Source: Octopus sinensis (lineage: Eukaryota). From it: 64,000 nucleotides of DNA. The notes below the pieces were generated by a model. That model had not been told where the DNA came from and did not search any database. It saw nothing but the letters and a program-made list of their open reading frames with translations. This document shows, one piece after another, positions 1-64,000 of the stretch (positions are counted from its first letter, which is position 1; the number at the start of each line of letters is the position of its first letter). The stretch covers positions 48,050,001 to 48,114,000 of the forward strand of contig NC_043004.1 of the NCBI RefSeq assembly GCF_006345805.1, in the 5' to 3' direction. Both the position numbers and the translations under genes were made by a program.

Positions 1-640
1 CTAGGTGTCGTGCGTAGCATACTATAAGAGGTCTCTTGGTAAGAATTCGTTGGGGACTTATGAAAAACAGCCACAGTTAAATCCAGGAACCTCGACAAAA
101 GTTCATGAAAACGATTAGTAAGTACTGGCACAAAGAATAGTGAGCTCACATTAGAATAATGTGAGCGAAGGTCTTGCTTCGATTAAACGCTGATTTCTCA
201 AATCGACTAAGAGTTTAAGATGGTGTAAGAAATCGGTACGGAAAATAGGGTATGGTAAATTAGCAGTTATAAATACCCACTGGAACTACCACCGAAGATT
301 GATATCAAGAGTCAAAACTTTCTCGCCAAAAGTGCGAATTGGGGAATAGTTAATTGCATGTAAAGTAACGGGAATCCGTAACTAAGCTGACAGACCAAGC
401 GCTACAAGCAACGCCAAACGCTAGTGTCGACTAATAATTTACACTTCGAATGGGAGTCATGGATGAAGAATGCGCGGCTCGGTATTGGTCCTTCAAAGAA
501 TTTCGCCCAATCCCTGGGAAGTGAGTCTTCCGATTGTTGAATGGCTGGGATAAAGCTGCAAGAGGGTGTACATAAATTGACTGGTCTAATCTTTGTGTCT
601 GGAGTTACCGTAGATAACCGAATGACAAGAAGAAACAAGT
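1..640 (-). mobile_element. Degenerate Ty3/Gypsy LTR retrotransposon fragment (gag end and aspartic protease)
   Basis: Minus-strand translation across frameshifts and stops: AFFIHDSHSKCKLLVDT..LHAINYSPIRTFGEK..LTLDINLRW*FQWVFITANLPYPIFRTDFLHHLKLLVDLRNQRLIE. This matches the Gypsy retropepsin pattern (FLVDTGA...PIIGADFL..LLVDL). Runs off the window edge. Confidence 0.8.
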
Positions 641-1023
641 AAATTCAATCTGACTGTTCTGTATTACAACCGTTATAAAAATAAACGGCTAATGTCTTAC
701 ATATTGGCAAATAACTGGTTTGGTGATTTTAACTAACTATACCTGGAACAGCGGAAGATGTGTCATAGTTCAAATTCTGTAGCATGTTCCTGGCTTGGTT
801 CTGTGTGCTGAGGTCGTCGGCAGCGGAGGAAAAAAAACAGGAAGACGTCCGGTTCGTTTGTGATCTCGTCTGGTCCCGGTCTCAAGGAACTCAGTAAAGC
901 TGAGCGCGCTAAGCGCTTTATGAATATGAAACTCCGGGCAACCCCCATAAACCGGGAATATTTATCTTTGTATGTGTGTGTGTTTCCCCATCACTTCTTG
1001 ACAACCGATGTTGGTGTGTATAC

Positions 1024-1256
1024 CTATTTCTTTACTACCCACAAGGGGCTAAACACAGAGAGGACAAACAAGGACTGACACACGGATTAAGTCGATTATA
1101 TCGACCCCAGTGCGTAACTGGTACTTATTTAATCGACCCCCGAAAGGATGAAAGGCAAAGTCGACCTCGGCGGAATTTGAACTCAGAACGTAAATACAGA
1201 CGAAATACTGCTAAGCATTTCGCCCGGCGCGCTAACGTTTCTGCCAGCTCGCCGCC
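1024..1256 (-). mobile_element. tRNA-derived SINE (GGCGGCGAGCTGGCAGAA-head family) inserted into another SINE
   Basis: Head with A-box and B-box (GAGTTCAAATTCC). Flanked by the 15-bp direct repeat TGTTGGTGTGTATAC (1009-1023 and 1259-1273). Host SINE 3' body spans about 965-1425. Confidence 0.9.
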
Positions 1257-1739
1257 GGTGTTGGTGTGTATACGTCTCCGTAACTTAGTAGTTCGGCAAA
1301 AGAGACCGATAGAATAAGTACTAGGCTTAAGAAATAAGTCTTGAAGTCGATTTGATCGACTAAATCCCTTCAAGTCGGTACACCAGCATGGCCACAGTCA
1401 AATGACTGAAAGAAATAAAAGAATAAATGGAGTTGATTCTTACCATAAAAGGGGTTGATTCTTACCAAATATATAGTCCAGCTATGATGTTATTGTTATA
1501 TCTGCCCAGGTCCTTTTGTTTTTGTTTGTTTGTTCTTTTCTTTTTCTGTTGTTTTTTTTTTTTTTTGTTGTCTCGAGGTCAACGGCGATTAGCTGCTGGT
1601 GACGGATACAGGCATAGATGATGCTGGAAATGTAAGCCTGAAGCTTGCACGGTGGTGGCATGAGTAAAATAGTTGCTGACCTCTGACATCTGGGGACATC
1701 AGACATCTTCAGTCCTGCACAGGTATCTAGGTAGCTTTA

Positions 1740-2240
1740 TTTAGGGAAAGATGCTGCCTACTTCAATTCGAGGAATTATCTAGGAAAGGTATGCCAGATC
1801 AGAACAACCAGAATCGTTCTATATCAGATTGCCCCAATGTGTCCTCGATCTCGCATGTCAGGGCTTGCATCTTTTGTCGTCTTCTTGTTGGGTTGGTCAA
1901 GGGGTTCGGATGCCGGGTAACCGCCTCCCAAAGATGGTCCACTTCAGTGAGATCGAGACTAAAGGTAGGTATAATGGACACCCAGCATTTCGTTTTCACG
2001 ATCATTTCAAGTGGTCCCTCATTTTATGTGGTGTCCTTCCCATTTAGTTGAAGGCCCTGGATCTTAATCGGAAGGAATGGAAGTTCCTGTATGATGCTGG
2101 AGTAGAGTGTTTTGAAACCGAACACAAGTAACTGCATGAAGGGCGGCTATTGATCGGGGCCATTTTCACTGCCCTCGGTGCCATTTGTCATCCTACATTC
2201 AGAATAGCTTGATGGTCCTCGTCGTTCCGACAGGCGAACA
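1740..2240 (+). mobile_element. RTE-clade LINE 3' fragment
   Basis: WVGQGVRMPGNRLPKMVHFSEI...FRFHDHFKWSL..CGV resembles the RTE C-terminal WxGHVxRMxxxRLPK...RFKDxLK motif; contains stops. Confidence 0.7.
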
Positions 2241-2290
2241 TGCATATGTTTCCATGATCATGGTTAGACACGATATTTAGACACAGAGAA

Positions 2291-2519
2291 GGCGGCGAGC
2301 TGGCAGAAACGTTAGCACGCCGGGCGAAATGCGTAGCCGTATTTCGTCTGCCGTTACGTTCTGGGTTCAAATTCCGCCGAGGTCGACTTTGCCTTTCGTC
2401 CTTTCGGGGTCGATAAATTAAGCACCAGCTACGCAATGGGGTCGATGTAATCGACTTAATCCGTTTGTCTGTCCTTGTTTGTCCCCTCTGTGTTTAGCCC
2501 CTTGTGGGTAGTAAAGAAA
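2291..2519 (+). mobile_element. tRNA-derived SINE, full length
   Basis: Same head, core and tail (ggcggcgagctggcagaa...ccccttgtgggtagtaaagaaata) as many other copies in the window. Confidence 0.9.
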
Positions 2520-2539
2520 TATATTTAGGCCCAGTGTAA

Positions 2540-3420
2540 CTAGAATTACACATCATTGGGTGTTTCTTTTTCTTTTCACAAGAAATTTGTGAGCTAATTG
2601 CCTCCCTTTCCCACACGTACACATTCACATACACATGAGGCTGCATGAAATTTAAAGCGAAAAGTGTGAGTAATCAGCAGTCGTAACTGTTGGTAACTAA
2701 GAGGCATGACAAAGTTACTAATTCCGCTATAAAAAGAGAAAATACAGCTTTTGAATTTCACACGTTCTCCATTTTTCCCAACTGTTGGTAAGTACATTTA
2801 TTACTGAGATAACCTCCTTCTGAACGTTGATAAAAAAAATAGCATAAACAATTATATGTATTATTACAATGGAAATTATATTTACTAGCAAATGAGGGAC
2901 GGAAGTCATAATAATAGTATGTATTGAATAATGTGTAAATGGATTTTAATATGAATATGATTACAAAACTTCTTTGTAGGCGGTATCTTGTGTGTGGTCG
3001 ACACTAACTTTCAAATTGCCGGAGTCCGTTGCTCTACTCATAGCGGCGTATAACTGGCCGTGTGTAAACATCGGGGTGAGTAAAAATACACCTACACGAG
3101 CTAGAGTCTGGAGCTGTGCTTTGTTTGCTGTGAATGAGAATACCAGTTTTATAGGAAACTGCACTTGTCTTGATTTTCGGCCCGCTAGAATTTTCTATAT
3201 CTGTTCTGAAGCTCTCACTTTGCGTGTTACTTGGTGAGCTAAAGTGTCCCAGCTCTGTTTCGAAGCTCTCACTTGAGGATTTCTCTGTGTTATTTGGTGA
3301 GCTAGCGTATCCCTGCTCCGTCCCGACGCTCTCACTTCTGTATCACGGCGAATTCTTCGAGTTTCTGTATCCTTATTCTGTTGGACTTTTCTGCATTCAC
3401 TGTTAGATTCACTCTTATGT
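2540..3420 (-). mobile_element. Non-autonomous Helitron fragment (PIF1 helicase C-terminus)
   Basis: 2961-3164 encodes QFPIKLVFSFTANKAQLQTLARVGVFLLTPMFTHGQLYAAMSRA...YKEVL, matching PIF1 motifs V-VI of Helitron Rep/Hel. A candidate 3' CTAG followed by T is at 2540-2543. 5' end not resolved. Confidence 0.8.
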
Positions 3421-3779
3421 TTTATAGCGGCAACTTTCCTGATAGTCCTATCAATTCCTGAACGAAGGAAATTTTAATAAAGCATTACACAGCTTTATGC
3501 ATACAATCGTTATTGACAAAGTTCGTAGTAGTTATACACCGACTAACGATGAACCAAAACCATCAAATCATTCATTAATAAAGGTATCCTAAACTAAAAC
3601 TTCCTTATATGGCATAATTTTTGAGGAAAAGTGGATTTACTTCCCTTTGCTTCTTTTATTAGGGGTTATCTCCCTTTAATTGTTTTTTTTTTTTACGCCT
3701 GTAATTTTGATTATCTGTATATAGCACCACCGTAAACTGAACAATTACCCTTAATAAACACTAAATAATCATACTTTTT

Positions 3780-5110
3780 CAAACCTGCCTGATTACCTCC
3801 TTGGTAATCCCGAAAAACATTGTGACCACTGGTCCAGCTGTTTCACCGTGAAGAGGGTACAGGCAGGCAGACGGACATAACGCCCAAATAATAATAATGA
3901 CACCGGGGACGTTTAACAGATGAGACCGGGGACGTTTTACAATGACACCGGGGTCGTTTAACATGTGAGAGCGATAAAACACTGCTCCGAAATCTATCCA
4001 AAAACATCGGAAATAAAGACATGGCATGGAGCCAAAAATAGCTGATAAAGGGTTGGACTATATCCAAGTAAGTAATACTCATTGAAATTTATTATTTTCC
4101 ACATGAAATGAAGTATTTTAACTGGATATCATGTCCACTGCTCGCACAGTGCATGTAAACATGCTTGATACAATACGATCCATCAACACCAGACCATCTC
4201 CGGCCCCAAACATCATGTACAAAAAAATTACAAATAAATTAATTAATACCGATATTATTCAACCCAAGAATAACAATCGGGAAATGCGTACTTTAAACTT
4301 GTTACACAAAAAGTACGAAAAACTCCACGTGCAAAACAATTTGACAACAGAAATTAACGGACCGATACCCAACGAAATTGATGACCGTCAAAATAATGGG
4401 CCGGACGTTGTACCTCATGTCCTGCAAATAAAACCAAAAAGACATAAATGGACACGTAAGGAATATATTTCAATTCTACACGCTTACTTTACAGCAGTGC
4501 TCTATCCAAAGAACGAAAACACAACAACATATGCATATAAAATATGGAAGAAAAACAACATAAATAAAGACTTGGATACAGCAATGAACCCTAATAAACT
4601 AGCTAACGTACGAAGATATATTCTCAACGCAAAAAAAATATCAAATAGAAATAGAACATTTAAAAGGAAAAATACATCACGAAAATATAGATAGAAGCCA
4701 CACAACAATGCCAAATAATATAAGCACTGAGATAATAAAACACGAAGACAAACGTAACATTTCCAACAAAAATGAAGTAAACAAAAAACAACAAACCCAG
4801 ACCATAGGGATGTATCATAATGTACAAAAATCACCAATCCAGAACACCACAGACAAACATAGAAATGAGAAGGAAGGCGAAACAAATCTAAAACCTGGAA
4901 ACAACGAATGGGAACCTAATGATTATGATACTATAAAAAATAAAATATTCAAAGAACTGAAAACTGCAGATCTCAGAATGGACCACCGACCATACCTCCC
5001 AAAAATCAAAATTGACAACAAAACAACATGAATAATAAATAGCATAAACCTGGCCGTCACGGACCTAATAACCACAGAAACAAATGGCAATATCACCGAG
5101 CTGAATGACA
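3780..5110 (+). mobile_element. R4/Dong-clade non-LTR retrotransposon 5' part, preceded by a probable 3' end and (AAT)n of another copy
   Basis: ORFs 4131-4694 and 4708-5031 contain KRHKWTRKEYISILHAYF..P....Y.IW, an R4-type N-terminal motif, and RPYLPKIK. Clearly homologous to 21580-22250 (-). Three about 25-bp GACACCGGGGACGTTTAACA-type repeats at about 3897-3963. Confidence 0.7.
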
Positions 5111-5462
5111 TTTGATTTTCATTTTGTTGTTTATTTTTCTTTTTGGCATACAATAAAACTATATTAAGGATTAGCACATTGAATTTATTTATATTTAAGT
5201 ACTTACTGTATTGTATTTATATCTTTAAAGCATGAGGAAAAAAAGTTTTATATTAATACCGTCTATATATATTTTGTTCTTATATCTTTCATGATTTTCT
5301 TACTGAAATGTTCGTATTGAAGTTTTTTTTTTCTGTAGCTAAACATGCAATCATTTTTTCTGCTTTCAATATATTCTTAAAAATTTTTTTTGTTGCACTA
5401 TATTTCTATTTTGATAAAGTTTGTGTACTATCACCCTAAAGTATATGAAAAAAGCAGTTAGT

Positions 5463-5464
<2 letters not shown>

Positions 5465-5511
<47 letters not shown>
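5465..5511. repeat. (AT)n microsatellite
   Basis: Pure AT run. Many more AT/CA/GATA/TAA tracts occur, e.g. 8697-8732, 33592-33710, 47740-47850, 56397-56470, 59913-59965. Confidence 0.98.
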
Positions 5512-5512
<1 letters not shown>

Positions 5513-5930
5513 GGTTATGTTTGGAGTCATTCTCTTTTGGTTCCTTATAATTTAACACACTCCGCAAGACGCAATGAGAATTTTAGAAAAATAAGAAATA
5601 AGAGGAAATTTTAGCGGTGAGTGTGTTAAATTATAAGGCACCAAAAGAGAATGACTCTTCCCAGACACAACAGAATAAGCTTCGACGCACGAACTCACAT
5701 AAAGAATCTTCCAAACCAATTCCAAAACCAATATATATATATATATATATATATATACAGGCATACATTCACACTGCCGCATATGCATATATACATATAT
5801 GTGCATATGTACACAAATATATATATATATATCCTCCTATCACACACCTACAACCGCAGATGTACAAGCATATGCATATCCTTATAAATGAAGGGTACGT
5901 GTGCATGAAAGTCGCACTTATGCACCTGAC

Positions 5931-7401
5931 AGTCCTACACTCACATGCATACATACGTACACATATATACACACGCACACACATACACATTTAGTATATA
6001 TATATATATATATATACATATACTCACACGCGTACATATTCACACAATTAAAAATGAAAAATATATATATAAATGTTGCGACATAGGGAAAGCTTGTGCA
6101 GGAACAGTAAAAATGTGGATTCTATCAGTGATTTTGGGCGGGTGGGGGCTGCAAAACCGTAACAGGTATTTTGTTATATATGGACATAATCCAAAAAGTT
6201 CAATTCTTGAATTAAGACATGTAGCGGGGTCCAAAGAACTTTTCCAGTTGGGTTATCTTTCGATATCACAAATACCGCATATCACTACCGTTGGTATAAG
6301 GTTTACACTTAGCCAAGATCTTCCAGTAAATCCTATAGCTGACACCTTGTTCTTTTAAGAACCATATATGACGGGATAATTTGGTAGTTTTTCGTTTATC
6401 CGAATGTCTGAAGCTTAAGGTGTGAGTGTTGAACCTTGCTTTAACATTCCCGTCCGTGAGACCCACACATCTCTGACAAAACTGTGTTATTCTTATATTT
6501 ATGATTTATTAGTAGGGGCCTCTCCTCCAATATGGACATATTTAATAATGCTACCCTACTATATAACAATGCCCTTAAAGCTAGTGGATTTAAAGAGGAA
6601 ATAGCATAAACACCTGCCATTAGGCCAGAAATAAAGAAAAGAAAACATAGATACAGGAAAATTATTTGGTTCACACTTCCTTAGTCCTCCGAAATATTTC
6701 TTGTCACTTATAGATAGGCATTTTCCAATAAATCATAAATATTGGAAACACTTTAACAGGCATAACCTAAAAATTAGTTTTAGTTCAACCCCAGATTTTA
6801 AAAACATAATTACACACAATGCAAAACAACAACACAAAACCGGCTGTTCCGGCAGGGATAAAGACTTGTGCTGGCTAAATGGAGACTGTATGACCGAGGC
6901 CATTATATATGAAGCCACCGTAAATTCTACGAACGCTAATAAAACTGTTTTCTCAAACAGATATGTGTTACCAAATTATCCAGTCATATATAGTTCTTAA
7001 AATAACAAGGTGTCAGCTATAGGACTTACTGGAAGATCTTGGCCAAGTTTAAACCTTATACTAACGGTAGTGGCAAGTGATATGGAACGATGGCTTATCT
7101 GGAAAAGTTCCTTGGAACCTGCTACATGCCTAAATTGAAGAACTGAACTTTTGGGATCATGTCTACATATGACAAAATAGCTGTTACGGTTTTGAGCCCC
7201 CAAGATCACTGATAGAATCCCTATTTTTACTATGTTCCTGCAAAAGCTTTCCATGTTTATTGTTTTATATATATTTTGTCCTTTTTCATTTCTAATTGTG
7301 TGAATGTGTACGTGTGTGAGTATATATATGTATGTATATATTAAATGTATCAGTGCGTGCGTGTTTATATATATGTGTATGTGTGTATATGAGTGTAGGA
7401 C
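5931..7401 (+). mobile_element. Penelope-like element fragment with inverted terminal duplication
   Basis: Plus strand encodes KIIWFT..LIDRHFPINHKYWKHFNRHNLKISFSSTP (RT C-terminus) and CWLNGDCMTEAIIYEATV. Minus 6266-6466 encodes GLTDGNVKARFNTHTLSFRH..TKLSRHIWFLKE..YRIYWKILAKCKPYTNGS (GIY-YIG). Arms of about 5931-6395 and 6965-7401 are inverted copies. Confidence 0.88.
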
Positions 7402-7429
7402 TTTTCTTTTCTTTCCTTCGTTCCTCTAA

Positions 7430-7680
7430 GAACACCTTTAACATCACAAAGTTCATTTCTCAAAAACATTTAACAACACAGTCCTTTCTCTTCTGTTTTT
7501 TTTCTCTTTTCCTTTCTTTTAAAAGCACAGGCAACAACTCAGTTCTTTTTTCTTTCTTTTCTTTTAAATAAACACATTTAACAACAAAGTTCTTTTTCTT
7601 CTCAAACATTTAACGTCACAAAGTTTTCTCTTTTTTTTTTTAACTTTTAACATCACAAAGTTCGTTTTCCTTTAAAACAT
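7430..7680. repeat. Degenerate tandem repeat of a TTTAACA(T/A)CACAAAGTT-like motif
   Basis: About five copies of the motif separated by pyrimidine-rich spacers. Confidence 0.55.
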
Positions 7681-8439
7681 AAAAAAAAAACATTTACCGG
7701 CGACAGTTCTTTCCTTTTACGTTTGCAACGTCGGCAAATCTGGCTACATCGCTTGCCAGTCGTTCAGTTGTCCCTCTACATCATTTGCCAGTTGTTCAGT
7801 TGTCCATCTCTCGCTCTGTATATCTCTCTCTTCCTCTGTTTGTCTCTGTCAGACTGCCTCTGTCCATGTCAGTCTCTCTCTCTCTCTCTCTCTCTCTGAC
7901 TGCCCTCTCGCAACTCGGCGCCACCCGTATATATGAGGCCGTCCAACCAGAAAGAGAGACATACCGCACATAACAGTGCGTGTTTCCCTTCCCAAAACAT
8001 TATCTTCTTTAAACTCTCTGTGACCGTAGAGGGCCTGAGATCAAGTGCCTACGGCCATAAACAACCGTGCTCCTTGACAAGACAAAGGAAATACCACTGA
8101 CCTCAAGAGCATGTCTCTTTGAAAAGGTTTAAGGAAAGCGCTCACACATTAGGAAAAAACTTCTTCCCCCAAAAGGTTAGTAACATCCTCATAAAATATT
8201 TCATAATATTTTTTTTAATAATTTTTAGAAATTATACTTACACTTCAAAAACTGTATGATGTAATCTTCACAGACTTTCAAATATGAGGCACAAAGAAGA
8301 GCAGTTTCGTCCAACTCGTTTTTTCACTAAAAACCGTACCCAAAAGAAACCCCAAAATACTGAAAGGCGGTGCTCCAGCAAGGCCACAGCCTCTACATGA
8401 AGCCAGTAAAACATTATAGTTAAAAGATATATATACATA

Positions 8440-8471
<32 letters not shown>

Positions 8472-8504
8472 CTTTATTTAAAGCAGCAGAAAATTCAACA
8501 AAAC

Positions 8505-8542
8505 CTGTTACTCTGAGTTTCACGTTCCCGTTCGTCGGACAG
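8505..8542 (-). ncRNA. Minimal type I hammerhead ribozyme motif (Penelope pLTR type)
   Basis: Minus strand: CUGU-CCGACGA-ACG(GGAA)CGU-GAAA-CUC(A)GAG-UA-ACAG. Stem I CUGU/ACAG, core CCGACGA (U4C variant), stem II with GGAA loop, GAAA, near-palindromic stem III, GUA cleavage triplet. It lies in a palindrome spanning 8472-8624. Confidence 0.75.
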
Positions 8543-8693
8543 TTTTTGCTAGAAAAAGCTGTCCGACGAATGTGAAACTCAGAGTAACAGGTTTTGTTAA
8601 ATTTTCTGCTGCTTTTAAATAAAGCATATTACTCTACCACTGGTATTTGAGTACTCTTTTTTCCACCTTGTTTCACATTTATGTGTTTACTCC

Positions 8694-8736
<43 letters not shown>

Positions 8737-8879
8737 TCATAATTCTAAATTTTTACCATTGATAAACAAAAAATATTGTTGAAACTAGCATTCTCAACAA
8801 ATTTGCCTATATTTTTTTCCTGTATGTAAACACACCACCTTTTTTGTTATATGTGTGTATATATATATATGTATATATA

Positions 8880-9430
8880 TTGTGTTGGCAAGAAAATTCC
8901 GGTGTTTTTGGTGTGAAATAAAAGTCTGGCAACTTCATGATTCTCCGCTCTGGTCCTTATCAGCCAAAAATTGTGATTCCAGGTCATCATCATTATTGCA
9001 AGTTTTGCCATCCAAAGAATTTTGAAAACTTCGAAAGAAATACCAATTTCATGGTAGAAGGTCAGGGTTATATGGTGGATGTGACATCACTTTCCAATCC
9101 AGCTCCAGTAATTTTTCACGAGTTAGTAAAGACGTGTTTGGCGTTGTCATGGTGAAATACGACTCATTTACGATTTGCCAATTCTGGCCGTTTTCCTTTG
9201 ATTGTTTCCTCCAGTTTCATCAGTTATTGATAGTAAACATCTAAATTGATCGTTTGGTTCCTTGGAAGCAGCTCAAAATATGCAACAACTTTGTAATCCC
9301 ACCAAACTGACAGCATGAGATTTTTTTTCTTTTTGATGCAATTCAGCTGTCGATGTGATTTGTATTGGTTCATTACGCTTGGACCATGATCGTTTTCAGT
9401 TGACGTTATTATAGACAATCCATGTTTCAA
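8880..9430 (-). mobile_element. Mariner transposase fragment (catalytic region)
   Basis: LMLSVWWDYKVVAYFELLPRNQTINLDVYYQQLMKLEETIKGKRPELANRK.VVFHHDNA matches the mariner DDD domain; frameshifted. Confidence 0.88.
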
Positions 9431-9434
9431 CACC

Positions 9435-10545
9435 AGTCTCTTCTAGCGGTTCCACGCTCTTGGGAATTAGCCTCGATAAGCAGTCTGCATGACCAATTTT
9501 CTTCGATGGAATATACTGCATCTTGAAATTGTAGATCAGCAATATTTACCCCAACGTTGTAGTCGGTTCACTGTATAGCTCGGTAGTCCCTTCTGTGATC
9601 CAAAAATTGATAGTAATGGTCTACGGTCGGTTTGTAGCTAAAAACTTCTATGTAGAAATTTATGAAATTTTTTAAGGCAAAAATAATCGATATAGCCTCC
9701 TTCTCTATCTGACAATACATGTTTCCGCTGCTATTAACGCGTTAAGCATGAATTGCTGGCTTCATATTTTCATCTTTATACTTGTGTCGCAAGACTGCTC
9801 CTATTCCATAATCCGAAACATCAGACGTTACAACAATGTCCATTCTAGGATCGAAATGTGCAAGTGACAAGTCAGAAATCAGTATTTTTTTATGTCTTCA
9901 AATGCGTTTTGTCACTTTTCTAACCAATTTCATTTTTGTTTTTTAGAAAATTGTTTAATGGCGCTCTCAATTTATGTATATTTAGAATGTGCTGTTAATA
10001 GTAATTTGCTAGACCAAGGAAAGCTTGTAATGCCGGTATATTCCTTGAAGGTCGCATATTCTTGATTGCGTCTGCCTTCGACGGGCCAGGACGTCTTCTA
10101 TTCTTATCTATGAATTGACCCAGATATTTGATTTTAGGCAAAAAAAAAAAATTCACATTTCACTGAGTGTGAAACCATAATCTTTAATTTTTTTTTAAAG
10201 ACACACTTCACATGTTCGACATCCTCACTCCGCGATTCGCTTTTGATTAACACGTCATCTAGGTAAGGAATAGCAAATTAACAGTCTGCTAATATTGCGA
10301 CTATCACTGGTTAAATTATTGCATGTTCTACCTTAAGTCCAAAAGGTTGTCTATTTGTATAAACTTCTGTACGTGTTGACTTTGAGCATTAACCGCTTTG
10401 AGCATTTTTATATACTTTGCTTTGCAGATAAGCGTCAGACAAATTGAATTTTGAAAATATTTTTCCTCCGATCAGTTTTGTAAAAATATCTTCCGGAGTC
10501 GGTAGTGGATAATAACGATTCATTTTTAAACAGTCATTTAAACCG
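9435..10545 (-). mobile_element. Degenerate Gypsy pol fragment (RT and RNase H)
   Basis: YPLPTPEDIFTKLIGGKIFSKFNLSDAYLQ, PFGLKV, AIPYLDDVLI, IKYLGQFID..AIKNM..ALQAFLGLANYY, QIEKEAISIIFA, PLLSIFGSQKGLPSY..RLQRWG. Confidence 0.92.
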
Positions 10546-10639
10546 GTGGAAAAATCGGCACACGGCTTAATTTTGTGATTTTTTTTTTTTTTTTGTACAT
10601 ACAGTCGGAGCGGCTCATTTCGTGTAATCCACTTTTTTA

Positions 10640-12030
10640 ATGTTTCCTCTCCCCCTCATCCTCACCCCCACCCTTCCACTACTCCAACCTTCCCACACAC
10701 CCCTTCCTCCTCTCTCTCTCCTCTCAGCCTTCCAACGCTTTCCCAACCCCCTCCCCTACCTAACACACCCTCCTCTACCCACTTCGGTCTGTGGTTACCA
10801 TTCCTCTACAGCTCCACTCTGAAGCGGAGTGCTCTCTTCTCAGTAAGGGTCTCCGCTTCAAGCCCCTTACTACATCCAGGCGAAAGTTAAACACCTCCCC
10901 GGCCGAACTCTCGGCTCTCGGCCCTTCGATGTCTCCGACACCGCAAAGAGACTGTCATCAAACCTGCCGACAAGAGTAGATTTGTAGTGGTGTGGCGCGC
11001 AGACCTTTACATGGCTGAAGCTCTTCGTCAACTTCAAGACACCTCCTTCTATTGCTCTCTGCCCTTCAACCCCACGCCTAACTACCAACAGATTGTGTCC
11101 TTCAACTATTCCTGACCTCATTTCCTCCTCCTGTCTCCCTCCAACTGCCTCCAACCTCATTGTCCGTATCCCAGACACTCCCACTATTTACTTCCTTCCC
11201 AAAATTCACAAGCCCAACAACCCTGGCCGCTCCATCATCTCCGCCTGCAACTGCCCCACGGAAATGATCTCCAAATGCCTCGATCGAGGCATTTGGAGAT
11301 CATTTCCGTGGGGCAGTTGCCTTCACACATCCACGACACCAATCATGCTTCCCGTCTGTTTAACTCTTTCTTCTTTCCCCCAGGCCCCTCTCAACTTCTG
11401 TTCACTCTTGACATTAAAAGTTTACATACGGTGATTCCACACAACGAGGGATTTCTTGCACCTAAACACTTCCTTCACCTTCGGCCTGATACCTCTACAC
11501 ATCTTCGTCTGGCCGAACTTGTCCTCTCCCTCAACTGCTTCTCGTTCGCGGGGTAGTTTTACCAAGAGTTCTCGCGAGTGGTCATGGAAATCAGAATGGG
11601 CTCCAACTATGCGAACTTATTCGTTGTCTAAGTTGAGGCCTAAATTTCCTCACAATTCACCTCGCCCGTCGAATTTCTCCACATTTCTGTCAGCATGCAC
11701 TACTCCGCTCTCACTGCCTCCATCCACTACAAACACACTGCCTCACACTCCTGCCTTAACTTCTCCTCCTACCACCCTACCCACACCAAGCTCTCCATTC
11801 CTTACTCCCAATTCCTACTCAAGCTCAGCAGCGACGATCATGATTTTAAGACTCAGTCACAACTCACGGCTCGCCAATTCATCCTACGTAGATATCCCCT
11901 CACCATTATCTACACTGCCCTTTCCCGGGCATGATCTGTAGACTGTGCATCTGTTCTTTCTCCTCTCACTCGCCCCACCCTTAACCGTCTCTCGTTTACC
12001 CTCATCTACCACTCCTCCACGCTCATTATC
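10640..12030 (+). mobile_element. Degenerate Penelope-like reverse transcriptase
   Basis: SEAECSLLSKGLRF, VIKPADK...VVVWR, IYFLPKIHKPNNPGRSIISACNCPTE, LFTLDIKSLHTVIPHNEG, LAELVLSLNCFSF, MGSNYANLFV, HPTHTKLSIPYSQF; many frameshifts. Confidence 0.9.
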
Positions 12031-12068
12031 CGCGATGTAAAAGTGACTGGATGATCTTTTAATTGCAG

Positions 12069-12090
12069 AGCTGTATGTGCGAGCATTGCC
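12069..12090 (+). other. Candidate non-coding 5' UTR exon (or 3' end of the first exon) of ANL gene A
   Basis: ttttaattgcAG before 12069 and donor CC|GTAAGC at 12091. Matching acceptor cttatttctttttaAG ends at 12316, with CTAAC at 12234-12238. Inference only. Confidence 0.4.
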
Positions 12091-12358
12091 GTAAGCGTGT
12101 CATATCTCTTAACTATTGTCTATTGTCTTAACTAATTTCACAACATTCGCTCAATTTTTATTTCTTGAATTAAAAAGTTCTTGGGGTATGAAAGGCGAAC
12201 TAGCTTCTTTAACACTACAGTTGTAGGCACGAACTAACGTCTTTGTCTCTACGCGAATATTGTTACCGTTGTTATCGCTACCATTAAAAGCGTTCATAAC
12301 CTTATTTCTTTTTAAGGATAAATTCTGAGGAAGGCGTCGTATAGTTACTGACATCACG

Positions 12359-12504
12359 ATGGCCAGTTACATTCACCGTCCAAGTAAAGTCTCCTTCATA
12401 TATCAAACAATACCGCAACGCGTGTACCAGCTTGCTGAAAATGACCCTGATAAACCAGCCCTTGTCGTTTATAAAAACAAAGAGAATCGGCAGGAGATAA
12501 CTCG
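12359..12504 (+). CDS. ANL-family acyl-CoA synthetase-like gene A, coding exon 1
   Basis: ATG 12359 gives MASYIHRPSKVSFIYQTIPQRVYQLAENDPDKPALVVYKNKENRQEIT(R); donor CG|GTAGGT at 12505. In-frame TGA upstream at 12326. Homologous to gene B exon 1 (25/49 identical, both 146 nt). Not listed in the ORF track. Confidence 0.88.
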
Positions 12505-12894
12505 GTAGGTTTTGGTTTTAATTTTATCTGAATGTCTATGTTTATCTCACAATACCTTCGTTGTATTACATTTCTAAATATTATGTAAGTTCCTCACCGT
12601 CGCTTTAGCCACCAATATTCGACTTGGGTCGAAGAGAATTTGTTGAGATGGATTTTCTAAAGTTGGATACCCTTTCTATCATGAACTCTCAGCTATTTCA
12701 AAGTAAGGTAACAATTCTCCGTGACCACACATGATTTAATGGAAGGACATCAAAATATTTGACAATGATACTTGCTTAAAAACTCTTACAAGATGCCAAA
12801 GAAAGGACACATACACGCACGCACACACACACACGAACACACACACGAACACACACACGAACACACACACATATATATATATTTATATATATAA

Positions 12895-13040
12895 AACAGG
12901 CTTCCTTTAGTTCCGTTTACCACATCTACTCACAAGGCTTGGTCGACCCGGGACAGATGTAGAAGACACTTGCCCAAGTTGCCATGCAATTGGACTGAAC
13001 ACGGAGTCATTTGGTTGCGAAGCAATCTTCTTATCACACA
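12895..13040 (-). mobile_element. CORE-like (OR2-type) SINE in intron of gene A
   Basis: Contains the cttgggcaagtgtcttctac core and tRNA-like head shared with copies at about 18743, 18940, 20290, 42630-42980, 47230-47540 and 50820. Confidence 0.75.
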
Positions 13041-13118
13041 GCCACGTCTGCGCCCATAACAAGTAATAAATACATTGCATAACATTTAATAGTAATAATA
13101 TATGAATTTGTTTATTGC

Positions 13119-14140
13119 TTGGTACCCAAAAGAAACCGGAATTTTACAATATTATTTTATTCACAAAGTTTTACATGTTTACACATTTATCGCCTTCAAC
13201 ATATTCTCCATTTGAAGCAGTGCATTGGTCCAGAGGCGTTTTCCATTGTTAGAAGCAGTCCTAAAGCTTTTGCGAAGAGATGCCTTTTAACGCCCCTGTC
13301 GTTTTTTCTCCACCTCTTCCACGTCTGCAAAACGTTTTCCTTTAAGGACATTTTCATTCTGGGTGGGTGGGGCAAAAAATGTTCCAGGGTGCAAGATCAG
13401 GTGAATAGGGAGGGTGGGTAAACGAGGTCAAGCCCTTTTTTGTCAAAAGCTGTCTCATCCTCGAGGTGGTTTTTGCAGGCACATTGTCGTGAAGAAACCC
13501 CCACACTCCACTTTGACACTGGTCAGGGTGTTTTCATCTCGCCGTGTCTCGCAAACTTTTCAGAAGTGCCAAGTAACATGTCTGGTTAACAGTTTGACCA
13601 GGAGGAATAAATATTGTGTGAACAATTCCTTTCGCCTCGATGAAACAAATCAGCATCGTCTTGACACTGGACCTCACTTGACTCACAGTTGGGGGGGGGG
13701 GGGGCGTGGTGACATTGAATGCTTCCATTGACTTGATTGCTACTTCGTTTCCAGTTCGTAGGCGTAGTTCCAGCTTTCGTCATCAGTGATGATCCTCGAA
13801 AAGGTTCGAATCAACTTCCAACTGATTTTTTTCAGTTCACTGCACGAACTCAGTCATGACATCTTTTGATCTTCCGTGAGCAAGTGAGGTACAAATTTTG
13901 CTGCAATTCTTTTCATTCGCAATTCCTCGCTCAAAATTCTTTGGCAGGGAATCCAGGACACATTAGTCATATCAACAAGTTTGTCAATTGTTTGACGACG
14001 GTCCTCAAAAATCAGTTCATGAATTTCGTGATGTTTTCATTTGTTCAGGAGATCGACGGTTGCCCTGGTCGATATTGGTCTTCAAGTGACCATTCCTAAA
14101 GTGTGAAGATTACTCGTAAATGTGTGTTTTGCTCATGGTA
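13119..14140 (-). mobile_element. Mariner transposon remnant in intron of gene A
   Basis: VRSSVKTMLICFIEAKGIVHTIFIPPGQTVNQTCYLALLKSLRD..WGFLHDNVPA..LKGKRFADVEEV; TIR-like end ggtacccaaaagaaaccggaatt at about 13121. Confidence 0.88.
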
Positions 14141-14579
14141 GCGGCCTTGTAAGCTGAGGATAGAAAGCTTCGAATGACCCGTCCTTGTTTTTTTTTTTTT
14201 TTTTTTTTGTATCGTTTATCTGGATGTTTTGTTGTCCCCTTTCGTATCACCTAGCTGTCCGGATTTTTTGCGTCCTTGTCCCATTTTGTATTATATATAT
14301 ATATATATATGATACATGGAGGTTTTTCTAAAAAGGAACGAAAATTGACATTTCGCATTTCTTGAATTGCGTGGCACTTACAGTTTGAGAATTTTAATTC
14401 TCATTATATTATTGAAATTTGAGGTAACATATTGAGTAAGCTTGAATGATTTAAGAAACCTAAATCTGGAGACGCAAAAAGAATTCCTAAATACATCGAA
14501 TCCCAGATATCTGCAAAACTGTTTTTAGTATTTCACTTTCGGTTTTTAAGTTTTAAACATAATTTTATTTGGAACACGT

Positions 14580-14790
14580 TAAGGTGGCGAACTGGCAGAA
14601 TCGTTAGCACGCCGCGCAAAAATGTTTAGCGGTATTTCGTCTGCCGCTACTTTCTGAGTTCAAATTTCGCCGAGGTCTATTTTGCCTTTCATCCATTCGG
14701 AGTCGATAAATTTAGTACTGGGGTCGATGTAATCAACTATCCCCCTTCCCCCGCCCAAATTTCAGGCGTTGTGCCAATAGTAGAAAGGAT
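14580..14790 (+). mobile_element. tRNA-derived SINE in intron of gene A
   Basis: ggtggcgaactggcagaatcgttagcacgccg head plus the same core as the other copies. Confidence 0.85.
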
Positions 14791-15335
14791 TATTTGGAAC
14801 ACCTTCTCCTCGATTTACGACCGAGTTCTGTTCTGACTTACAGGTCGTAAGTGGATCTGGTCGTATGTCGGGTTTATAGTTTTCAACATTATTTTGATTC
14901 AAAATGCAACTAATGCTTGAAAATGACTGAGTGAGAGACAGTGGCAGGCAGTGGATGCCTGGGTCAGAGGAAGACCTGCGTTTCCAGACACTAGCCATAG
15001 TTATCGTTACGCGCAGCTGCTCAGAGTCCGAAAATCGATTCTTTTTTACCTATTTACTTATGTTTTATAGTTTCTTATTTTTTGTGGTTGTGAGTCCGGA
15101 TGGTCGTAAATCGCATAGGTCGTAAGTCGAGGCTAAGGTGTATATATAAAAACCTGTTCATTTCTGGTAGACTTGAAAATTTGAAAAAGTATAACAAGCA
15201 TTATTTAAAAGAGTTTTCGATATTATAGTATTGTTTAAATGTCTATTTATGAGATACTTTACATACACTTTTATGCTGAAAGCATTATAAAGTATATCTA
15301 TTTAAGCATGTGTTTATTCTTTTCTTTTATTTCAG

Positions 15336-16821
15336 GAAACAAGTTTACGATGGCGCTGTAAAATTTGCCAAAGCTCTTATCAATTTAGGAATTCAGAAAG
15401 GAGAGTTAGTTGCCTACAGTGTATCCAACTGTGTTGAATGGTTGATATATGAGGTCGGCATAATTATGGCTGGGGCAATTTCTGTGAAATTAATGCTTGG
15501 ATTGGCAGATTTTAAAACGGTATTACATGGCTGCAGTTTAGTTGTATTTGATTCCAAATATATTTGGGAAAACTTCCTCAAAATCGCTGACATTTCTGAT
15601 AATGGGAAGGTTTCCTCTGAAATATATCCAAACTTGAGATTAGCCATTGCTGTCTCAGAAGCGGAGCGTCCTGAAAATGTTTTGTCTGCAGCTAAGTTGA
15701 TGGAAGATGTAAGTAGTAAAACTGATATAATATTTCCCTCCATGAGTCCTGATGATACTGCACTAATTTCTCAAACATCTGGTTCAACAGGTGTTCCTAA
15801 ACGAATTTGTCATTCACATTTTAACTGGATCAATGCATTTTACACATTTTACACAGATGCTGGTGTCAATGAAAAAGATAAGGCTTATTGTAGCCGTCCA
15901 ATGGGATATGTTGTTGGCTATCCGTCAATGTTTTTGTCAATTGGCTGCACACACGTCACGGGAGATGTGAAACTGCTAAATAATAACGAAAACATAGATT
16001 TCATTATAGATTTATGGAAGACAGAAAAATGTGACGTATTATGGGTAGTTCCACAGAGATTAAAATATATCAGAGAATCAGATTTCCGAGTAAAACGGAT
16101 TATATCAGGAGGAGATTTAATTGCAAGAGACTGGATTGAAAATTCTTTTCGTCTGGCAGACAAATTTTCCCTTGCATATGGAAGTACTGAAACGGTAATA
16201 TCATCACAGAGACTATTCTCCAAAGAAGATATGGAGCAACATGTAGAAGGAATGTTAGGTCGACTGCTTCCAGGTTCAGAGGCTAAAATCCTTGATGAAA
16301 ACAAAAATGTTGTTCCCATCGGAAGCATTGGGTCTCTGTACATTCGTAATGGTTGGATGCAAAAAATATTTCAGGATGGAAGGAATTGTTTAGAAAAGGG
16401 TTGGATGCCTACGTCAGATATTTGTAAATTGACTCCTGATGGTGATCTCGTAATGATAGGAAGAAGTGTAGATTTTATTAAAAAGTCTACAGTGAAGTTA
16501 TCCATAAAAACTATTGAAATATACGTTGGCCGTCACCCCAGCGTTGCAGAAGTGGTTGTGGTACCAATACCAGATGAAAGCTTTGGTGAATGTATATGCG
16601 CCTGTGTTACCATTCTACCGGGTCACAAATTCAGCAGAGATGATTTAACAAAATTCTGCACAGAAACAATGCCGCATCCAAGTAATTTTGACCATGTAAC
16701 AATAATTCCGGACTATTTCTTACATTTTACCAGCTTTCCAAAGCTTCCCAGTCAAAAATATAACAAACCTTCCATAAAGTGTTCTGCAATTGAAATGGTG
16801 AAGGAATCATACGGAAAGTAA
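15336..16821 (+). CDS. ANL-family acyl-CoA synthetase-like (AMP-binding) gene A, coding exon 2; spliced product 543 aa
   Basis: Acceptor ttttatttcAG|G at 15334-15336, phase 2 compatible with exon 1. P-loop QTSGSTGVPK (15772-15801), YGSTE, GWMPTSD, GRSVDFIK, PSQK with the A10 Lys. Uninterrupted ORF; ATTAAA at 16861. Confidence 0.93.
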
Positions 16822-17529
16822 AATTCCGAATTTTGTTTTTCAATAATTGTTGCTTTTCTTATTAAAGAGATATATCAACTGAACTCTGTTTCTTGAAAAC
16901 TGTTTCATAGCGCATCAATTTCAAATCCCGTGCAATGAAGTGAAAAATATTACAGCTCTAATTGAGAATATGGCGAGGGGATGCCAGAACATAAGAGTTA
17001 AATTTGTAAAATGTTCTCGAATACTTATCTTTAAACTATATTAATGTATTCTTTGACATGATTTTAGAATAGAAATTATTTCCATGCTTCTAATAATGAC
17101 ATTTTGAGTTGCAGACATGTCTCACTCAATTTCTAATACTTGAACATTCACTTTAGGTCCCTGATTTGGAGATAATTTCTTTCTTTCCTCCCACCAGTCT
17201 CGAAGGTCCTGAAAAGGCCCATAAGTAATGAAAGAGCCATACTAGAGTTTGTACGGCTGGATCCGAATGTTCTTAAAAATGGAAGGACTCATCAGGACAA
17301 ACAACTGTCTCGATGCATTACCGAAATGAAATGTTCAGTTAACAAAATGTGCCGAGTCCCAGCTTTTCCCCAATGGAGCAGAATTATTCTATGACTATCC
17401 TGTCTTCTTATGAGTACAAAAACTTTTCATTTGATACCTGTATGACGTCGTGCAACCATGCAGAGGACCACTGATGGGAAAGAATGTGTCACAGTTGAAA
17501 AATAATGTTGATATTGTTTTATGTGAATA

Positions 17530-18255
17530 GTTATTTCTTTATTACCCACAAGGGGCTAAACACAGACAAACGGATTAAGTCGATTATATCGACCCCAGTG
17601 CGTAACTGGTACTTATTTAATCGACTCCGAAAGGATGAAAGGCAAAGTCGACCTCGGCGGAATTTGAACTCAGATCGTAACGGCAGACGAAATACAGCTA
17701 CGCATTTCGCCCGGCGTGCTAACGATTCTGCCAGCTCGCCGCCTTCGTCTTATTTGAATAGATACAAGAAAAGGTAAATAGCTAGAGAAACGATACCACG
17801 GCTAATTTTTAAATTTTATATGATACAATTTTCATGTCATTTACCGTACTAACATCTTTGGGAAGACATCTTATCTCATTGGCTTCGCTCATTTAATATT
17901 CAGTCCTTCTGAAAGCGGCTAGCTGAGAGACACGTTAGCACGCCGGGCGAAATGCTTAGCGATATTTCGTCTATCTTTACGTTCTGAGTTCAAATTCCGC
18001 CGAGGTCGACTTTGCCTTTCATCCTTTCGGGGTTGATAAATTAAGTACTAGTTACGCACTGGGGTCGATGTAATCGACTTAATCCGTTTGTTTGTCCCCT
18101 CTATGTTTAGCCCCCTGTGGGTAATAAGGAAACAAATATTTCTTCAATCTTTACGTACTAAGTTCAAATTCCGCCGAAGACGACTTTGCCTTTCATCCTT
18201 TCGGGGTCGATAAATTAAGTACCAGTTGCGTACTAGGGTCGATCTAATCGACTGG
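17530..18255. mobile_element. Oppositely oriented SINE copies (17530-17745 minus; 17925-18255 plus, two units)
   Basis: Same family core on opposite strands about 180 bp apart. Confidence 0.85.
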
Positions 18256-18742
18256 CCCCTTCCTGCAAAATTTCGTTCCATGTGCCTAGAGTAGAAAAGT
18301 CCTTGTGCTAAAACGGGAAGCCAATATTCGCATTCCCTGACTAACTATCCCTGAAGAGAAAAAAAGTGTCCCCAGTAATTGTGAGACAATTTTAATTTCC
18401 GATCGAAATTTAACCTTTGAGAATGGTTTAAATTCTTTCTCTCTATAAAATTTGCAGTCACGCATCTACATGAGATAACCTTCTAGCCTATATTTCTTAG
18501 TCCAAATCTTGCCAGATCTTCTAGATTTATATCACTTATGCCGAAAATATAGTCATCGATCGATGTACTTCAATAAATAGTCGAATTAAATTCTTAGTCT
18601 GTTTTCTTGTTTTTCTTTGTTATTCCTGTTATTTGTTGTTGCTATTATTGTTGCACATTTAAGATATGATTTGAAAATACTTAGCCATTGTTTGAATTTA
18701 ATGCCATCGCCAACGAATTTCTAATTTCATAAAGATATCGTG

Positions 18743-19090
18743 CAGGCGCGGCGACGTGGTTAGAAGTTTACTTCCCAACCACATGGTTCCGGGTTCAATT
18801 CCACAGCGTGATGCCTCGAGCAAGTGTTTTCTACTATAGCCTCGGGCTGAACAAAGCCTTGTGAGTGGATTTGGTAGACAGAAACTGAAAGACAACCGTC
18901 GTGTGTATGCATGTATATATATATATATATATATACGACAGGCTTCTTTCAGTTTCTGTTTACCAAATCTACTCACAAGGCTTTGGTCGACCCGAGGCTA
19001 TAGTAGAAGACACTTGCCCAAGGTGCCACGCAGTGGGACTGAACCCGGAACCATATGGTTGGTAAGCAAACTACTTATCACACAGCCACT
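18743..19090. mobile_element. Two OR2-type SINEs tail-to-tail around (TA)n
   Basis: About 18743-18900 (+) and 18935-19090 (-) are inverted copies. Confidence 0.85.
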
Positions 19091-19094
19091 CCAA

Positions 19095-19590
19095 AGTATG
19101 CTTTTGGTGACATACAAAGTGGTGCCAAATTCCAGTTTTGGACAAGTGCTGAACTATTCAATCACCAGCATTTCAAAGCCAAAGCACTGCTACAAACCAG
19201 TATCATTCGTAATCTGCTTTTTTCAGATGCTACTGCACTAGTAGCGGCTTCATTAAAGGAAGCTGAGAAACTTCTAGACCAGCTTTGACCATCAGTATAA
19301 AGAAAATGGAAGTGATCCACCAACCTTGCCCTACTCCTAAAACAGTTCGGGGTGTCAAGTAGAGGCCATCTGTACACAATTTCCCTAACACTCCTAATAA
19401 GGTAGATGGGTAAAACCTAACTTATGTGAAGTTATTTACATATATTGGTAGTAAAGTGAACTCGAGCGCTTCCCTTGAAGATGAAATCGTCAACCGTCTT
19501 GCACAAGCAACCAACGCATTTCGTAAACTCCATCACCACCTATGGAATGAAAGGAACATTAAAATTCACACCAAAGTCTATTAAGTCTAC
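19095..19590 (+). mobile_element. RTE-clade LINE RT fragment
   Basis: LFNHQHFKAKALLQTSIIRNLLFSDATALVA, FTYIGSKVNSSASLEDEIVNRLAQATNAFRKL..LWNER match the RTE RT C-terminal half. Confidence 0.85.
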
Positions 19591-21219
19591 ATGTCTACAA
19601 AGCTGCCATTTTTGATTTGGTCGGCCCGAGGCTATGGTAGAAGACACTTACTAAGTTCATTACTTCCTACTTCAAAATGGAGTTGGGGTGCACACGAAGT
19701 AGTTTACCCTACTATGTATTTTATTATTAATATCTTCAAAACAAAGAACAATGTCTATATTATACATTATAAGGCAAACATAATGCAAATGAAAACCTGT
19801 ATACAGACTCGAAGACTTGTGAATTTAGTTTATTGCCAATAGAGAACCGGGTTCATGAATATGCATGAATTACCAGCTTTTTTTCAAATACTTATACACA
19901 TTAACCTATGTTTGTGGCCATGAATGTATATTTATAATTATTACAATTAGTTTATATGTGTAGTGTATCACTCCTCCGAATTCTATATAAAGATAATGAA
20001 TAAAAGAATACGAATATATCTTTTATTCATTTTCTTTTTTCTGTGACTGAACTGCAGGTCACCAGCTTCAAAAATTTGGGTCGCCAGCTTCAAAAATTTG
20101 GGTCATCAGCTTGGAGGTTTTAATGGATAAAACTACTCCAGTATTTCTTTAAGGCCCAGTACTTATTCTAGTGGGGTGTTTTTGCTTAACCGCTGAGTTT
20201 CAGTGACATGAAAAAAGTTATACTGGTCGTCATGTGGTGAACACAAACATATCGGCTCATATACACACAGTCGCACTTATATATAAATAAATACATGCCT
20301 GGTTTCTGCAGAGTTTCCATTCGAATAGTTTACTCACAAGGATTTGGTAGACCTGAGTACTAAAAATAGAAGATATTCAAAGTTCCGCACGGTGGGACTG
20401 AACTCGAAACTTCTTGGCCACACAGTTATGTCTGCGCCTATCTTCAATACTCTTGGCTAAATTTAACCAACTTACCAAAAGCTCGGGATCTTACTTTTCT
20501 CAATACTAAATGTGCTGACAGTGATTTGTTTCGTTACAATAATATACAAGTAAACATAGCAATAGGAATTTTAGCCAGCACTGCTACGACTATTGTAAGG
20601 AAATCACCTGCATAATATATGCGAAAGTGTTGTGCATTTCGACGATTTTTGCTGCCTTTGTCAAGTGTTGCAAGGGACCTAGAATTATTGGTCAGCCACA
20701 TTCAAATATCAAACAAACTCATTGCTTATAAAACCACTTCAGATGTTCGTATCGACTTTGCTTTTGGATGTCTAGTACTTAACTTTAGTTATATTTGTTG
20801 CATCTCTGAGCTATTGGGCATGCATATACATATACACACGTGCATATACATATACACACGTGCATATATACAGACATGCATAATGACTTTCAACTGTGTG
20901 TATGATCATCACTGACAAATTATCATACCCTAGATGTTAAAGACAATAGCCATCAGCAATGCCCGTGCTGAAATCTAAAGTCAGTAACTACTTGCAGAAT
21001 ACTGCTAAGACTTACCTACAAAGTCAAAATGAAGGAAGAGCAATATCTCCGGCTTCCCAATGAGACAAGGGCTATTTCGGAATTTCCTTCTCATAGGAAG
21101 GTGTCTAAATAAAGACTAGTGGTCTCTCACTCCCAGATTTTTTGTAGCCATTGACTCTACTGAGTTCATCCGTCTTTTGACTGGTTTTAATTTTCATCCT
21201 ACACGGTTTCCAGATCATG

Positions 21220-21575
21220 GCAAAACGATGGCAAGAAAAGCCCCTTCATGGTAAATACTGGGCTAAATTAAACGCAAAAGAAATAGACAAAGCAAAATCC
21301 CAGCAATAGCTCAGAAGCTCAGGACTCAAACCAGAGACTGAAGGATTTTTAATTGCAGCACACGACCAAAGCCTCGCCTCCAGAAATTACCAAAAACATG
21401 TAATGAAAAGAAACAGAGCAAGAAACTGCAGAATATGTGGAGATGGACAAGAAACAATAAATCATATTGTCATTGACTTCCCAGTCCTGGCTAAGAAGGA
21501 ATGTATTGCAGACACGACAGAGTTGGGACCTACATACACTGGAAGCTATGCCAACACTGTGGTATAACAACAGAA
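21220..21575 (+). mobile_element. R4/Dong fragment (CCHC zinc knuckle region)
   Basis: WQEKPLHGKY..GLKPETEGFLIAAHDQSL..CRICGDGQETINHIV..RHDRVGTYIHWKLC. Confidence 0.88.
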
Positions 21576-21579
21576 AAAA

Positions 21580-22250
21580 AAAAGATTTTAGCTACTTTAT
21601 GAGGGTTTAATGCTGTATCCAAGTCTTTAGTTAGGTTATTTTTGTTCCAGATTTTATATGTATATGTTGTGATGTTTTCGTTCTTTGGGTAGAGCACTGC
21701 TATAGAATAAGCGTGTAGGATTGAAATATATTCCTCGCGTGTCCATTTATGCTTTTTGATTTTATTTGCGGGAAATGAGGAATAACGTCCGGCCTTTATT
21801 TTGACGGTAGTCTTTTTCGTAGGGTACCGGTCCTTTCATTTCTGGTGTTAAATTGTTTTGCAGGTGTAGTTTTTCGTACTTTTTGTGTAACAAGTTTAAA
21901 GTATGCACTTCCTGATTGTTATTCTTGGGTTGAATAATACCGGCATTATTTAATTTATTTTTATTTATTTAATTTTTTTGTACATGGTGTTTGGGGACGG
22001 AGATGGTCTGGTTTTGATTGGATCGTAATGTGGCAAGCGTGTTTACATGTGCTGTGCGAGCTGTGGAAACGATATACAGTTAAAATACATAATTTCATTT
22101 TGAAAATAGTAATAAATTTCAATGAGTATTACTTACTTGGATATAGTCCAACATTTTGTCAACTATTTTTGGCTCCATGTGAAGTCTTTATTCTCGATGT
22201 TTTTGGATAGATTTCGGAGCAGTTTTTTACCGCTCTCACATGTTAAACAT
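21580..22250 (-). mobile_element. R4/Dong 5' fragment, same family as 3965-4700
   Basis: Direct nucleotide homology (gtgagagcg..ctgctccgaaatctatccaaaaacatcg...). Begins just after an (AAT)n tract. Confidence 0.85.
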
Positions 22251-22321
22251 CTCTGGTTATTATTATTATTATCATTATTATTATTATTATTATTATTATT
22301 GTTATTGTTGTTGTTGTTGCT

Positions 22322-25300
22322 GCACAGCTTCTAACGCCGGAGATGTACTGCGGTGTCAGCTGTTCACTGACTAAGGTAACACCTTATTTTTCGAGCACCT
22401 TCCGGAGTATTCGGGCGGTTCCAAGCAGTGCTGTTTTCTGCAAGTGATCCACCCTTATTGCAGCCCCTATTTGTTCAACGTACATCTCGAGATTTTTGCT
22501 TACTGTTCCCAGGGCTCCGACAATTATTGCTACTACTGCTACCTTTTTCATCGACCACAGCTGCTTAACTTCCCAAGCTAACCTGTCATATCTCTTGACT
22601 TTTCTTTCTTCCTTATCGCATACCTTGTTGTCAGCTGGGCATACTATATCTATGATTCAGCATAGTTTGTTTTCTTTCTCAATTAAGACTATGTCCGGCA
22701 ACCTATTCTCTATCTCATGGTCGCACAGAATCATGAAATCCCATAGGATCTTTGCATTTTCATTTTCGACGATGCCTTTGGTTCCATAGATTCTGCATCT
22801 ATCACTTTCTGATGCGTTGTCTATTCTGTATTTTATGTAATTTGTTCTTAGTGCTTGCTCTTGGGCAGCACAGATTAGAGCCTACGTTCCCAGTTTTAAA
22901 TCACTTTTGGTCATCCACAACCATCTTTTTTCTCTGTCTTATCTTCAACATTCCTACGAAATTGACCATGCATTCTTTTCTTTACTCACCTATTTTCAGT
23001 TTCATTCGATTTAAATTTCTTGTACAGTGCTTTATCTTTGCAGTCTTTCATCCTACACAAGCCTAGCGGTTCTGTGACATTTTTTCATACCATGCTATGT
23101 TGTTTTCTTCTGCTTTAATGCTGTATTCACATCCAATAAGTCCTCTTCCCCCCTCTTTTTCTTGGTACATACAGTCTGTCTGTGTCACTTTTTGAGTGGA
23201 GTGTCCCATATCTAATTAGTAACTTCCTTGCCTTTCTGTCTAAGTTGTTTAGTTCGGTACTGTCCATCCGATTACCCCTGCTCCATATCTAAGGGGTGAA
23301 ACTGCCCAGGTGTTGATAGTTTCAGGCTTATTCCGTCCGTTTAATTTCGACTTAAGGATTTATCTCAGTCTGCGCAAGTACTCCCTCTTAAATTTTTGTT
23401 ATTTCTTTCTCCATCAATTTATCCATTTCCAAAATCCCCAATTACTTATAGCCCGTCTCTTCTATCGTTAGCCCGTCCATACATTTGATTTTGCCTCTCT
23501 TCAAGACAAACACACCACACTTTCTGAGTGCGAACTCAATTCTGATATCAGCACTGAAGGTATACACGAGGGAACACGAGTATCAACGAGAGAACTGACT
23601 TGGGCTTCATCTTTACCATAAAGTTTGAGGTCATCCATGAATAACAAATGGTTTTGCTATGCTCAGAATCAGTGTTAGTGGTATCAAACACAGTACAAAG
23701 ATCAGTGGGGACAGGCAGTCCCCTTGGAAGATGCCCAACTGTCCCTAAACTTCTTCCATATGCTGTCAGGTCCGTCCTCCAATTCGCCATACCTTTTCCA
23801 AGCAATCGCTCAGCATTCGATGCAATCTCAAACAGGTTCATACACTCCATAATCCATGACATGGCTAAGTTACTTTTCTTCCTCTTGCAGTCTTTGAGTA
23901 CAGTTTTATCTATCAGGAATTGATCCTTGGTCCCTCTGCCCTTACGCTCGCAACCTTTCTGCTCATGTGGCAGGAATCCATTTTGTTCTAGATGTTCGTA
24001 CATTGACTCTGCAAGTATTCCAGTCAATAACTTCCACATAAGTGGCAAACAGGATATCGGCTTATAATTGTCTACCGTATAGTCTTTTCCGATGTTTTTC
24101 AGGCACAGCACTGTCCTACCCAATGACAACCACTCTGGAGTTGCTTGATGGGAACTTAACAAGATGTTGAGTTGCGCAGCTATTCGTGCATAACATTCAT
24201 CAAATCTTTTGATCCAATAGCCTTGAACTTCATCTGGTCCCGGGGCATCTAATTGCCTATTTTTGTTTGCTGATTTCCTTCACTTCCCTAACTGAAATGA
24301 CTAGTTCTGCCTGTTTTGGACAGACTACTGTTTGTTTCAGTTCCTTCAGCCTCCTTCTTGTGGTCCTTGTCTTTGCTCCAGATGTCAGTCCAAAAACCTT
24401 TGGCTTTCATTGTTATCTGATATCAACTTTTCATCTGTACACTCTCCATTTATTTCTTTATAGAATCTCTTCTGATCTACTCTGAATAACCTATTCTGCT
24501 GGTAATCTTTCATCCGTTGGTCGTATCTTACCGTATTTGCTTTCTTTGCAGCGATGCGCCGTTTCAGTTACTCTATTACTACTTTCAGGCCCTTTCTTTC
24601 AATATTATACTTCCTTTTCAGCGCCCTGTATTTTTGTTCGCTTTTAAGCTCCCTTTTCTCTTTTCGGTCTAACACAGAGATTTCCTTCGAGAGCATGTCT
24701 AACCCTGCCTGGATTCTTCTTTTCCACCATGGATCTTTTTCTTTTGTCACTCCCATTGTTTCTTTTTCTTGACATCGACACCCACATTTTCTGCCACAGC
24801 AATACTTGCTGCCTTGATCAAATTATTTGTTTCTGTGATGTTTCATTGACATTTTTCGTTTCTTGGTTCAATTTCCATCGGTCAACCTTTTTAAGGTTGC
24901 AAAAAATGTCGCTATCGTTCTCCTGTAGTCTTGCTTTTATTCTGTCGTAGATTGCCTTTTGTTCATCTGTCATATCGCCATTAGTCTTTTTTATCTTCTT
25001 TTAAAACATCTATATGTCTCTCAGCAATTAAACTACCACTGCTTCTTTCCTGTGCTATGAGATTACTCTTATTAGTAAGAACTGTATTTTCATCGTTATC
25101 TCTGCTGCTATTTTCCAAGACCCGTCTTTTGATAGCTTCGAGCTCTACTTCTGTGAACCAACGTTTTTTTTCTTATCGCTCTAGCTTGATCACATAGCCT
25201 GTGTTCTGTGAGTTGAAACAATCCCTTTTCTCTCCAATACGATGTCGGTAACCCCTAATTTGAGCACCATTTTCACCATTGCTCAGATAACACTCCATGA

Positions 25301-25590
25301 CCACAGCATTAATTTACTTGCTCCATCTACGCCGTGTGTGGTGGTCCCTTTCTGGATATCTACAGGCTGGAGCCGGACCAGAATCTCTGAGCCTGCCGGG
25401 TGCAACTCTGTCACCATCATTAGCTTCAGTTTCATTGCCCCCGTTATTCACAATATTTTGTTTTTCCATTGTCACTCATATGAGGTAGCGATTATCAGGT
25501 TGCGCAATTACCAGTATTTTTATTGTGACACCATCACTAGATGTATCATTAATCAGTCCATGGAGAGGTTCCACTCGTTTCCTTTCTTTA
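22322..25590 (-). mobile_element. Near full-length degenerate R4/Dong non-LTR retrotransposon between (AAT)n tracts
   Basis: N-terminal RRWSK..VVMECY..RGYR..HRLCDQARAIRK; RT region [42 protein letters not shown]; restriction-like endonuclease KILWDFMI.CDHEIENRLPDIV..IVGALG..QKTALLGTARILRKVL. Confidence 0.92.
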
Positions 25591-26236
25591 TGATTATTAT
25601 TATTATCATCACTGATATCACTGATATTATTACTTTCATGTGTAGTAGCAGCAGTGTTTGCAACAACAGCAACAGTAGCAGGGGCAGTGTAGTGGTTAGG
25701 GTAATAGATGGGCCTCAGATTCCTGTGCTATCATAATAGTAGTATTTATAGTATTAGCAGCTGCAGCATATTATTTTTATCATTATCACTATCACTACCA
25801 CTACTATTGTTATTATCATTATTACTATTTCCATTTTTTATTAAAAGATTTTACTAAATGTTCTTTATTTTCAACTTTTGTCATGTGATTGTTGAAGGAA
25901 ATAGTCGGGGAGTAGCTTGGTGAATATATCATATTCTACAGATCTATAAATAGATTCGGCAGATGGTGGGGAGGTCAGCCATAGAAACAAAATAATCTTC
26001 TCATCTTTTGGGTCAGCAGTGACCACTGACAGCGCTGCCTTGAAAAGAAGCAATTCAACCTGTTCTATTTGTAATTACTGGTAGAAAAAACAATAATATA
26101 TATACATATATGTATACATATATAATTTTAAAATAGGATAAAATCTTCATAAGAATTTATCAAGTAGTCAGCGTAAAAAACCTCATAAGGGAAAAAATCC
26201 AGCAATTTTTTCACTTAAATGTATTTATTTATATTA

Positions 26237-26692
26237 TATAGAGGGCATTATTATATATAAATGCAACATGCTAGGGGGGACTCTTAAAGTCAAAACCACT
26301 AAAATAAATAAACACATAGTACCGAATGCAACACTAGAAGCAAGTCATTTAAAAACAGAATTCAGCTGCAGATCACTGTGATTTCATAATCAATGCAGTG
26401 GTGCACTCTTTACTCAAATATACTACGTTGGATATACTACGTTGGATACGATAGTTGTTTGCCTGGTATGTTGATTTTGTTTATTATAAATCTTGAATTA
26501 TGCTTGCACTGATGAGTAAAGAGTGCACCACTGCACTGATTATGAAATCACAGTGATCTGCAGCTGAATTCTGTTTTTAAATAACTTGCGTCGAGAGTTG
26601 CATTCGGTACGATGTGATTATTTATTTTAGTAGTTTTAACTTTATGAGTCCCTCCTAGCGTGTGGCATTTATGTGTAATAATGCCCTCTATA
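26237..26692. repeat. Inverted repeat (about 180-bp arms, 96-nt spacer) flanked by (TA)n
   Basis: 26237-26416 is the imperfect reverse complement of 26513-26692. Confidence 0.92.
26504..26563 (+). ncRNA. Type I hammerhead ribozyme motif with canonical core, in a Penelope-type inverted repeat
   Basis: UUGCA-CUGAUGA(26509-15)-stem II GUAA..AGUGCA(CCAC)UGCACU..UUAU-GAAA(26544-47)-UCAC(A)GUGA-UC-UGCAG; predicted cleavage after C26558 (AUC). Confidence 0.82.
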
Positions 26693-27066
26693 ATATATAT
26701 ATATATATATATATACTGATATTCACGTCGTTGAATTTTTGAATTTCTGAATTCATTTGTGTTGTTGCAATAAAAGATGCATTTACGTATTTGGGTAATA
26801 TATTAAAGTTTTTAAGTTTTCTTGAGATGTTCGTTTGTTTGTCCAGTTGGAGAATACAGTAGAACTTTTGCAATGAAAAGGATGCTTACATTTTCGAATA
26901 CTAAGAGGGAGTCAAAAAGAAAAGGAAGCGAGTTTTAGATAGTAAAGTTTAAAGATTTACTATATATGGTCTTTTGTATGACCGCACAGAGACAAATGAT
27001 ATCGTTCTTTTTTGCTGTTGATAGATTTATATCGGGTATACTATTATTATTATTATTATTATTATT

Positions 27067-27900
27067 GTGTCGTTTCGCTTTGTCAGAAGGCCTCCAGGAA
27101 AGCAAAACAACCCACGCTTCACGACGAAAACAGTGAAGTTTGCGAGTAAGAGTCTGATGCTTTGGGGATACATAAAAAGTGGTGGTTCAAGAAATTTGGC
27201 TAAAATTGACGGTAACTTGAACAGTGCCAAAATACATCCAGTTGCTGAAGGAGAATTTGATACCAGACTTGGATGGAGGTGAGATTTTTCAGCATGACAG
27301 AATTCCATGTCACAGATCCCGTGCAACACAACAGAGTCTGGCTGATAAAGGTGTTACCTTATTGACAGATTGCCCAGCTCAGAGCCCTGTCTTAAATATC
27401 ATCGAGCAAATGTGGACAGAAGTAAAGAGAAGAGTTCGTCAGAAGAATCCAAGCAATCTTGAAGAGTTGTGGGAGCTCAGCCACAGAGAATGGTATCTCA
27501 TACCTATGAAGATCGTGAAGGATTTGTATGCATTGAAGCAATTATTCAAGCTAAGAGAAGCTACATGAAATATTAACAATATACAGTAACTTATTCAAAT
27601 GAACATTATGTAATAAATTTTCACTATAGACATTTTTTTCTGTTTTAACACAGTGTATCTTGATTGGTTTATGTGAGGTGGCCGAAAGGTTTTGCATGGT
27701 CATTTTCGGTGGTCGTCTCGCATTTTCCTCTCTCATTTGGAACCACTACTACAAAATATAATGATTAGGTATAGAAATGACTCCGACAGGGTCAATGTTT
27801 CATCTGTAAAAAAGCGCAGTGGGAAACATCCACGTATAAGTTGGTAATTAATTGAAATTTACAATTGTTTAAAGTAGTCGAAGACTTTTGCGCGGTACCG
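27067..27900 (+). mobile_element. Tc1-family transposon 3' part (DDE domain and right TIR)
   Basis: TVKFASKSLMLWG..GNLNSAKYIQLLKENL..IFQHD..PAQSPVLNIIEQMW; ends cttttgcgcggtaccg|TA at 27900. Confidence 0.9.
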
Positions 27901-28253
27901 TATGTATGTATGTATGTATGTATGTATGCATGCATGTATGTTTGCATGTATCTATGTATGTATAGAAAGTGTACTCTATAATATAATATATCATAGTATT
28001 TATTACTGAACATGCGTTATTGAATATTTGTATTTGGAAATCTGTACGTATTAGCAATTGAAGGTTTCATGCTTTTTGGAAGTGCATTAGCGACATGACT
28101 GGAGTGAAATCATTTCCGATCGGTAAAAAAAAAACAGTTCACAGTTGCTATTCTGTCCTTACTTTCTGCCAGCGAAATTATATACCGAAACTCTTTTAAT
28201 TACAATATTAATATTTAGGAACTAGTTTTAAAAGATATTATTTATCATATTAC

Positions 28254-28398
28254 TATAAGGTTGTCCCAAAAGTTCGTAGAAAGTCTTGGAAAATAATGGT
28301 CTTTATTTTGAGGAATAATTTTTGTTGTTTTTGTTAGTACTTGGCGAGTAAAAATTCAATTTTCGCAAGTGTTTACGAACGTTTGGGACAACCTAATA
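28254..28398. mobile_element. Tc1/mariner-type MITE
   Basis: TIRs ta(t/a)aggttgtcccaaaagttcgta...tacgaacgtttgggacaacctaata with TA ends. Confidence 0.75.
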
Positions 28399-29214
28399 TT
28401 ACAGAAATTTTTTTTAAAAAAAAACAACTTTAATTACTGTGGTGGTGAAATAACAATTTTATTAGAAATTTAAGATATACCAGCGGATATTTATTATATA
28501 AATGAAAGTATATAATAGACTGAAAATTCGTAATTGCCTTTCAAATATCAGTTGGTTTTGGAGTGATAACATGTGACTAATAAGTACTCTTACATAGTTA
28601 TTGCGTAGGCTTGCGAGCAATTTGGTAGGACTAGTTTAATGTCAGCATAGATGAATTAGATTACTAGATTCTGTTATTTTACATTTTTTTTTTAAAGTTC
28701 AAGTCCCGCAAAGATCGGTCTTGCTTTTTCTCCTTTTTGCTTGTTCTTTTGGGGTTGGTAAAATAAGAAACTGTCAAGTATTGATGTCGATTCGAACGAC
28801 TAGACTTCCCACATTTAAAACTTATTGAAATGACAATATTTAAGAAATTATTAGTATTCTTTTATATATCTTTTAATGGGAGAGAAAGACCCGTTTCAAG
28901 ACCTTCGAGAATGATGAGATGGAAGTGTTCTTAAACTGGAAGACCGACCCGAATGTTTGCATCCAATAGAATGGACTCTGCTAAAAGCACCCACGGTGAT
29001 AGTATTAAGCCGGCCGACAGGTGAAGTCTAGTAGCCAAGTAGGACAGAGCGGGATTCGAACTCAGAATAACAAATACAGTCTGTAGTTTTGCTGTTTTGT
29101 CAATCCAGCAACTTAAATTGTTATACATTTTTTTAAATATTTTTATCAACTCTTTTTCATTAAACTTTTTTTGTCGAAAAGATGAAAGGAAAAGTAAGCT
29201 ACGATACAGGGAAA

Positions 29215-29450
29215 GGGGCGACAGTCAAGTGGTTGTAGATGACGGAAGCGATGTACGCATTCGCCACCTCCGCCCCACCCTTCAGAGACAGCTTCCTCTC
29301 TGCCATTTCTGCGTGAGACTGGCCACCCAGCTCGTCACCTAACACCTAGATCAACCGTAGACGAGAAAGAGCGCTTGGCACCTGGCGTGTCGGCAAGCGC
29401 CCGCAACCCTTTACCATCCAAGCAATGCGCTCGGAAGAAGTTCCACATTG
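29215..29450 (-). mobile_element. Tx1/L1-type LINE fragment
   Basis: Nucleotide homology to 57140-57270 (cagaaatgg..agagaggaag..gcgtacatcgcttccgtcatctacaacc). Confidence 0.75.
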
Positions 29451-29918
29451 GAGTTTTAAAAGAGATTAGTGACAGGGAAGAGCGACGACGTCCTCAGTGA
29501 AATTTGAACTCGGAACGAAGAGAATCGGAACAAATACCGTGAAGATTCTGTCAACATTGTTGTGAATCAGTGTAAGTTACAATTATTATAGTAAAGACAT
29601 TGGAATCAAATATTTCAAAAAGCATTATAAATCGCAGTATACTCAACATTTGTTTTCTTCAAGGCTACTATTTTAATTAATTTATCAATCATTGATGAAT
29701 GTAGATATGTCGGAATTAGTTGACAATAATTAAAATGTTGCTTTTGATATTTGGAAAGATTCCTGTCTGAATGCTTTGAATGGATTGGAAGTAGAAATAT
29801 AAAATAAGGGAAGAATTTCGAGAACTAAAACATTCTCCGTTACTAATTCAGAGTTGTAACGAAATAAATTCTAAGAATAAATATCCACTCCAGGTTAATT
29901 TCAGCAACCGACTATGAA

Positions 29919-31434
29919 TTATTCCGGATTCAGTTCTGAAGAAAGTTTTTTTTTCTTAATATTTTTTTCTACTAAAGCAATTGCTGTTGATTTAATTGAC
30001 CTTCTGTCAAATTTCTGAGAGGTTAATAATGGAAAGCTTGTAAAATGTAAGAAATAATCTGGGTGCAGCGTTACAATATCAAAACCGCTTTGCTGTGGCA
30101 TAATTTCCAAGCAGAACTTTTTAAGCCCGTCTTCATTGAATTCGTGATTATCTCGGATGGTAATACACGCACACACCCGTTCACCAACTTCTTCATCCGG
30201 TATCGGAACCACAACTACGTCTTCTACACTAGGGTGATGACTGACATATTCCTCAACTTGTCTGACAGGTACCTTCACTGTTGACTTCTTGATAAAATCT
30301 GTATTTCTTCCAACTAGAAAAAAATCCCCCTCTGGTGTCATATAACCTATATCTGACATTGACTGCCAGCCATTTGTATTTGTCGAATCGCCACCCAGGT
30401 TTATTTTAGTTGTCCATTTATTTCGAACTTCAATATTGCCAACCTCTCCTATATTAACGGTTTTTCCGTTATCGTCAACAATCTTCATTTCTGTATCGGG
30501 GAAAGGCCTCCCTAGCATTTTCGGAAGATGTTCAGAAATATTTTTTTTTGTAAATACCCGTGAAGTTAAAAATGTAGCTTCACTACTTCCATACACAATT
30601 TGTATATGCTCAGTAAAGTTTAAGGAATGCATTAATGATTCTTTTGTAAGCATATCTCCACCGGTAAGAATAGCCTTTGCGCGATGCCCACAGTCTCTGA
30701 GTAGTTGTAGATGCTGTGGCAGAAGCCAAAGTATATTACAGCCTTCTTTTTTCCATATATTTTCAATAAACTCTAAGTTCTTAATGTCGTTTAGCATTTG
30801 AACATTTCCAGTTACATGGGTAGTTCCAACAGAAAACAACCCAAATGGATATCCACCGATGTATATCATTGGACGAGTGTTGTATGTTGTATCATCTGAG
30901 GTTACACTACTTGCATCCATGGCATGTACTATGCTATTCAACCAGTTATAATGTGTGTGATAGATATTTTTGGGTCGGCCTGTACTACCGGAAGTTTGGC
31001 AAATAAATGCGATGTCTTCTGGGTCCAAACTAGGTAAGTCGACTTGCTCACTGTCATTGATATTCAACATAAGGTTTGTGGCAGATAGAACGTTGGATGG
31101 GCAATATGTGTTGGATATATTGATGACAAACTTCAATTCCGGATATATTTCGCTAGTTACTTTACCGTCATCGGAAATTTGAGCAATTGCACAAAATTTA
31201 TCCAGTGAATCTTTTGAGTCAAATATCACCGCTTTGCATCCGGAAAAAATGTCTTTAAAATCTCCTGACTTTAGACTCAGCCTCAATGAAACTGCTCCGG
31301 CCATAATAATTCCGGTATCGTAGATTATGAGGTCTACACAGTTGGATATACATAAAGCGACGTGATCTCCTTTCTTAACGCCTAACTTAACAAGAGCTTT
31401 TGCAAACTTCACAGTACCGTCATACACCTCTTTT
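29919..31434 (-). CDS. ANL-family acyl-CoA synthetase-like gene B, coding exon 2; spliced product 553 aa
   Basis: Acceptor tttcAG|A at 31436-31434, phase 2. QTSGSTGRPK, YGSSE, GWQSMSD, GRNTDFIK, TSQK. Uninterrupted ORF; 238/494 identities to gene A exon 2 with no gaps (hand count). Confidence 0.93.
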
Positions 31435-31556
31435 CTGAAAATATATATGGAAAGTAGAAGTGAGATAGTGCACATATCAAGGCATTGGTGACATCTAACA
31501 TCATCTTTTTTAATTACTCTTAATACTACTGGAAGTATTATGCCTCACTAACTGAT

Positions 31557-31593
<37 letters not shown>

Positions 31594-31689
31594 GCTTCCA
31601 AATAGAATAAGAAACCCGAGATTATATAAGAAGAAAACGGCTAACACATTAGAAATGAAGGGGAGAAAACGGAAAAAAAGAAATGAGCA

Positions 31690-31980
31690 ACAGACGGACA
31701 GACAAATAGATTGATTGACTGACAGATAGTAGGAGAGACAAACAGACAGACAGGCAGACAGACAGATGGACAGAGAGACAGATGGACAGACGAAGGGACA
31801 GACAGACTGATAAATCGACAGAGAGACAGGCGCACAGACAGACAGACTGATAGATAGATAGATAGACGAAGGGACAGACAGATAGATAGATAGACGAAGG
31901 GACAGACAGACAGATAGATCGACAGAGAGACAGGCGCATAGATAGATAGACAGACAGACAGACAGATAGATAGATAGATA
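31690..31980. repeat. Compound GACA/GATA microsatellite filling much of the 551-bp gene B intron
   Basis: Repeated gacagacagac/gatagataga with gacgaagggacagac subunits. Confidence 0.92.
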
Positions 31981-31985
31981 GTTAC

Positions 31986-32131
31986 CGCGTCAATTGCTGT
32001 CGATCGTCTTTTTCTTTATATACAACAAATGCTAATTTGTTTGGCTGCTCTTCCGCCAAGCATTTTAGTTTCTCAGGAATCGTTTGCCAAACAGCTGGTA
32101 TTCGACCTGGTTCATGGATATAACTTGTCAT
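31986..32131 (-). CDS. ANL-family gene B, coding exon 1
   Basis: ATG at 32131 gives MTSYIHEPGRIPAVWQTIPEKLKCLAEEQPNKLAFVVYKEKDDRQQLT(R); donor CG|GTAACT at 31985; 146 nt, as in gene A. Confidence 0.88.
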
Positions 32132-32504
32132 CTTGCTAACTACGAAGTCACCGGCACAAAATTTCAGAGCCAACAATGGACTTACTTTCCGATATTTCTT
32201 CTTGCCTTATTCGGGTCTGATCTTAATTCTTCTCTGTTTAATACAAATTTATCATTAGTTTTGATTAAATAAGACACATTAAATCATTAAATTTTCATTA
32301 AAAAGAAATAAGTGGTTAAAATTCTAGACCCACTTTACCTTATTTTGATGTATCTTTCTATGTTCAGTTACTATCATTTCGATTATTGTTCATGCACAAG
32401 AAATGCTGACTTAAACGCTACTCATTAGACCATGCTTGTTAGTTGTTACAAAGAAAACGCGATACTTTGTCTAGCCAACGATTGATTCTCTATGACGCTA
32501 TTTC

Positions 32505-32843
32505 TGAGACCCCCTTCGGTCATGACACAGACCATAGGATTGCACGTAGAAAGTTACCCTCCCAGGCATAAGTTCGGGCAAGGCTATTTATGGAAAACCA
32601 GCAGTCGCCCATGCATACCGGCCTCCTCTCTCCACGCCACCAGTGTTATCCAAGGGAAAGACAAAGGCTGATACAGCTTGGCATCAATGATGTCGCAACT
32701 CTTTTCTGCCAACTGAGTGGACTGGAGCAACGTGAAATAAAGTGTCTTGCTCAAGAACACAACACGCAGTCCGGTCTGGGATTCGAGCTCACAACCTCAT
32801 GATCGTAAGCTCTACGCTCTAACCACTGAGCCATGCGCCTTCA
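32505..32843 (-). mobile_element. tRNA-derived SINE (OK-like head)
   Basis: Head tgaaggcgcatggctcagtggttagagcg..gagctcgaatcc; a related copy is at 54390-54630 (-). Confidence 0.8.
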
Positions 32844-33587
32844 CGATGAAGCTATTTATATTCTCTTATAAAATAAAAAGATACATTAAATAATATATTT
32901 ACATATAATAATATTTTGAATATTGAGATAATTGAATATATATAACATTATATATTACTTATATAATGTATAATGTGGTTCTTTTCACTTGCTGGATCTG
33001 GAGAAAGGGACAGTGTCCATGGCTTGCACGGACTCCCTTAAATCAGTCAGATTTATATCATTAATATCGGAAAGTCCTGCGTAGGGAGGAAATTTAGAGA
33101 CCAACGTTCTGTGAACAATGGACACAAGGCGGAGATCTGGAAAACTGGACACAAGATGGACGATAAGAGGGAAACAGATGAGTAACTGAAAATGCCTGAG
33201 TAGACGAGAATGACTCCCGCCAACTGCGAGGAGCAGGGGTCATTATCCTGACGGGAGAAAAGGCATTGTGGCTGGAATATGTCCGTGTATAATTTTATGC
33301 TGATCTGTTGAGTGACCGTTTTCCTGATGCCGTCTAGGTTGTCTAGGATTAAATCTGTTATCCTTGTTATAAACATTAATTTAATAAACATAGTTTAGCC
33401 TCGCAAAAAAAAAAAAAAAACTCTGAGAGTCAATAACAGGTTTCTAAGCACCCAGAGAGAAATATAGCGTCAACTAGTTTCACTAGAAAGAGGCAGAGAC
33501 AGGGGAAGAGTGAGAGTATAAACATACAATAAATTCCCATATGGTCTCTTTTAAAGAACAGAAGCAGGATGTACTGAGGGTTGGTTA

Positions 33588-33625
<38 letters not shown>

Positions 33626-33727
33626 TATATAGATAGATATATAGATATAGATAGATAGATATATATAGATAGATGATATATATAGATAGATAGATAGATA
33701 GATATATATGTGTGTGTGTATGTGTGT

Positions 33728-34019
33728 GGAGGCGCAGTGGCCCAGTGGTTAAGGCAGCGGACTCGCGGTCGTAGGATCGCGGTTTCGATTCCCAGACCGG
33801 GCGTTGTGAGTGTTTATTGAGCGAAAACACCTAAAACTCCGGCAGTGGGTGGTGGCGATCCCTGCTGTACTCTTTCGCCACAAATTTCTCACCCTCTTTC
33901 TTCTGTTGGCCTGCTCGCTTAGCCAGCGGGGTGGCGTCATTTGAAAGCTAAAACAATGCGAAGCGCATTGTGACCAGCGATGCATAGCAACATCTGATAG
34001 CCTGGTCGGTCACGGTGAT
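33728..34019 (+). mobile_element. tRNA-Arg-like (OR1-type) SINE
   Basis: ggaggcgcagtggcccagtggttaaggcagcggactcgcggtcg..gtttcgattccc head, followed by a non-tRNA body. Confidence 0.82.
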
Positions 34020-35707
34020 ATATATATATATGTATGTATGTATTAAATGTACAATGTATGTATAGATGATCACAATGACGACAATAACGACGTCGATGAT
34101 GATGATGATGATGGTGATGGTCGCTCCCGTTGATTTGACATATGACACTGTCTGAAGGAGAGGATTTAAAGTTTTAAAATATGTGGAGAAAACATGTGTG
34201 AAAAAGAAAACTTTTAAAAAGAAAAGAACAAAGAAGCTGCATATACTTGTAATGTAATTCGAGTTCAAGCATGGATTTTACTATCAAGTCGCCTTGCATA
34301 ATGGAGATATCACATTTTTCTAAGATGATAACATTTGATATCTTATCTTGCCATTTTATGTTGCAGATATTGTGCAAACAACACATGGGAAAGATTTCAA
34401 GTCTCTTTATATGTTTGTAGTAGGGAATTCATGCTTCTGTACATCACAAAAGTGCGCACAAAATTCAAGATTTGTATACACTTATTTTATTTTTCAGACT
34501 GACACCGTATTTAGCCCACAAACGATGGAAAAGTCTTCCAAAAGCACTTGTAGTTAAGGTAGTGTTAGTGTGGATATTTGTGATAGCGGTAGATATGTTG
34601 ACGATCGCAGTACAGGAGGGTTTGCTGATACTGTAGGTGTGTTTGTGTGTGTGTGTTTTATTGTGTTTTCTTTCTTCCAGCCTTATCACTTTGGCTGCTT
34701 GAGCCCATTTTATATAGCTCTATGGGCTGCAGTATGCCTATTTTATATAGCTCTATGCTTTTCGCAGCTGCTGTTGCAGCGAATGTATTGTTGTCGTTGT
34801 TATTATAATGGAAATACCGATGCCGTTTAAGTTGTCGAGGCTACTGGCTGGTCTTGTTTTCGCCTCTATCCTAGTTTTTGTTATCGTAGGGTCGTAACGG
34901 TAAAATAGGCTGAGACTGGGCTCGTAGACCTGTCGCTGCTGTTGACTGATGTCTTTAGGATTGTTTCATTAATCGAGGGAAACCCAGCTTCATAACTGGA
35001 ATTAAATCCTTGAGCTGTGATGTTGCTAAATCTGCAGCTGCTCTTTGTTGTCATAGTGGTAATGTGAACTTTGAACTTGGTGGGTGCTCACCCCACCTTT
35101 AATTTCTGGGTAGGAGGCAGAGTACAGTTCCATATCTGGCACTATCCCAGCTTCCTTTTACTTTGTCTGCCATGTCTTTCAACAAGGCCATATTTGTTTT
35201 TAATTTATTTCAAAAAAGCGAATATTTTTTTTTTTTTTCTTTCGGATTTGAGCCCCAAAATGGAGACGAAAAACGAAACCAAGCAAGTCTATGCTTAAGG
35301 TGACGGTTTTGATAAACGTATTGTATCAAAATATGCAATAAACAAATTTTGGAGACAATATTAAAAACAAAATGTGTGTGTGTGTGTGAATTAACCCCCC
35401 AAATCAGTAATCAAAATCATTATCATTGTTCAAAGGTTAAGTAGCAAATCGAACGATACTAAGTAAGTTCAAGTGAGTATATGTGAAGAGTACTGAACGA
35501 ACCCAGTACCTCTTCGTTTAAACCTGGTGCCTGTTCTATCAGTCCCTTTCGCCGAACCAATAAGTTACTGAAATTAACAAACCAACACCGGTTATCAAAT
35601 GGCGTGTGGAGGGAACAAACACACACACACACACACAAACGCACTCATAAATAGATAGATAGATAGATAGATAGATAGATGCATACATACATACATACAT
35701 ACATACA

Positions 35708-35840
35708 TGCATTATGGCTGCCCCTCGTTATCGAGTATGGCCATTGCACGAAGCTTAACTGTTACTGATGCTTTTGATCGAATGTGACTTTTTAGCCCAG
35801 CTAAAGATCTATAATGTCTTGTACAGAATTGGCAACGTAC
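35708..35840 (-). mobile_element. RTE LINE extreme 3' end with microsatellite tail
   Basis: CQFCTRHYRSLAGLKSHIR zinc-finger-like end followed by (GTAT)n/(ATCT)n. Confidence 0.6.
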
Positions 35841-37988
35841 ATACATACGTACATACATACATACATACATACGTACGTACATACATACACAAACACACAC
35901 ACACACACAGCTCTTGCCACTGTTGTGAGTGTGTTTGCTTTATCTGTATTCGTAGTCACTAGTAATCATCATATGTTGTTCTGTTACGTGTCACATATTG
36001 CTTTTCAATGAAGACAATTATGAAAAATGCTTTTGTGTGCGTCTGTATGTAGCTGTGTGTTAATTAGTGTTCTGTTCCAGATTAGCCCTCATAGATTAAA
36101 CATATCATTAAACTCGCACATTCAAAATGCTTTACAGCTGTAACCACAAATCATTTAGAGGAGACTGTAAGGTCACTCAAACTACCGAAAATAGCAACTA
36201 AATTGCCTCCAAATTGCATCCCACCATGCTTAAACGAATGATGCATTAAACAATATAGCCTTGGACATAATGCTGCGTCTGAAAATAAAGTAGGCTGGTC
36301 ATAAGTCTGTTAGGTGGGAGTAGTCCTTGGGCAAACAAAATTATGTTCATCAATACCAGCACTCTTATTGTATACAGATGAATTCTTAGAGAGAATTCGC
36401 AGATGAGACAAGTCAAGTTAACAGACTAGACAATAGTCTATTAACTTGACTAAAAACTTAACTGAAAACATAGTTTTCAGAATGATAAAAATATGTAGCA
36501 GGTTTCATGGTCATCTACGGTTAAGCGATGTAAGTTAAATGCTCATACTAAATAACATACACTGAGCCAGCACAGATAGTCTCCAGGTAACAAAACCTCA
36601 GTTACGCTAACTAAACAGTCACTCATAAATCCCTTTGTACTATCAATTATACTATTCGAGGTACTACTTAAGGATAAATGGATATACAGTGTTTCGTCCA
36701 TTTTTTCGTTGATTTTATTCTATATAGACAACAACATACGAGCATTACATACAAGGGCCGGGGAACAGGGGGTGCATGGGGTGTACCTGCACCCCCTAGG
36801 ATTTTTAGGGGTTGCAAAATCAAAATTTGCACCCCCTACAATATCTTTGCCGGGTTCAGAAAATGTCTTAAAAACTGATCTGTAAAAATTGCTTGAAGTC
36901 AGATTTCTTCTTAAAACAAAAACAAAGGACAAAAGAAATGTAGCTGATCGTAAATTTCAGAAGGAAATTTATATGACCTGCTTTCTAAGCCAAAGCAGCG
37001 TCAATAACAAAAATATGTGGCAACAACAACAACAACAACAAGAATAGCAACATGACCTCTTTCTATCTTTCAAAATACCTCTCAATACCTTACTTTCTTG
37101 TCATTTCTTTGTAATTGGTGTCGCTAAAGATTGGTCACATGGTTGAATGGATTTGACTGTTTCACTTCAGTCTAAAAATAAAAGACCTTTCAAAATTCTT
37201 TGTCAGTCAGATGGATTCTTCCATTCAAGCTAATAGGAACAAGGTTATTTATTTTGTCAAAGGAACAAAATTATTTCTTTTCTCTTTGCTATTTAATGCT
37301 CATTGTTACATTCCTGGGCTTTTCTTTGGATTATCATTTGTCCCATTTAAGTTGGAATTTCTCCCTTTTGACTAGGATCTTTCGTTACTGCGTTAATTTA
37401 TTCAGATTATTTTCTATTTTATTCGCTCTTCTAAGGATGAATAAGACAAAATTATTGATATTAGTTGACCAATTAAAAACGCGATACTCATCCTTAGAAG
37501 AGCTTAAATTCATAGAACTTTTCAATTTTTGCAAGTGATGAATATCACAAACAATTTCCAGTCGATGCTTTAAATTCTTTAAAAACCACTTATAGTAGGG
37601 TTTTTTTTTTTTTTTACATAAGATTGCAGAGTAAACTAAATATTTTGTATTCTATGCAAAACTTTAAAAAGCAAAGTGTGAGTAATTTAATGCATTTACA
37701 TCAACGATCTGATTGAAGCTATGCCAGAACTCATAAATCTTTGCAATCTTATTTTGACCATTTCATCTACAACTGACTCTGTAGAGTGGGTCTTTTCTAC
37801 CTTGAAAAGAATTAGAACTTACCAAAGAAATACAATAGGAGAGAAAAGACTTTCAGGTTTGGTTCTTATGCCAAGTGGAAAATATTTACGTCAACGATTG
37901 ATTAAAACTGAAGATTTCTATGACAATGTAATAAATATATTTTCCCTGAAAGATCGAAGGACTGAATTAATTTATAAATGAGGTATGT

Positions 37989-38353
37989 TGTTGTTGGCAC
38001 TCCGTCGCTTACGACGACGAGGGTTCCAGTTGATCCGATCAACGGAACAGCCTGCTCGTGAAATTAACGTGCAAGCGGCTGAGCACTCCACAGACACGTG
38101 TACTCTTAACGTAATTCTCGGGGATATTCAGCGTGCCACAGTGTGACAAGGCTGGCCCTCTGAATTACAGACACAACAGAGAAAGTTGTGGTGAAAGAGT
38201 ACAGAAGGGTTCGCCACTATCCCCTACCGTAGCCTCGTCGAGCTTTAGGTTTTTTCGCTCAATAAACACTCACAACGCCCGGTCTGGGAATCGAAACTGC
38301 GATCCTATGACCACCAATCCGCTGCCCTAACCACTAGGCCATTGCGCCTCTAC
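37989..38353 (-). mobile_element. OR1-head SINE inserted at the hAT transposase stop codon
   Basis: 13-bp TSD AAATGAGGTATGT (37976-37988 and 38354-38366); (AAC)n tail. Confidence 0.92.
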
Positions 38354-38437
38354 AAATGAGGTATGTAAATAAACACATTAAAACAGAGACTAATTTGGTT
38401 CTCTTAATTTAAAAAACGAATCAGTTTAACCAATAAG

Positions 38438-39470
38438 TACGAGGGCGGGGGTTGAAAAGTTCATAGACAATCTATGAAAGAGTGATGCTTAGAAATCTTC
38501 CATGCATTCATTTCAATTCTACATATTAACTACATTGTTTCATTTCAGGTAAACTGACATCTGACTATTCAAAGAAAACTTCAAATGTAACTAGTAGCAA
38601 CTTCTCTCGAAAATAGATAAAATTAAGCATCGTGATATCACGTACCTTCAGAAAAAGGCTTTAGTGTCCCAAAGACGTTCATGCTGGCATGGTTGCTACA
38701 CCACAGGATTACGGTCCAGCTTTATCAACAGTGCAGAAGCGGACAGCTGAATTTAGGAGGGGAAGATAGTCTTGAAGATGATCCAAGGTCTGGATGTCCC
38801 ACAACTGCCACCACTGAGAAAAACATCGATCGTGGTCACCACATGTTGGTGGATAACAGGCGATTGACTATAACTCAAATAGCCAATGTTATTAGCATAT
38901 CCTGGGAGAGAGTTGAGGATATTCTGCACAATGAACTTGGCGTAACGAAGGTTCATGCTCGATGGATGCCGCGTCTTCTGACACCTGATCAAAAGCGCAC
39001 CAGGTTGATCACCTTACGGGGGTATCTGACATTGTTTGGGGCAGATACGGCTAGTTTCCTTGAACGTTTCCTATGTCTGTTGGCTTCATCACTTTGAACA
39101 GAGGCAAACATGCAGTGGAAACAATCCTCTTCATCCGCTCCAAAGAAAGCAGATCGTTTCATCTGCAGGAATGGCGATAGCCTCAGGTTTTTTTGGAATG
39201 AAAAAGGCATTGTATTTATTGACTATCTTCAAAATGATCACACCATCAACGCCAACTTGCTAAGGCAGTTACGACAGGCTATAAAGACCAAACGCACTGA
39301 AAAAACTAATGAAGGAGGTCTTGTTTCATTAGAACAATGCTTCAATACACAAGTCCTTGGTTTCAATGGTTGCTGTGCGTAACAGGTTTTGAACTGGTTG
39401 ATCACCCTCCTTAATTTAGTGATTTGGTACCATTTGACTATCATTTGTTTCCCAGCACGAAAAAACACTT
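38438..39470 (+). mobile_element. Mariner transposon nested in the hAT element
   Basis: Starts TACGAGGG; SLEDDPRSGCPTTATT..NRRLTITQIA..ILHNELGVTKVHARWMPRLLTPDQK; 3' truncated. Confidence 0.92.
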
Positions 39471-41722
39471 GACTGGGCTCCAGCACCTCCTAAGCAAATT
39501 TTGTTCCCGGGCCACTGATTACATACTTTCAGCTAGTTGCTCGGTATTCCATCAATTTACTCCCTTATCTCTTCTTCAAATATAACACTTGGTAACAGCC
39601 CTGTAGGGTAAAAAGCAATTGTAATTTGTCTATGTGTTTAAGATGTTTGTTTCCTAAATACATGGGCTCGCATTCAGTTCCCATAGCATGATATTCTGAG
39701 GAAATATATTTCATCACAGACACAGATCATTAGAATTTTTTTTTTCAACACTGTATCTATAACCATATTATTCAATAATTGAACTAAGTTTTTTATATCA
39801 CCTATCACTTAACGCATGTATATAAATGAAATATTCCGTGAAATATTCACACTTATTTACGTGGTAGGTGTATATAATTTAACTAAAGGTTGCATCATAT
39901 GTACGGTTTATTTATTTATTTATTTTTTATTCTCGTTTATGGGAAAAATGGAAAAATAAGAATGAAATATTTATCTTATGAGTGCTTTGCATTAAGTCTA
40001 TAAAATTGTGCATAAGATATGTGAAGTGTACATGTAAAGTGCATTAAGTAATCATCGTATTCCAATTTCTTCCACTTTTTAATGAGCAGCAGATGAGCGA
40101 CTATCTCTCCATAAAGACACAACACAGGTTACGCTTTCAGGGTTTTTTTGGAGGTGGGGGGGATAAAGTTTTCAGAAACAACCCAATAGGTTTACCATTA
40201 ATTTTGGGAAATATTCACGGGTCCCGCTAATTATATAATATCAGACATATATAAGAGTGGTGAGCTAGCAAAAATCGTTATGTGCCAGACAAACGTTCGA
40301 AATGCTGCTGAGGTCCTCTTTGCATTTCATTATTTCGGGGTCGAAAAAATAAGTACCATTTGAGCTCTGGGGTCGACATAATCGACTTATTCCTCCCCCA
40401 AACTTGCAGGCCTTATGCCAAAATTTGAAACCAATATTCTGTTATGAGTAGGAATTATTGAAATGAGCAGGAATATGCTCATCTTGTTACTAGTCTGTGG
40501 TGTTCAGGCTCCCTCCTGCAATATGGCCGAATTAAACGTAGAGCAATTTTTTTAACATCTTTTTTTAAATCACGTCTTATATGCTGATATAAACAGTAAA
40601 TAGCAGTTTTTTTTTGTTATGTTTTTTTTTTTTTTGTAATCTAAGTCCAAAGTCTAACAAAATAATTTGCCCCAGCATGGCCAGTGTAATGATTGAAACA
40701 GATAAAGATGAAAAAAAAAATTAGCACAAAAGTATACCCGCTAGTACTAAATGTCGAAGAAGTACAGGTCCTGAATTAAAAACAAATAAACGTAACGTGT
40801 ATCTCTATAATAATAATTATTTGAAGAAAATTTAGCATTTCAATACAACTTACTAATCTTCTCCTCCACTCTGATATTCTCGGAAATAGTGTCGCTCGGA
40901 ACTCCAGTAAACGTGGTCTGCTATATCTGTTACAGTAACGTGTATAACGAATACAGTTTATTATATAATCCCAAGAGTAAACAACTCTGTGTGTCCTAAC
41001 AAGCTATGTAGTAATGCTTTTGTTTATTTCTCTATTCTTATATGTATACGCGTGTGTGTGTGTGTGTACATGTGTTGTTTGTACTCTACAGCTCATTATT
41101 ACAGTTACTGCTATGTGAATGGTGTTGCTGTTCTGAATAACTCTTGTTTTTGGAAATTCGATATCTCGTATATCATTATAGTATTTTGTCATTTGTCATA
41201 GACTAGTTTTCGTACACAATTTTTTTAACTTCATGTCTGCGTTGTCGTTATATTTCTTACGGGTCAACTCTTATCAGTTACACTCAAAACGTTTTACAGC
41301 TGAGCATGCGGGTCTTTTCTTTTTCTCCAAATGCCATATTGAGAATCACGTTAGTGAAATACGTTCTCCCACTTTTCTAGATGCTAATGTTTAACTCTAT
41401 AGATATTTAGCTGCTAATTCAAACACGTCAACCAAGGTCGTTTAGGTTGCCTTGTTGGCACATTTTATATGCATATCTAGTGAATTTGGATGTGAACTAC
41501 TTTTAAAACATCTAGAAGATGCAAATAAAAAACAAACCAGCCTGCTCTCTAGTTAATCCTTTTCCGAAACCATGGATCCACTGTCAAGCTGATACTAATC
41601 TCCGTTTTCTTGTACGTTCTTGCTCGTTTGGAGAAAATCTTCAAGAATTGAAGTTTGATCTTCAGTTCAGCTTACTACTGTCCAGACGTTGATCTATTCA
41701 ACTTTGTTGCACAAACCAGCAA

Positions 41723-42538
41723 GGAGACTGTGAGGTCACTCAAACTACCAAAAATAGCAACTAAATTGCCTTCAAACTGCATCCCATCGTGGTTGTATGA
41801 ATGATGCACTAAATAATATAGCCTTGGACATAACGCTGTGTCTGTAAATATAATAGGTTGGCCATAGCTGGAGAGTCTTTCGTCAAATCTGTTAGGTGGG
41901 AACTGTACTTGGGCAAACAAAATTATGTTCATCAACACCAGCACTCTCATTGTATACAGATGAAATCTTAGAGAGAACTCACAGATGAGACAAGTCACGT
42001 TAATAGACTAGACAAAATTAAGCTCAACACATAGTTTTCAGAATGATAAAAATATGTAGCAGGTTTCATGATCATTTACGGTTGTCCCTTACCTTAAGCA
42101 ATGAAAGTTGAATTCCCATACTAAATAACATACATTGAGCCAGTACAGAGAGTGCAAGTGTCAGTTACGCTAACTAAACAATTACTCATAAATACTTTTG
42201 CCTATTTATTATACTATTCGGGGTACTACTTAAGGATAAATGGACGCCACCATACAGTATTTCAGCGATTTTCCGTTGGTTTTATTATGTATAGACAACA
42301 ACATACGAACATTACATGCTTTCAGCTAGTTGCTCGGTATCCCATCAATTTACTTCCTTGTCTCTTCCTCAACTATAACGCTTACGGAGCACTTGCCAAC
42401 AGCTCTGTAAGGTAAAAAAAAAAAAGAAAGGCATTTGTCTATGTGCTTAAGATGTTTGTTTCCTAAATACATGGGCTCTCATTCAGTTCCCATAGCATGA
42501 TATTTTGAGGAAGTATATTTCATCAGGGACTCAGATCA
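41723..42538. repeat. Local duplication copy 2, carrying the empty hAT site
   Basis: acatacgaac-ATTACATG-ctttcagctagttgctcggtat is contiguous at 42301-42340. Confidence 0.9.
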
Positions 42539-43509
42539 AGGCAGATTTTGTAAATGAAATTTTGCCTAATATTTTTTAATAACATATTTGGTTACACTCT
42601 TTCAAAATAGGCATGCATATTTTAAAAGCAATATACTCTCTTTTACGTGTTTCAGTCATTTGACTGTGGCCATGCTGGAGCACCACCTTTAATCGAGCAA
42701 ATGGACCCCAGGACTTATTCTTTGTAAGCCTAATACTTATTCTATCGGTCTCTTTTGCCGGACCGCTAAGTTGCGGGGGACGTAAACACACCAGCATCGG
42801 TTATCACGCGATGTTGGGGCGGACAAACACAGACACACAAACATATACACACATACACATACACATATATATACATATATACAACGAGCTTCTTTCAGTT
42901 TCCGTCTACCAAATCCACTCACAAGGCTTTGGTCGGCCCGAGGCTATAGTAGAAGACACTTGCCCAAGAAGCCACGCATGGGATTAACTAAACCACACGC
43001 AGTCAAGTCATACTCGCTTAACCAATTCTCGATTACTTTTATTTTTCATCTTTCCGAAGTCCGAAAATAAAAACTATATATAAACCAAACCGTAACGTAT
43101 ACAAAATTAGCTTTGTCTGTTAGAACCACAAAAAAAATCTCCATTTGCCCACCAATTTTCTTTTTGTTCTCCTTAAATATATATATATATATATATTGTT
43201 GTATTTAGGAATGGTCATTTTGCCAGTTTAGCCAATAAAAACCCACGCACTATATATTTGGTGTTACTTTGCTTCAGCGTTATTTATTTTTTACATTAAT
43301 CTTAACCTTATTTCGGCAAGAGTTCTTTCGTCACACTCCTGTGCCCGCATCAGTGGTCCTTTGCTTTCTTCTTTCTTATTTTGTTCATGTGTTTACACCC
43401 ACTTATACATATATATATACACGTATAAATTGAGGGAATAATCATTAAAATGTTTATACCAGTGACCAGCTTAAAAAAACACCATATCGGTAAAATTAAT
43501 ATTTAAGCA

Positions 43510-44134
43510 TATAATTGTAAATATATAATTATAATTAAGGCCACTGAAGGGGTAACGCCAATACGCTAGTAGTAGACGTCAAATGTCTACAAACTATTCT
43601 AAATTTGTTCTTTTTTGCACAAAACTAAATGCGAGGAAATGGACAAGAAGATTAATAAAATTTCGGACTACTCTATATCTTAAGATTTCGTGTTTTGTAA
43701 TAAACATTACTCTACATTCTTCAATAGAAGTATAACGATAATATATAAGTGAAAATATATATATACATACCGATAAATACTTGCGTACTGGTACCAATAT
43801 ATACATACTAGATATAATGTATATGTGGCAAATTTATGTATATATTGGCATCTGCATGCAAGTATTTATGGGTATGTATATATATTTTTCACTTATATAT
43901 TGTCGGTATACTTCTACTGAAGAATGTGGAGTAGTTTTTATTATAAAACACGAAATCTTAAGATATAGAGTTGTCCGAAATTCTATAAATTTTCTTGTTC
44001 ATTTACACGCATTCAGCTTTATGCAAAAAAGGAGAACAATTTTCAGTGCTTTGTAGACATTTGACATCTACTTATAGCATATTGGCGTTGTCCCTTCAGA
44101 GCCCTTAGTTATAATTATAATTTATAATTATATA
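43510..44134. repeat. Long imperfect inverted repeat (about 300-bp arms, about 26-nt spacer), Penelope pLTR type
   Basis: 43510-43808 versus 43835-44134; flanked by TA-rich runs. Confidence 0.9.
43912..43970 (+). ncRNA. Hammerhead ribozyme motif, slightly degenerate
   Basis: UUCUA-CUGAAGA-stem II (first pair A.C mismatch)-GAAA-UCUUAAGA (palindromic stem III)-UA-UAGAG. The antisense arm copy has UUGAAGA. Confidence 0.6.
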
Positions 44135-44455
44135 ATCATACATACATATAATATATATATATATATTTACAGAGAGAATGCGAGACAGACAGACAGACAG
44201 ACTGACAGACAGAAAGAGAGGGTAAGTAGTAAACTGGCAGAAACGCTAAAGTATCGGAAAAATATATTATGCGGTGTATGTCCTGGACATTTACATCCTG
44301 AGTTGAAATCTAGTACAGGTCAGCTCTGTATCTCATTCTGTCAAAGTCCTAAAAGTAAAGTATTAACGAAGCTCTGAATTCGTGATATCGTCTAATCTCC
44401 TCCCTCAAAACTGCTGTCTGAATCAGAAACTATAAACGTTTAACTTGTACCACAA

Positions 44456-44521
<66 letters not shown>

Positions 44522-44524
<3 letters not shown>

Positions 44525-44661
44525 AAATAGTAAAAAGTGAAAAAACTACAGAAGGCTTGTTTTAAAAGGTTAAAAAATATATTCTGACATAATGACTCAA
44601 ATATATTTTTTAACCTTTTAAAACAAGCCTTCTGTAGTTTTTTCACTTTTTACTATTTTCT
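44522..44661. repeat. Perfect 62-bp inverted repeat with 16-nt spacer
   Basis: 44522-44583 is the exact reverse complement of 44600-44661. Confidence 0.97.
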
Positions 44662-44700
44662 ATATATTCAACCACGTGCTTTCACACACCAACTTTCTCA

Positions 44701-44743
<43 letters not shown>

Positions 44744-45074
44744 CTGTGTGTGTGTCTGTGTGTAAGTAATGTAGGTTTCAATGAAAAGGCAACTTTCGAG
44801 ATATTGACAACCAAAAAACAGATTATTCTCCTCAATAAATTCTTCGAAAGACACAACACGTCATATAAAATATATAATAATATAGATACATAATATATAT
44901 ATATAAAGATATATAAATATCATTTTAAAATGTAAAATATAAAATATATATTCGTATGAGATCGCTTGAATCGGTTCTAAAACAAAATGGTCAGATGTTA
45001 AATGTACTCAGTCAATACACTGCAAAATCATAAATATACTTTTCTACTTTAGGCACAAGGCCCAAAATTTTGAG

Positions 45075-45697
45075 GGAGGGGGCCAGTCGATTAGATTGGC
45101 GCCAGTACACAACTGGTACTTAATTTATCGACCCCGAAAGAATGAAAGGTAAGATCGACCTCGGCGGAATTTGAACTTAGAACGTAAGGACAGACGAAAT
45201 ACCGCTGAACATTTCGCCCGGCGTGATAACGATTCAGCCAGCTCACCTTCCTTTGGGATTGAACCACGAACTATGTGGTTGGGAACCAAGCTTCGTACCA
45301 TACAGCCACTCTTGCATATGCAAAATTACAAATATTCTTTTCTACCCTAGGCATAAGGCCCGAAATTTTTGGGGAGGTACGCAACTCGTACTTAATTTAT
45401 TGATCCCGAAAGGATAAAAGGCAAAGTTGACCTCAGCTGAATTTGAACTCAGAACGTAGCGGCAGGCGAAATACCTATTTCTTTACTACCCATAAGGAGC
45501 TAAACACAGAGAGGACAAACAAATGGATTAAGTCGATTATATTGACCCCAGTGCGTAACTGGTACTTAATTTATCAACCCCGAAAGGATGAAAAGCAAAA
45601 TCGACCTCAGCGGAATTTGAACACGGAACGTAGCGACGGGCGAAATACCGCTAAACATTTCGCCTGGCGTGCTAACGTTTCTGCCAGCTCGTCGCCT
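45075..45697 (-). mobile_element. Head-to-tail SINE cluster (about 3 units)
   Basis: Repeated cores; junction aaagaaata|ggtatttcg near 45478. Confidence 0.85.
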
Positions 45698-47740
45698 TGC
45701 AAAATCATAAATATAATAGATGAATGGGTATCTAAAAGAGCGAATGCTTAATTCCATAGCTCGAATTCGTATATATACTACGGCCGTCTCAGGAAAGGTA
45801 TTTCAGGATGGGTGATCTATTTGTACTCATCTCGAGTATATACATTTCCTTCATCGGAGATTGTATGTGAAGTTTTAAAAAGTCTTTTAAATTGTTTATG
45901 AAATATCAAAAGACTTCATACTTGAACCAGGTATCCTATGTTGTGATAAAAATGTGTTCAGAAAAATTCATTCTAAAATGAGGAGTAAATATATTAAAAA
46001 TCTTACAAAAAAATGATGCATTTACGGCTTTTCTAAAACATATTGGGGATGAAGATCGGAATTCAGATTTCAATTTTTAACATGGGTTGGCTATATTTTA
46101 ATGAGAAAAAAATTTTAAAGTAGAAAAATACCTTTGTTTCCAAAATATTAAATCATCAGAAATCTTATTTAATAATATTTTTCTACTCGTACAAATTATA
46201 TTTATGGATTAGTTAGTGCATAATCTACATATTCAATGATTTGAGTAATTATTGACCAATCTAGTTTAAATCGTTTATTTTGCGCTTTTAAATTATCTAT
46301 GTGTCTGGCTAGTGCTCTCGAATTTTTCATGCTCGCGTTTGTAAAAGAATTTTATGCCCCCTACATCTAGTTTTAAAATCTATTGTGCTCTCTATGTAGA
46401 TTTTCTTGGGTTCTTTTGAGGTACTTGCCCCACACTTATAAACTACGTTTTTTATCAAACAAGTTGTGCAAAACGTGCAAAATTCTGGGGATCGGCAATT
46501 ACATGGCTTTTTTTTATGGAATTCAGATACCTACTTTCCTAATTACGTTCCATAGATTCCCTAGTGTTCTTTTTAAGTTTAAATCTATCATTAGTAGCAA
46601 TGATGGAGCCTAAATGTGATGATGTTGAATATGACAATTTTAAACTAAATTTGTTAAAGATGGGGTGATATTTATTATCCGGAGGAAAGTTTTTTTTTTC
46701 AATGATCTTAAAGAATACTTCGGGGACATTCTTAACTTGAAGGGGAAAAGGTGGGGTGAACCAAAATATTTCCCGCTTTCTAGTGGTATTATTTTCTCTC
46801 CATGACCAGACCGAATAAATTTATGTAAATCTTTGTAACAAATATATTTCATACTCACATGCACGCTTATATACTTATTCATTTATTTCTTATCCTCGAA
46901 GCTACTTGATTTGCGAAGAACCTCTTATCAAATAATAGTTCTGTTTCTGCCGTTCGTATCTTTATCTGTTATGTTTTATAGTTTTCTTGTTTCAGTCATC
47001 AGACTGCAGGCATGCTGGGGTACACCTTGATGAATTTTAGTCGAACGGTAGAGTAGATGCGTGCGGGGTAGAAGTGGACGGGGCACAGGGAAGATAAGAG
47101 GTATGTGGTGTGTGAAGAGGAGGGGTTTATGTGAAACTTGAAAATATGTTACAGGTTACCTATATATTTATGTAAATATGTTATAGGTTATCTATATCTT
47201 TTATCTTTTAATCATTTAATTGTCTCAATGATTAAACTGCAGCCATGCTGGTGCACCACGTAGAGGACCTTTTAGTCGAATGAATCAATCCCAGTACTTA
47301 ATTTTTCTTAAGCCTTGTACTTATTGTATGAGTCCGTTTGCTGAACTGCTAGTTTTGGGGACGTAAACACACCAACACCTGTTGTCAAGCAGTGGTGATG
47401 GACAAACACAAACAAACACACGGACACACATAAATACATACGACGGGTTTTTTTTTCAGTTTCCGTCACACGTATACGTCTATATCGCTTCACTTCATAC
47501 TCTCAACTCATGGGGCTTGGTCGTCCGAGGTTAGTGGCCCCAGAGGTGTCATCATGCGTAAAGCCGACCAGATCTACCACCAGAACATTCCATCGCTGGT
47601 GGTCCCGTTCCAGCTCTTTTGCATACTTCAAGGTGACGTCGGGCCTTCGGAGAACCTTTTACACATACGCACATACACGCATACACGCACACACACACAT
47701 AAATACTTTTTGCATTTGTGACTGCCAAGACACAACTATA

Positions 47741-48958
<1,218 letters not shown>

Positions 48959-49416
48959 TGTGTGTCTTTGTGTCTTCCTCCATGACTACTTGACAACCAG
49001 TGTTGGTGGGTTTACGTCCCTGTCACTTAGTGGTTCGGCAAAGGAGAATGGCAGAATAAGTACTAGGCTTTTTTTAAAAAATGTCCTGTGGTCGATATGT
49101 TCAAGGCGGTGACCCAAAGAGCTGCAGTAGGGTGAATGAAACATGTCAATGATAAAAGATAAACGAACTAAGAGTAACTCTAGTAATGTAAATATTATCG
49201 GCCATACATAAATAGTGCATGAGTTTTTGTTTATACGCCAAATTCACTGCGGAAAAAGTGTCCGGGAAAAGCTTCCTACACGACGTTAATACGTATGTCT
49301 ATAACAGCGCTCCGTGGCGCACCAGTGCGATGCGGTATATATGACAGGCTTGTTTTAGTTTCCGTCTACCAAATTCGTTCACCAGGTCGTTCTGGGGCCA
49401 CAGAAGAAGACATTTG

Positions 49417-49804
49417 GGATCTTTTCGGTTTGAACGGCAGTTTTTTCTAGCGGTGTCATATGAAATTGTCACCCATAATTATGACCCTAGTATTGATCTA
49501 TTGCATCTCAATCTGTTTTAGGGTTAGGGTTAGGGGTAGGGGGAAGGGAATCTTTTTTTTCTTCACAAATGTAAATAAGCCCAATCTGTTTCTTAAACGA
49601 GGGACATATTCATACGGTACAGAATGTTTTTTTTACCTCAATAGACATCAGTGATTGGTTGAAATTGCAGAAATTGAAGAAAAAAACAACAAATATCTTA
49701 CAAACTATAGAATTTTCTCAATAAAGCCAAGAGAAAAAGATGTTTAAAATTTTTCAGTTACCTAGAAATTATGTTAAAAACTGCCGTTCAAACCAAAAAG
49801 ATCC
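49417..49804. mobile_element. MITE with GGATC..GATCC TIRs and 8-bp TSD (Merlin-like), copy 1
   Basis: TIR GGATCTTTTCGGTTTGAACGGCAGTTTTT; TSD GACATTTG (49409-49416 and 49805-49812); inserted in an OR2-type SINE. Confidence 0.9.
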
Positions 49805-50067
49805 GACATTTGTGCAAAGTACAACGCAGCGGGATTGAACATGAGACTACATGGCTGGGAAGCAAACTACACAACCACGTATGTATCTAATTTAGCTCTT
49901 TTATTTAAGTGCAACTAAAACAAAAATAATACAGAAATAAGGAATCTACGTTGCCTAGAAGTTGCCTCGATATATTACTCTCTATTTTTAAACTAGCATA
50001 ATTTATCGTATTTTTCTCAATATGTAGCCACGTTTCTAATATGGTGTCAAAATATTGTAGAGTTTAA

Positions 50068-50662
50068 GGCGGCGAGCTGGCAGAATCGTTAGCACGCCGG
50101 GCGAAATAGCGGTATTTTGTCTGTCGTTACGTTCTGAGTTCAAATTCCGCCGAGGTCGACTTTGCCTTTCATCCTTCCGGCGTCGATAAATTAAGTACCA
50201 ATTACGCACTGGGGTCGAATTAATCGACTTAATCTCTTTGTCTGTCCTTGTTTGTTCCCTCTGTGTTTAGCCCCTTGTGGGTAGTAAAGAAATAGGTATT
50301 TCGTCTGTCGTTACGTTCTGAGTTCAAATTCCGCCGAGGTCGACTTTGCCTTTTATCCTTTCGGGGTCGATAAATTAAGTACCAATTACGCACTGGGGTC
50401 GATGTAATCGACTTAATCCCTTTGTCTGTCCTTGTTTGCCCCCTCTGTGTTTAGCCCCTTGTGGGCAGTAAAGAAATAGGTATTTCGTCTGCCGCTACGT
50501 TCTAAGTTCGAATTCCGCCGAAGTCGACTTTGCCTTTCATCCTTTCGCGGTCGATTAAATAAGTACCAGTTACGCACTGGGGTCGATGTAATCGACTTAA
50601 TCCCTTTGTCTGTCCTTGTTTGTCCCCTCTATGTTTAGTCCCTTGTGGGCAATAAGGAAATA
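50068..50662 (+). mobile_element. Tandem SINE array: one headed unit plus two 184-bp units
   Basis: Units start at 50295 and 50479 with the identical junction aaagaaata|ggtatttcgtc. Confidence 0.92.
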
Positions 50663-51645
50663 TGAATATTGTAGGGTTATTGTTCTTGCTAATGAACTTA
50701 AATGCATTTAATTCTATCAAGAATTGGATTAGAGAGAAAACATAGAACTGGTCGTGAAAAAGTAGATGTTGACCCCGAACTATATAGGGCAACCATGTGT
50801 GTATATCTATATGTGTGTATGTGTAGACTGAGTGTGTTTCTGGCTACGTGGTACGAAGTTTGCTTTCCAACCATATAGTTAGGGGTTCACTCCCATTGCA
50901 TGGCTCGTGCGCAAGTATTTTCTACTACAACTTCGGACCGACTAAAGCCTTGTGAGTGGATTTAGTGGAAGGAAACTGAAAGAAGCCACAGTGTATGAAA
51001 ATATATATGTATATATACATTTGACTGTCTGTGTGTATCTTTGTATCTCACCAACACTTGACAACAGGTGTTGGTATGTTTGCGTCCCTGAAATTTAAAA
51101 GACAAAAAGACACCGATAGAATAAGTATCAGGCTTAAAAATAGATAAGTTCTGAGCTCGAGTATTTAACTAAATATACAACACCACACACACACACACAC
51201 ACACACACATACAAGCCATTCACGTTCAGACAGCATAGACATACATCCATATACACACCCCATTTAAGTTCCGACAGCATATTCATACATACCAACTCAC
51301 ACACACACACACACACACAGAATATACATATAACCAAACACTCTCCTTACATGCACACACTATTTTCACCATTTTCGGACAGCATATATATAAACCTCAC
51401 ACAGCCACTCACCATTTAGGTTCAGACGGTCTATACGTAAACCCACAAGCACCCATACAACCCTTCTTCCCTACTCCACACACTCACAACACCCACACTT
51501 CCATATCCATCTTCACATTTAAAGGAGTAAGTATGTACTCAAATACTTACGCATTCCAACACCTACCACTTTTGTCACCACCGCTCCACCTAACACCTCT
51601 ATGCAGTACGACACACTTAGCACACTCATACACACACAAGTAAGG

Positions 51646-52140
51646 CAGCCTCACACACATACACATGTTCATACATACGTATACGCACATAAATACAAAC
51701 AGTATACACATACACACACACAAACAGAAGGCAGATATCCTTACACACATACACGTGCTCATACTCACGTATACACACACAATAGCTTAACAGGCATACA
51801 CACATTCATACACATACACATACACACAAGTATGGCAACCTCACACACATACACGTGTTCATACATACGTATACGCACATAAATACAAACAGTATACATA
51901 CACACAGAAGTCAGCTATCCTTACACACATACACGTGCTCATACTCACGTATACACACACAATAGCTTAACAGGCATACACACATTCATACACACACATA
52001 CACACAATTATGGCAACCTCACACATATACACGCGTATACACTCACATACAGACAGAATACACACACACGAGTCAGATATCCTCACACACATACACGTGC
52101 TCATAACCATGGATACACACAAAATAGTTTCATACACACA
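51646..52140. repeat. CA-rich higher-order minisatellite (about 180-190-bp unit, about 2.5 copies)
   Basis: Block cctcacacacatacac.tgttcatacatacgtatacgcacataaatacaaacagtatac...aatagcttaacaggcatacacac is repeated. Confidence 0.85.
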
Positions 52141-52400
52141 CACATATACACAGACTTAAAACGTGTCATCCTAGAGTAGTGATTTCTTGTTTTCTTTACG
52201 GGCCTTTTTGTGAACTCCCAAGACATCTCACGAGACATTTAATATGGAGACGAACACCATTCTTCTACGTGATCGGCTTGAAAAATTCTTAAGTATTAAG
52301 ATATTTTTATTAACGTGAAAAAAATGGTAGCCTTAATAGACAAATAAAAAATTTCTATCCACCAATGTGATGTTGAGCACGCATTCTCGTTGATCGACAT

Positions 52401-52432
<32 letters not shown>

Positions 52433-52436
<4 letters not shown>

Positions 52437-52620
52437 AGATACAAAATGGGACAAGAACGCAAAACATCCGGACAACTAAGTGATGCAAAAAGGGACAACA
52501 AAACATCCAGATAGACGATACAAAAAAACAAGGACGGGTCACTCGAAGCCTTTTATCTTCAGTCAAGAACCGGGTCATCCTCGCAATTTCGGCGAGTATA
52601 CGGAAAAATATTTTCTCCAA
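52433..52620 (-). mobile_element. Penelope-type terminal repeat, same family as 14150-14290 (+)
   Basis: Shared gacccgtccttg..gtatcgt.tatctggatgttttgttgtccc..ttgtcccattttgtat next to (TA)n. Confidence 0.6.
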
Positions 52621-52714
52621 TGTATAGGCTTCACTTTGAAGTGCTCCAGATATTCAAACACCTCGTATTTGCATATATGCATGTATGTATGTATTAACAG
52701 TTATTTTTTCAAAA

Positions 52715-53452
52715 CTTTAATGGCAGTGACAAAGAAGCATATTCGGCATATTTTGCTTTATGCGTTCAATAATGGCAACAACGCAACGGAAAGTGCGATG
52801 GATATTAATACAGTATATGGGAATTGGACAATAAGCGTAAGCCAGTGTGAACGGTGGTTCCAGAAATTCCGAGCTTGAAACTACAGCCTAGAAGATGAGC
52901 CTCGTCCTGGAAGATCTGTAGAGTTCGACGAGGACGTCCTGCAAACCCAGGTGAAACAAAATCCCACTGTAAGTGTTGTGGAACTAGTAGAGAAGCTTGG
53001 ATTAGGTCATTCAACCATTCATTAACTCCTGCGTGCCATCGGAAAAGTCAGAAATTTGGGTCAATGGGTTCCTCAGAAACCTTCCGAGTCTAATCGCGTG
53101 CAGAGTGTGAATGTGTGCTCTTCGTTGCTGTCACGTCTCACGAATGAACCTTCCCCCGCCCACCCACCATATTCGCCGGACATTGCCCCGTCCGATAATC
53201 TGTTATGTCGCAGTCTTCAAAATCATTTGGACGGAAAAAAATATAAATTCTCTAGACGAGGTCAGAACAGAACTGGGGGAGTATTTTTCGTCACGGACAA
53301 GGGGATTTTGGAAGAGGAGCCTTAAAAGTCTACCAGATAGATGGAAGAGCATTGTAGAAAATGAAGAAGAGTATCATTTAGATTAAAAAAGAACTTTATC
53401 TTAATTCTGAAAAGTAATATAAAAAAATTTCATTATTTATGGGATGGCCCAA
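52715..53452 (+). mobile_element. Internally deleted mariner
   Basis: HIRHILLYAFNNGNNA..ERWFQKFR..LEDEPRPGR..GQWVPQK..HPPYSPDIAPSD; right TIR ttcattatttatgggatggcccaaTA. Confidence 0.92.
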
Positions 53453-55321
53453 TATATGAGTTAGGGGAACTTTAGTGTACTTTGACTCATTGTCGAGATG
53501 CGTGTGTGTGTGTGTGTGTGTTCATCACTGTAAACTGCAGCTGTGAAATATTATATGTTATTAACAGTGTTAAGGTACGAGGAAGTTTAGTGTGAGCTAG
53601 CGGTGCTCTATGCACGTCTGCCTGTTCTGACTGTTTGCCGCATCTGAATTGAGTCAGCGCTATTTCTAATTGAAATATACGGATACTGTAGAAGAAACAT
53701 GTATTTTTTTTTTTACGATATTTCGCATGTCTTGAAGTTGGGTTTCAAAGTGTGAAAACATTTAACCGAATTTTTGCATTTGAAAGGAGTTAGCATTAAC
53801 CTTTCACCTAAATAAACTTTGGCGTACTTTGATTCATTGTAGTGATAGTAAGTTAAAACTCATAGAAGATTTCGTATGTATTATCAGGAAAAAAGCCGTA
53901 AAATCGAAATTCGACGACACCAAAGCAGAAAGCGGGCAACAACAACAAATTATATGAGTTATCTTTTATATGACGCTTCAAAATAGGCCACTACCGACCA
54001 AAGCGGAACGATGACCCAATAATGTCATACTGTCAAATAGCACGTTTTGTTTCCAAAACTTTGTAAACGTGCAGATTTAATGACGACAATAATTAATATT
54101 TGCAAAATGAAACAAAATGTAAGTTAAACATATTGTAAAAGTAGTGTTCTGTAAAAAAAGTCATTTCAAGTTATACGGGAAACTTTTATGAGGTAAAAGA
54201 ACATATGTGGTGAAGAACCGAGATATAGAAAACCAGTGAATCGTTTAACTAAAACATACTCTGTATTTAGATTATCTGAAGAAAAACTAGTCAACGACAG
54301 ACTCTGACAGCATCTATTCTTTATTTGATGCCAATTGATGAACTATAAATAAATAAATAACTGAGTTTTTCCTATATAATAAAAAGATAAATGTGCCCTT
54401 TTAAAGCGTAGCCAGGCTCATGGGCCCGGTTTCCATGGTGTATGTGTTCCAAAGCTGGACGGGACGTCAGACCATCGCAGCGTTACTCATTTTTGCCAGC
54501 TGAGTGGACTGGAGCAACGTGAAATGATGTGTTTTGTTCAAGAACGCAATGCGTCGCCCGTTCCAGGAATTGAAATCACAATCTTACGATCATGATGCTG
54601 ACTTCCTAACCACTAAGCCACGCGCCTCCACTTTTCTTATGTAGGCAATGCATAAATAAGACGTACTAGTTTCTCACTGGTTCATTAAACAGATGAAATG
54701 CAGTAAATGAACAAAACCTCATTTGGTTTCATAAGGTCGTTACGAATATTAAATGCGGTGAAATAGTTTGTGATAAAGATTTCAGATATTTACATAAGAT
54801 GCTAAATTTCTAGAAAATCAATTTATTTAATATATCAAACAAAATATATTTATTGTCGATTAACGGCAAATGGAGGAGACTACTTTCCTTCAAAATTATA
54901 TTTCACTCTCAGGGCAGGCGCCCCTGCATGAAACAAGCACTTGAGTTTTGTGTACGAATGCCTTCTAGTATCTGTATAAACGTTTTGTAAGCTTCTTTCG
55001 CACTACTATAATGCTCTTGAAAGCTTGCCCAAGTGAGATGTATGTTGTTACTGCTCACGATGAAATTCTATTTGCTGTGGTGATTGTAACTGTTGTTGTT
55101 CTGAATACACTCGTTTAATTGTCTCGTAAAATTTCGTACCTAAATCGTGGTCGTCGTTCAGTATATGTGTATTTTATCGTTTTACTGAATGCAATAGACT
55201 TTGTTTTACAATACAATAAAGACGAATGCTGTATGTCTGCGTTGTAACGGTCATCCTCTTCCATATAGATTCTCATCAACTGCATTAATAATAGTCAAAA
55301 AGCTTTGCAGGTATGACTATT

Positions 55322-55750
55322 GGATCTTTTCGGTTTGAACGGCAGTTTTTTCTAGCGGTGTCATATGAAATTGTCACCCATAATTATGACTCTAGTATCG
55401 ATCTATTGCATTTCTATCTGTTTTAGGGTTAGGGTTAGTTAGGGTTAGGGGTGGGGGGAAGGGTATCTTTTTTTCTTCACAAATGTAAATAAACCCAATC
55501 TGTTTCTTAAACGAGGGACATATTCATACGGCACAGAATGTTTTTTTTTACCTCAATGGACGCCAGTGATTGGTTGAAATTGCAGAAATTGAAGAAAAAA
55601 ACAACAAATATCTTACAAACTATAGAATTTTCTGAATAAAGCCAAGAGAAAAAGATGTTTTATAAACACATTCTACCAGTATACGAAGTTTTTAAATTTT
55701 TAGTTACCTAGAAATTATGTTAAAAACTGCCGTTCAAACCGAAAAGATCC
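55322..55750. mobile_element. MITE copy 2 (same family as 49417-49804)
   Basis: Same TIRs; TSD TGACTATT (55314-55321 and 55751-55758). Confidence 0.92.
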
Positions 55751-56082
55751 TGACTATTTTTTATCATTTACTTGTTTCAGTCATTGAACCACGTCCATTC
55801 TGGGGCACACTGTGAAGGGTTTTAGTCGAACGAATTAACCCCAATGATTATATTTTTAACCGGATGGTTATTCAACAGGTCTCTTTTGCTGAACCACTAG
55901 TTACAGTGACGTAAACACACACCAACACTGGTTGCTGTGTTTATTTTGGAACGTTGGATCTCTGACAATTGGCAAGAAACATTAATTATAGCACAAGTGA
56001 ACTAATAAATTCTTCATTACTTTTACTTTTCATCTTTCCGAAGTTAATATGTTGGCATAGATGTTCAGAAACAGGAACCTCT

Positions 56083-56270
56083 ATGCCAACATGGCTTCTT
56101 AACCCAGGACTTGCGCTTGTTCAAAGGAACAATCGCACTAACAAGTATAACCCTATCGTGGACCAAGTTGATTTAATCGAAGCTAAACCCCAATACGCTC
56201 ACGTCCGTTACCCAGAAGATTGCGAAACCACGGTATCCACAAAACAATTGGCATCACCAAGGAAGATTAA
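56083..56270 (+). mobile_element. Gypsy integrase C-terminal fragment
   Basis: MPTWLLNPGLALVQRNNRTNKYNPIVDQVDLIEAKPQYAHVRYPEDCETTVSTKQLA matches the LPTWL.PGPVL..DPLVDEVEL.EANP.YAHVR..GRETTVS pattern. Confidence 0.85.
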
Positions 56271-56420
56271 CCAAAGTGATAGCCTAACCCAAACATTTGT
56301 CCCTCATGAGCCAGACAGAGAGCGGCCATTCGGAATAACGTACAGGACTATGATTAAAAATTTGAGTCTTTGAACCTGGATTTACTGGTTATACATTACT
56401 ACTACTACTACTACTACTAC

Positions 56421-56456
<36 letters not shown>

Positions 56457-56628
56457 TAATAGTAATAATGCCAGGAAAGTATTAGATAGCTAAAAAGAAT
56501 AGTTAGCATGGTACTGCAGGCTACAGATAAAAGCCCGCTATGCATGTAAGAATCCAGGAGCTCAAACAAAACCTGTGATAAACAGAAATAATAATAAGAA
56601 GAAGAAGAAGAATGATAATAATAATGGT

Positions 56629-57072
56629 ACAATCACAAATCCGAAGACATCGTCGAAAATAGAAATGCAAAGATCCTATGAGATTTCATGACTCTGTGCG
56701 ACCATGAGATAGAGAATAGGAAGCCAGACATAGTCTTAATTGAGAAAGAAAACAAGCTATGATGGATCATAGATATAGCATGGCCAACTGACAACAAGGT
56801 ATGCGATAAGGAAGAAAGAAATGTCAAGAGATATGACAGGTTAGCTTGGGAAGTTAAGCAGTTGTGGTAGCAGTAGTGCCAAAAATTGTCGGAGCCCTTG
56901 GAACAGTGAGCAAAAATCTCGAGAAGTACGTGGAACAAATAGGAGCTGCAATAAGGGTGGAGCACTTGCAGAAACCTGCACTGCTTGGAACCGCCCAAAT
57001 ACCCCGGAAGGCGCTCAAAAAATAAGAGGTGTTACCTTAGTTCACTGGTAGTGAACATCTGACTATATAGTA
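56629..57072 (+). mobile_element. R4/Dong 3' fragment (endonuclease) after TAA repeats
   Basis: Nucleotide homology to 22340-22800 (tgcgaccatgagatagagaatagg..gttagcttgggaagttaagcag..ggtgttacctta). Confidence 0.9.
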
Positions 57073-57079
57073 CATCGTA

Positions 57080-57470
57080 GGGCACTGGACGGAAGGCCCA
57101 GCTGAATTACTTGGGGTCTGCTTTGATGGACAAGAACTGCGTAGAGGTGACGAGAGGGGCGGCCAGCCTCACCCAGAAATGGTCAGAGAGGAAGTTGTCC
57201 GTGAGGGCCCGGGTGAAGGTGGTGATGCGTACATCGCTTCCGTCATCTACAACCGCTTGACTGCCGTCTCCTGCCCTGCTTCGTGGCTGATCAAGCTGGA
57301 GAACTTCCTCTTCCGCTTTCTGTGGATGGAATGCGTTCCCCTCGTCAAACGGGCATGCGGTGGATAATGATGCGTAGACATGCGCTGAGGCTGCGACATC
57401 TCCAGCTATTCCTCAACGGTGAGGAGGTGTAGTCGCCGTATAGGTCGGCATGCATCTGCTTCTCCAGGTA
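57080..57470 (+). mobile_element. Tx1/L1-type LINE, post-RT region
   Basis: LTQKWSERKLSVRARVKV..AYIASVIYNRLT..LENFLFRFLW. Confidence 0.78.
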
Positions 57471-57699
57471 CCTAGCTATAGCCCCACCGACTCCTCCTGG
57501 TTAACTTTTGCTTCGGTCCCTGATTCGTACTCCCTTAGAGCAGTGCCGACCACCTAGATTTCTTAGATATCCGACACTATTATGGTTACGTCGTCCGCAT
57601 TGGCCGACACAAAACTACCGCATCCTAGAATTGTGGCTTCGTTTCTACGTAGCGCTTCTGCTATCCGGGGGCCCATCGAACTTCTTTCGGCCCCTCCCG

Positions 57700-58750
57700 T
57701 CTCGGTGAACTCACCCTAACTCTGATAACGCAAGCTTTGTGCCTGGCATTGAACAATTGATCAAGAGCGAATCCTTTTTAGCCACCATTGGTTGTTGACG
57801 ATTGCACACGCAATAATGATCATATCAAAAGATGGTGAACTTACTAACCTGGTCTCTGAAAGCTTGGCGCGCCGAGAAGGACGCGTCCAGTTTCCAGTAT
57901 CTGGGGCCCTGTCAATGTATTCTATCTATGTCGACCGTACATATCACAAAGTTGTGGTCCGTGTAGACTATAAATTTGAACTGTGGACAACTTATACTGT
58001 TTCTATCTACATGCCTACAAAATACTCTGTCTAGTTACGAGCTGTAAGACTCGATGCGGTTTGCCCATGTCCACATTAGCACATTCGGGAAACCCAATCA
58101 GTACCTGTCAGCCAACTGAAAGCGACTGAGCAGGTTTGTGAGGTTTTTACACCCCACTCTCCTATCGGTTAGCCCCACCCTATCTAGATGTGCGTCTAAG
58201 ATGGCGTTCCAATCGCCCACTAGCGTTAAAGCGCGTAACGTCCCAAGGAAAACTTCCAAACGTCTGAAGAAATCTGGCAGACCTCCCACCATCGGGGCGT
58301 ATACAGCGAGTAGTTTGAAGGCACGCACTTTGTTCTTGCTCACGTCCAAGACCACCAACTTACCTTCCGGTTTCAGAAAGATCGTCCGAACCTCGAGATC
58401 CAGAGCTTTCAAAAATATCACTGTCGCCCTGCCTCCCATTCAAGGCTGACTAAGAGATGTATATTTTCATCGAGGGCCAGCTGAAACATTTCTTTTTTAA
58501 TGTTGGCCACGTTTGAAAACCCTTTTTGATTTGGTGTTGTTTTTGTCGGTGTCATTGTGTTTTCCGTTGTTGTTGCCGATAACGGTGTGGTCGTTGGTTT
58601 TATCACTTGTGTCGTTGGTTTTATCACTTGTTTATATACTCTTCGTTCTTTGGTTTTGCTGTTCGTTGAGTCCATCTCATTATCGTTAATGCTCATTGTT
58701 TCTGTTTTGGTGATTGCAAATTTGCAGTTGTCCATAGCGACGGTGGCGGT
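57700..58750 (-). mobile_element. Tx1/L1-type LINE AP endonuclease region
   Basis: GKLVVLDV..FKLLAVYAP..DFFRRLEVFL..LVGDWNAILD..LADRY, followed by LDRVF, TDH and RYWKLD. Confidence 0.85.
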
Positions 58751-59169
58751 GCTGCTGTTGATTTTACTATTTTCTCTCTCAGTCTTCGAACTGATATTGT
58801 TGCTACTACGAAATGTGCATGCTTCACGAGCTCTTAAATGCTAGTGGTTGTTGCTATTGTTGTCGTTGTGAGTGAATGACAGAAACAGGGGAATGTCTTC
58901 TTCTGTTTGTGAGCTGGTTGGAGGAAAGGTTCCCCCCTCAACGCTCCCATGATGGCCACTGAAGGCGATGATGATTTTTGTGTATTTTTGTGTTTTTGTA
59001 AACAAGTGGGGCATTTTATGAATGCAATAAATAAAAGATAAATACTGCTCCTTACGGAACAAAAACAACCACAAAACACTAGCACGAGATTACTGGTGTC
59101 TTTATTCAAAATTTATTACAAAAATTTAAAACATACACTGATAACAAAGAGTGAAAACATCAGTTTTAA

Positions 59170-59913
59170 TCATGTCTTACGAAGCATGTTCGAAAGAAGG
59201 TCCTGCGTATTCCGTAGTTCTCATGGTTTCTGATCTTAACTGATAGGAAGTTTTATCATGTATATGTTTTGCCATAAAAGATGGGATGTAGCAAACATTC
59301 TGCTCAATACCACATATTTGCTTGTTAGTTGCTTGACCTTAAACAGTTGAGCATGTTCCTTAGTGGCATGTCCATTACTGCCCTGATGCAGTACCAGGCA
59401 GTGGCTCTCATGACTTATGATCTTAACTGATTGGAAGTGTTATCATTTACATTGTTTTGTGGTGGTATAAGATTTGGGCTACGGCAAATATTCTGCTCAG
59501 TGCTACAGATATGCTTGTAAGTTGCTTGACCTTAACCAGTTGGGCATTTCCTTTCGTGGCTGACGATATGTACATCTCTGATCACGAATAGAAGTAGTGA
59601 GGGAGAATCATAGTGTATGTTGATAGGAATTCTTTGGTGTTTGAATGGGTGGTTCGTTCATCATCCTTAAACAAACCTTATTCAGGGACTTTTTGAGTGG
59701 GATGGACTACTCAACCTGAAGAAAATTCTAACTGGGCCCCACCTGCAAGATCATGTGCTGTTTATCTTGATATGAGATCACCATGTCGCTCACAGATGGT
59801 TGTGATGCATGTGCCTGGCGTATCTTTATCAAACGGGTAGTCATGATGGATACACTGGGCTTCGTATATTTTACCCCAGTGTCACTTTGATGGCATTCAC
59901 TTCTCTCTCACTC

Positions 59914-59915
<2 letters not shown>
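59170..59915 (+). repeat. Interspersed repeat with (AAT)n tail and an internal duplication of about 150 bp
   Basis: 59219-59367 resembles 59407-59560; ends in (AAT)n at 59913. Family not identified. Confidence 0.6.
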
Positions 59916-59957
<42 letters not shown>

Positions 59958-62229
59958 TAATAATAAAAGCTGCAATACCTCGAGTACCAACCACAGAAAT
60001 AGAGTTTCTGAGGCAAACCAGCAAACCAACAGGATACTACTGCCTTTGATATTTCCCAGGAATCTAGAATATTTATGATGTCATTTATTAATCAATACAT
60101 TATAGGTACAAATAATTTCGATAATAGTGAAAAAACGCCGAGAGCTAGTTGGAGGGCACAACCCTAAACCCTACCGTGCCTTCTAATTGTACAACATCCA
60201 TTCTGCATACGGGAAGCTCCTCCTTCGTACCAGGTAGATCTAGTTGCAACTTCAAATTTAGGAACGAATGCCCTTTGCAAACTGATAGCAGACGGTTTTA
60301 CGTTGTCTACAAATGCATGTGTTATATAATGAACTTTTAGAAATGTCTTGTACATTTTTATTGTTCCGCCTACCTATTGTATTTGTAAATAGCTATGAGT
60401 TTGACACTTTGCTTTGCCACGAAATCCCTAGTTTTTGAGATGATCGCTTAAAAATTTACTAATATAGCCAAATGCATCTATAATTATTGGCATAAACAGT
60501 ACTTATATTCAAAGGACAGATGGCTTCTACGACTACATATAATTTTACTTTTCTGTCTTAAACCATTATATCAGTCCTCTTATGCTTGCATTTGGTGAAA
60601 GTTTTCATGGGACCGTGCCACCAATATTCCTTGTGTTGATATGTATATATTTATTCAATATCAGAAACATTGCATTTGTTTCAGGGAATTTTCTCCTCCA
60701 GGCGACATTACAACAGCATATCATACTTGGAGGTAGTAACTTGACGACATTTCGAGGTAGCTACTAATAACATGTGCAGCATCTTCTACAGTCCTTGAAA
60801 TTCGAATGCATAATCGATGAAATGGGATAAGGTGTAACGGTCGAATACTATGTGTTAGTATGTATGTATATATTTATTACGGGATAAACCTCTGGAAAGT
60901 TTTACACAATTTTTCCAGTTCCATAAATAGTTAGAATTATAGTTTCTTAACCAACCGTGTCCGTTCCGATTTTGTAAGATCAAAGTTTTAGAAAAAGGGG
61001 CTGAAATAGTCAGATATATACCAAGTGCTCCTATAATCTCTGCTATAAACATAAAGTTATATTTCGGGTGTAGAATCAACAGATTTAGCATTAATTGGGG
61101 ATGGATGTATTTTTTATCTTTAATATTATGTAAAAGTCTGTTGAACAACTAATTCCAGTTACTAAGTACAGTGGCTTTTGTTTTCTCTTTCCCATATCAT
61201 TCCCAGGAAAATTGGAAGCATAGGTTTTACAGATGGTTAGAATGAAACATTCACCGCTACTCTTTCCTAGTATTTGTCCTTTGTTTCACTTTAAATTATA
61301 TTTTATCTTCTTGACTCTTTTCTAGTGTCATTACATCATACCTTTATGCCTCATATGTAGACCATATCGTGATGGCATTTTTAGAAAACAGCCTATGATG
61401 TACATCGCATATTCAAAGTTACACTAGATACCACATATAAATGCTCTGACGTCCCTAAACATTTATAGTACGAAGATAATGTTATTTCTTTTTTTTTCTC
61501 GATTGCAAAAGTATGCTAATCAAAGTTAGAGCTAATATACTAGTTGTTGGTCAAAGGTAGATTACTTTACTTATGCTGCTGTCAACGTAACGTTTTCTAA
61601 AATCATAGGAATGCCTGGATTTCTATTGATAGGAATTAAAGCCTTTCACCTGATGTGTTGCGGCAAAGTGATCCATACACTCACTTCGATCTCCTTATAT
61701 TCCTCGTAAGTAAGTAGAAGCGGTCAATATCTCTGTGCTCATTTCTGGCAGTGATTAGTTGTTTCGGCTTTATTCATTAATGTTCTGAATCTTATCTAAC
61801 ATCCAATTACGTCAGTCATATGTTGGTTTCATCACTACTACAGGAATGAAACTATACACAGAGAGCTTTGAGGTCCGTATATATTGTTCGTATGGAAGTA
61901 GCGTTCTTTGGCTAAGCTTTCCTTGTTACAAGAGACATTCTTTGTTGGTTACCAGCGAAGTAATCATACTTTTTAGATCAGCTATTTTGCACATTTTACA
62001 AAATCAAGTAGGAATGTTTATAATGGTGAAAAGCGGTCCCCATATTCTTTAAAAATATCGTAACCAGTCCAAACATTTTTATCAAATTATTAACACATTT
62101 ACAAAACCTTTCAGATTGATCATAAACAAGCTATGTATCAGCGATGTTTCTCTTTTCCTTTGAATCGATTGTGTAACAGTCGGATTTCCCAAACTGAAAG
62201 TATATAACATCTTCTATGCTCCCATGGAT

Positions 62230-62870
62230 TTCCAAGGCTAAATCCGTTGCATAATTCACTCTATTTTCGGTGAAATCCGATAAAATCTAAACCCAAATTA
62301 TCTCACTAACACACAAGCCATACGTCTTATTCATCCCCGACTTACAAATCTCTCAACCCTTACCTACAGCCCATATTTATTGCTCATGCTACGGCTCTCT
62401 TTATTCAAACACCACTGTGAATAGTAATGGCATAGATATATAGATTCCACTCAAGTCACCCTCCCCAATCTTTCAAATATATCTGCTTTCCCTGCTTCCC
62501 ACCTTCACCCAACAACTCTGCCACCATAACCATTCCTACATCAAAGACATTACTTCCCTTTTCCTCTTTCCCCGGCAATTATCCTAGGTGTTTTCAACAT
62601 TCACAACCGTTTTTAGCCCCTGGCCCTCACATTCCTCTTAACTGATGATGTCAATGAATAATTCAAAAGTTGTAAGCAACAGATTTCTAAATCAACTAGT
62701 TTCATTCTCCATCTGCATTTGTAACCGACACACAGGCACTCCAAAAACCATTAGGTCTTTATCTCACCTCTAAACCCAATATCTCTATCGCACCATTACG
62801 ACCACTGCACCAGTCGAGTCGTCCGTCTACTACCATATAGTGACTATCCACCACACATACACTTGCCTGC
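62230..62870 (+). mobile_element. Possible very degenerate Penelope-like RT remnant
   Basis: Pyrimidine-rich like 10640-12030; HSYIKDITSLF resembles LPSYIKDTxHF. Confidence 0.4.
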
Positions 62871-64000
62871 CTGAATTAATCGGAATGTATTTATCTAGTT
62901 CGTCTGGGTATTTTGTTGTTTGCTGAATAATTACTAAAACGCAGAGTATTGTTTATTTTCTTACTAAGTAAACTAAAGTTTTAACAAGTCTTTGTTTACT
63001 CTAGCGGTTTCGTATGACATCTACAATGATCTCATTTTATTTTGATGTTTTTATATTTATAATTATTAATTGTATAAAATAAAATAAGCACCAATCAAGT
63101 GGTGAGGTCGAGATAATCTTTATGCTCCTTCTAAAGTGTCTTTGAGTATATTTTTTTTTTAGTATTCCCGCTTAATTTTCGAGAGCAGTATCGGCAGAAA
63201 CGAAAGAATGCTGGGATAAAAATAAACACATTAGATGATGTGGTCCTGAATACATTATATGAACGAGTGTTGCATTGATGGCTCTGATTATGGGTCTATT
63301 CCGTCAATGCTAACTGGGACTAAACAACGACATAATCATAAACATCAACAACTGGAATATTGATTTCTTATAAAAGTACAAGATCAAAATTTTACAAGTT
63401 AAGGAATTAAGCTTCTGCTGCACCTACACCGTTTTGTATTGCATCAGAAATACAAAGGAAATGATTCTAATCAAAATTGGAAGCTGTTTAAAATGGCGTT
63501 TGCAATACTGTTCATGACACCCAATAAAATACTGCACACACATCTGAAACATCGCTCTGTGGGCTTCCCTCTCAAATATGCGCAAGCAACACTTGATTAT
63601 TCCGCAACCTATGTAAAGATTCCACTCAGGACAACTTTATCCAAGGTATTCCTCTTTTTTCTTCATCTTTTCAAAGATTCTAGGGTATTATTTGAAGGGA
63701 AATTCGGCTGCTATTTCAAGCAGAATTACCACTTAGATGATCCCACGTTTTCGACAACGTCGAGCGAAAAGTTCAAACTTATCATCAACTGTATCCACCT
63801 CACGAGTGTGAGAAGGCCTAGAGGTATCATGAGTGATTTCCCTTCACCGATTCTACTAAATAATAACGGAGAGAAAGACCATAGAGTTAATGCTCTTCAC
63901 ATGAAAATAAAACAATATAGACAAATTACAATCCATCGAAAGTTAGCTGAATAAGTCTTTCACCCTAATCACTTATCCAACTGACATCCTTTCGTACTTG

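Follow-up and report, generated by a model that had tools for sequence, protein, structure and literature searches.

A window of 64,000 nucleotides of the Octopus sinensis genome, the whole stretch of DNA analyzed here, contains a convergent pair of genes of two exons each: gene A on the plus strand and gene B on the minus strand. Their products resemble acyl-CoA synthetases, and the locus raises the question of whether they are ordinary mitochondrial ligases, recent acquisitions from bacteria, or relatives of the luciferase-type proteins of the squid Watasenia scintillans (wsluc). We consider it likely that A and B are functional paralogous two-domain ANL genes of a tandem-expanded mollusc family which includes the wsluc proteins, with a probable CoA-type chemistry.

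The convergent gene pair and its spacer

An ORF scan of the window found two large ORFs, at 15310-16821 (+) and 29919-31475 (-). No other ORF exceeds 204 aa, in line with the first-pass annotation, which had described these two as the sole intact ORFs of the 64 kb. The gene models are:

12359..12504, plus strand: gene A exon 1, 146 nt; ATG plus 48.67 codons, phase 2 end within Arg49, donor CG/GTAGGT
12505..15335, plus strand: gene A intron, 2,831 bp, GT..AG
15336..16821, plus strand: gene A exon 2; remaining AMP-binding N-domain, whole C-domain and stop codon
31986..32131, minus strand: gene B exon 1, 146 nt; phase and codon position as in gene A exon 1
31435..31985, minus strand: gene B intron, 551 bp, GT..AG; mostly (ACAG)n-type microsatellite (31690-31978) plus a (GA)n run
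29919..31434, minus strand: gene B exon 2, including the stop codon

The predicted products have 543 (gene A) and 553 (gene B) amino acid residues. The spliced proteins are identical, letter for letter, to the O. sinensis RefSeq entries XP_029640032.1 (A) and XP_029640336.1 (B), therefore both splice models are right. The product names of these entries are "medium-chain acyl-CoA ligase ACSF2, mitochondrial-like" and "putative acyl-CoA synthetase YngI". The like exon architecture noted earlier extends to the nucleotide: two exons, a 146-nt first exon, and an intron that splits the Arg codon 49 in phase 2 (CG/G in A and CG/A in B). Global alignment of the two proteins returned 263 identical residues of 543 with zero internal gaps, the same figure as the previous hand count (about 48%), and gene B shows 10 additional C-terminal residues. 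BLASTP of the exon-2 ORFs gave 48% identity, 0 gaps and E = 0.

The stop codons are separated by 13,097 bp, which agrees with the tail-to-tail arrangement 13.1 kb apart described before. The spacer contains:

16822..29918, unstranded: tail-to-tail spacer, 13,097 bp; 3' UTR regions of both genes, remnants of repeats or TEs
23548-24162, within the spacer: RT-like ORF without Pfam match
27224-27568, within the spacer: DDE_3 transposase fragment, Pfam match
28973..29229, minus strand: segment of the probable gene B 3' UTR, 690-946 nt past the stop codon, matching a hepatopancreas cDNA amplicon

About 38.5% of the non-exon bases resemble other octopus loci or sequences elsewhere in the window. The earlier description of the surrounding DNA as decayed TEs is supported in part, by this repeated fraction and by the DDE_3 fragment; a Pfam search of six further mid-size ORFs in the window gave zero matches.

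Domains, motifs and family placement

Pfam domains AMP-binding (PF00501; E 1.8e-40 and 6e-44) and AMP-binding_C (PF13193; E 1.5e-09 and 6.4e-07) were found in both proteins. An AF2 model was obtained with pLDDT 87.7 and pTM 0.82, and Foldseek reported TM values of 0.73-0.80 against benzoate-CoA ligase, CahJ, 4CL, MenE and human ACSM2A. Together with the curated profile matches given below, these results confirm the assignment to the ANL superfamily made in the first-pass annotation, and A and B are predicted ANL adenylate-forming enzymes. Their motifs are:

Gene A: A3 QTSGSTGVPK, A5 YGSTE, A7 TSD, A8 GRSVDFIKK, A10 SQK
Gene B: A3 QTSGSTGRPK, A5 YGSSE, A7 MSD, A8 GRNTDFIKK, A10 SQK

Both proteins show the core ANL set: catalytic P-loop, A5 Glu, A7 Asp, A8 Arg and A10 Lys. 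Across 19 family members, T196, S197, G198, G201, K204, E334, D410, G424 and K523 (gene A numbering) are invariant, and R425 is present in at least 90%. The motifs depart from the canon in A7 (TSD/MSD instead of TGD), A8 (Gly-Gly to Ser-Thr), A10 (SGK to SQK) and the residue after the PK of A3, which is R or N where the canon has Gly. Furthermore, in place of the His/aromatic motif, A4 reads RPMxYxxGYP, a family-specific acyl-pocket motif. As a rule, CoA ligases have Gly-Gly in A8; it has been lost throughout the cephalopod clade, and this alteration touches the loop that in CoA ligases lines the pantetheine tunnel.

The RefSeq names favor a reading of A and B as ordinary ACSF2 orthologues, that is, mitochondrial medium-chain acyl-CoA ligases. 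The top NCBIfam models were PRK12583 and PRK06187, with 167-192 bits against cut-offs of 832 and 476, and gene A residues 2-538 align to positions 4-555 of the 558-position profile. PRK12583, which we take to be the ACSF2/YngI-type model, is the top model for gene A and the second for gene B; however, it reaches just 167-179 bits against its cut-off of 832. Human ACSF2 is also the closest characterised homologue of wsluc, although the identity is only 24-26% (Gimenez et al. 2016, PMC4899746). Vertebrate ACSF2 was absent from the best 120 matches of both the single-sequence search and the profile search, and at least 10 lineage-specific paralogues leave no 1:1 relation. In the alignment, neither protein extends past the conserved MxSYxHxP start when compared with bacterial homologues, which leaves little room for a presequence, and the C-termini (-SYGK and -LNPE) carry no SKL-type signal; therefore A and B are probably neither mitochondrial nor peroxisomal, despite the RefSeq name. 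The low PRK12583 score, the absence from the best 120 matches and the paralogues largely refute one-to-one ACSF2 orthology, our own neighbor-joining (NJ) tree being built without ACSF2, and we regard it as very unlikely. Where the first-pass annotation had set its proposal against one-to-one ACSF2 orthologues far from wsluc, we found these paralogues and a cephalopod clade shared with wsluc.

In the profile search, named mollusc members scored at least 415 bits and the top non-mollusc match, a bacterial fatty-acyl-CoA synthase, 249 bits. Members were found in bivalves (Magallana, Ostrea, Mercenaria, Saccostrea and Tegillarca), gastropods (Haliotis, Physella, Lymnaea, Elysia and Batillaria) and both cephalopod superorders. 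These data show that the family, in which every named member is a mollusc, branches off as a divergent line from the fatty-acyl-CoA ligases of ACSF2/YngI type.

Within the family, alignment of wsluc3 over about 395 aa gave 40.4% identity with A and 42.1% with B, and the values for wsluc1 are 37.8 and 39.7%, respectively; identity of wsluc3 to other mollusc members is 26-29%, against 40-42% to A and B. The NJ tree (not maximum likelihood; 528 columns, 200 bootstraps, wsluc1 as its first 399 residues only) joins the wsluc/decapod and octopod clades in one cephalopod clade with 100% support, which excludes the other mollusc and the non-mollusc ANLs. Weaker nodes are the monophyly of octopod cluster 1 (69%) and wsluc as its sister (58%). 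The decapod branch of the family thus includes wsluc1 and wsluc3, and the kinship with wsluc that had been put forward as possible is borne out. The link itself is already known: similarity of octopus proteins to wsluc1-4, with identities of up to 40%, was reported in 2016, and the wsluc tree of that work placed XP_014779992 in a group with wsluc (Gimenez et al. 2016, PMC4899746). We found XP_014779992 to be the O. bimaculoides orthologue of gene A, so the link of the octopus genes is not new.

Tandem array, age and origin

The O. vulgaris sequence OX597821.1 is collinear with the window at 97.7-98.4% identity, and both ORFs are intact in it. The pair does not stand alone, for in O. vulgaris it terminates a larger head-to-tail array, with nine exon-2 units on one strand and A on the other. 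The paralogue count called for in the first-pass annotation, run in this species, gave at least 10 on one chromosome segment, all in one array, and this number and the exclusively molluscan named members substantiate the mollusc- or cephalopod-expanded ANL subfamily proposed there.

In Argonauta hians the two genes are likewise convergent and share the intron position after codon 49, and an intron after residue 49 is also found in a cluster-2 paralogue. Between A and B, pN is 0.33 and pS 0.735, which is saturated. Octopus-Argonauta orthologue pairs gave a dN/dS of 0.14 for A and 0.21 for B, as expected from the long purifying selection that had been claimed for both genes. Between O. sinensis and O. 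vulgaris, nonsynonymous to synonymous changes are 11:5 in A and 3:2 in B, dN/dS being noisy at this short range; in gene A the intron is 94% identical and the coding sequence 99%. The data show that the family expanded in cephalopods by tandem duplication, that A and B originated by a duplication-inversion which predates the Octopus-Argonauta split and is probably later than the octopod-decapod split, and that the convergent pair has since persisted, with purifying selection acting on each gene.

A bacterial origin has been claimed for one of these genes. XP_014779995.1, which is the O. bimaculoides orthologue of gene B, is one of 12 genes listed as HGT cases and as "nested within bacteria homologs" (Liu et al. 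2018, PMC6011040), and A and B would then be recent horizontal transfers of bacterial acyl-CoA synthetase genes into octopus. Bacterial proteins do score above every named non-mollusc animal protein; however, the database is overwhelmingly bacterial and such top matches are expected from sampling alone. The best bacterial matches are just 23-26% identical, similar to wsluc and human ACSF2 (24-26%; PMC4899746), and the 2018 taxon set was without other invertebrates (PMC6011040). The intron poverty of one intron per gene, as well as the sole intron of the bivalve Mercenaria after residue 309 and not 49 as in cephalopods, fit an intronless ancestor, although a retroposed animal gene would be an equally good explanation for so few introns. 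The introns of A and B are spliceosomal, and the chromosomal setting of the two genes is a tandem array amid repeats. Since homologues are spread over bivalves, gastropods and both cephalopod superorders, any transfer would be older than the mollusc radiation and not an octopus event. These molluscan homologues, the monophyly of molluscs outside the sampled bacteria in the NJ tree and the intron conserved between Octopus and Argonauta speak against a recent transfer into octopus, which we consider very unlikely; an ancient transfer before the molluscs may have taken place.

Predicted chemistry and comparison with known systems

On the basis of motifs and model, the A3 P-loop would bind Mg-ATP and a carboxylate substrate would be adenylated using the A10 lysine; the C-domain would next rotate about the A8 hinge, and the acyl group would finally pass to a thiol acceptor, most likely CoA. 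The tandem expansion, the family-specific A4 motif and a digestive-gland cDNA signal lead us to guess at medium-chain or dietary/xenobiotic carboxylic acids as substrates, with specificity diversified among the paralogues. The cDNA signal is the XP_014779995.1 hepatopancreas amplicon (Liu et al. 2018, PMC6011040), which matches the probable 3' UTR segment of gene B with 86.9% identity over 268 columns on the strand of B. As one intron-less amplicon of about 87% identity, for which genomic DNA carry-over is possible, it gives a weak hint of gene B expression in hepatopancreas. In the indirect case of the wsluc crystals, the substrate is coelenterazine disulfate. Since this compound is no carboxylic acid of the usual kind, all members of the clade may catalyze something other than acyl-CoA ligation. 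The departures from the canon in A3, A4, A7, A8 and A10 likewise count against the chemistry proposed here.

In a luciferase-type reading, A and/or B would be ATP-dependent oxygenases or structural proteins of photophore-crystal type like wsluc1-3. The clade shared with wsluc at 40-42% identity, the loss of the A8 Gly-Gly across cephalopods and the Lys in FIKK of both proteins, which by hand alignment we take to be the position of firefly Lys443, are in its favor. However, O. sinensis and O. vulgaris are, to our knowledge, not luminous, and catalytic light emission by recombinant wsluc is absent from the literature that we found. A and B are also canonical at A3, which is altered in wsluc1, and at A5, which is altered in wsluc3 and P0145; this suggests that the derived chemistry is specific to the Watasenia branch. 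We judge this reading highly improbable, and light emission by A and B is not expected. A combined scenario appears equally far from probable: an ancestral pre-luciferase chemistry, in which A and/or B act on substrates other than fatty acids, of imidazopyrazinone or another type, for instance coelenterazine derivatives from the diet, and an intron-poor, mollusc-restricted family derived from an intronless gene by a very ancient bacterial transfer or by retroposition. If true, octopus A and/or B would adenylate or oxidise such substrates in a non-luminous animal.

Under the reading that we prefer, of tandem-expanded ANL genes with CoA-type chemistry, A and B can be set beside four known systems. 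ACSF2 and Bacillus YngI-type ligases give the best curated models (PRK12583 and PRK06187), aligned end to end, and have in common with A and B the two-domain ANL fold and the adenylation residues; however, the scores are far under the cut-offs, identity to the A/B clade is about 25%, and A and B differ in details of A4, A7 and A8, in being without a presequence-like extension and in their lineage-specific tandem expansion. Mycobacterium tuberculosis FadD5 (PDB 8r2q), the nearest solved structure by sequence (residues 28-504, E = 1.5e-23), ligates fatty acids to CoA and falls in the same broad subgroup, but it is bacterial, of low identity and without the A/B family-specific motifs.

Firefly luciferase and the luciferase-like acyl-CoA synthetases of insects belong to the same superfamily and fold, with the A10 Lys and the Lys443 equivalent present in A and B, and Foldseek gave E of about 1e-35 to 1e-36 for Luciola luciferase and the ancestral AncLamp luciferase. 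Their sequences are distant, however (phmmer against PDB E of about 1e-13, against 1.5e-23 for FadD5), and A and B are without a C-terminal SKL-type signal; this E value and the -SYGK and -LNPE ends rule against membership of firefly-type luciferases. Identity between wsluc and luciferases is 19-21% (PMC4899746). In relation to the firefly enzymes, the cephalopod case would be an independent recruitment inside the ANL superfamily.

The wsluc1-4 proteins, arm-photophore crystal proteins of W. scintillans and candidate ATP-dependent luciferases (Gimenez et al. 2016, PMC4899746), share with A and B the cephalopod-specific ANL clade, 38-42% identity collinear from the MxSY(I/F)HxP start to the C-terminus, the family-specific A4 (R-x-M-x-Y-x-x-G-Y-P), the A8 features and the invariant A10 Lys. 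One decapod genomic contig likewise carries tandem copies and a separate exon-1-like piece. A and B, which come from a non-luminous octopus, keep the canonical A3 TSGSTGxPK and A5 YGSTE/YGSSE, whereas A3 is TSGTSGAFK in wsluc1 and A5 is YSSVE in wsluc3 and YSSNE in P0145, the two full-length Watasenia proteins examined; wsluc1 also has a 105-aa N-terminal extension (PMC4899746), which is missing from A and B. The relation between wsluc and the octopus genes is one of co-orthology between whole clades and not 1:1.

Structure of the two ANL genes and their surroundings

Two ORFs stand out in the ORF listing of the window, at 15310-16821 on the forward strand and 29919-31475 on the reverse strand. 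They are the only ones longer than 204 aa in the 64 kb, which bears out their description in the first-pass annotation as the only intact ORFs. Gene models were built by reading the DNA upstream of each large ORF and splicing the exons by script, and show two convergent two-exon genes, A and B:

12359-12504, forward strand: gene A exon 1, 146 nt
12505-15335, forward strand: gene A intron, GT..AG, 2,831 bp
15336-16821, forward strand: gene A exon 2, spliced product of 543 aa
32131-31986, reverse strand: gene B exon 1, 146 nt
31985-31435, reverse strand: gene B intron, 551 bp
31434-29919, reverse strand: gene B exon 2, spliced product of 553 aa
27224-27568, forward strand: DDE_3 (Tc1/mariner-type) transposase fragment in the A-B spacer (Pfam, E 1.4e-07)

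The intron splits the Arg codon 49 in phase 2 in both genes, so that the exon architecture is identical as had been proposed, and the stop codons face each other with 13,097 bp between them, in agreement with the reported tail-to-tail spacing of 13.1 kb. Global alignment of the two proteins gave 263 identities over 543 aligned positions without internal gaps, exactly the earlier hand count (about 48% identity), and both proteins contain AMP-binding and AMP-binding_C domains. When A and B were searched against the window by tblastn, the four exons above were the only matches, and no further ANL copies, fragments or pseudogenes turned up.

The first-pass annotation also placed the genes in a background of decayed transposable elements. 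Outside the exons, at least 38.5% of the bases have matches elsewhere in octopus DNA or within the window, and Pfam analysis of seven mid-size ORFs for element identification gave a single match, the DDE_3 remnant; to this extent the claim is documented, and for the remainder it is only plausible. No tRNA-like SINE heads were found in the window by ARAGORN. Almost all of positions 4001-12000 (84-100%) aligns with octopus loci that are not orthologous or with sequence elsewhere in the window, and is therefore regarded as dispersed repeats. The ORFs at 10870-11941 look reverse transcriptase-derived by eye and show no Pfam match. The gene B intron consists mostly of an (ACAG)n-type microsatellite (31690-31978, about 72 units at 70% match) and also carries a (GA)n run at about 31555-31600; these repeats produce a spurious 96-aa ORF on the coding strand.

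Octopod orthologues, age of the pair and selection

Exact-sequence look-up of the spliced proteins in public annotation identified gene A as XP_029640032.1 ("medium-chain acyl-CoA ligase ACSF2, mitochondrial-like") and gene B as XP_029640336.1 ("putative acyl-CoA synthetase YngI isoform X1"); the two entries are from Octopus sinensis and lie on a 107.27-Mb chromosome. Their O. bimaculoides orthologues are XP_014779992.1 and XP_014779995.1, respectively. The corresponding stretch of O. vulgaris, OX597821.1 at about 26.60-26.65 Mb, is inverted relative to the window and collinear with it (97.7-98.4% identity), and both ORFs are intact there; identity between the two species is 99.0-99.6% in the coding sequence and 94% in the A intron. 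At the C-terminus of gene B (29919-29960), an A-run indel gives …KKKKLSSELNPE in O. sinensis versus …KKKNFLQN in O. vulgaris, and the tail past the ANL domain seems unconstrained. Two O. vulgaris models, CAI9726605.1 (a 443-aa model of gene A which lacks A8-A10) and P0015 (the upstream paralogue, modelled over 42.8 kb, with a gene range which stops 92 bp before the B ATG), exit exon 2 early to short distant exons which map to 19211-19285 (forward) and 40849-40920 (reverse); the two models represent either errors of annotation or alternative isoforms with a truncated product.

In O. vulgaris, nine exon-2 units lie on one strand at 26.515-26.629 Mb, one of them frameshifted and the last being B, while A is a tenth unit convergent to the nine. 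At OX597821.1 26,515,607-26,534,721 (loci L004 and L005), exon-2-like units, each about 1.46 kb long, follow one another head-to-tail at short distances; there are six of them, and only the first is preceded by a recognisable exon 1. Furthermore, RefSeq "isoforms" of one gene (P0006/P0007 in O. sinensis, P0004/P0005 in O. bimaculoides) show an identical 49-aa exon-1 peptide and differ from each other along exon 2. The arrangement resembles a single 5' exon that is spliced to one or another of several tandemly duplicated 3'-terminal exons.

In Argonauta hians, the orthologues of B (P0002) and A (P0008) are also convergent, with 2.66 kb between their tails; in both, exon 1 has 49 codons and the intron position is that of A and B. 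Duplication and inversion are therefore older than the Octopus-Argonauta split and, with weaker support, younger than the octopod-decapod split, dated about 270-284 Mya (PMC7708342). Comparison of O. sinensis with O. vulgaris offered too few substitutions for dN/dS and was replaced by that of Octopus with Argonauta, which gave values of 0.14 for A and 0.21 for B; between the paralogues A and B, pN is 0.33 and pS is 0.735, which is saturated. Purifying selection acts independently on each gene, as the proposal of long purifying selection on both had anticipated.

The literature on expression of ACSF2/YngI in octopus yielded nothing beyond Gimenez et al. 2016 and Liu et al. 2018. The latter (PMC6011040) reports a hepatopancreas cDNA amplicon for XP_014779995.1, which maps to 28973-29229 on the strand of B, 690-946 nt past its stop codon. 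This amplicon is the sole hint of expression, and as an intron-less product may be genomic carry-over.

Family membership, kinship with wsluc and the question of bacterial transfer

Searches with gene B retrieved octopod paralogues (39-64% identity), followed by bivalve and gastropod proteins (26-31%) and bacterial ligases (26% or less); vertebrate ACSF2 was absent from the best 120 matches. A search with a profile of 19 family members shows a sharp drop in score: the named members are all molluscs and score at least 415 bits, and the highest-scoring protein outside the family, a fatty-acyl-CoA synthase from a bacterium, reaches 249 bits. Together with the ten-unit O. vulgaris array, this agrees with the mollusc- or cephalopod-expanded ANL subfamily suggested before. 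The closest curated models, PRK12583 and PRK06187, score far under their cut-offs, and the solved structure nearest by sequence is M. tuberculosis FadD5. The RefSeq names of A and B should not be taken as orthology.

The sequences of wsluc, the arm-photophore crystal proteins of Watasenia scintillans, were taken from Table S4 of Gimenez et al. 2016 (first 399 residues used) and from UniProt by database search. This search supplied wsluc3 at full length (P0142) together with another Watasenia protein (P0145), but its 5-residue word filter missed octopus proteins and its hit list is no measure of family distribution. Sequence identity to A and B is 40.4 and 42.1% for wsluc3, and 37.8 and 39.7% for wsluc1, respectively. 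A neighbor-joining tree (528 columns, 200 bootstraps, human ACSF2 left out) shows a cephalopod clade at 100% support, which contains an octopod cluster 2, located on another chromosome; a decapod clade with wsluc1, wsluc3 and relatives (98%); and an octopod cluster 1 formed by the B, A and tandem-array lineages (69%), in which the tandem-array lineage is sister to A (98%). Cluster 1 is sister to the wsluc clade at only 58% support. On this placement, A and B are best regarded as co-orthologous to the wsluc group. The initial observation is real and accurate and its interpretation correct; the kinship of octopus proteins with wsluc is already published, and A and B were already annotated. Gimenez et al. 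2016 (PMC4899746) found octopus matches to wsluc at up to 40% identity, and their tree grouped XP_014779992, the A orthologue, with wsluc.

A contig in the decapod (wsluc) clade (L006, ENA ERZ21867824 ctg72613l, 2537-8680) has two wsluc-like copies in tandem, of which the first is frameshifted, and a separate exon-1-like piece which matches wsluc3 residues 1-54. Squids therefore probably share both the tandem duplication and the early position of the intron.

Liu et al. 2018 listed the B orthologue among 12 bacterial transfers into octopus. The family is present in bivalves, gastropods, squids and octopods, and its spliceosomal intron is conserved, so that a recent octopus-specific transfer is not supported by the sequences and the published claim is undercut. 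We consider the transfer reading unlikely. The family is nonetheless intron-poor throughout. The single intron lies after residue 309 in Mercenaria and after residue 49 in cephalopods, positions which are not shared, and an intronless ancestor, via ancient transfer or retroposition, is possible. The Mercenaria mercenaria member (L008, CM038771.1 3001-5670) has one intron.

The nearest non-mollusc relative, at 26% identity, is P0035, encoded at 495-2456 of a metagenome contig (L009, JGI 3300040954, Ga0451425_201431), which has the A4 and A5 motifs in common with the mollusc family. It looks at first like a bacterial sister of the mollusc clade, but was not counted as a bacterial donor. Its reading frame stays open ahead of the annotated start and there encodes an N-terminus resembling that of the family (MATVVKLQRSYYHS...), the flanks are AT-richer and non-coding, and there are no neighbouring genes; therefore, it is more likely eukaryotic.

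Catalytic motifs and comparison with the Watasenia proteins

Residues invariant across the family (gene A numbering) are T196, S197, G198, G201 and K204 of the P-loop, Glu334 of A5, Asp410 of A7, G424 of A8 and Lys523 of A10; Arg425 of A8 is kept in at least 90% of members. The AF2 model is of high confidence (pLDDT 87.7, pTM 0.82) and superposes on benzoate-CoA ligase, CahJ, 4CL, MenE and human ACSM2A with TM of 0.73-0.80. The proteins would thus be predicted to follow the standard two-step ANL reaction, in which the carboxylate is adenylated, the C-domain then rotates, and the acyl group would finally be transferred to a thiol, most likely CoA. A and B deviate in A7 (TSD/MSD), A8 (Ser-Thr in place of Gly-Gly) and A10 (SQK), deviations also found in the Argonauta orthologues, and their A4 motif, RPMxYxxGYP, is family-specific and present family-wide. 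The deviations could reflect an unusual acceptor or acyl pocket. Neither A nor B has an N-terminal extension or an SKL-type C-terminus, which casts doubt on the "mitochondrial" label of A.

The additions to the published picture are modest: the convergent pair and intron conserved from Octopus to Argonauta, selection estimates for each lineage, both purifying, the corrected transfer and ACSF2 labels, and the motif comparison with wsluc. In this comparison, A5 is further diverged in wsluc3 and Watasenia P0145, and A3 in wsluc1, whereas A and B keep the canonical motifs, which suggests that the chemistry related to light arose as a specialisation of decapods or of Watasenia. Biochemistry has yet to settle which protein is the firefly squid luciferase, and A and B lend themselves to comparison, being intact, slowly evolving co-orthologues in which the canonical adenylation motifs are kept; they could reveal by which changes an ordinary adenylating enzyme came to form crystals and produce light.

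What the first reader, a model, noticed from the sequence alone, without database searches (positions are those of the whole stretch)
16459..16497. A8 hinge/pantetheine-tunnel glycine replaced by threonine in both paralogs, and the variant motif is fully conserved
Seen: A has GRSVDFIKKSTVK and B has GRNTDFIKKSTVK; the block DFIKKSTVK is 9/9 identical against a 48% background. Established: the canonical A8 is GRxDDxxxxxG (Acs GRVDDVLNVSG, Gly524; 4-chlorobenzoate ligase GRVDDMIISGG, Gly409). The Gly lines the CoA pantetheine tunnel, and Acs G524L was reported to keep adenylation but lose thioester formation. By manual alignment these enzymes have Thr at that position and Val/Thr at the hinge Asp. 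Inference: they may adenylate a carboxylate and then use a non-CoA acceptor or a different second half-reaction. Firefly luciferase keeps this Gly, so this is not simply a luciferase signature.
Basis: partly seen in the sequence, partly recalled or inferred. Interest (0 to 1): 0.75.

Follow-up and report, generated by a model that had tools for sequence, protein, structure and literature searches.

The report
Octopus luciferase-like enzymes lacking tunnel glycine
Two neighbouring octopus genes encode ATP-using enzymes related to the candidate light-producing proteins of the firefly squid. All known squid and octopus members have lost a glycine that normally keeps open the channel for coenzyme A, so their second reaction step may not be the usual one.

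Summary
Window 16459-16497 (+) encodes GRSVDFIKKSTVK, the A8 motif of gene A (exons 12359-12504 and 15336-16821). Paralog B (32131-31986 and 31434-29919, minus strand) has GRNTDFIKKSTVK at 30311-30273. An ungapped HMMER alignment to 4-chlorobenzoate:CoA ligase places Ser433-Thr434 on Gly408-Gly409 and Val/Thr427 on the hinge Asp402. The hairpin contains no Gly, so no register shift can supply one.

The window is octopus nuclear DNA. A and B belong to a coleoid-specific ANL clade (100% bootstrap) that includes the firefly-squid crystal proteins wsluc2-4, which are candidate ATP-dependent luciferases (36-40% identity to A). Among 25 coleoid sequences, none has Gly at this position and 21 have Thr. 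The A8 block is the most conserved stretch in octopod members. The adenylation motifs are intact and dN/dS is 0.49.

Published data point both ways. Acs G524S/L is reported to block CoA addition, but G-to-Ala is tolerated in Acs and Macs. The position also varies in bivalve relatives, and one prokaryotic family has Ser there.

My best reading is that adenylation is retained and the second half-reaction is altered, probably CoA-independent (about 0.45). An ordinary acyl-CoA synthetase remains plausible (about 0.35). I rate it a new variant of a known kind, of moderate interest.

The parts
12359..12504 (+). Gene A exon 1 (ATG at 12359; 146 nt; codons 1-48 plus 2 nt of Arg49), followed by donor GTAGGT at 12505
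   Evidence: tblastn of O. bimaculoides P0001 residues 1-49. Sequence read. The spliced CDS translates without stops to 543 aa.
12505..15335 (+). Gene A intron (GT...AG, phase 2). It contains a SINE-like repeat copy at about 14699.
   Evidence: Acceptor ttttctttta tttcag|G at 15335/15336. The intron sits at the same position in gene B and in O. bimaculoides locus L001. Repeat copy found.
15336..16821 (+). Gene A exon 2 (residues 49-543 plus stop). It encodes almost the whole ANL enzyme.
   Evidence: ORF list and translation. PF00501 E=2e-40 and PF13193 E=1e-9. 91% identity to O. bimaculoides P0001.
15775..15801 (+). A3 / P-loop TSGSTGVPK (residues 196-204), the ATP-binding motif, intact
   Evidence: Translation. 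Motif table. Residue positions.
16459..16497 (+). A8 motif of gene A, GRSVDFIKKSTVK (residues 424-436). It holds Arg425, hinge position Val427, Asp428, and the hairpin FIKK / turn Ser433-Thr434 / VKLS.
   Evidence: Register against CBL G399-N411. Hairpin in the AF2 model.
16489..16491 (+). Codon ACA = Thr434, at the position of CBL Gly409 / Acs Gly524
16756..16758 (+). Codon for Lys523, the A10 catalytic lysine of the adenylation step (context LPSQK; the usual Gly before the Lys is Gln)
   Evidence: Translation. Alignment column with xGK of homologs.
31986..32131 (-). Gene B exon 1 (ATG at 32131, 146 nt), followed by donor GTAACT
   Evidence: tblastn of P0014 residues 1-49 at 100% identity. 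Sequence read.
29919..31434 (-). Gene B exon 2 (residues 49-553 plus stop). B is an ANL paralog, 48% identical to A.
   Evidence: 99% identity to O. vulgaris P0014.
30273..30311 (-). A8 motif of gene B, GRNTDFIKKSTVK (residues 424-436). The Thr434 codon ACA is at 30281-30279.

Best explanation
The 39 bases encode the A8 motif (hinge plus beta-hairpin) of gene A. A is one of two convergently oriented, two-exon paralogous octopus genes for cytosolic-looking enzymes of about 545 aa in the ANL (acyl-CoA synthetase / NRPS adenylation / luciferase) superfamily. Both genes belong to a clade restricted to coleoid cephalopods. The only studied members of that clade are the firefly-squid (Watasenia) photophore crystal proteins wsluc1-4, which are candidate ATP-dependent luciferases.

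Step 1, ATP-dependent adenylation of a still unknown substrate, is most likely retained, because every adenylation motif is intact and the genes evolve under purifying selection.

The turn of the A8 hairpin swings into the active site after the C-terminal domain rotates. In characterised ANL enzymes it carries the glycine that keeps the pantetheine tunnel open. Here it reads Ser-Thr, with no glycine anywhere in the hairpin. Thr is probably the ancestral coleoid state, and the hairpin is the most constrained segment of the octopod proteins.

My inference is that the canonical pantetheine tunnel is narrowed or closed. The second half-reaction would then not be standard CoA thioesterification but a CoA-independent step. 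It could be oxygenation of the adenylate, as proposed for the squid proteins, or transfer to another small nucleophile. The remodelled, lysine-rich hairpin (K431, K432, T434, K436) would form part of the second-step active site.

Shown: gene models, family and clade membership, the substitution and its register, its conservation, and intact adenylation motifs. Inferred: the effect on CoA use and the nature of the second step.
For: - **Gene models and paralogy:**
- **ANL membership:** domains. AF2 model with pLDDT 91 and pTM 0.84. Foldseek TM of about 0.8 to luciferase 4g36, MatB 4fut and DhbE 1md9.
- **Adenylation motifs:** A3, A5, the A7 Asp, the A8 Arg and the A10 Lys are all present.
- **Register of Thr434 on CBL Gly409:**
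- **Clade membership:** A is 36-37% identical over its full length to wsluc2/4 (E about 1e-125) and 40% to the first 400 aa of wsluc3. The coleoid clade has 100% bootstrap support. Gimenez et al. 2016 report O. bimaculoides proteins as the only hits above 30% identity for wsluc1-4.
- **No coleoid keeps the Gly:** 0 of 25 coleoid sequences have Gly at A8 position 11. The position 10-11 pairs are CT (11), ST (7), GT (3), then TD, SD, GE and SA (one each).
- **Constraint:** the A8 block ranks 1-2 of 535 windows for conservation in octopods. dN/dS against the O. bimaculoides ortholog is 0.49 overall and 0.22 in the C-terminal domain.
- **Published biochemistry:** Acs G524S/L is stated to block CoA addition (PMC8511477). 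The Watasenia light reaction needs ATP, Mg2+, O2 and coelenterazine disulfate, and the proposed scheme is adenylation followed by oxygenation by one ANL enzyme (PMC4899746).
Against: - No biochemical data exist for any octopod member. Luciferase activity of recombinant wsluc proteins was not found in the searchable literature.
- Octopus is, to my knowledge, not luminous, so a luciferase-type role cannot simply be transferred.
- A small side chain at this position is tolerated. MacsMa G459A retains about 20% of kcat with unchanged Km for CoA, and Acs G524A variants remain active. Thr could be accommodated by compensating changes.
- The position varies within the wider molluscan family: the clam Tegillarca has GT, other relatives have GD, and most bivalves have GG. 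One prokaryotic family carries Gly-Ser. This suggests the glycine is less critical on this scaffold.
- Beetle luciferase and NRPS A domains keep the Gly although they do not use free CoA in their main reaction. Presence or absence of the Gly therefore does not cleanly track CoA use. The luciferase point is from established knowledge. The NRPS case is seen.
- The AF2 model is in the adenylate-forming conformation, so the tunnel itself could not be examined.
Confidence: 0.45

Rival explanations
1. A and B are ordinary medium-chain or xenobiotic acyl-CoA synthetases, as their database names (ACSF2-like, YngI-like) suggest. The Ser-Thr turn would be a neutral or compensated variant that still lets the pantetheine arm reach the adenylate.
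For: The closest experimentally characterised homolog of the squid clade is human ACSF2, a CoA ligase, at 24-26% identity. G-to-Ala at this position keeps CoA ligase activity in MacsMa and Acs. A basic residue at A8 position 13 (Lys436) is kept; the equivalent MacsMa Lys461 contributes to catalysis. The position varies among molluscan relatives and is Ser in a prokaryotic family annotated as acyl-CoA synthetases. The A9 and C-terminal domain motifs are normal.
Against: Acs G524S, with a side chain smaller than Thr, is reported to block CoA addition. A and B have no Gly at either position 10 or 11. In contrast, 88 of 89 prokaryotic homologs in the sample keep at least one. Very strong conservation of the variant hairpin argues for a specific function rather than drift. 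The clade includes proteins that make up the ATP-dependent light-producing crystals of a squid.
Confidence: 0.35
2. The proteins have largely left catalysis of a two-step reaction. They would act as adenylation-only enzymes, ligand-binding proteins or structural, assembly-forming proteins, as the squid relatives form intracellular crystals.
For: wsluc1-3 are the building blocks of photophore microcrystals. Some clade members have degraded core motifs: A5 is YSSNE in wsluc2 and YSSVE in wsluc3, and AAAET in O. bimaculoides P0167. The N-terminal domain of A evolves fairly fast (omega 0.65).
Against: A and B keep canonical A3, A5 (YGSTE / YGSSE), the A7 Asp, the A8 Arg and the A10 Lys. The most conserved segments are the catalytic loops, namely the P-loop and the A8 hairpin. 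That pattern is what one expects of an active enzyme that still uses the second conformation.
Confidence: 0.12
3. The apparent loss of Gly is an alignment or gene-model artefact, such as a register shift, a frameshift or a pseudogene.
For: None found.
Against: Alignments to four solved ANL enzymes are ungapped. No Gly exists between G424 and G448. Both reading frames are open with the same intron position. The motif is shared by orthologs in four octopod species. The AF2 model is confident.
Confidence: 0.02

Closest known systems
Watasenia scintillans (firefly squid) crystal proteins wsluc1-3 and mantle homolog wsluc4 (Gimenez et al. 2016, Sci Rep 6:27638, PMC4899746)
   Same: They fall in the same coleoid-specific ANL clade (100% bootstrap). 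Identity is 36-40% over the full length. They share the N-terminal S-Y-x-H...TIPxR start, the DFI(I/K)K hairpin stem and the absence of Gly at A8 position 11. The A3 motif and the A10 Lys are retained.
   Different: Octopods have Thr at position 11 (ST, CT or GT), while wsluc2/4 have Asp (TD/SD) and wsluc3 has Glu (GE). wsluc2 and wsluc3 have a degraded A5 motif (YSSNE, YSSVE), whereas A and B keep YGSTE/YGSSE. A and B have SQK instead of xGK at A10. The octopod and decapod expansions are independent, with A, B and the C lineage duplicated within octopods. To my knowledge Octopus is not luminous and no crystals are known. The luciferase role of the wsluc proteins is itself unproven.
Medium-chain acyl-CoA synthetases (human ACSF2; ACSM2A; Methanosarcina MacsMa; bacterial FadD5/FadD13/YngI)
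   Same: They share the two-domain ANL fold, the adenylation motifs and the A8 Arg, with about 23-26% identity. These are the names that annotation pipelines give to the octopus proteins.
   Different: The tunnel glycine(s) of A8 (SGG or SG) are replaced by Ser-Thr. There is no N-terminal extension, because the ANL core starts within about 15 residues of Met1, so a mitochondrial presequence like that of ACSF2 seems absent (inference). CoA use has not been tested.
4-chlorobenzoate:CoA ligase (CBL) and Salmonella acetyl-CoA synthetase (Acs), the structural reference enzymes for domain alternation
   Same: The alignment from A7 to A9 is ungapped, and the A7 motif T-S-D is identical to that of CBL. 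A hairpin follows the hinge in the same way.
   Different: CBL D402-D403...G408-G409 corresponds to V427-D428...S433-T434. In Acs, G524S/L is stated to block CoA addition.
Beetle (firefly) luciferase
   Same: It is an ANL enzyme whose second half-reaction is CoA-independent oxygenation of the adenylate. The fold match has TM of about 0.8 to 4g36 and 2d1q. Counting positions in the motif places a Lys at A8 position 8 (K431), where luciferase has Lys443. This comes from my recollection of the luciferase motif and no alignment was printed.
   Different: Identity is only about 15%. Luciferase keeps the A8 Gly (Gly446, from established knowledge). The origin is independent, since the squid and octopus proteins group with molluscan ACS-like proteins and not with insect luciferases.

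Membership tests
ANL superfamily (adenylate-forming enzymes) | An AMP-binding N-terminal domain (PF00501) plus an AMP-binding C-terminal domain (PF13193) | tested here: met
   A scores 2e-40 and 1e-9. B scores 1e-43 and 6e-7. All are above the gathering cut-offs.
ANL superfamily (adenylate-forming enzymes) | Core adenylation motifs: A3 P-loop, A5 YGxTE, A7 Asp, A8 Arg and A10 catalytic Lys | tested here: met
   A has TSGSTGVPK, YGSTE, GWMPTSD, GR and SQK. B has TSGSTGRPK, YGSSE, GWQSMSD, GR and SQK.
ANL superfamily (adenylate-forming enzymes) | Two-domain ANL fold | tested here: met
   The AF2 model has pLDDT 91.1 and pTM 0.84. Foldseek gives E about 1e-37 and TM up to 0.80 to ANL structures in the adenylate-forming conformation.
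Acyl-CoA synthetase (functional class, including ACSF2-like / YngI-like as annotated) | Glycine at A8 position 11 (Acs Gly524, CBL Gly409, MacsMa Gly459) lining or opening the pantetheine tunnel | tested here: not met
   Thr434 aligns with CBL Gly409 and Ser433 with Gly408 in an ungapped alignment. There is no Gly in the hairpin.
Acyl-CoA synthetase (functional class, including ACSF2-like / YngI-like as annotated) | Formation of an acyl-CoA thioester from the acyl-adenylate | not testable with these tools
   This needs an enzyme assay. No published assay of any member of the coleoid clade was found.
Acyl-CoA synthetase (functional class, including ACSF2-like / YngI-like as annotated) | Orthology to ACSF2 (reciprocal best match, mitochondrial presequence) | not tested
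   Only indirect evidence is available. wsluc proteins are 24-26% identical to human ACSF2. A and B lack an N-terminal extension. No ACSF2 sequence was compared here.
Coleoid wsluc-like ANL clade | Closer to wsluc proteins than to any non-cephalopod ANL, and monophyletic with them | tested here: met
   Identity to wsluc2-4 is 36-40%, against 30% or less to bivalve or chiton homologs and about 25% to bacterial ones. The clade has 100% NJ bootstrap support in two trees.
Coleoid wsluc-like ANL clade | Shared A8 hairpin of type GRxxDFI(I/K)K-x-(non-Gly) | tested here: met
   None of 25 coleoid sequences has Gly at position 11, and 21 of 25 have Thr.
Luciferase (functional class: squid coelenterazine-disulfate type or beetle type) | ATP- and O2-dependent light emission with a luciferin | not testable with these tools
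   This needs an assay. The luciferase role is still only proposed even for wsluc1-4.

The most novel reading that the evidence does not exclude
The Thr-containing, glycine-free A8 hairpin could be the sequence signature of an ancient (over 270 My), coleoid-wide switch of an ACS-like enzyme to a CoA-independent second half-reaction. That reaction might be ATP-dependent oxygenation of an imidazopyrazinone or another enol/carboxylate substrate. Non-luminous octopuses would then still carry the ancestral activity from which the firefly-squid luciferase was recruited. If so, the soluble octopus paralogs A and B would be tractable stand-ins for working out the unresolved mechanism of the insoluble, crystalline Watasenia luciferase.
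Probability: 0.15. Interest if true: 0.8.

Novelty: new variant of a known kind. Interest (0 to 1): 0.5.

Why it matters
ANL enzymes are a textbook case of one active site doing two reactions by domain rotation, and the A8 glycine is described as strictly conserved because it opens the pantetheine tunnel. Here a whole animal clade has replaced it and then conserved the replacement more strongly than almost anything else in the protein. That clade contains the only candidates for the firefly-squid luciferase, whose use of ATP has been unexplained since 1985.

If the substitution marks loss of CoA use, three things follow. It gives a simple sequence criterion for when the clade left acyl-CoA synthesis. 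It warns that the database names (ACSF2-like, YngI-like, acyl-CoA synthetase) are probably wrong. It also points to octopus proteins as experimentally convenient relatives for studying squid bioluminescence.

If the enzymes turn out to be normal CoA ligases, the result is still useful. It would show that Thr is tolerated where Ser and Leu are reported to block Acs.

Tried and rejected
- **Bacterial reading rejected:** ORFs are sparse, and the GT-AG intron with a polypyrimidine tract shows eukaryotic DNA.
- **Further paralogs or pseudogene fragments in the window:** tblastn finds only the four exons of A and B.
- **Other ORFs of 150 aa or more:** none has a Pfam match.
- **Primary paper on Acs G524 mutants:** I tried an id recalled from memory (PMC2536627) and it is not held. 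A term search for G524 or Gly524 was mostly noise, but it yielded PMC8511477, which cites the result.
- **The A8 of wsluc1:** the supplementary protein sequences are cut at 400 residues. A peptide search for xDFI motifs found nothing. wsluc1 did not appear in the protein searches, so it remains unseen.
- **Recombinant wsluc activity or octopus expression data:** nothing was found.
- **Exhaustive profile search of 1.84 billion representatives:** the list was swamped by multi-module NRPS megasynthases, whose many A domains sum to high scores. It added only two relevant proteins, O. bimaculoides P0167 and Tegillarca P0212.
- **P0002 as expression evidence, rejected:** its N-terminus (MFFLYFRK) is the translated end of the intron, so it comes from genomic DNA and not from a spliced transcript (one search compared).
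- **The hinge residue (Val/Thr for Asp) as a signal, rejected:** that position is K, D, S, T or G among ordinary homologs.
- **Examining the tunnel in the model:** AF2 returned the adenylate-forming conformer and no coordinates are available for measuring a tunnel.
Full report
**1. What is at the coordinates**

Window 16459-16497 (+) reads GGA AGA AGT GTA GAT TTT ATT AAA AAG TCT ACA GTG AAG, which is GRSVDFIKKSTVK. It lies in a 503-codon ORF at 15310-16821. That ORF is really the large second exon of a spliced gene. The ORF's first residues are a translated polypyrimidine tract ending in the acceptor tttcag|G at 15335/15336.

The window as a whole has very few long ORFs and about 37% GC, which fits animal nuclear DNA. 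tblastn with the O. bimaculoides ortholog finds a 49-codon first exon at 12359-12504, followed by GTAGGT.

A second copy lies tail-to-tail on the minus strand. Its exon 1 is 32131-31986 and its exon 2 is 31434-29919, with the intron at the same position and phase. The spliced products are 543 aa (A) and 553 aa (B). B carries GRNTDFIKKSTVK at 30311-30273.

**2. Check of the observation**

A and B are 48% identical over 493 residues without a single gap, and DFIKKSTVK is identical in both. Three of the nine codons differ synonymously, so the identity is maintained at the protein level.

Both proteins hit PF00501 and PF13193. The A8 motif lies between those two Pfam models, so I checked its register against solved structures.

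The C-terminal 101 residues of A align without gaps to 4-chlorobenzoate:CoA ligase residues 376-467:
- ...MIGRSVDFIKKSTVKLS... (A)
- ...ILGRVDDMIISGGENIH... (CBL)

This places G424/R425 on G399/R400, V427 on the hinge D402, D428 on D403, S433 on G408 and T434 on G409. The same register is obtained against M. tuberculosis FadD5 (DRKKDMIISGGEN) and a DhbE-type enzyme (GRIKDQINRGGEK). A 13-sequence family profile gives it again against LgrA (GRLDNLVKIRGYR).

A has no glycine between G424 and G448, so no local register shift could put one in the turn.

An AlphaFold2 model built on a 77-sequence alignment has pLDDT 91.1 and pTM 0.84. It shows the expected hairpin: strand 429-432, two-residue turn S433-T434, strand 435-438.

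**3. What the genes are**

The best database match to A is O. bimaculoides "putative acyl-CoA synthetase YngI" at 91% identity. B is 99% identical to an O. vulgaris "acyl-CoA synthetase". A set of 17 octopod proteins from O. bimaculoides, O. sinensis, O. vulgaris and Argonauta follows at 47-85%. There is then a sharp drop to about 30% for bivalve and chiton proteins and about 25% for prokaryotic ANL enzymes.

The literature search gave the key context. Gimenez et al. 2016 (PMC4899746) identified the proteins of the light-emitting microcrystals in firefly-squid arm photophores. wsluc1-3, and a mantle homolog wsluc4, are ANL enzymes whose only hits above 30% identity were O. bimaculoides proteins.

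Using wsluc2 and wsluc4 read from their Supplementary Figure S1, and the first 400 residues of wsluc3 from Table S4, I found that A is 36-37% identical to wsluc2/4 over the full length (E about 1e-125). It is 40% identical to the wsluc3 N-terminal 400 residues.

A profile search then retrieved the database copies of wsluc2, wsluc3 and wsluc4 plus two other decapod sequences.

In neighbour-joining trees with 100 bootstraps:
- the coleoid sequences form a clade with 100% support;
- the octopod sequences form a clade with 82-89% support;
- the decapod sequences, including wsluc2-4, form a clade with 100% support in the first tree;
- within octopods, the B lineage (B plus Argonauta P0017), the A lineage (A, P0001 and Argonauta P0003) and a third, further-duplicated lineage all predate the Octopus-Argonauta split.

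A fourth, divergent O. bimaculoides paralog (P0167) joins the coleoid clade near its base.

A and B are thus octopod co-orthologs of the squid luciferase candidates. They are not close relatives of ACSF2, which is 24-26% identical to the wsluc proteins according to the paper.

**4. The A8 variant in its evolutionary context**

A8 positions 10-11 read as follows:

| Group | Positions 10-11 |
|---|---|
| Octopods | ST, CT or GT |
| The two non-Watasenia decapods | GT |
| wsluc2 | TD |
| wsluc4 | SD |
| wsluc3 | GE |
| O. bimaculoides P0167 | SA |
| Chiton Liolophura | ST |
| Most bivalves | GG |
| Clam Tegillarca | GT |
| An unnamed molluscan group | GD |

Counted over 25 coleoid sequences, position 11 is never Gly and is Thr in 21. 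Thr is therefore most simply the ancestral coleoid state, held since before the octopod-decapod split. PMC7708342 quotes about 270 My for that split.

Among 19 octopod sequences, the window containing the A8 motif is the most conserved nine-residue stretch of the whole protein. GRSVDFIKK has mean column conservation 0.953 and DFIKKSTVK has 0.947, against 0.936 for the P-loop and 0.73 on average.

Among 89 non-molluscan homologs from the first search, 63 have Gly and 26 have Ser at position 11. Of those 26, 25 belong to one GRKKFIIRVGSYTV family. All but one of the 89 keep at least one Gly at positions 10-11. A and B keep none.

The glycine is therefore not literally invariant in the superfamily. 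A hairpin turn with no glycine at all is nevertheless rare in this sample.

**5. Are the genes functional enzymes?**

All adenylation motifs are canonical or near-canonical in A and B. These are the A3 P-loop, the A4 His, A5 YGSTE/YGSSE, the A7 Asp, the A8 Arg and the A10 Lys.

I extracted the O. bimaculoides ortholog from locus L001. Against it, A shows dS 0.097, dN 0.047 and omega 0.49. Omega is 0.65 in the N-terminal domain and 0.22 in the C-terminal domain that carries A8-A10. Constraint is thus moderate overall and stronger on the rotating domain.

The Foldseek matches with the highest TM-scores (about 0.8) are ANL enzymes in the adenylate-forming conformation: P. pyralis luciferase 4g36, MatB 4fut and DhbE 1md9. 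Thioester-state entries such as 4CL 5bsr superpose at TM of about 0.63. The model therefore says nothing about the tunnel.

**6. What the substitution is likely to do**

Published mutagenesis points in both directions.

[quoted passage not shown] The same study selected active G524A variants.

PMC10455477 describes the equivalent Gly459 of Methanosarcina Macs as proposed to open the pantetheine tunnel. It shows that G459A keeps acyl-CoA synthetase activity, with kcat falling from 2.15 to 0.41 s-1 and Km for CoA not raised.

Thr is beta-branched and larger than Ser, which blocks Acs. On an Acs-like scaffold one would therefore predict loss of the CoA step. Scaffolds differ, however, and compensation is possible.

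The clade context tips the balance modestly. The only biochemistry tied to this clade is a reaction that needs ATP, Mg2+, O2 and coelenterazine disulfate. The proposed scheme is adenylation followed by oxygenation by a single ANL enzyme.

The extreme conservation of the hairpin, together with retention of basic residues at positions 8, 9 and 13 (K431, K432, K436), suggests that the second, rotated conformation is still used. The hairpin would still form part of that active site.

I therefore favour retained adenylation with a non-canonical, probably CoA-independent second step (about 0.45) over an ordinary CoA ligase (about 0.35). A largely non-catalytic role gets about 0.12 and an artefact about 0.02.

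The hinge substitution (Val/Thr for Asp) carries no weight. That position is Lys, Asp, Ser, Thr or Gly in ordinary homologs.

**7. Comparison with what is known, and novelty**

The genes are annotated in public octopus genomes, under names that are probably misleading. Their kinship to the squid proteins has been in print since 2016.

What I did not find described is the clade-wide loss of the A8 glycine. The 2016 paper's main text never mentions a hinge or a glycine (one search shows zero occurrences). It discusses only ATP-binding motifs, the A10 Lys and the luciferase Lys.

[quoted passage not shown] I do not file them as acyl-CoA synthetases, because one defining feature was tested and not met and the activity is untestable here.

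The finding is a new variant of a known kind, of moderate interest. It becomes considerably more interesting if the octopus enzymes prove to be CoA-independent.

**8. Limits**

- No expression data, substrate or assay exists for any octopod member.
- The trees are distance-based.
- The A8 of wsluc1 was not seen.
- The dN/dS estimate rests on a single close pair with low dS.
- The tunnel could not be examined structurally.
- The statements that Octopus is non-luminous and that beetle luciferase keeps Gly446 and Lys443 come from my general knowledge and not from a tool result.

Noticed in passing
window 50111-50662, plus copies at 1121, 2406, 14699, 17609, 18029, 18203, 40337, 45116, 45388, 45562: A dispersed repeat of about 180 bp (core GGGGTCGATAAATTAAGTAC) occurs 13 times on both strands, against 0 expected. 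Three copies are in tandem (period 184, 93% matches) and one lies inside the intron of gene A. It looks like an octopus SINE-type element.
   Followed up: partly
window 31690-31978 and about 31560-31590 (gene B intron): The first 300 bp of gene B's intron, directly after the donor site, are a (TCTG/TCTA)n tetranucleotide microsatellite of about 72 units. A (GA)n run lies further in.
   Followed up: no
gene A residues 521-523 (window 16750-16758); gene B residues 521-523; chiton P0019: The A10 motif reads S-Q-K (S-E-K in O. bimaculoides) instead of the usual x-G-K in the A and B lineages and in the chiton homolog, which also has the S-T turn in A8. All other cephalopod paralogs keep G-K. The two glycine losses may be coupled.
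   Followed up: partly
O. bimaculoides protein P0167 (XP_014780446/7, on another chromosome): This is a fourth, divergent octopod paralog near the base of the coleoid clade. It has Ala at A8 position 11 (GRDVDYITKSARK) and a degraded A5 motif (AAAET instead of YGSTE). It may be a catalytically compromised member.
   Followed up: partly
proteins P0030, P0033, P0034, P0044 and others (metagenomic; one set named Candidatus Hodarchaeota): A prokaryotic ANL family has A8 = GRKKFIIRVGSYTVLPSEVE, with Ser at the 'invariant' Gly position. It accounts for 25 of the 89 non-molluscan homologs retrieved. Its function is unknown, and it shows that the Gly is not strictly conserved.
   Followed up: no
Acanthosepion (Sepia) pharaonis protein P0121 (810 aa): This public gene model appears to fuse partial copies of two or three tandem wsluc-like genes and ends in junk sequence before A8. 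That suggests a tandem cluster in cuttlefish and a mis-annotation.
   Followed up: no
Thr434 codons: window 16489-16491 (+) and 30281-30279 (-): Both paralogs use ACA for Thr434. A-to-I RNA editing of the first base, which is common in coleoids, would recode it to Ala, the one substitution known to be tolerated at this position in Acs and Macs. This is pure speculation and no editing data were examined.
   Followed up: no
window 4131-4694, 11456-11941, 23548-24162, 25242-25736, 63439-63954: The five other ORFs of 150 aa or more in the window have no Pfam match. They are probably chance ORFs or repeat-derived.
   Followed up: partly
gene A versus O. bimaculoides locus L001 (exons 10001-10146 and 12883-14368): dN/dS is uneven: 0.65 in the N-terminal (substrate-binding) domain and 0.22 in the C-terminal domain. 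The fast change in the substrate-binding domain could reflect shifting substrate specificity. It rests on a single species pair with low dS.
   Followed up: partly
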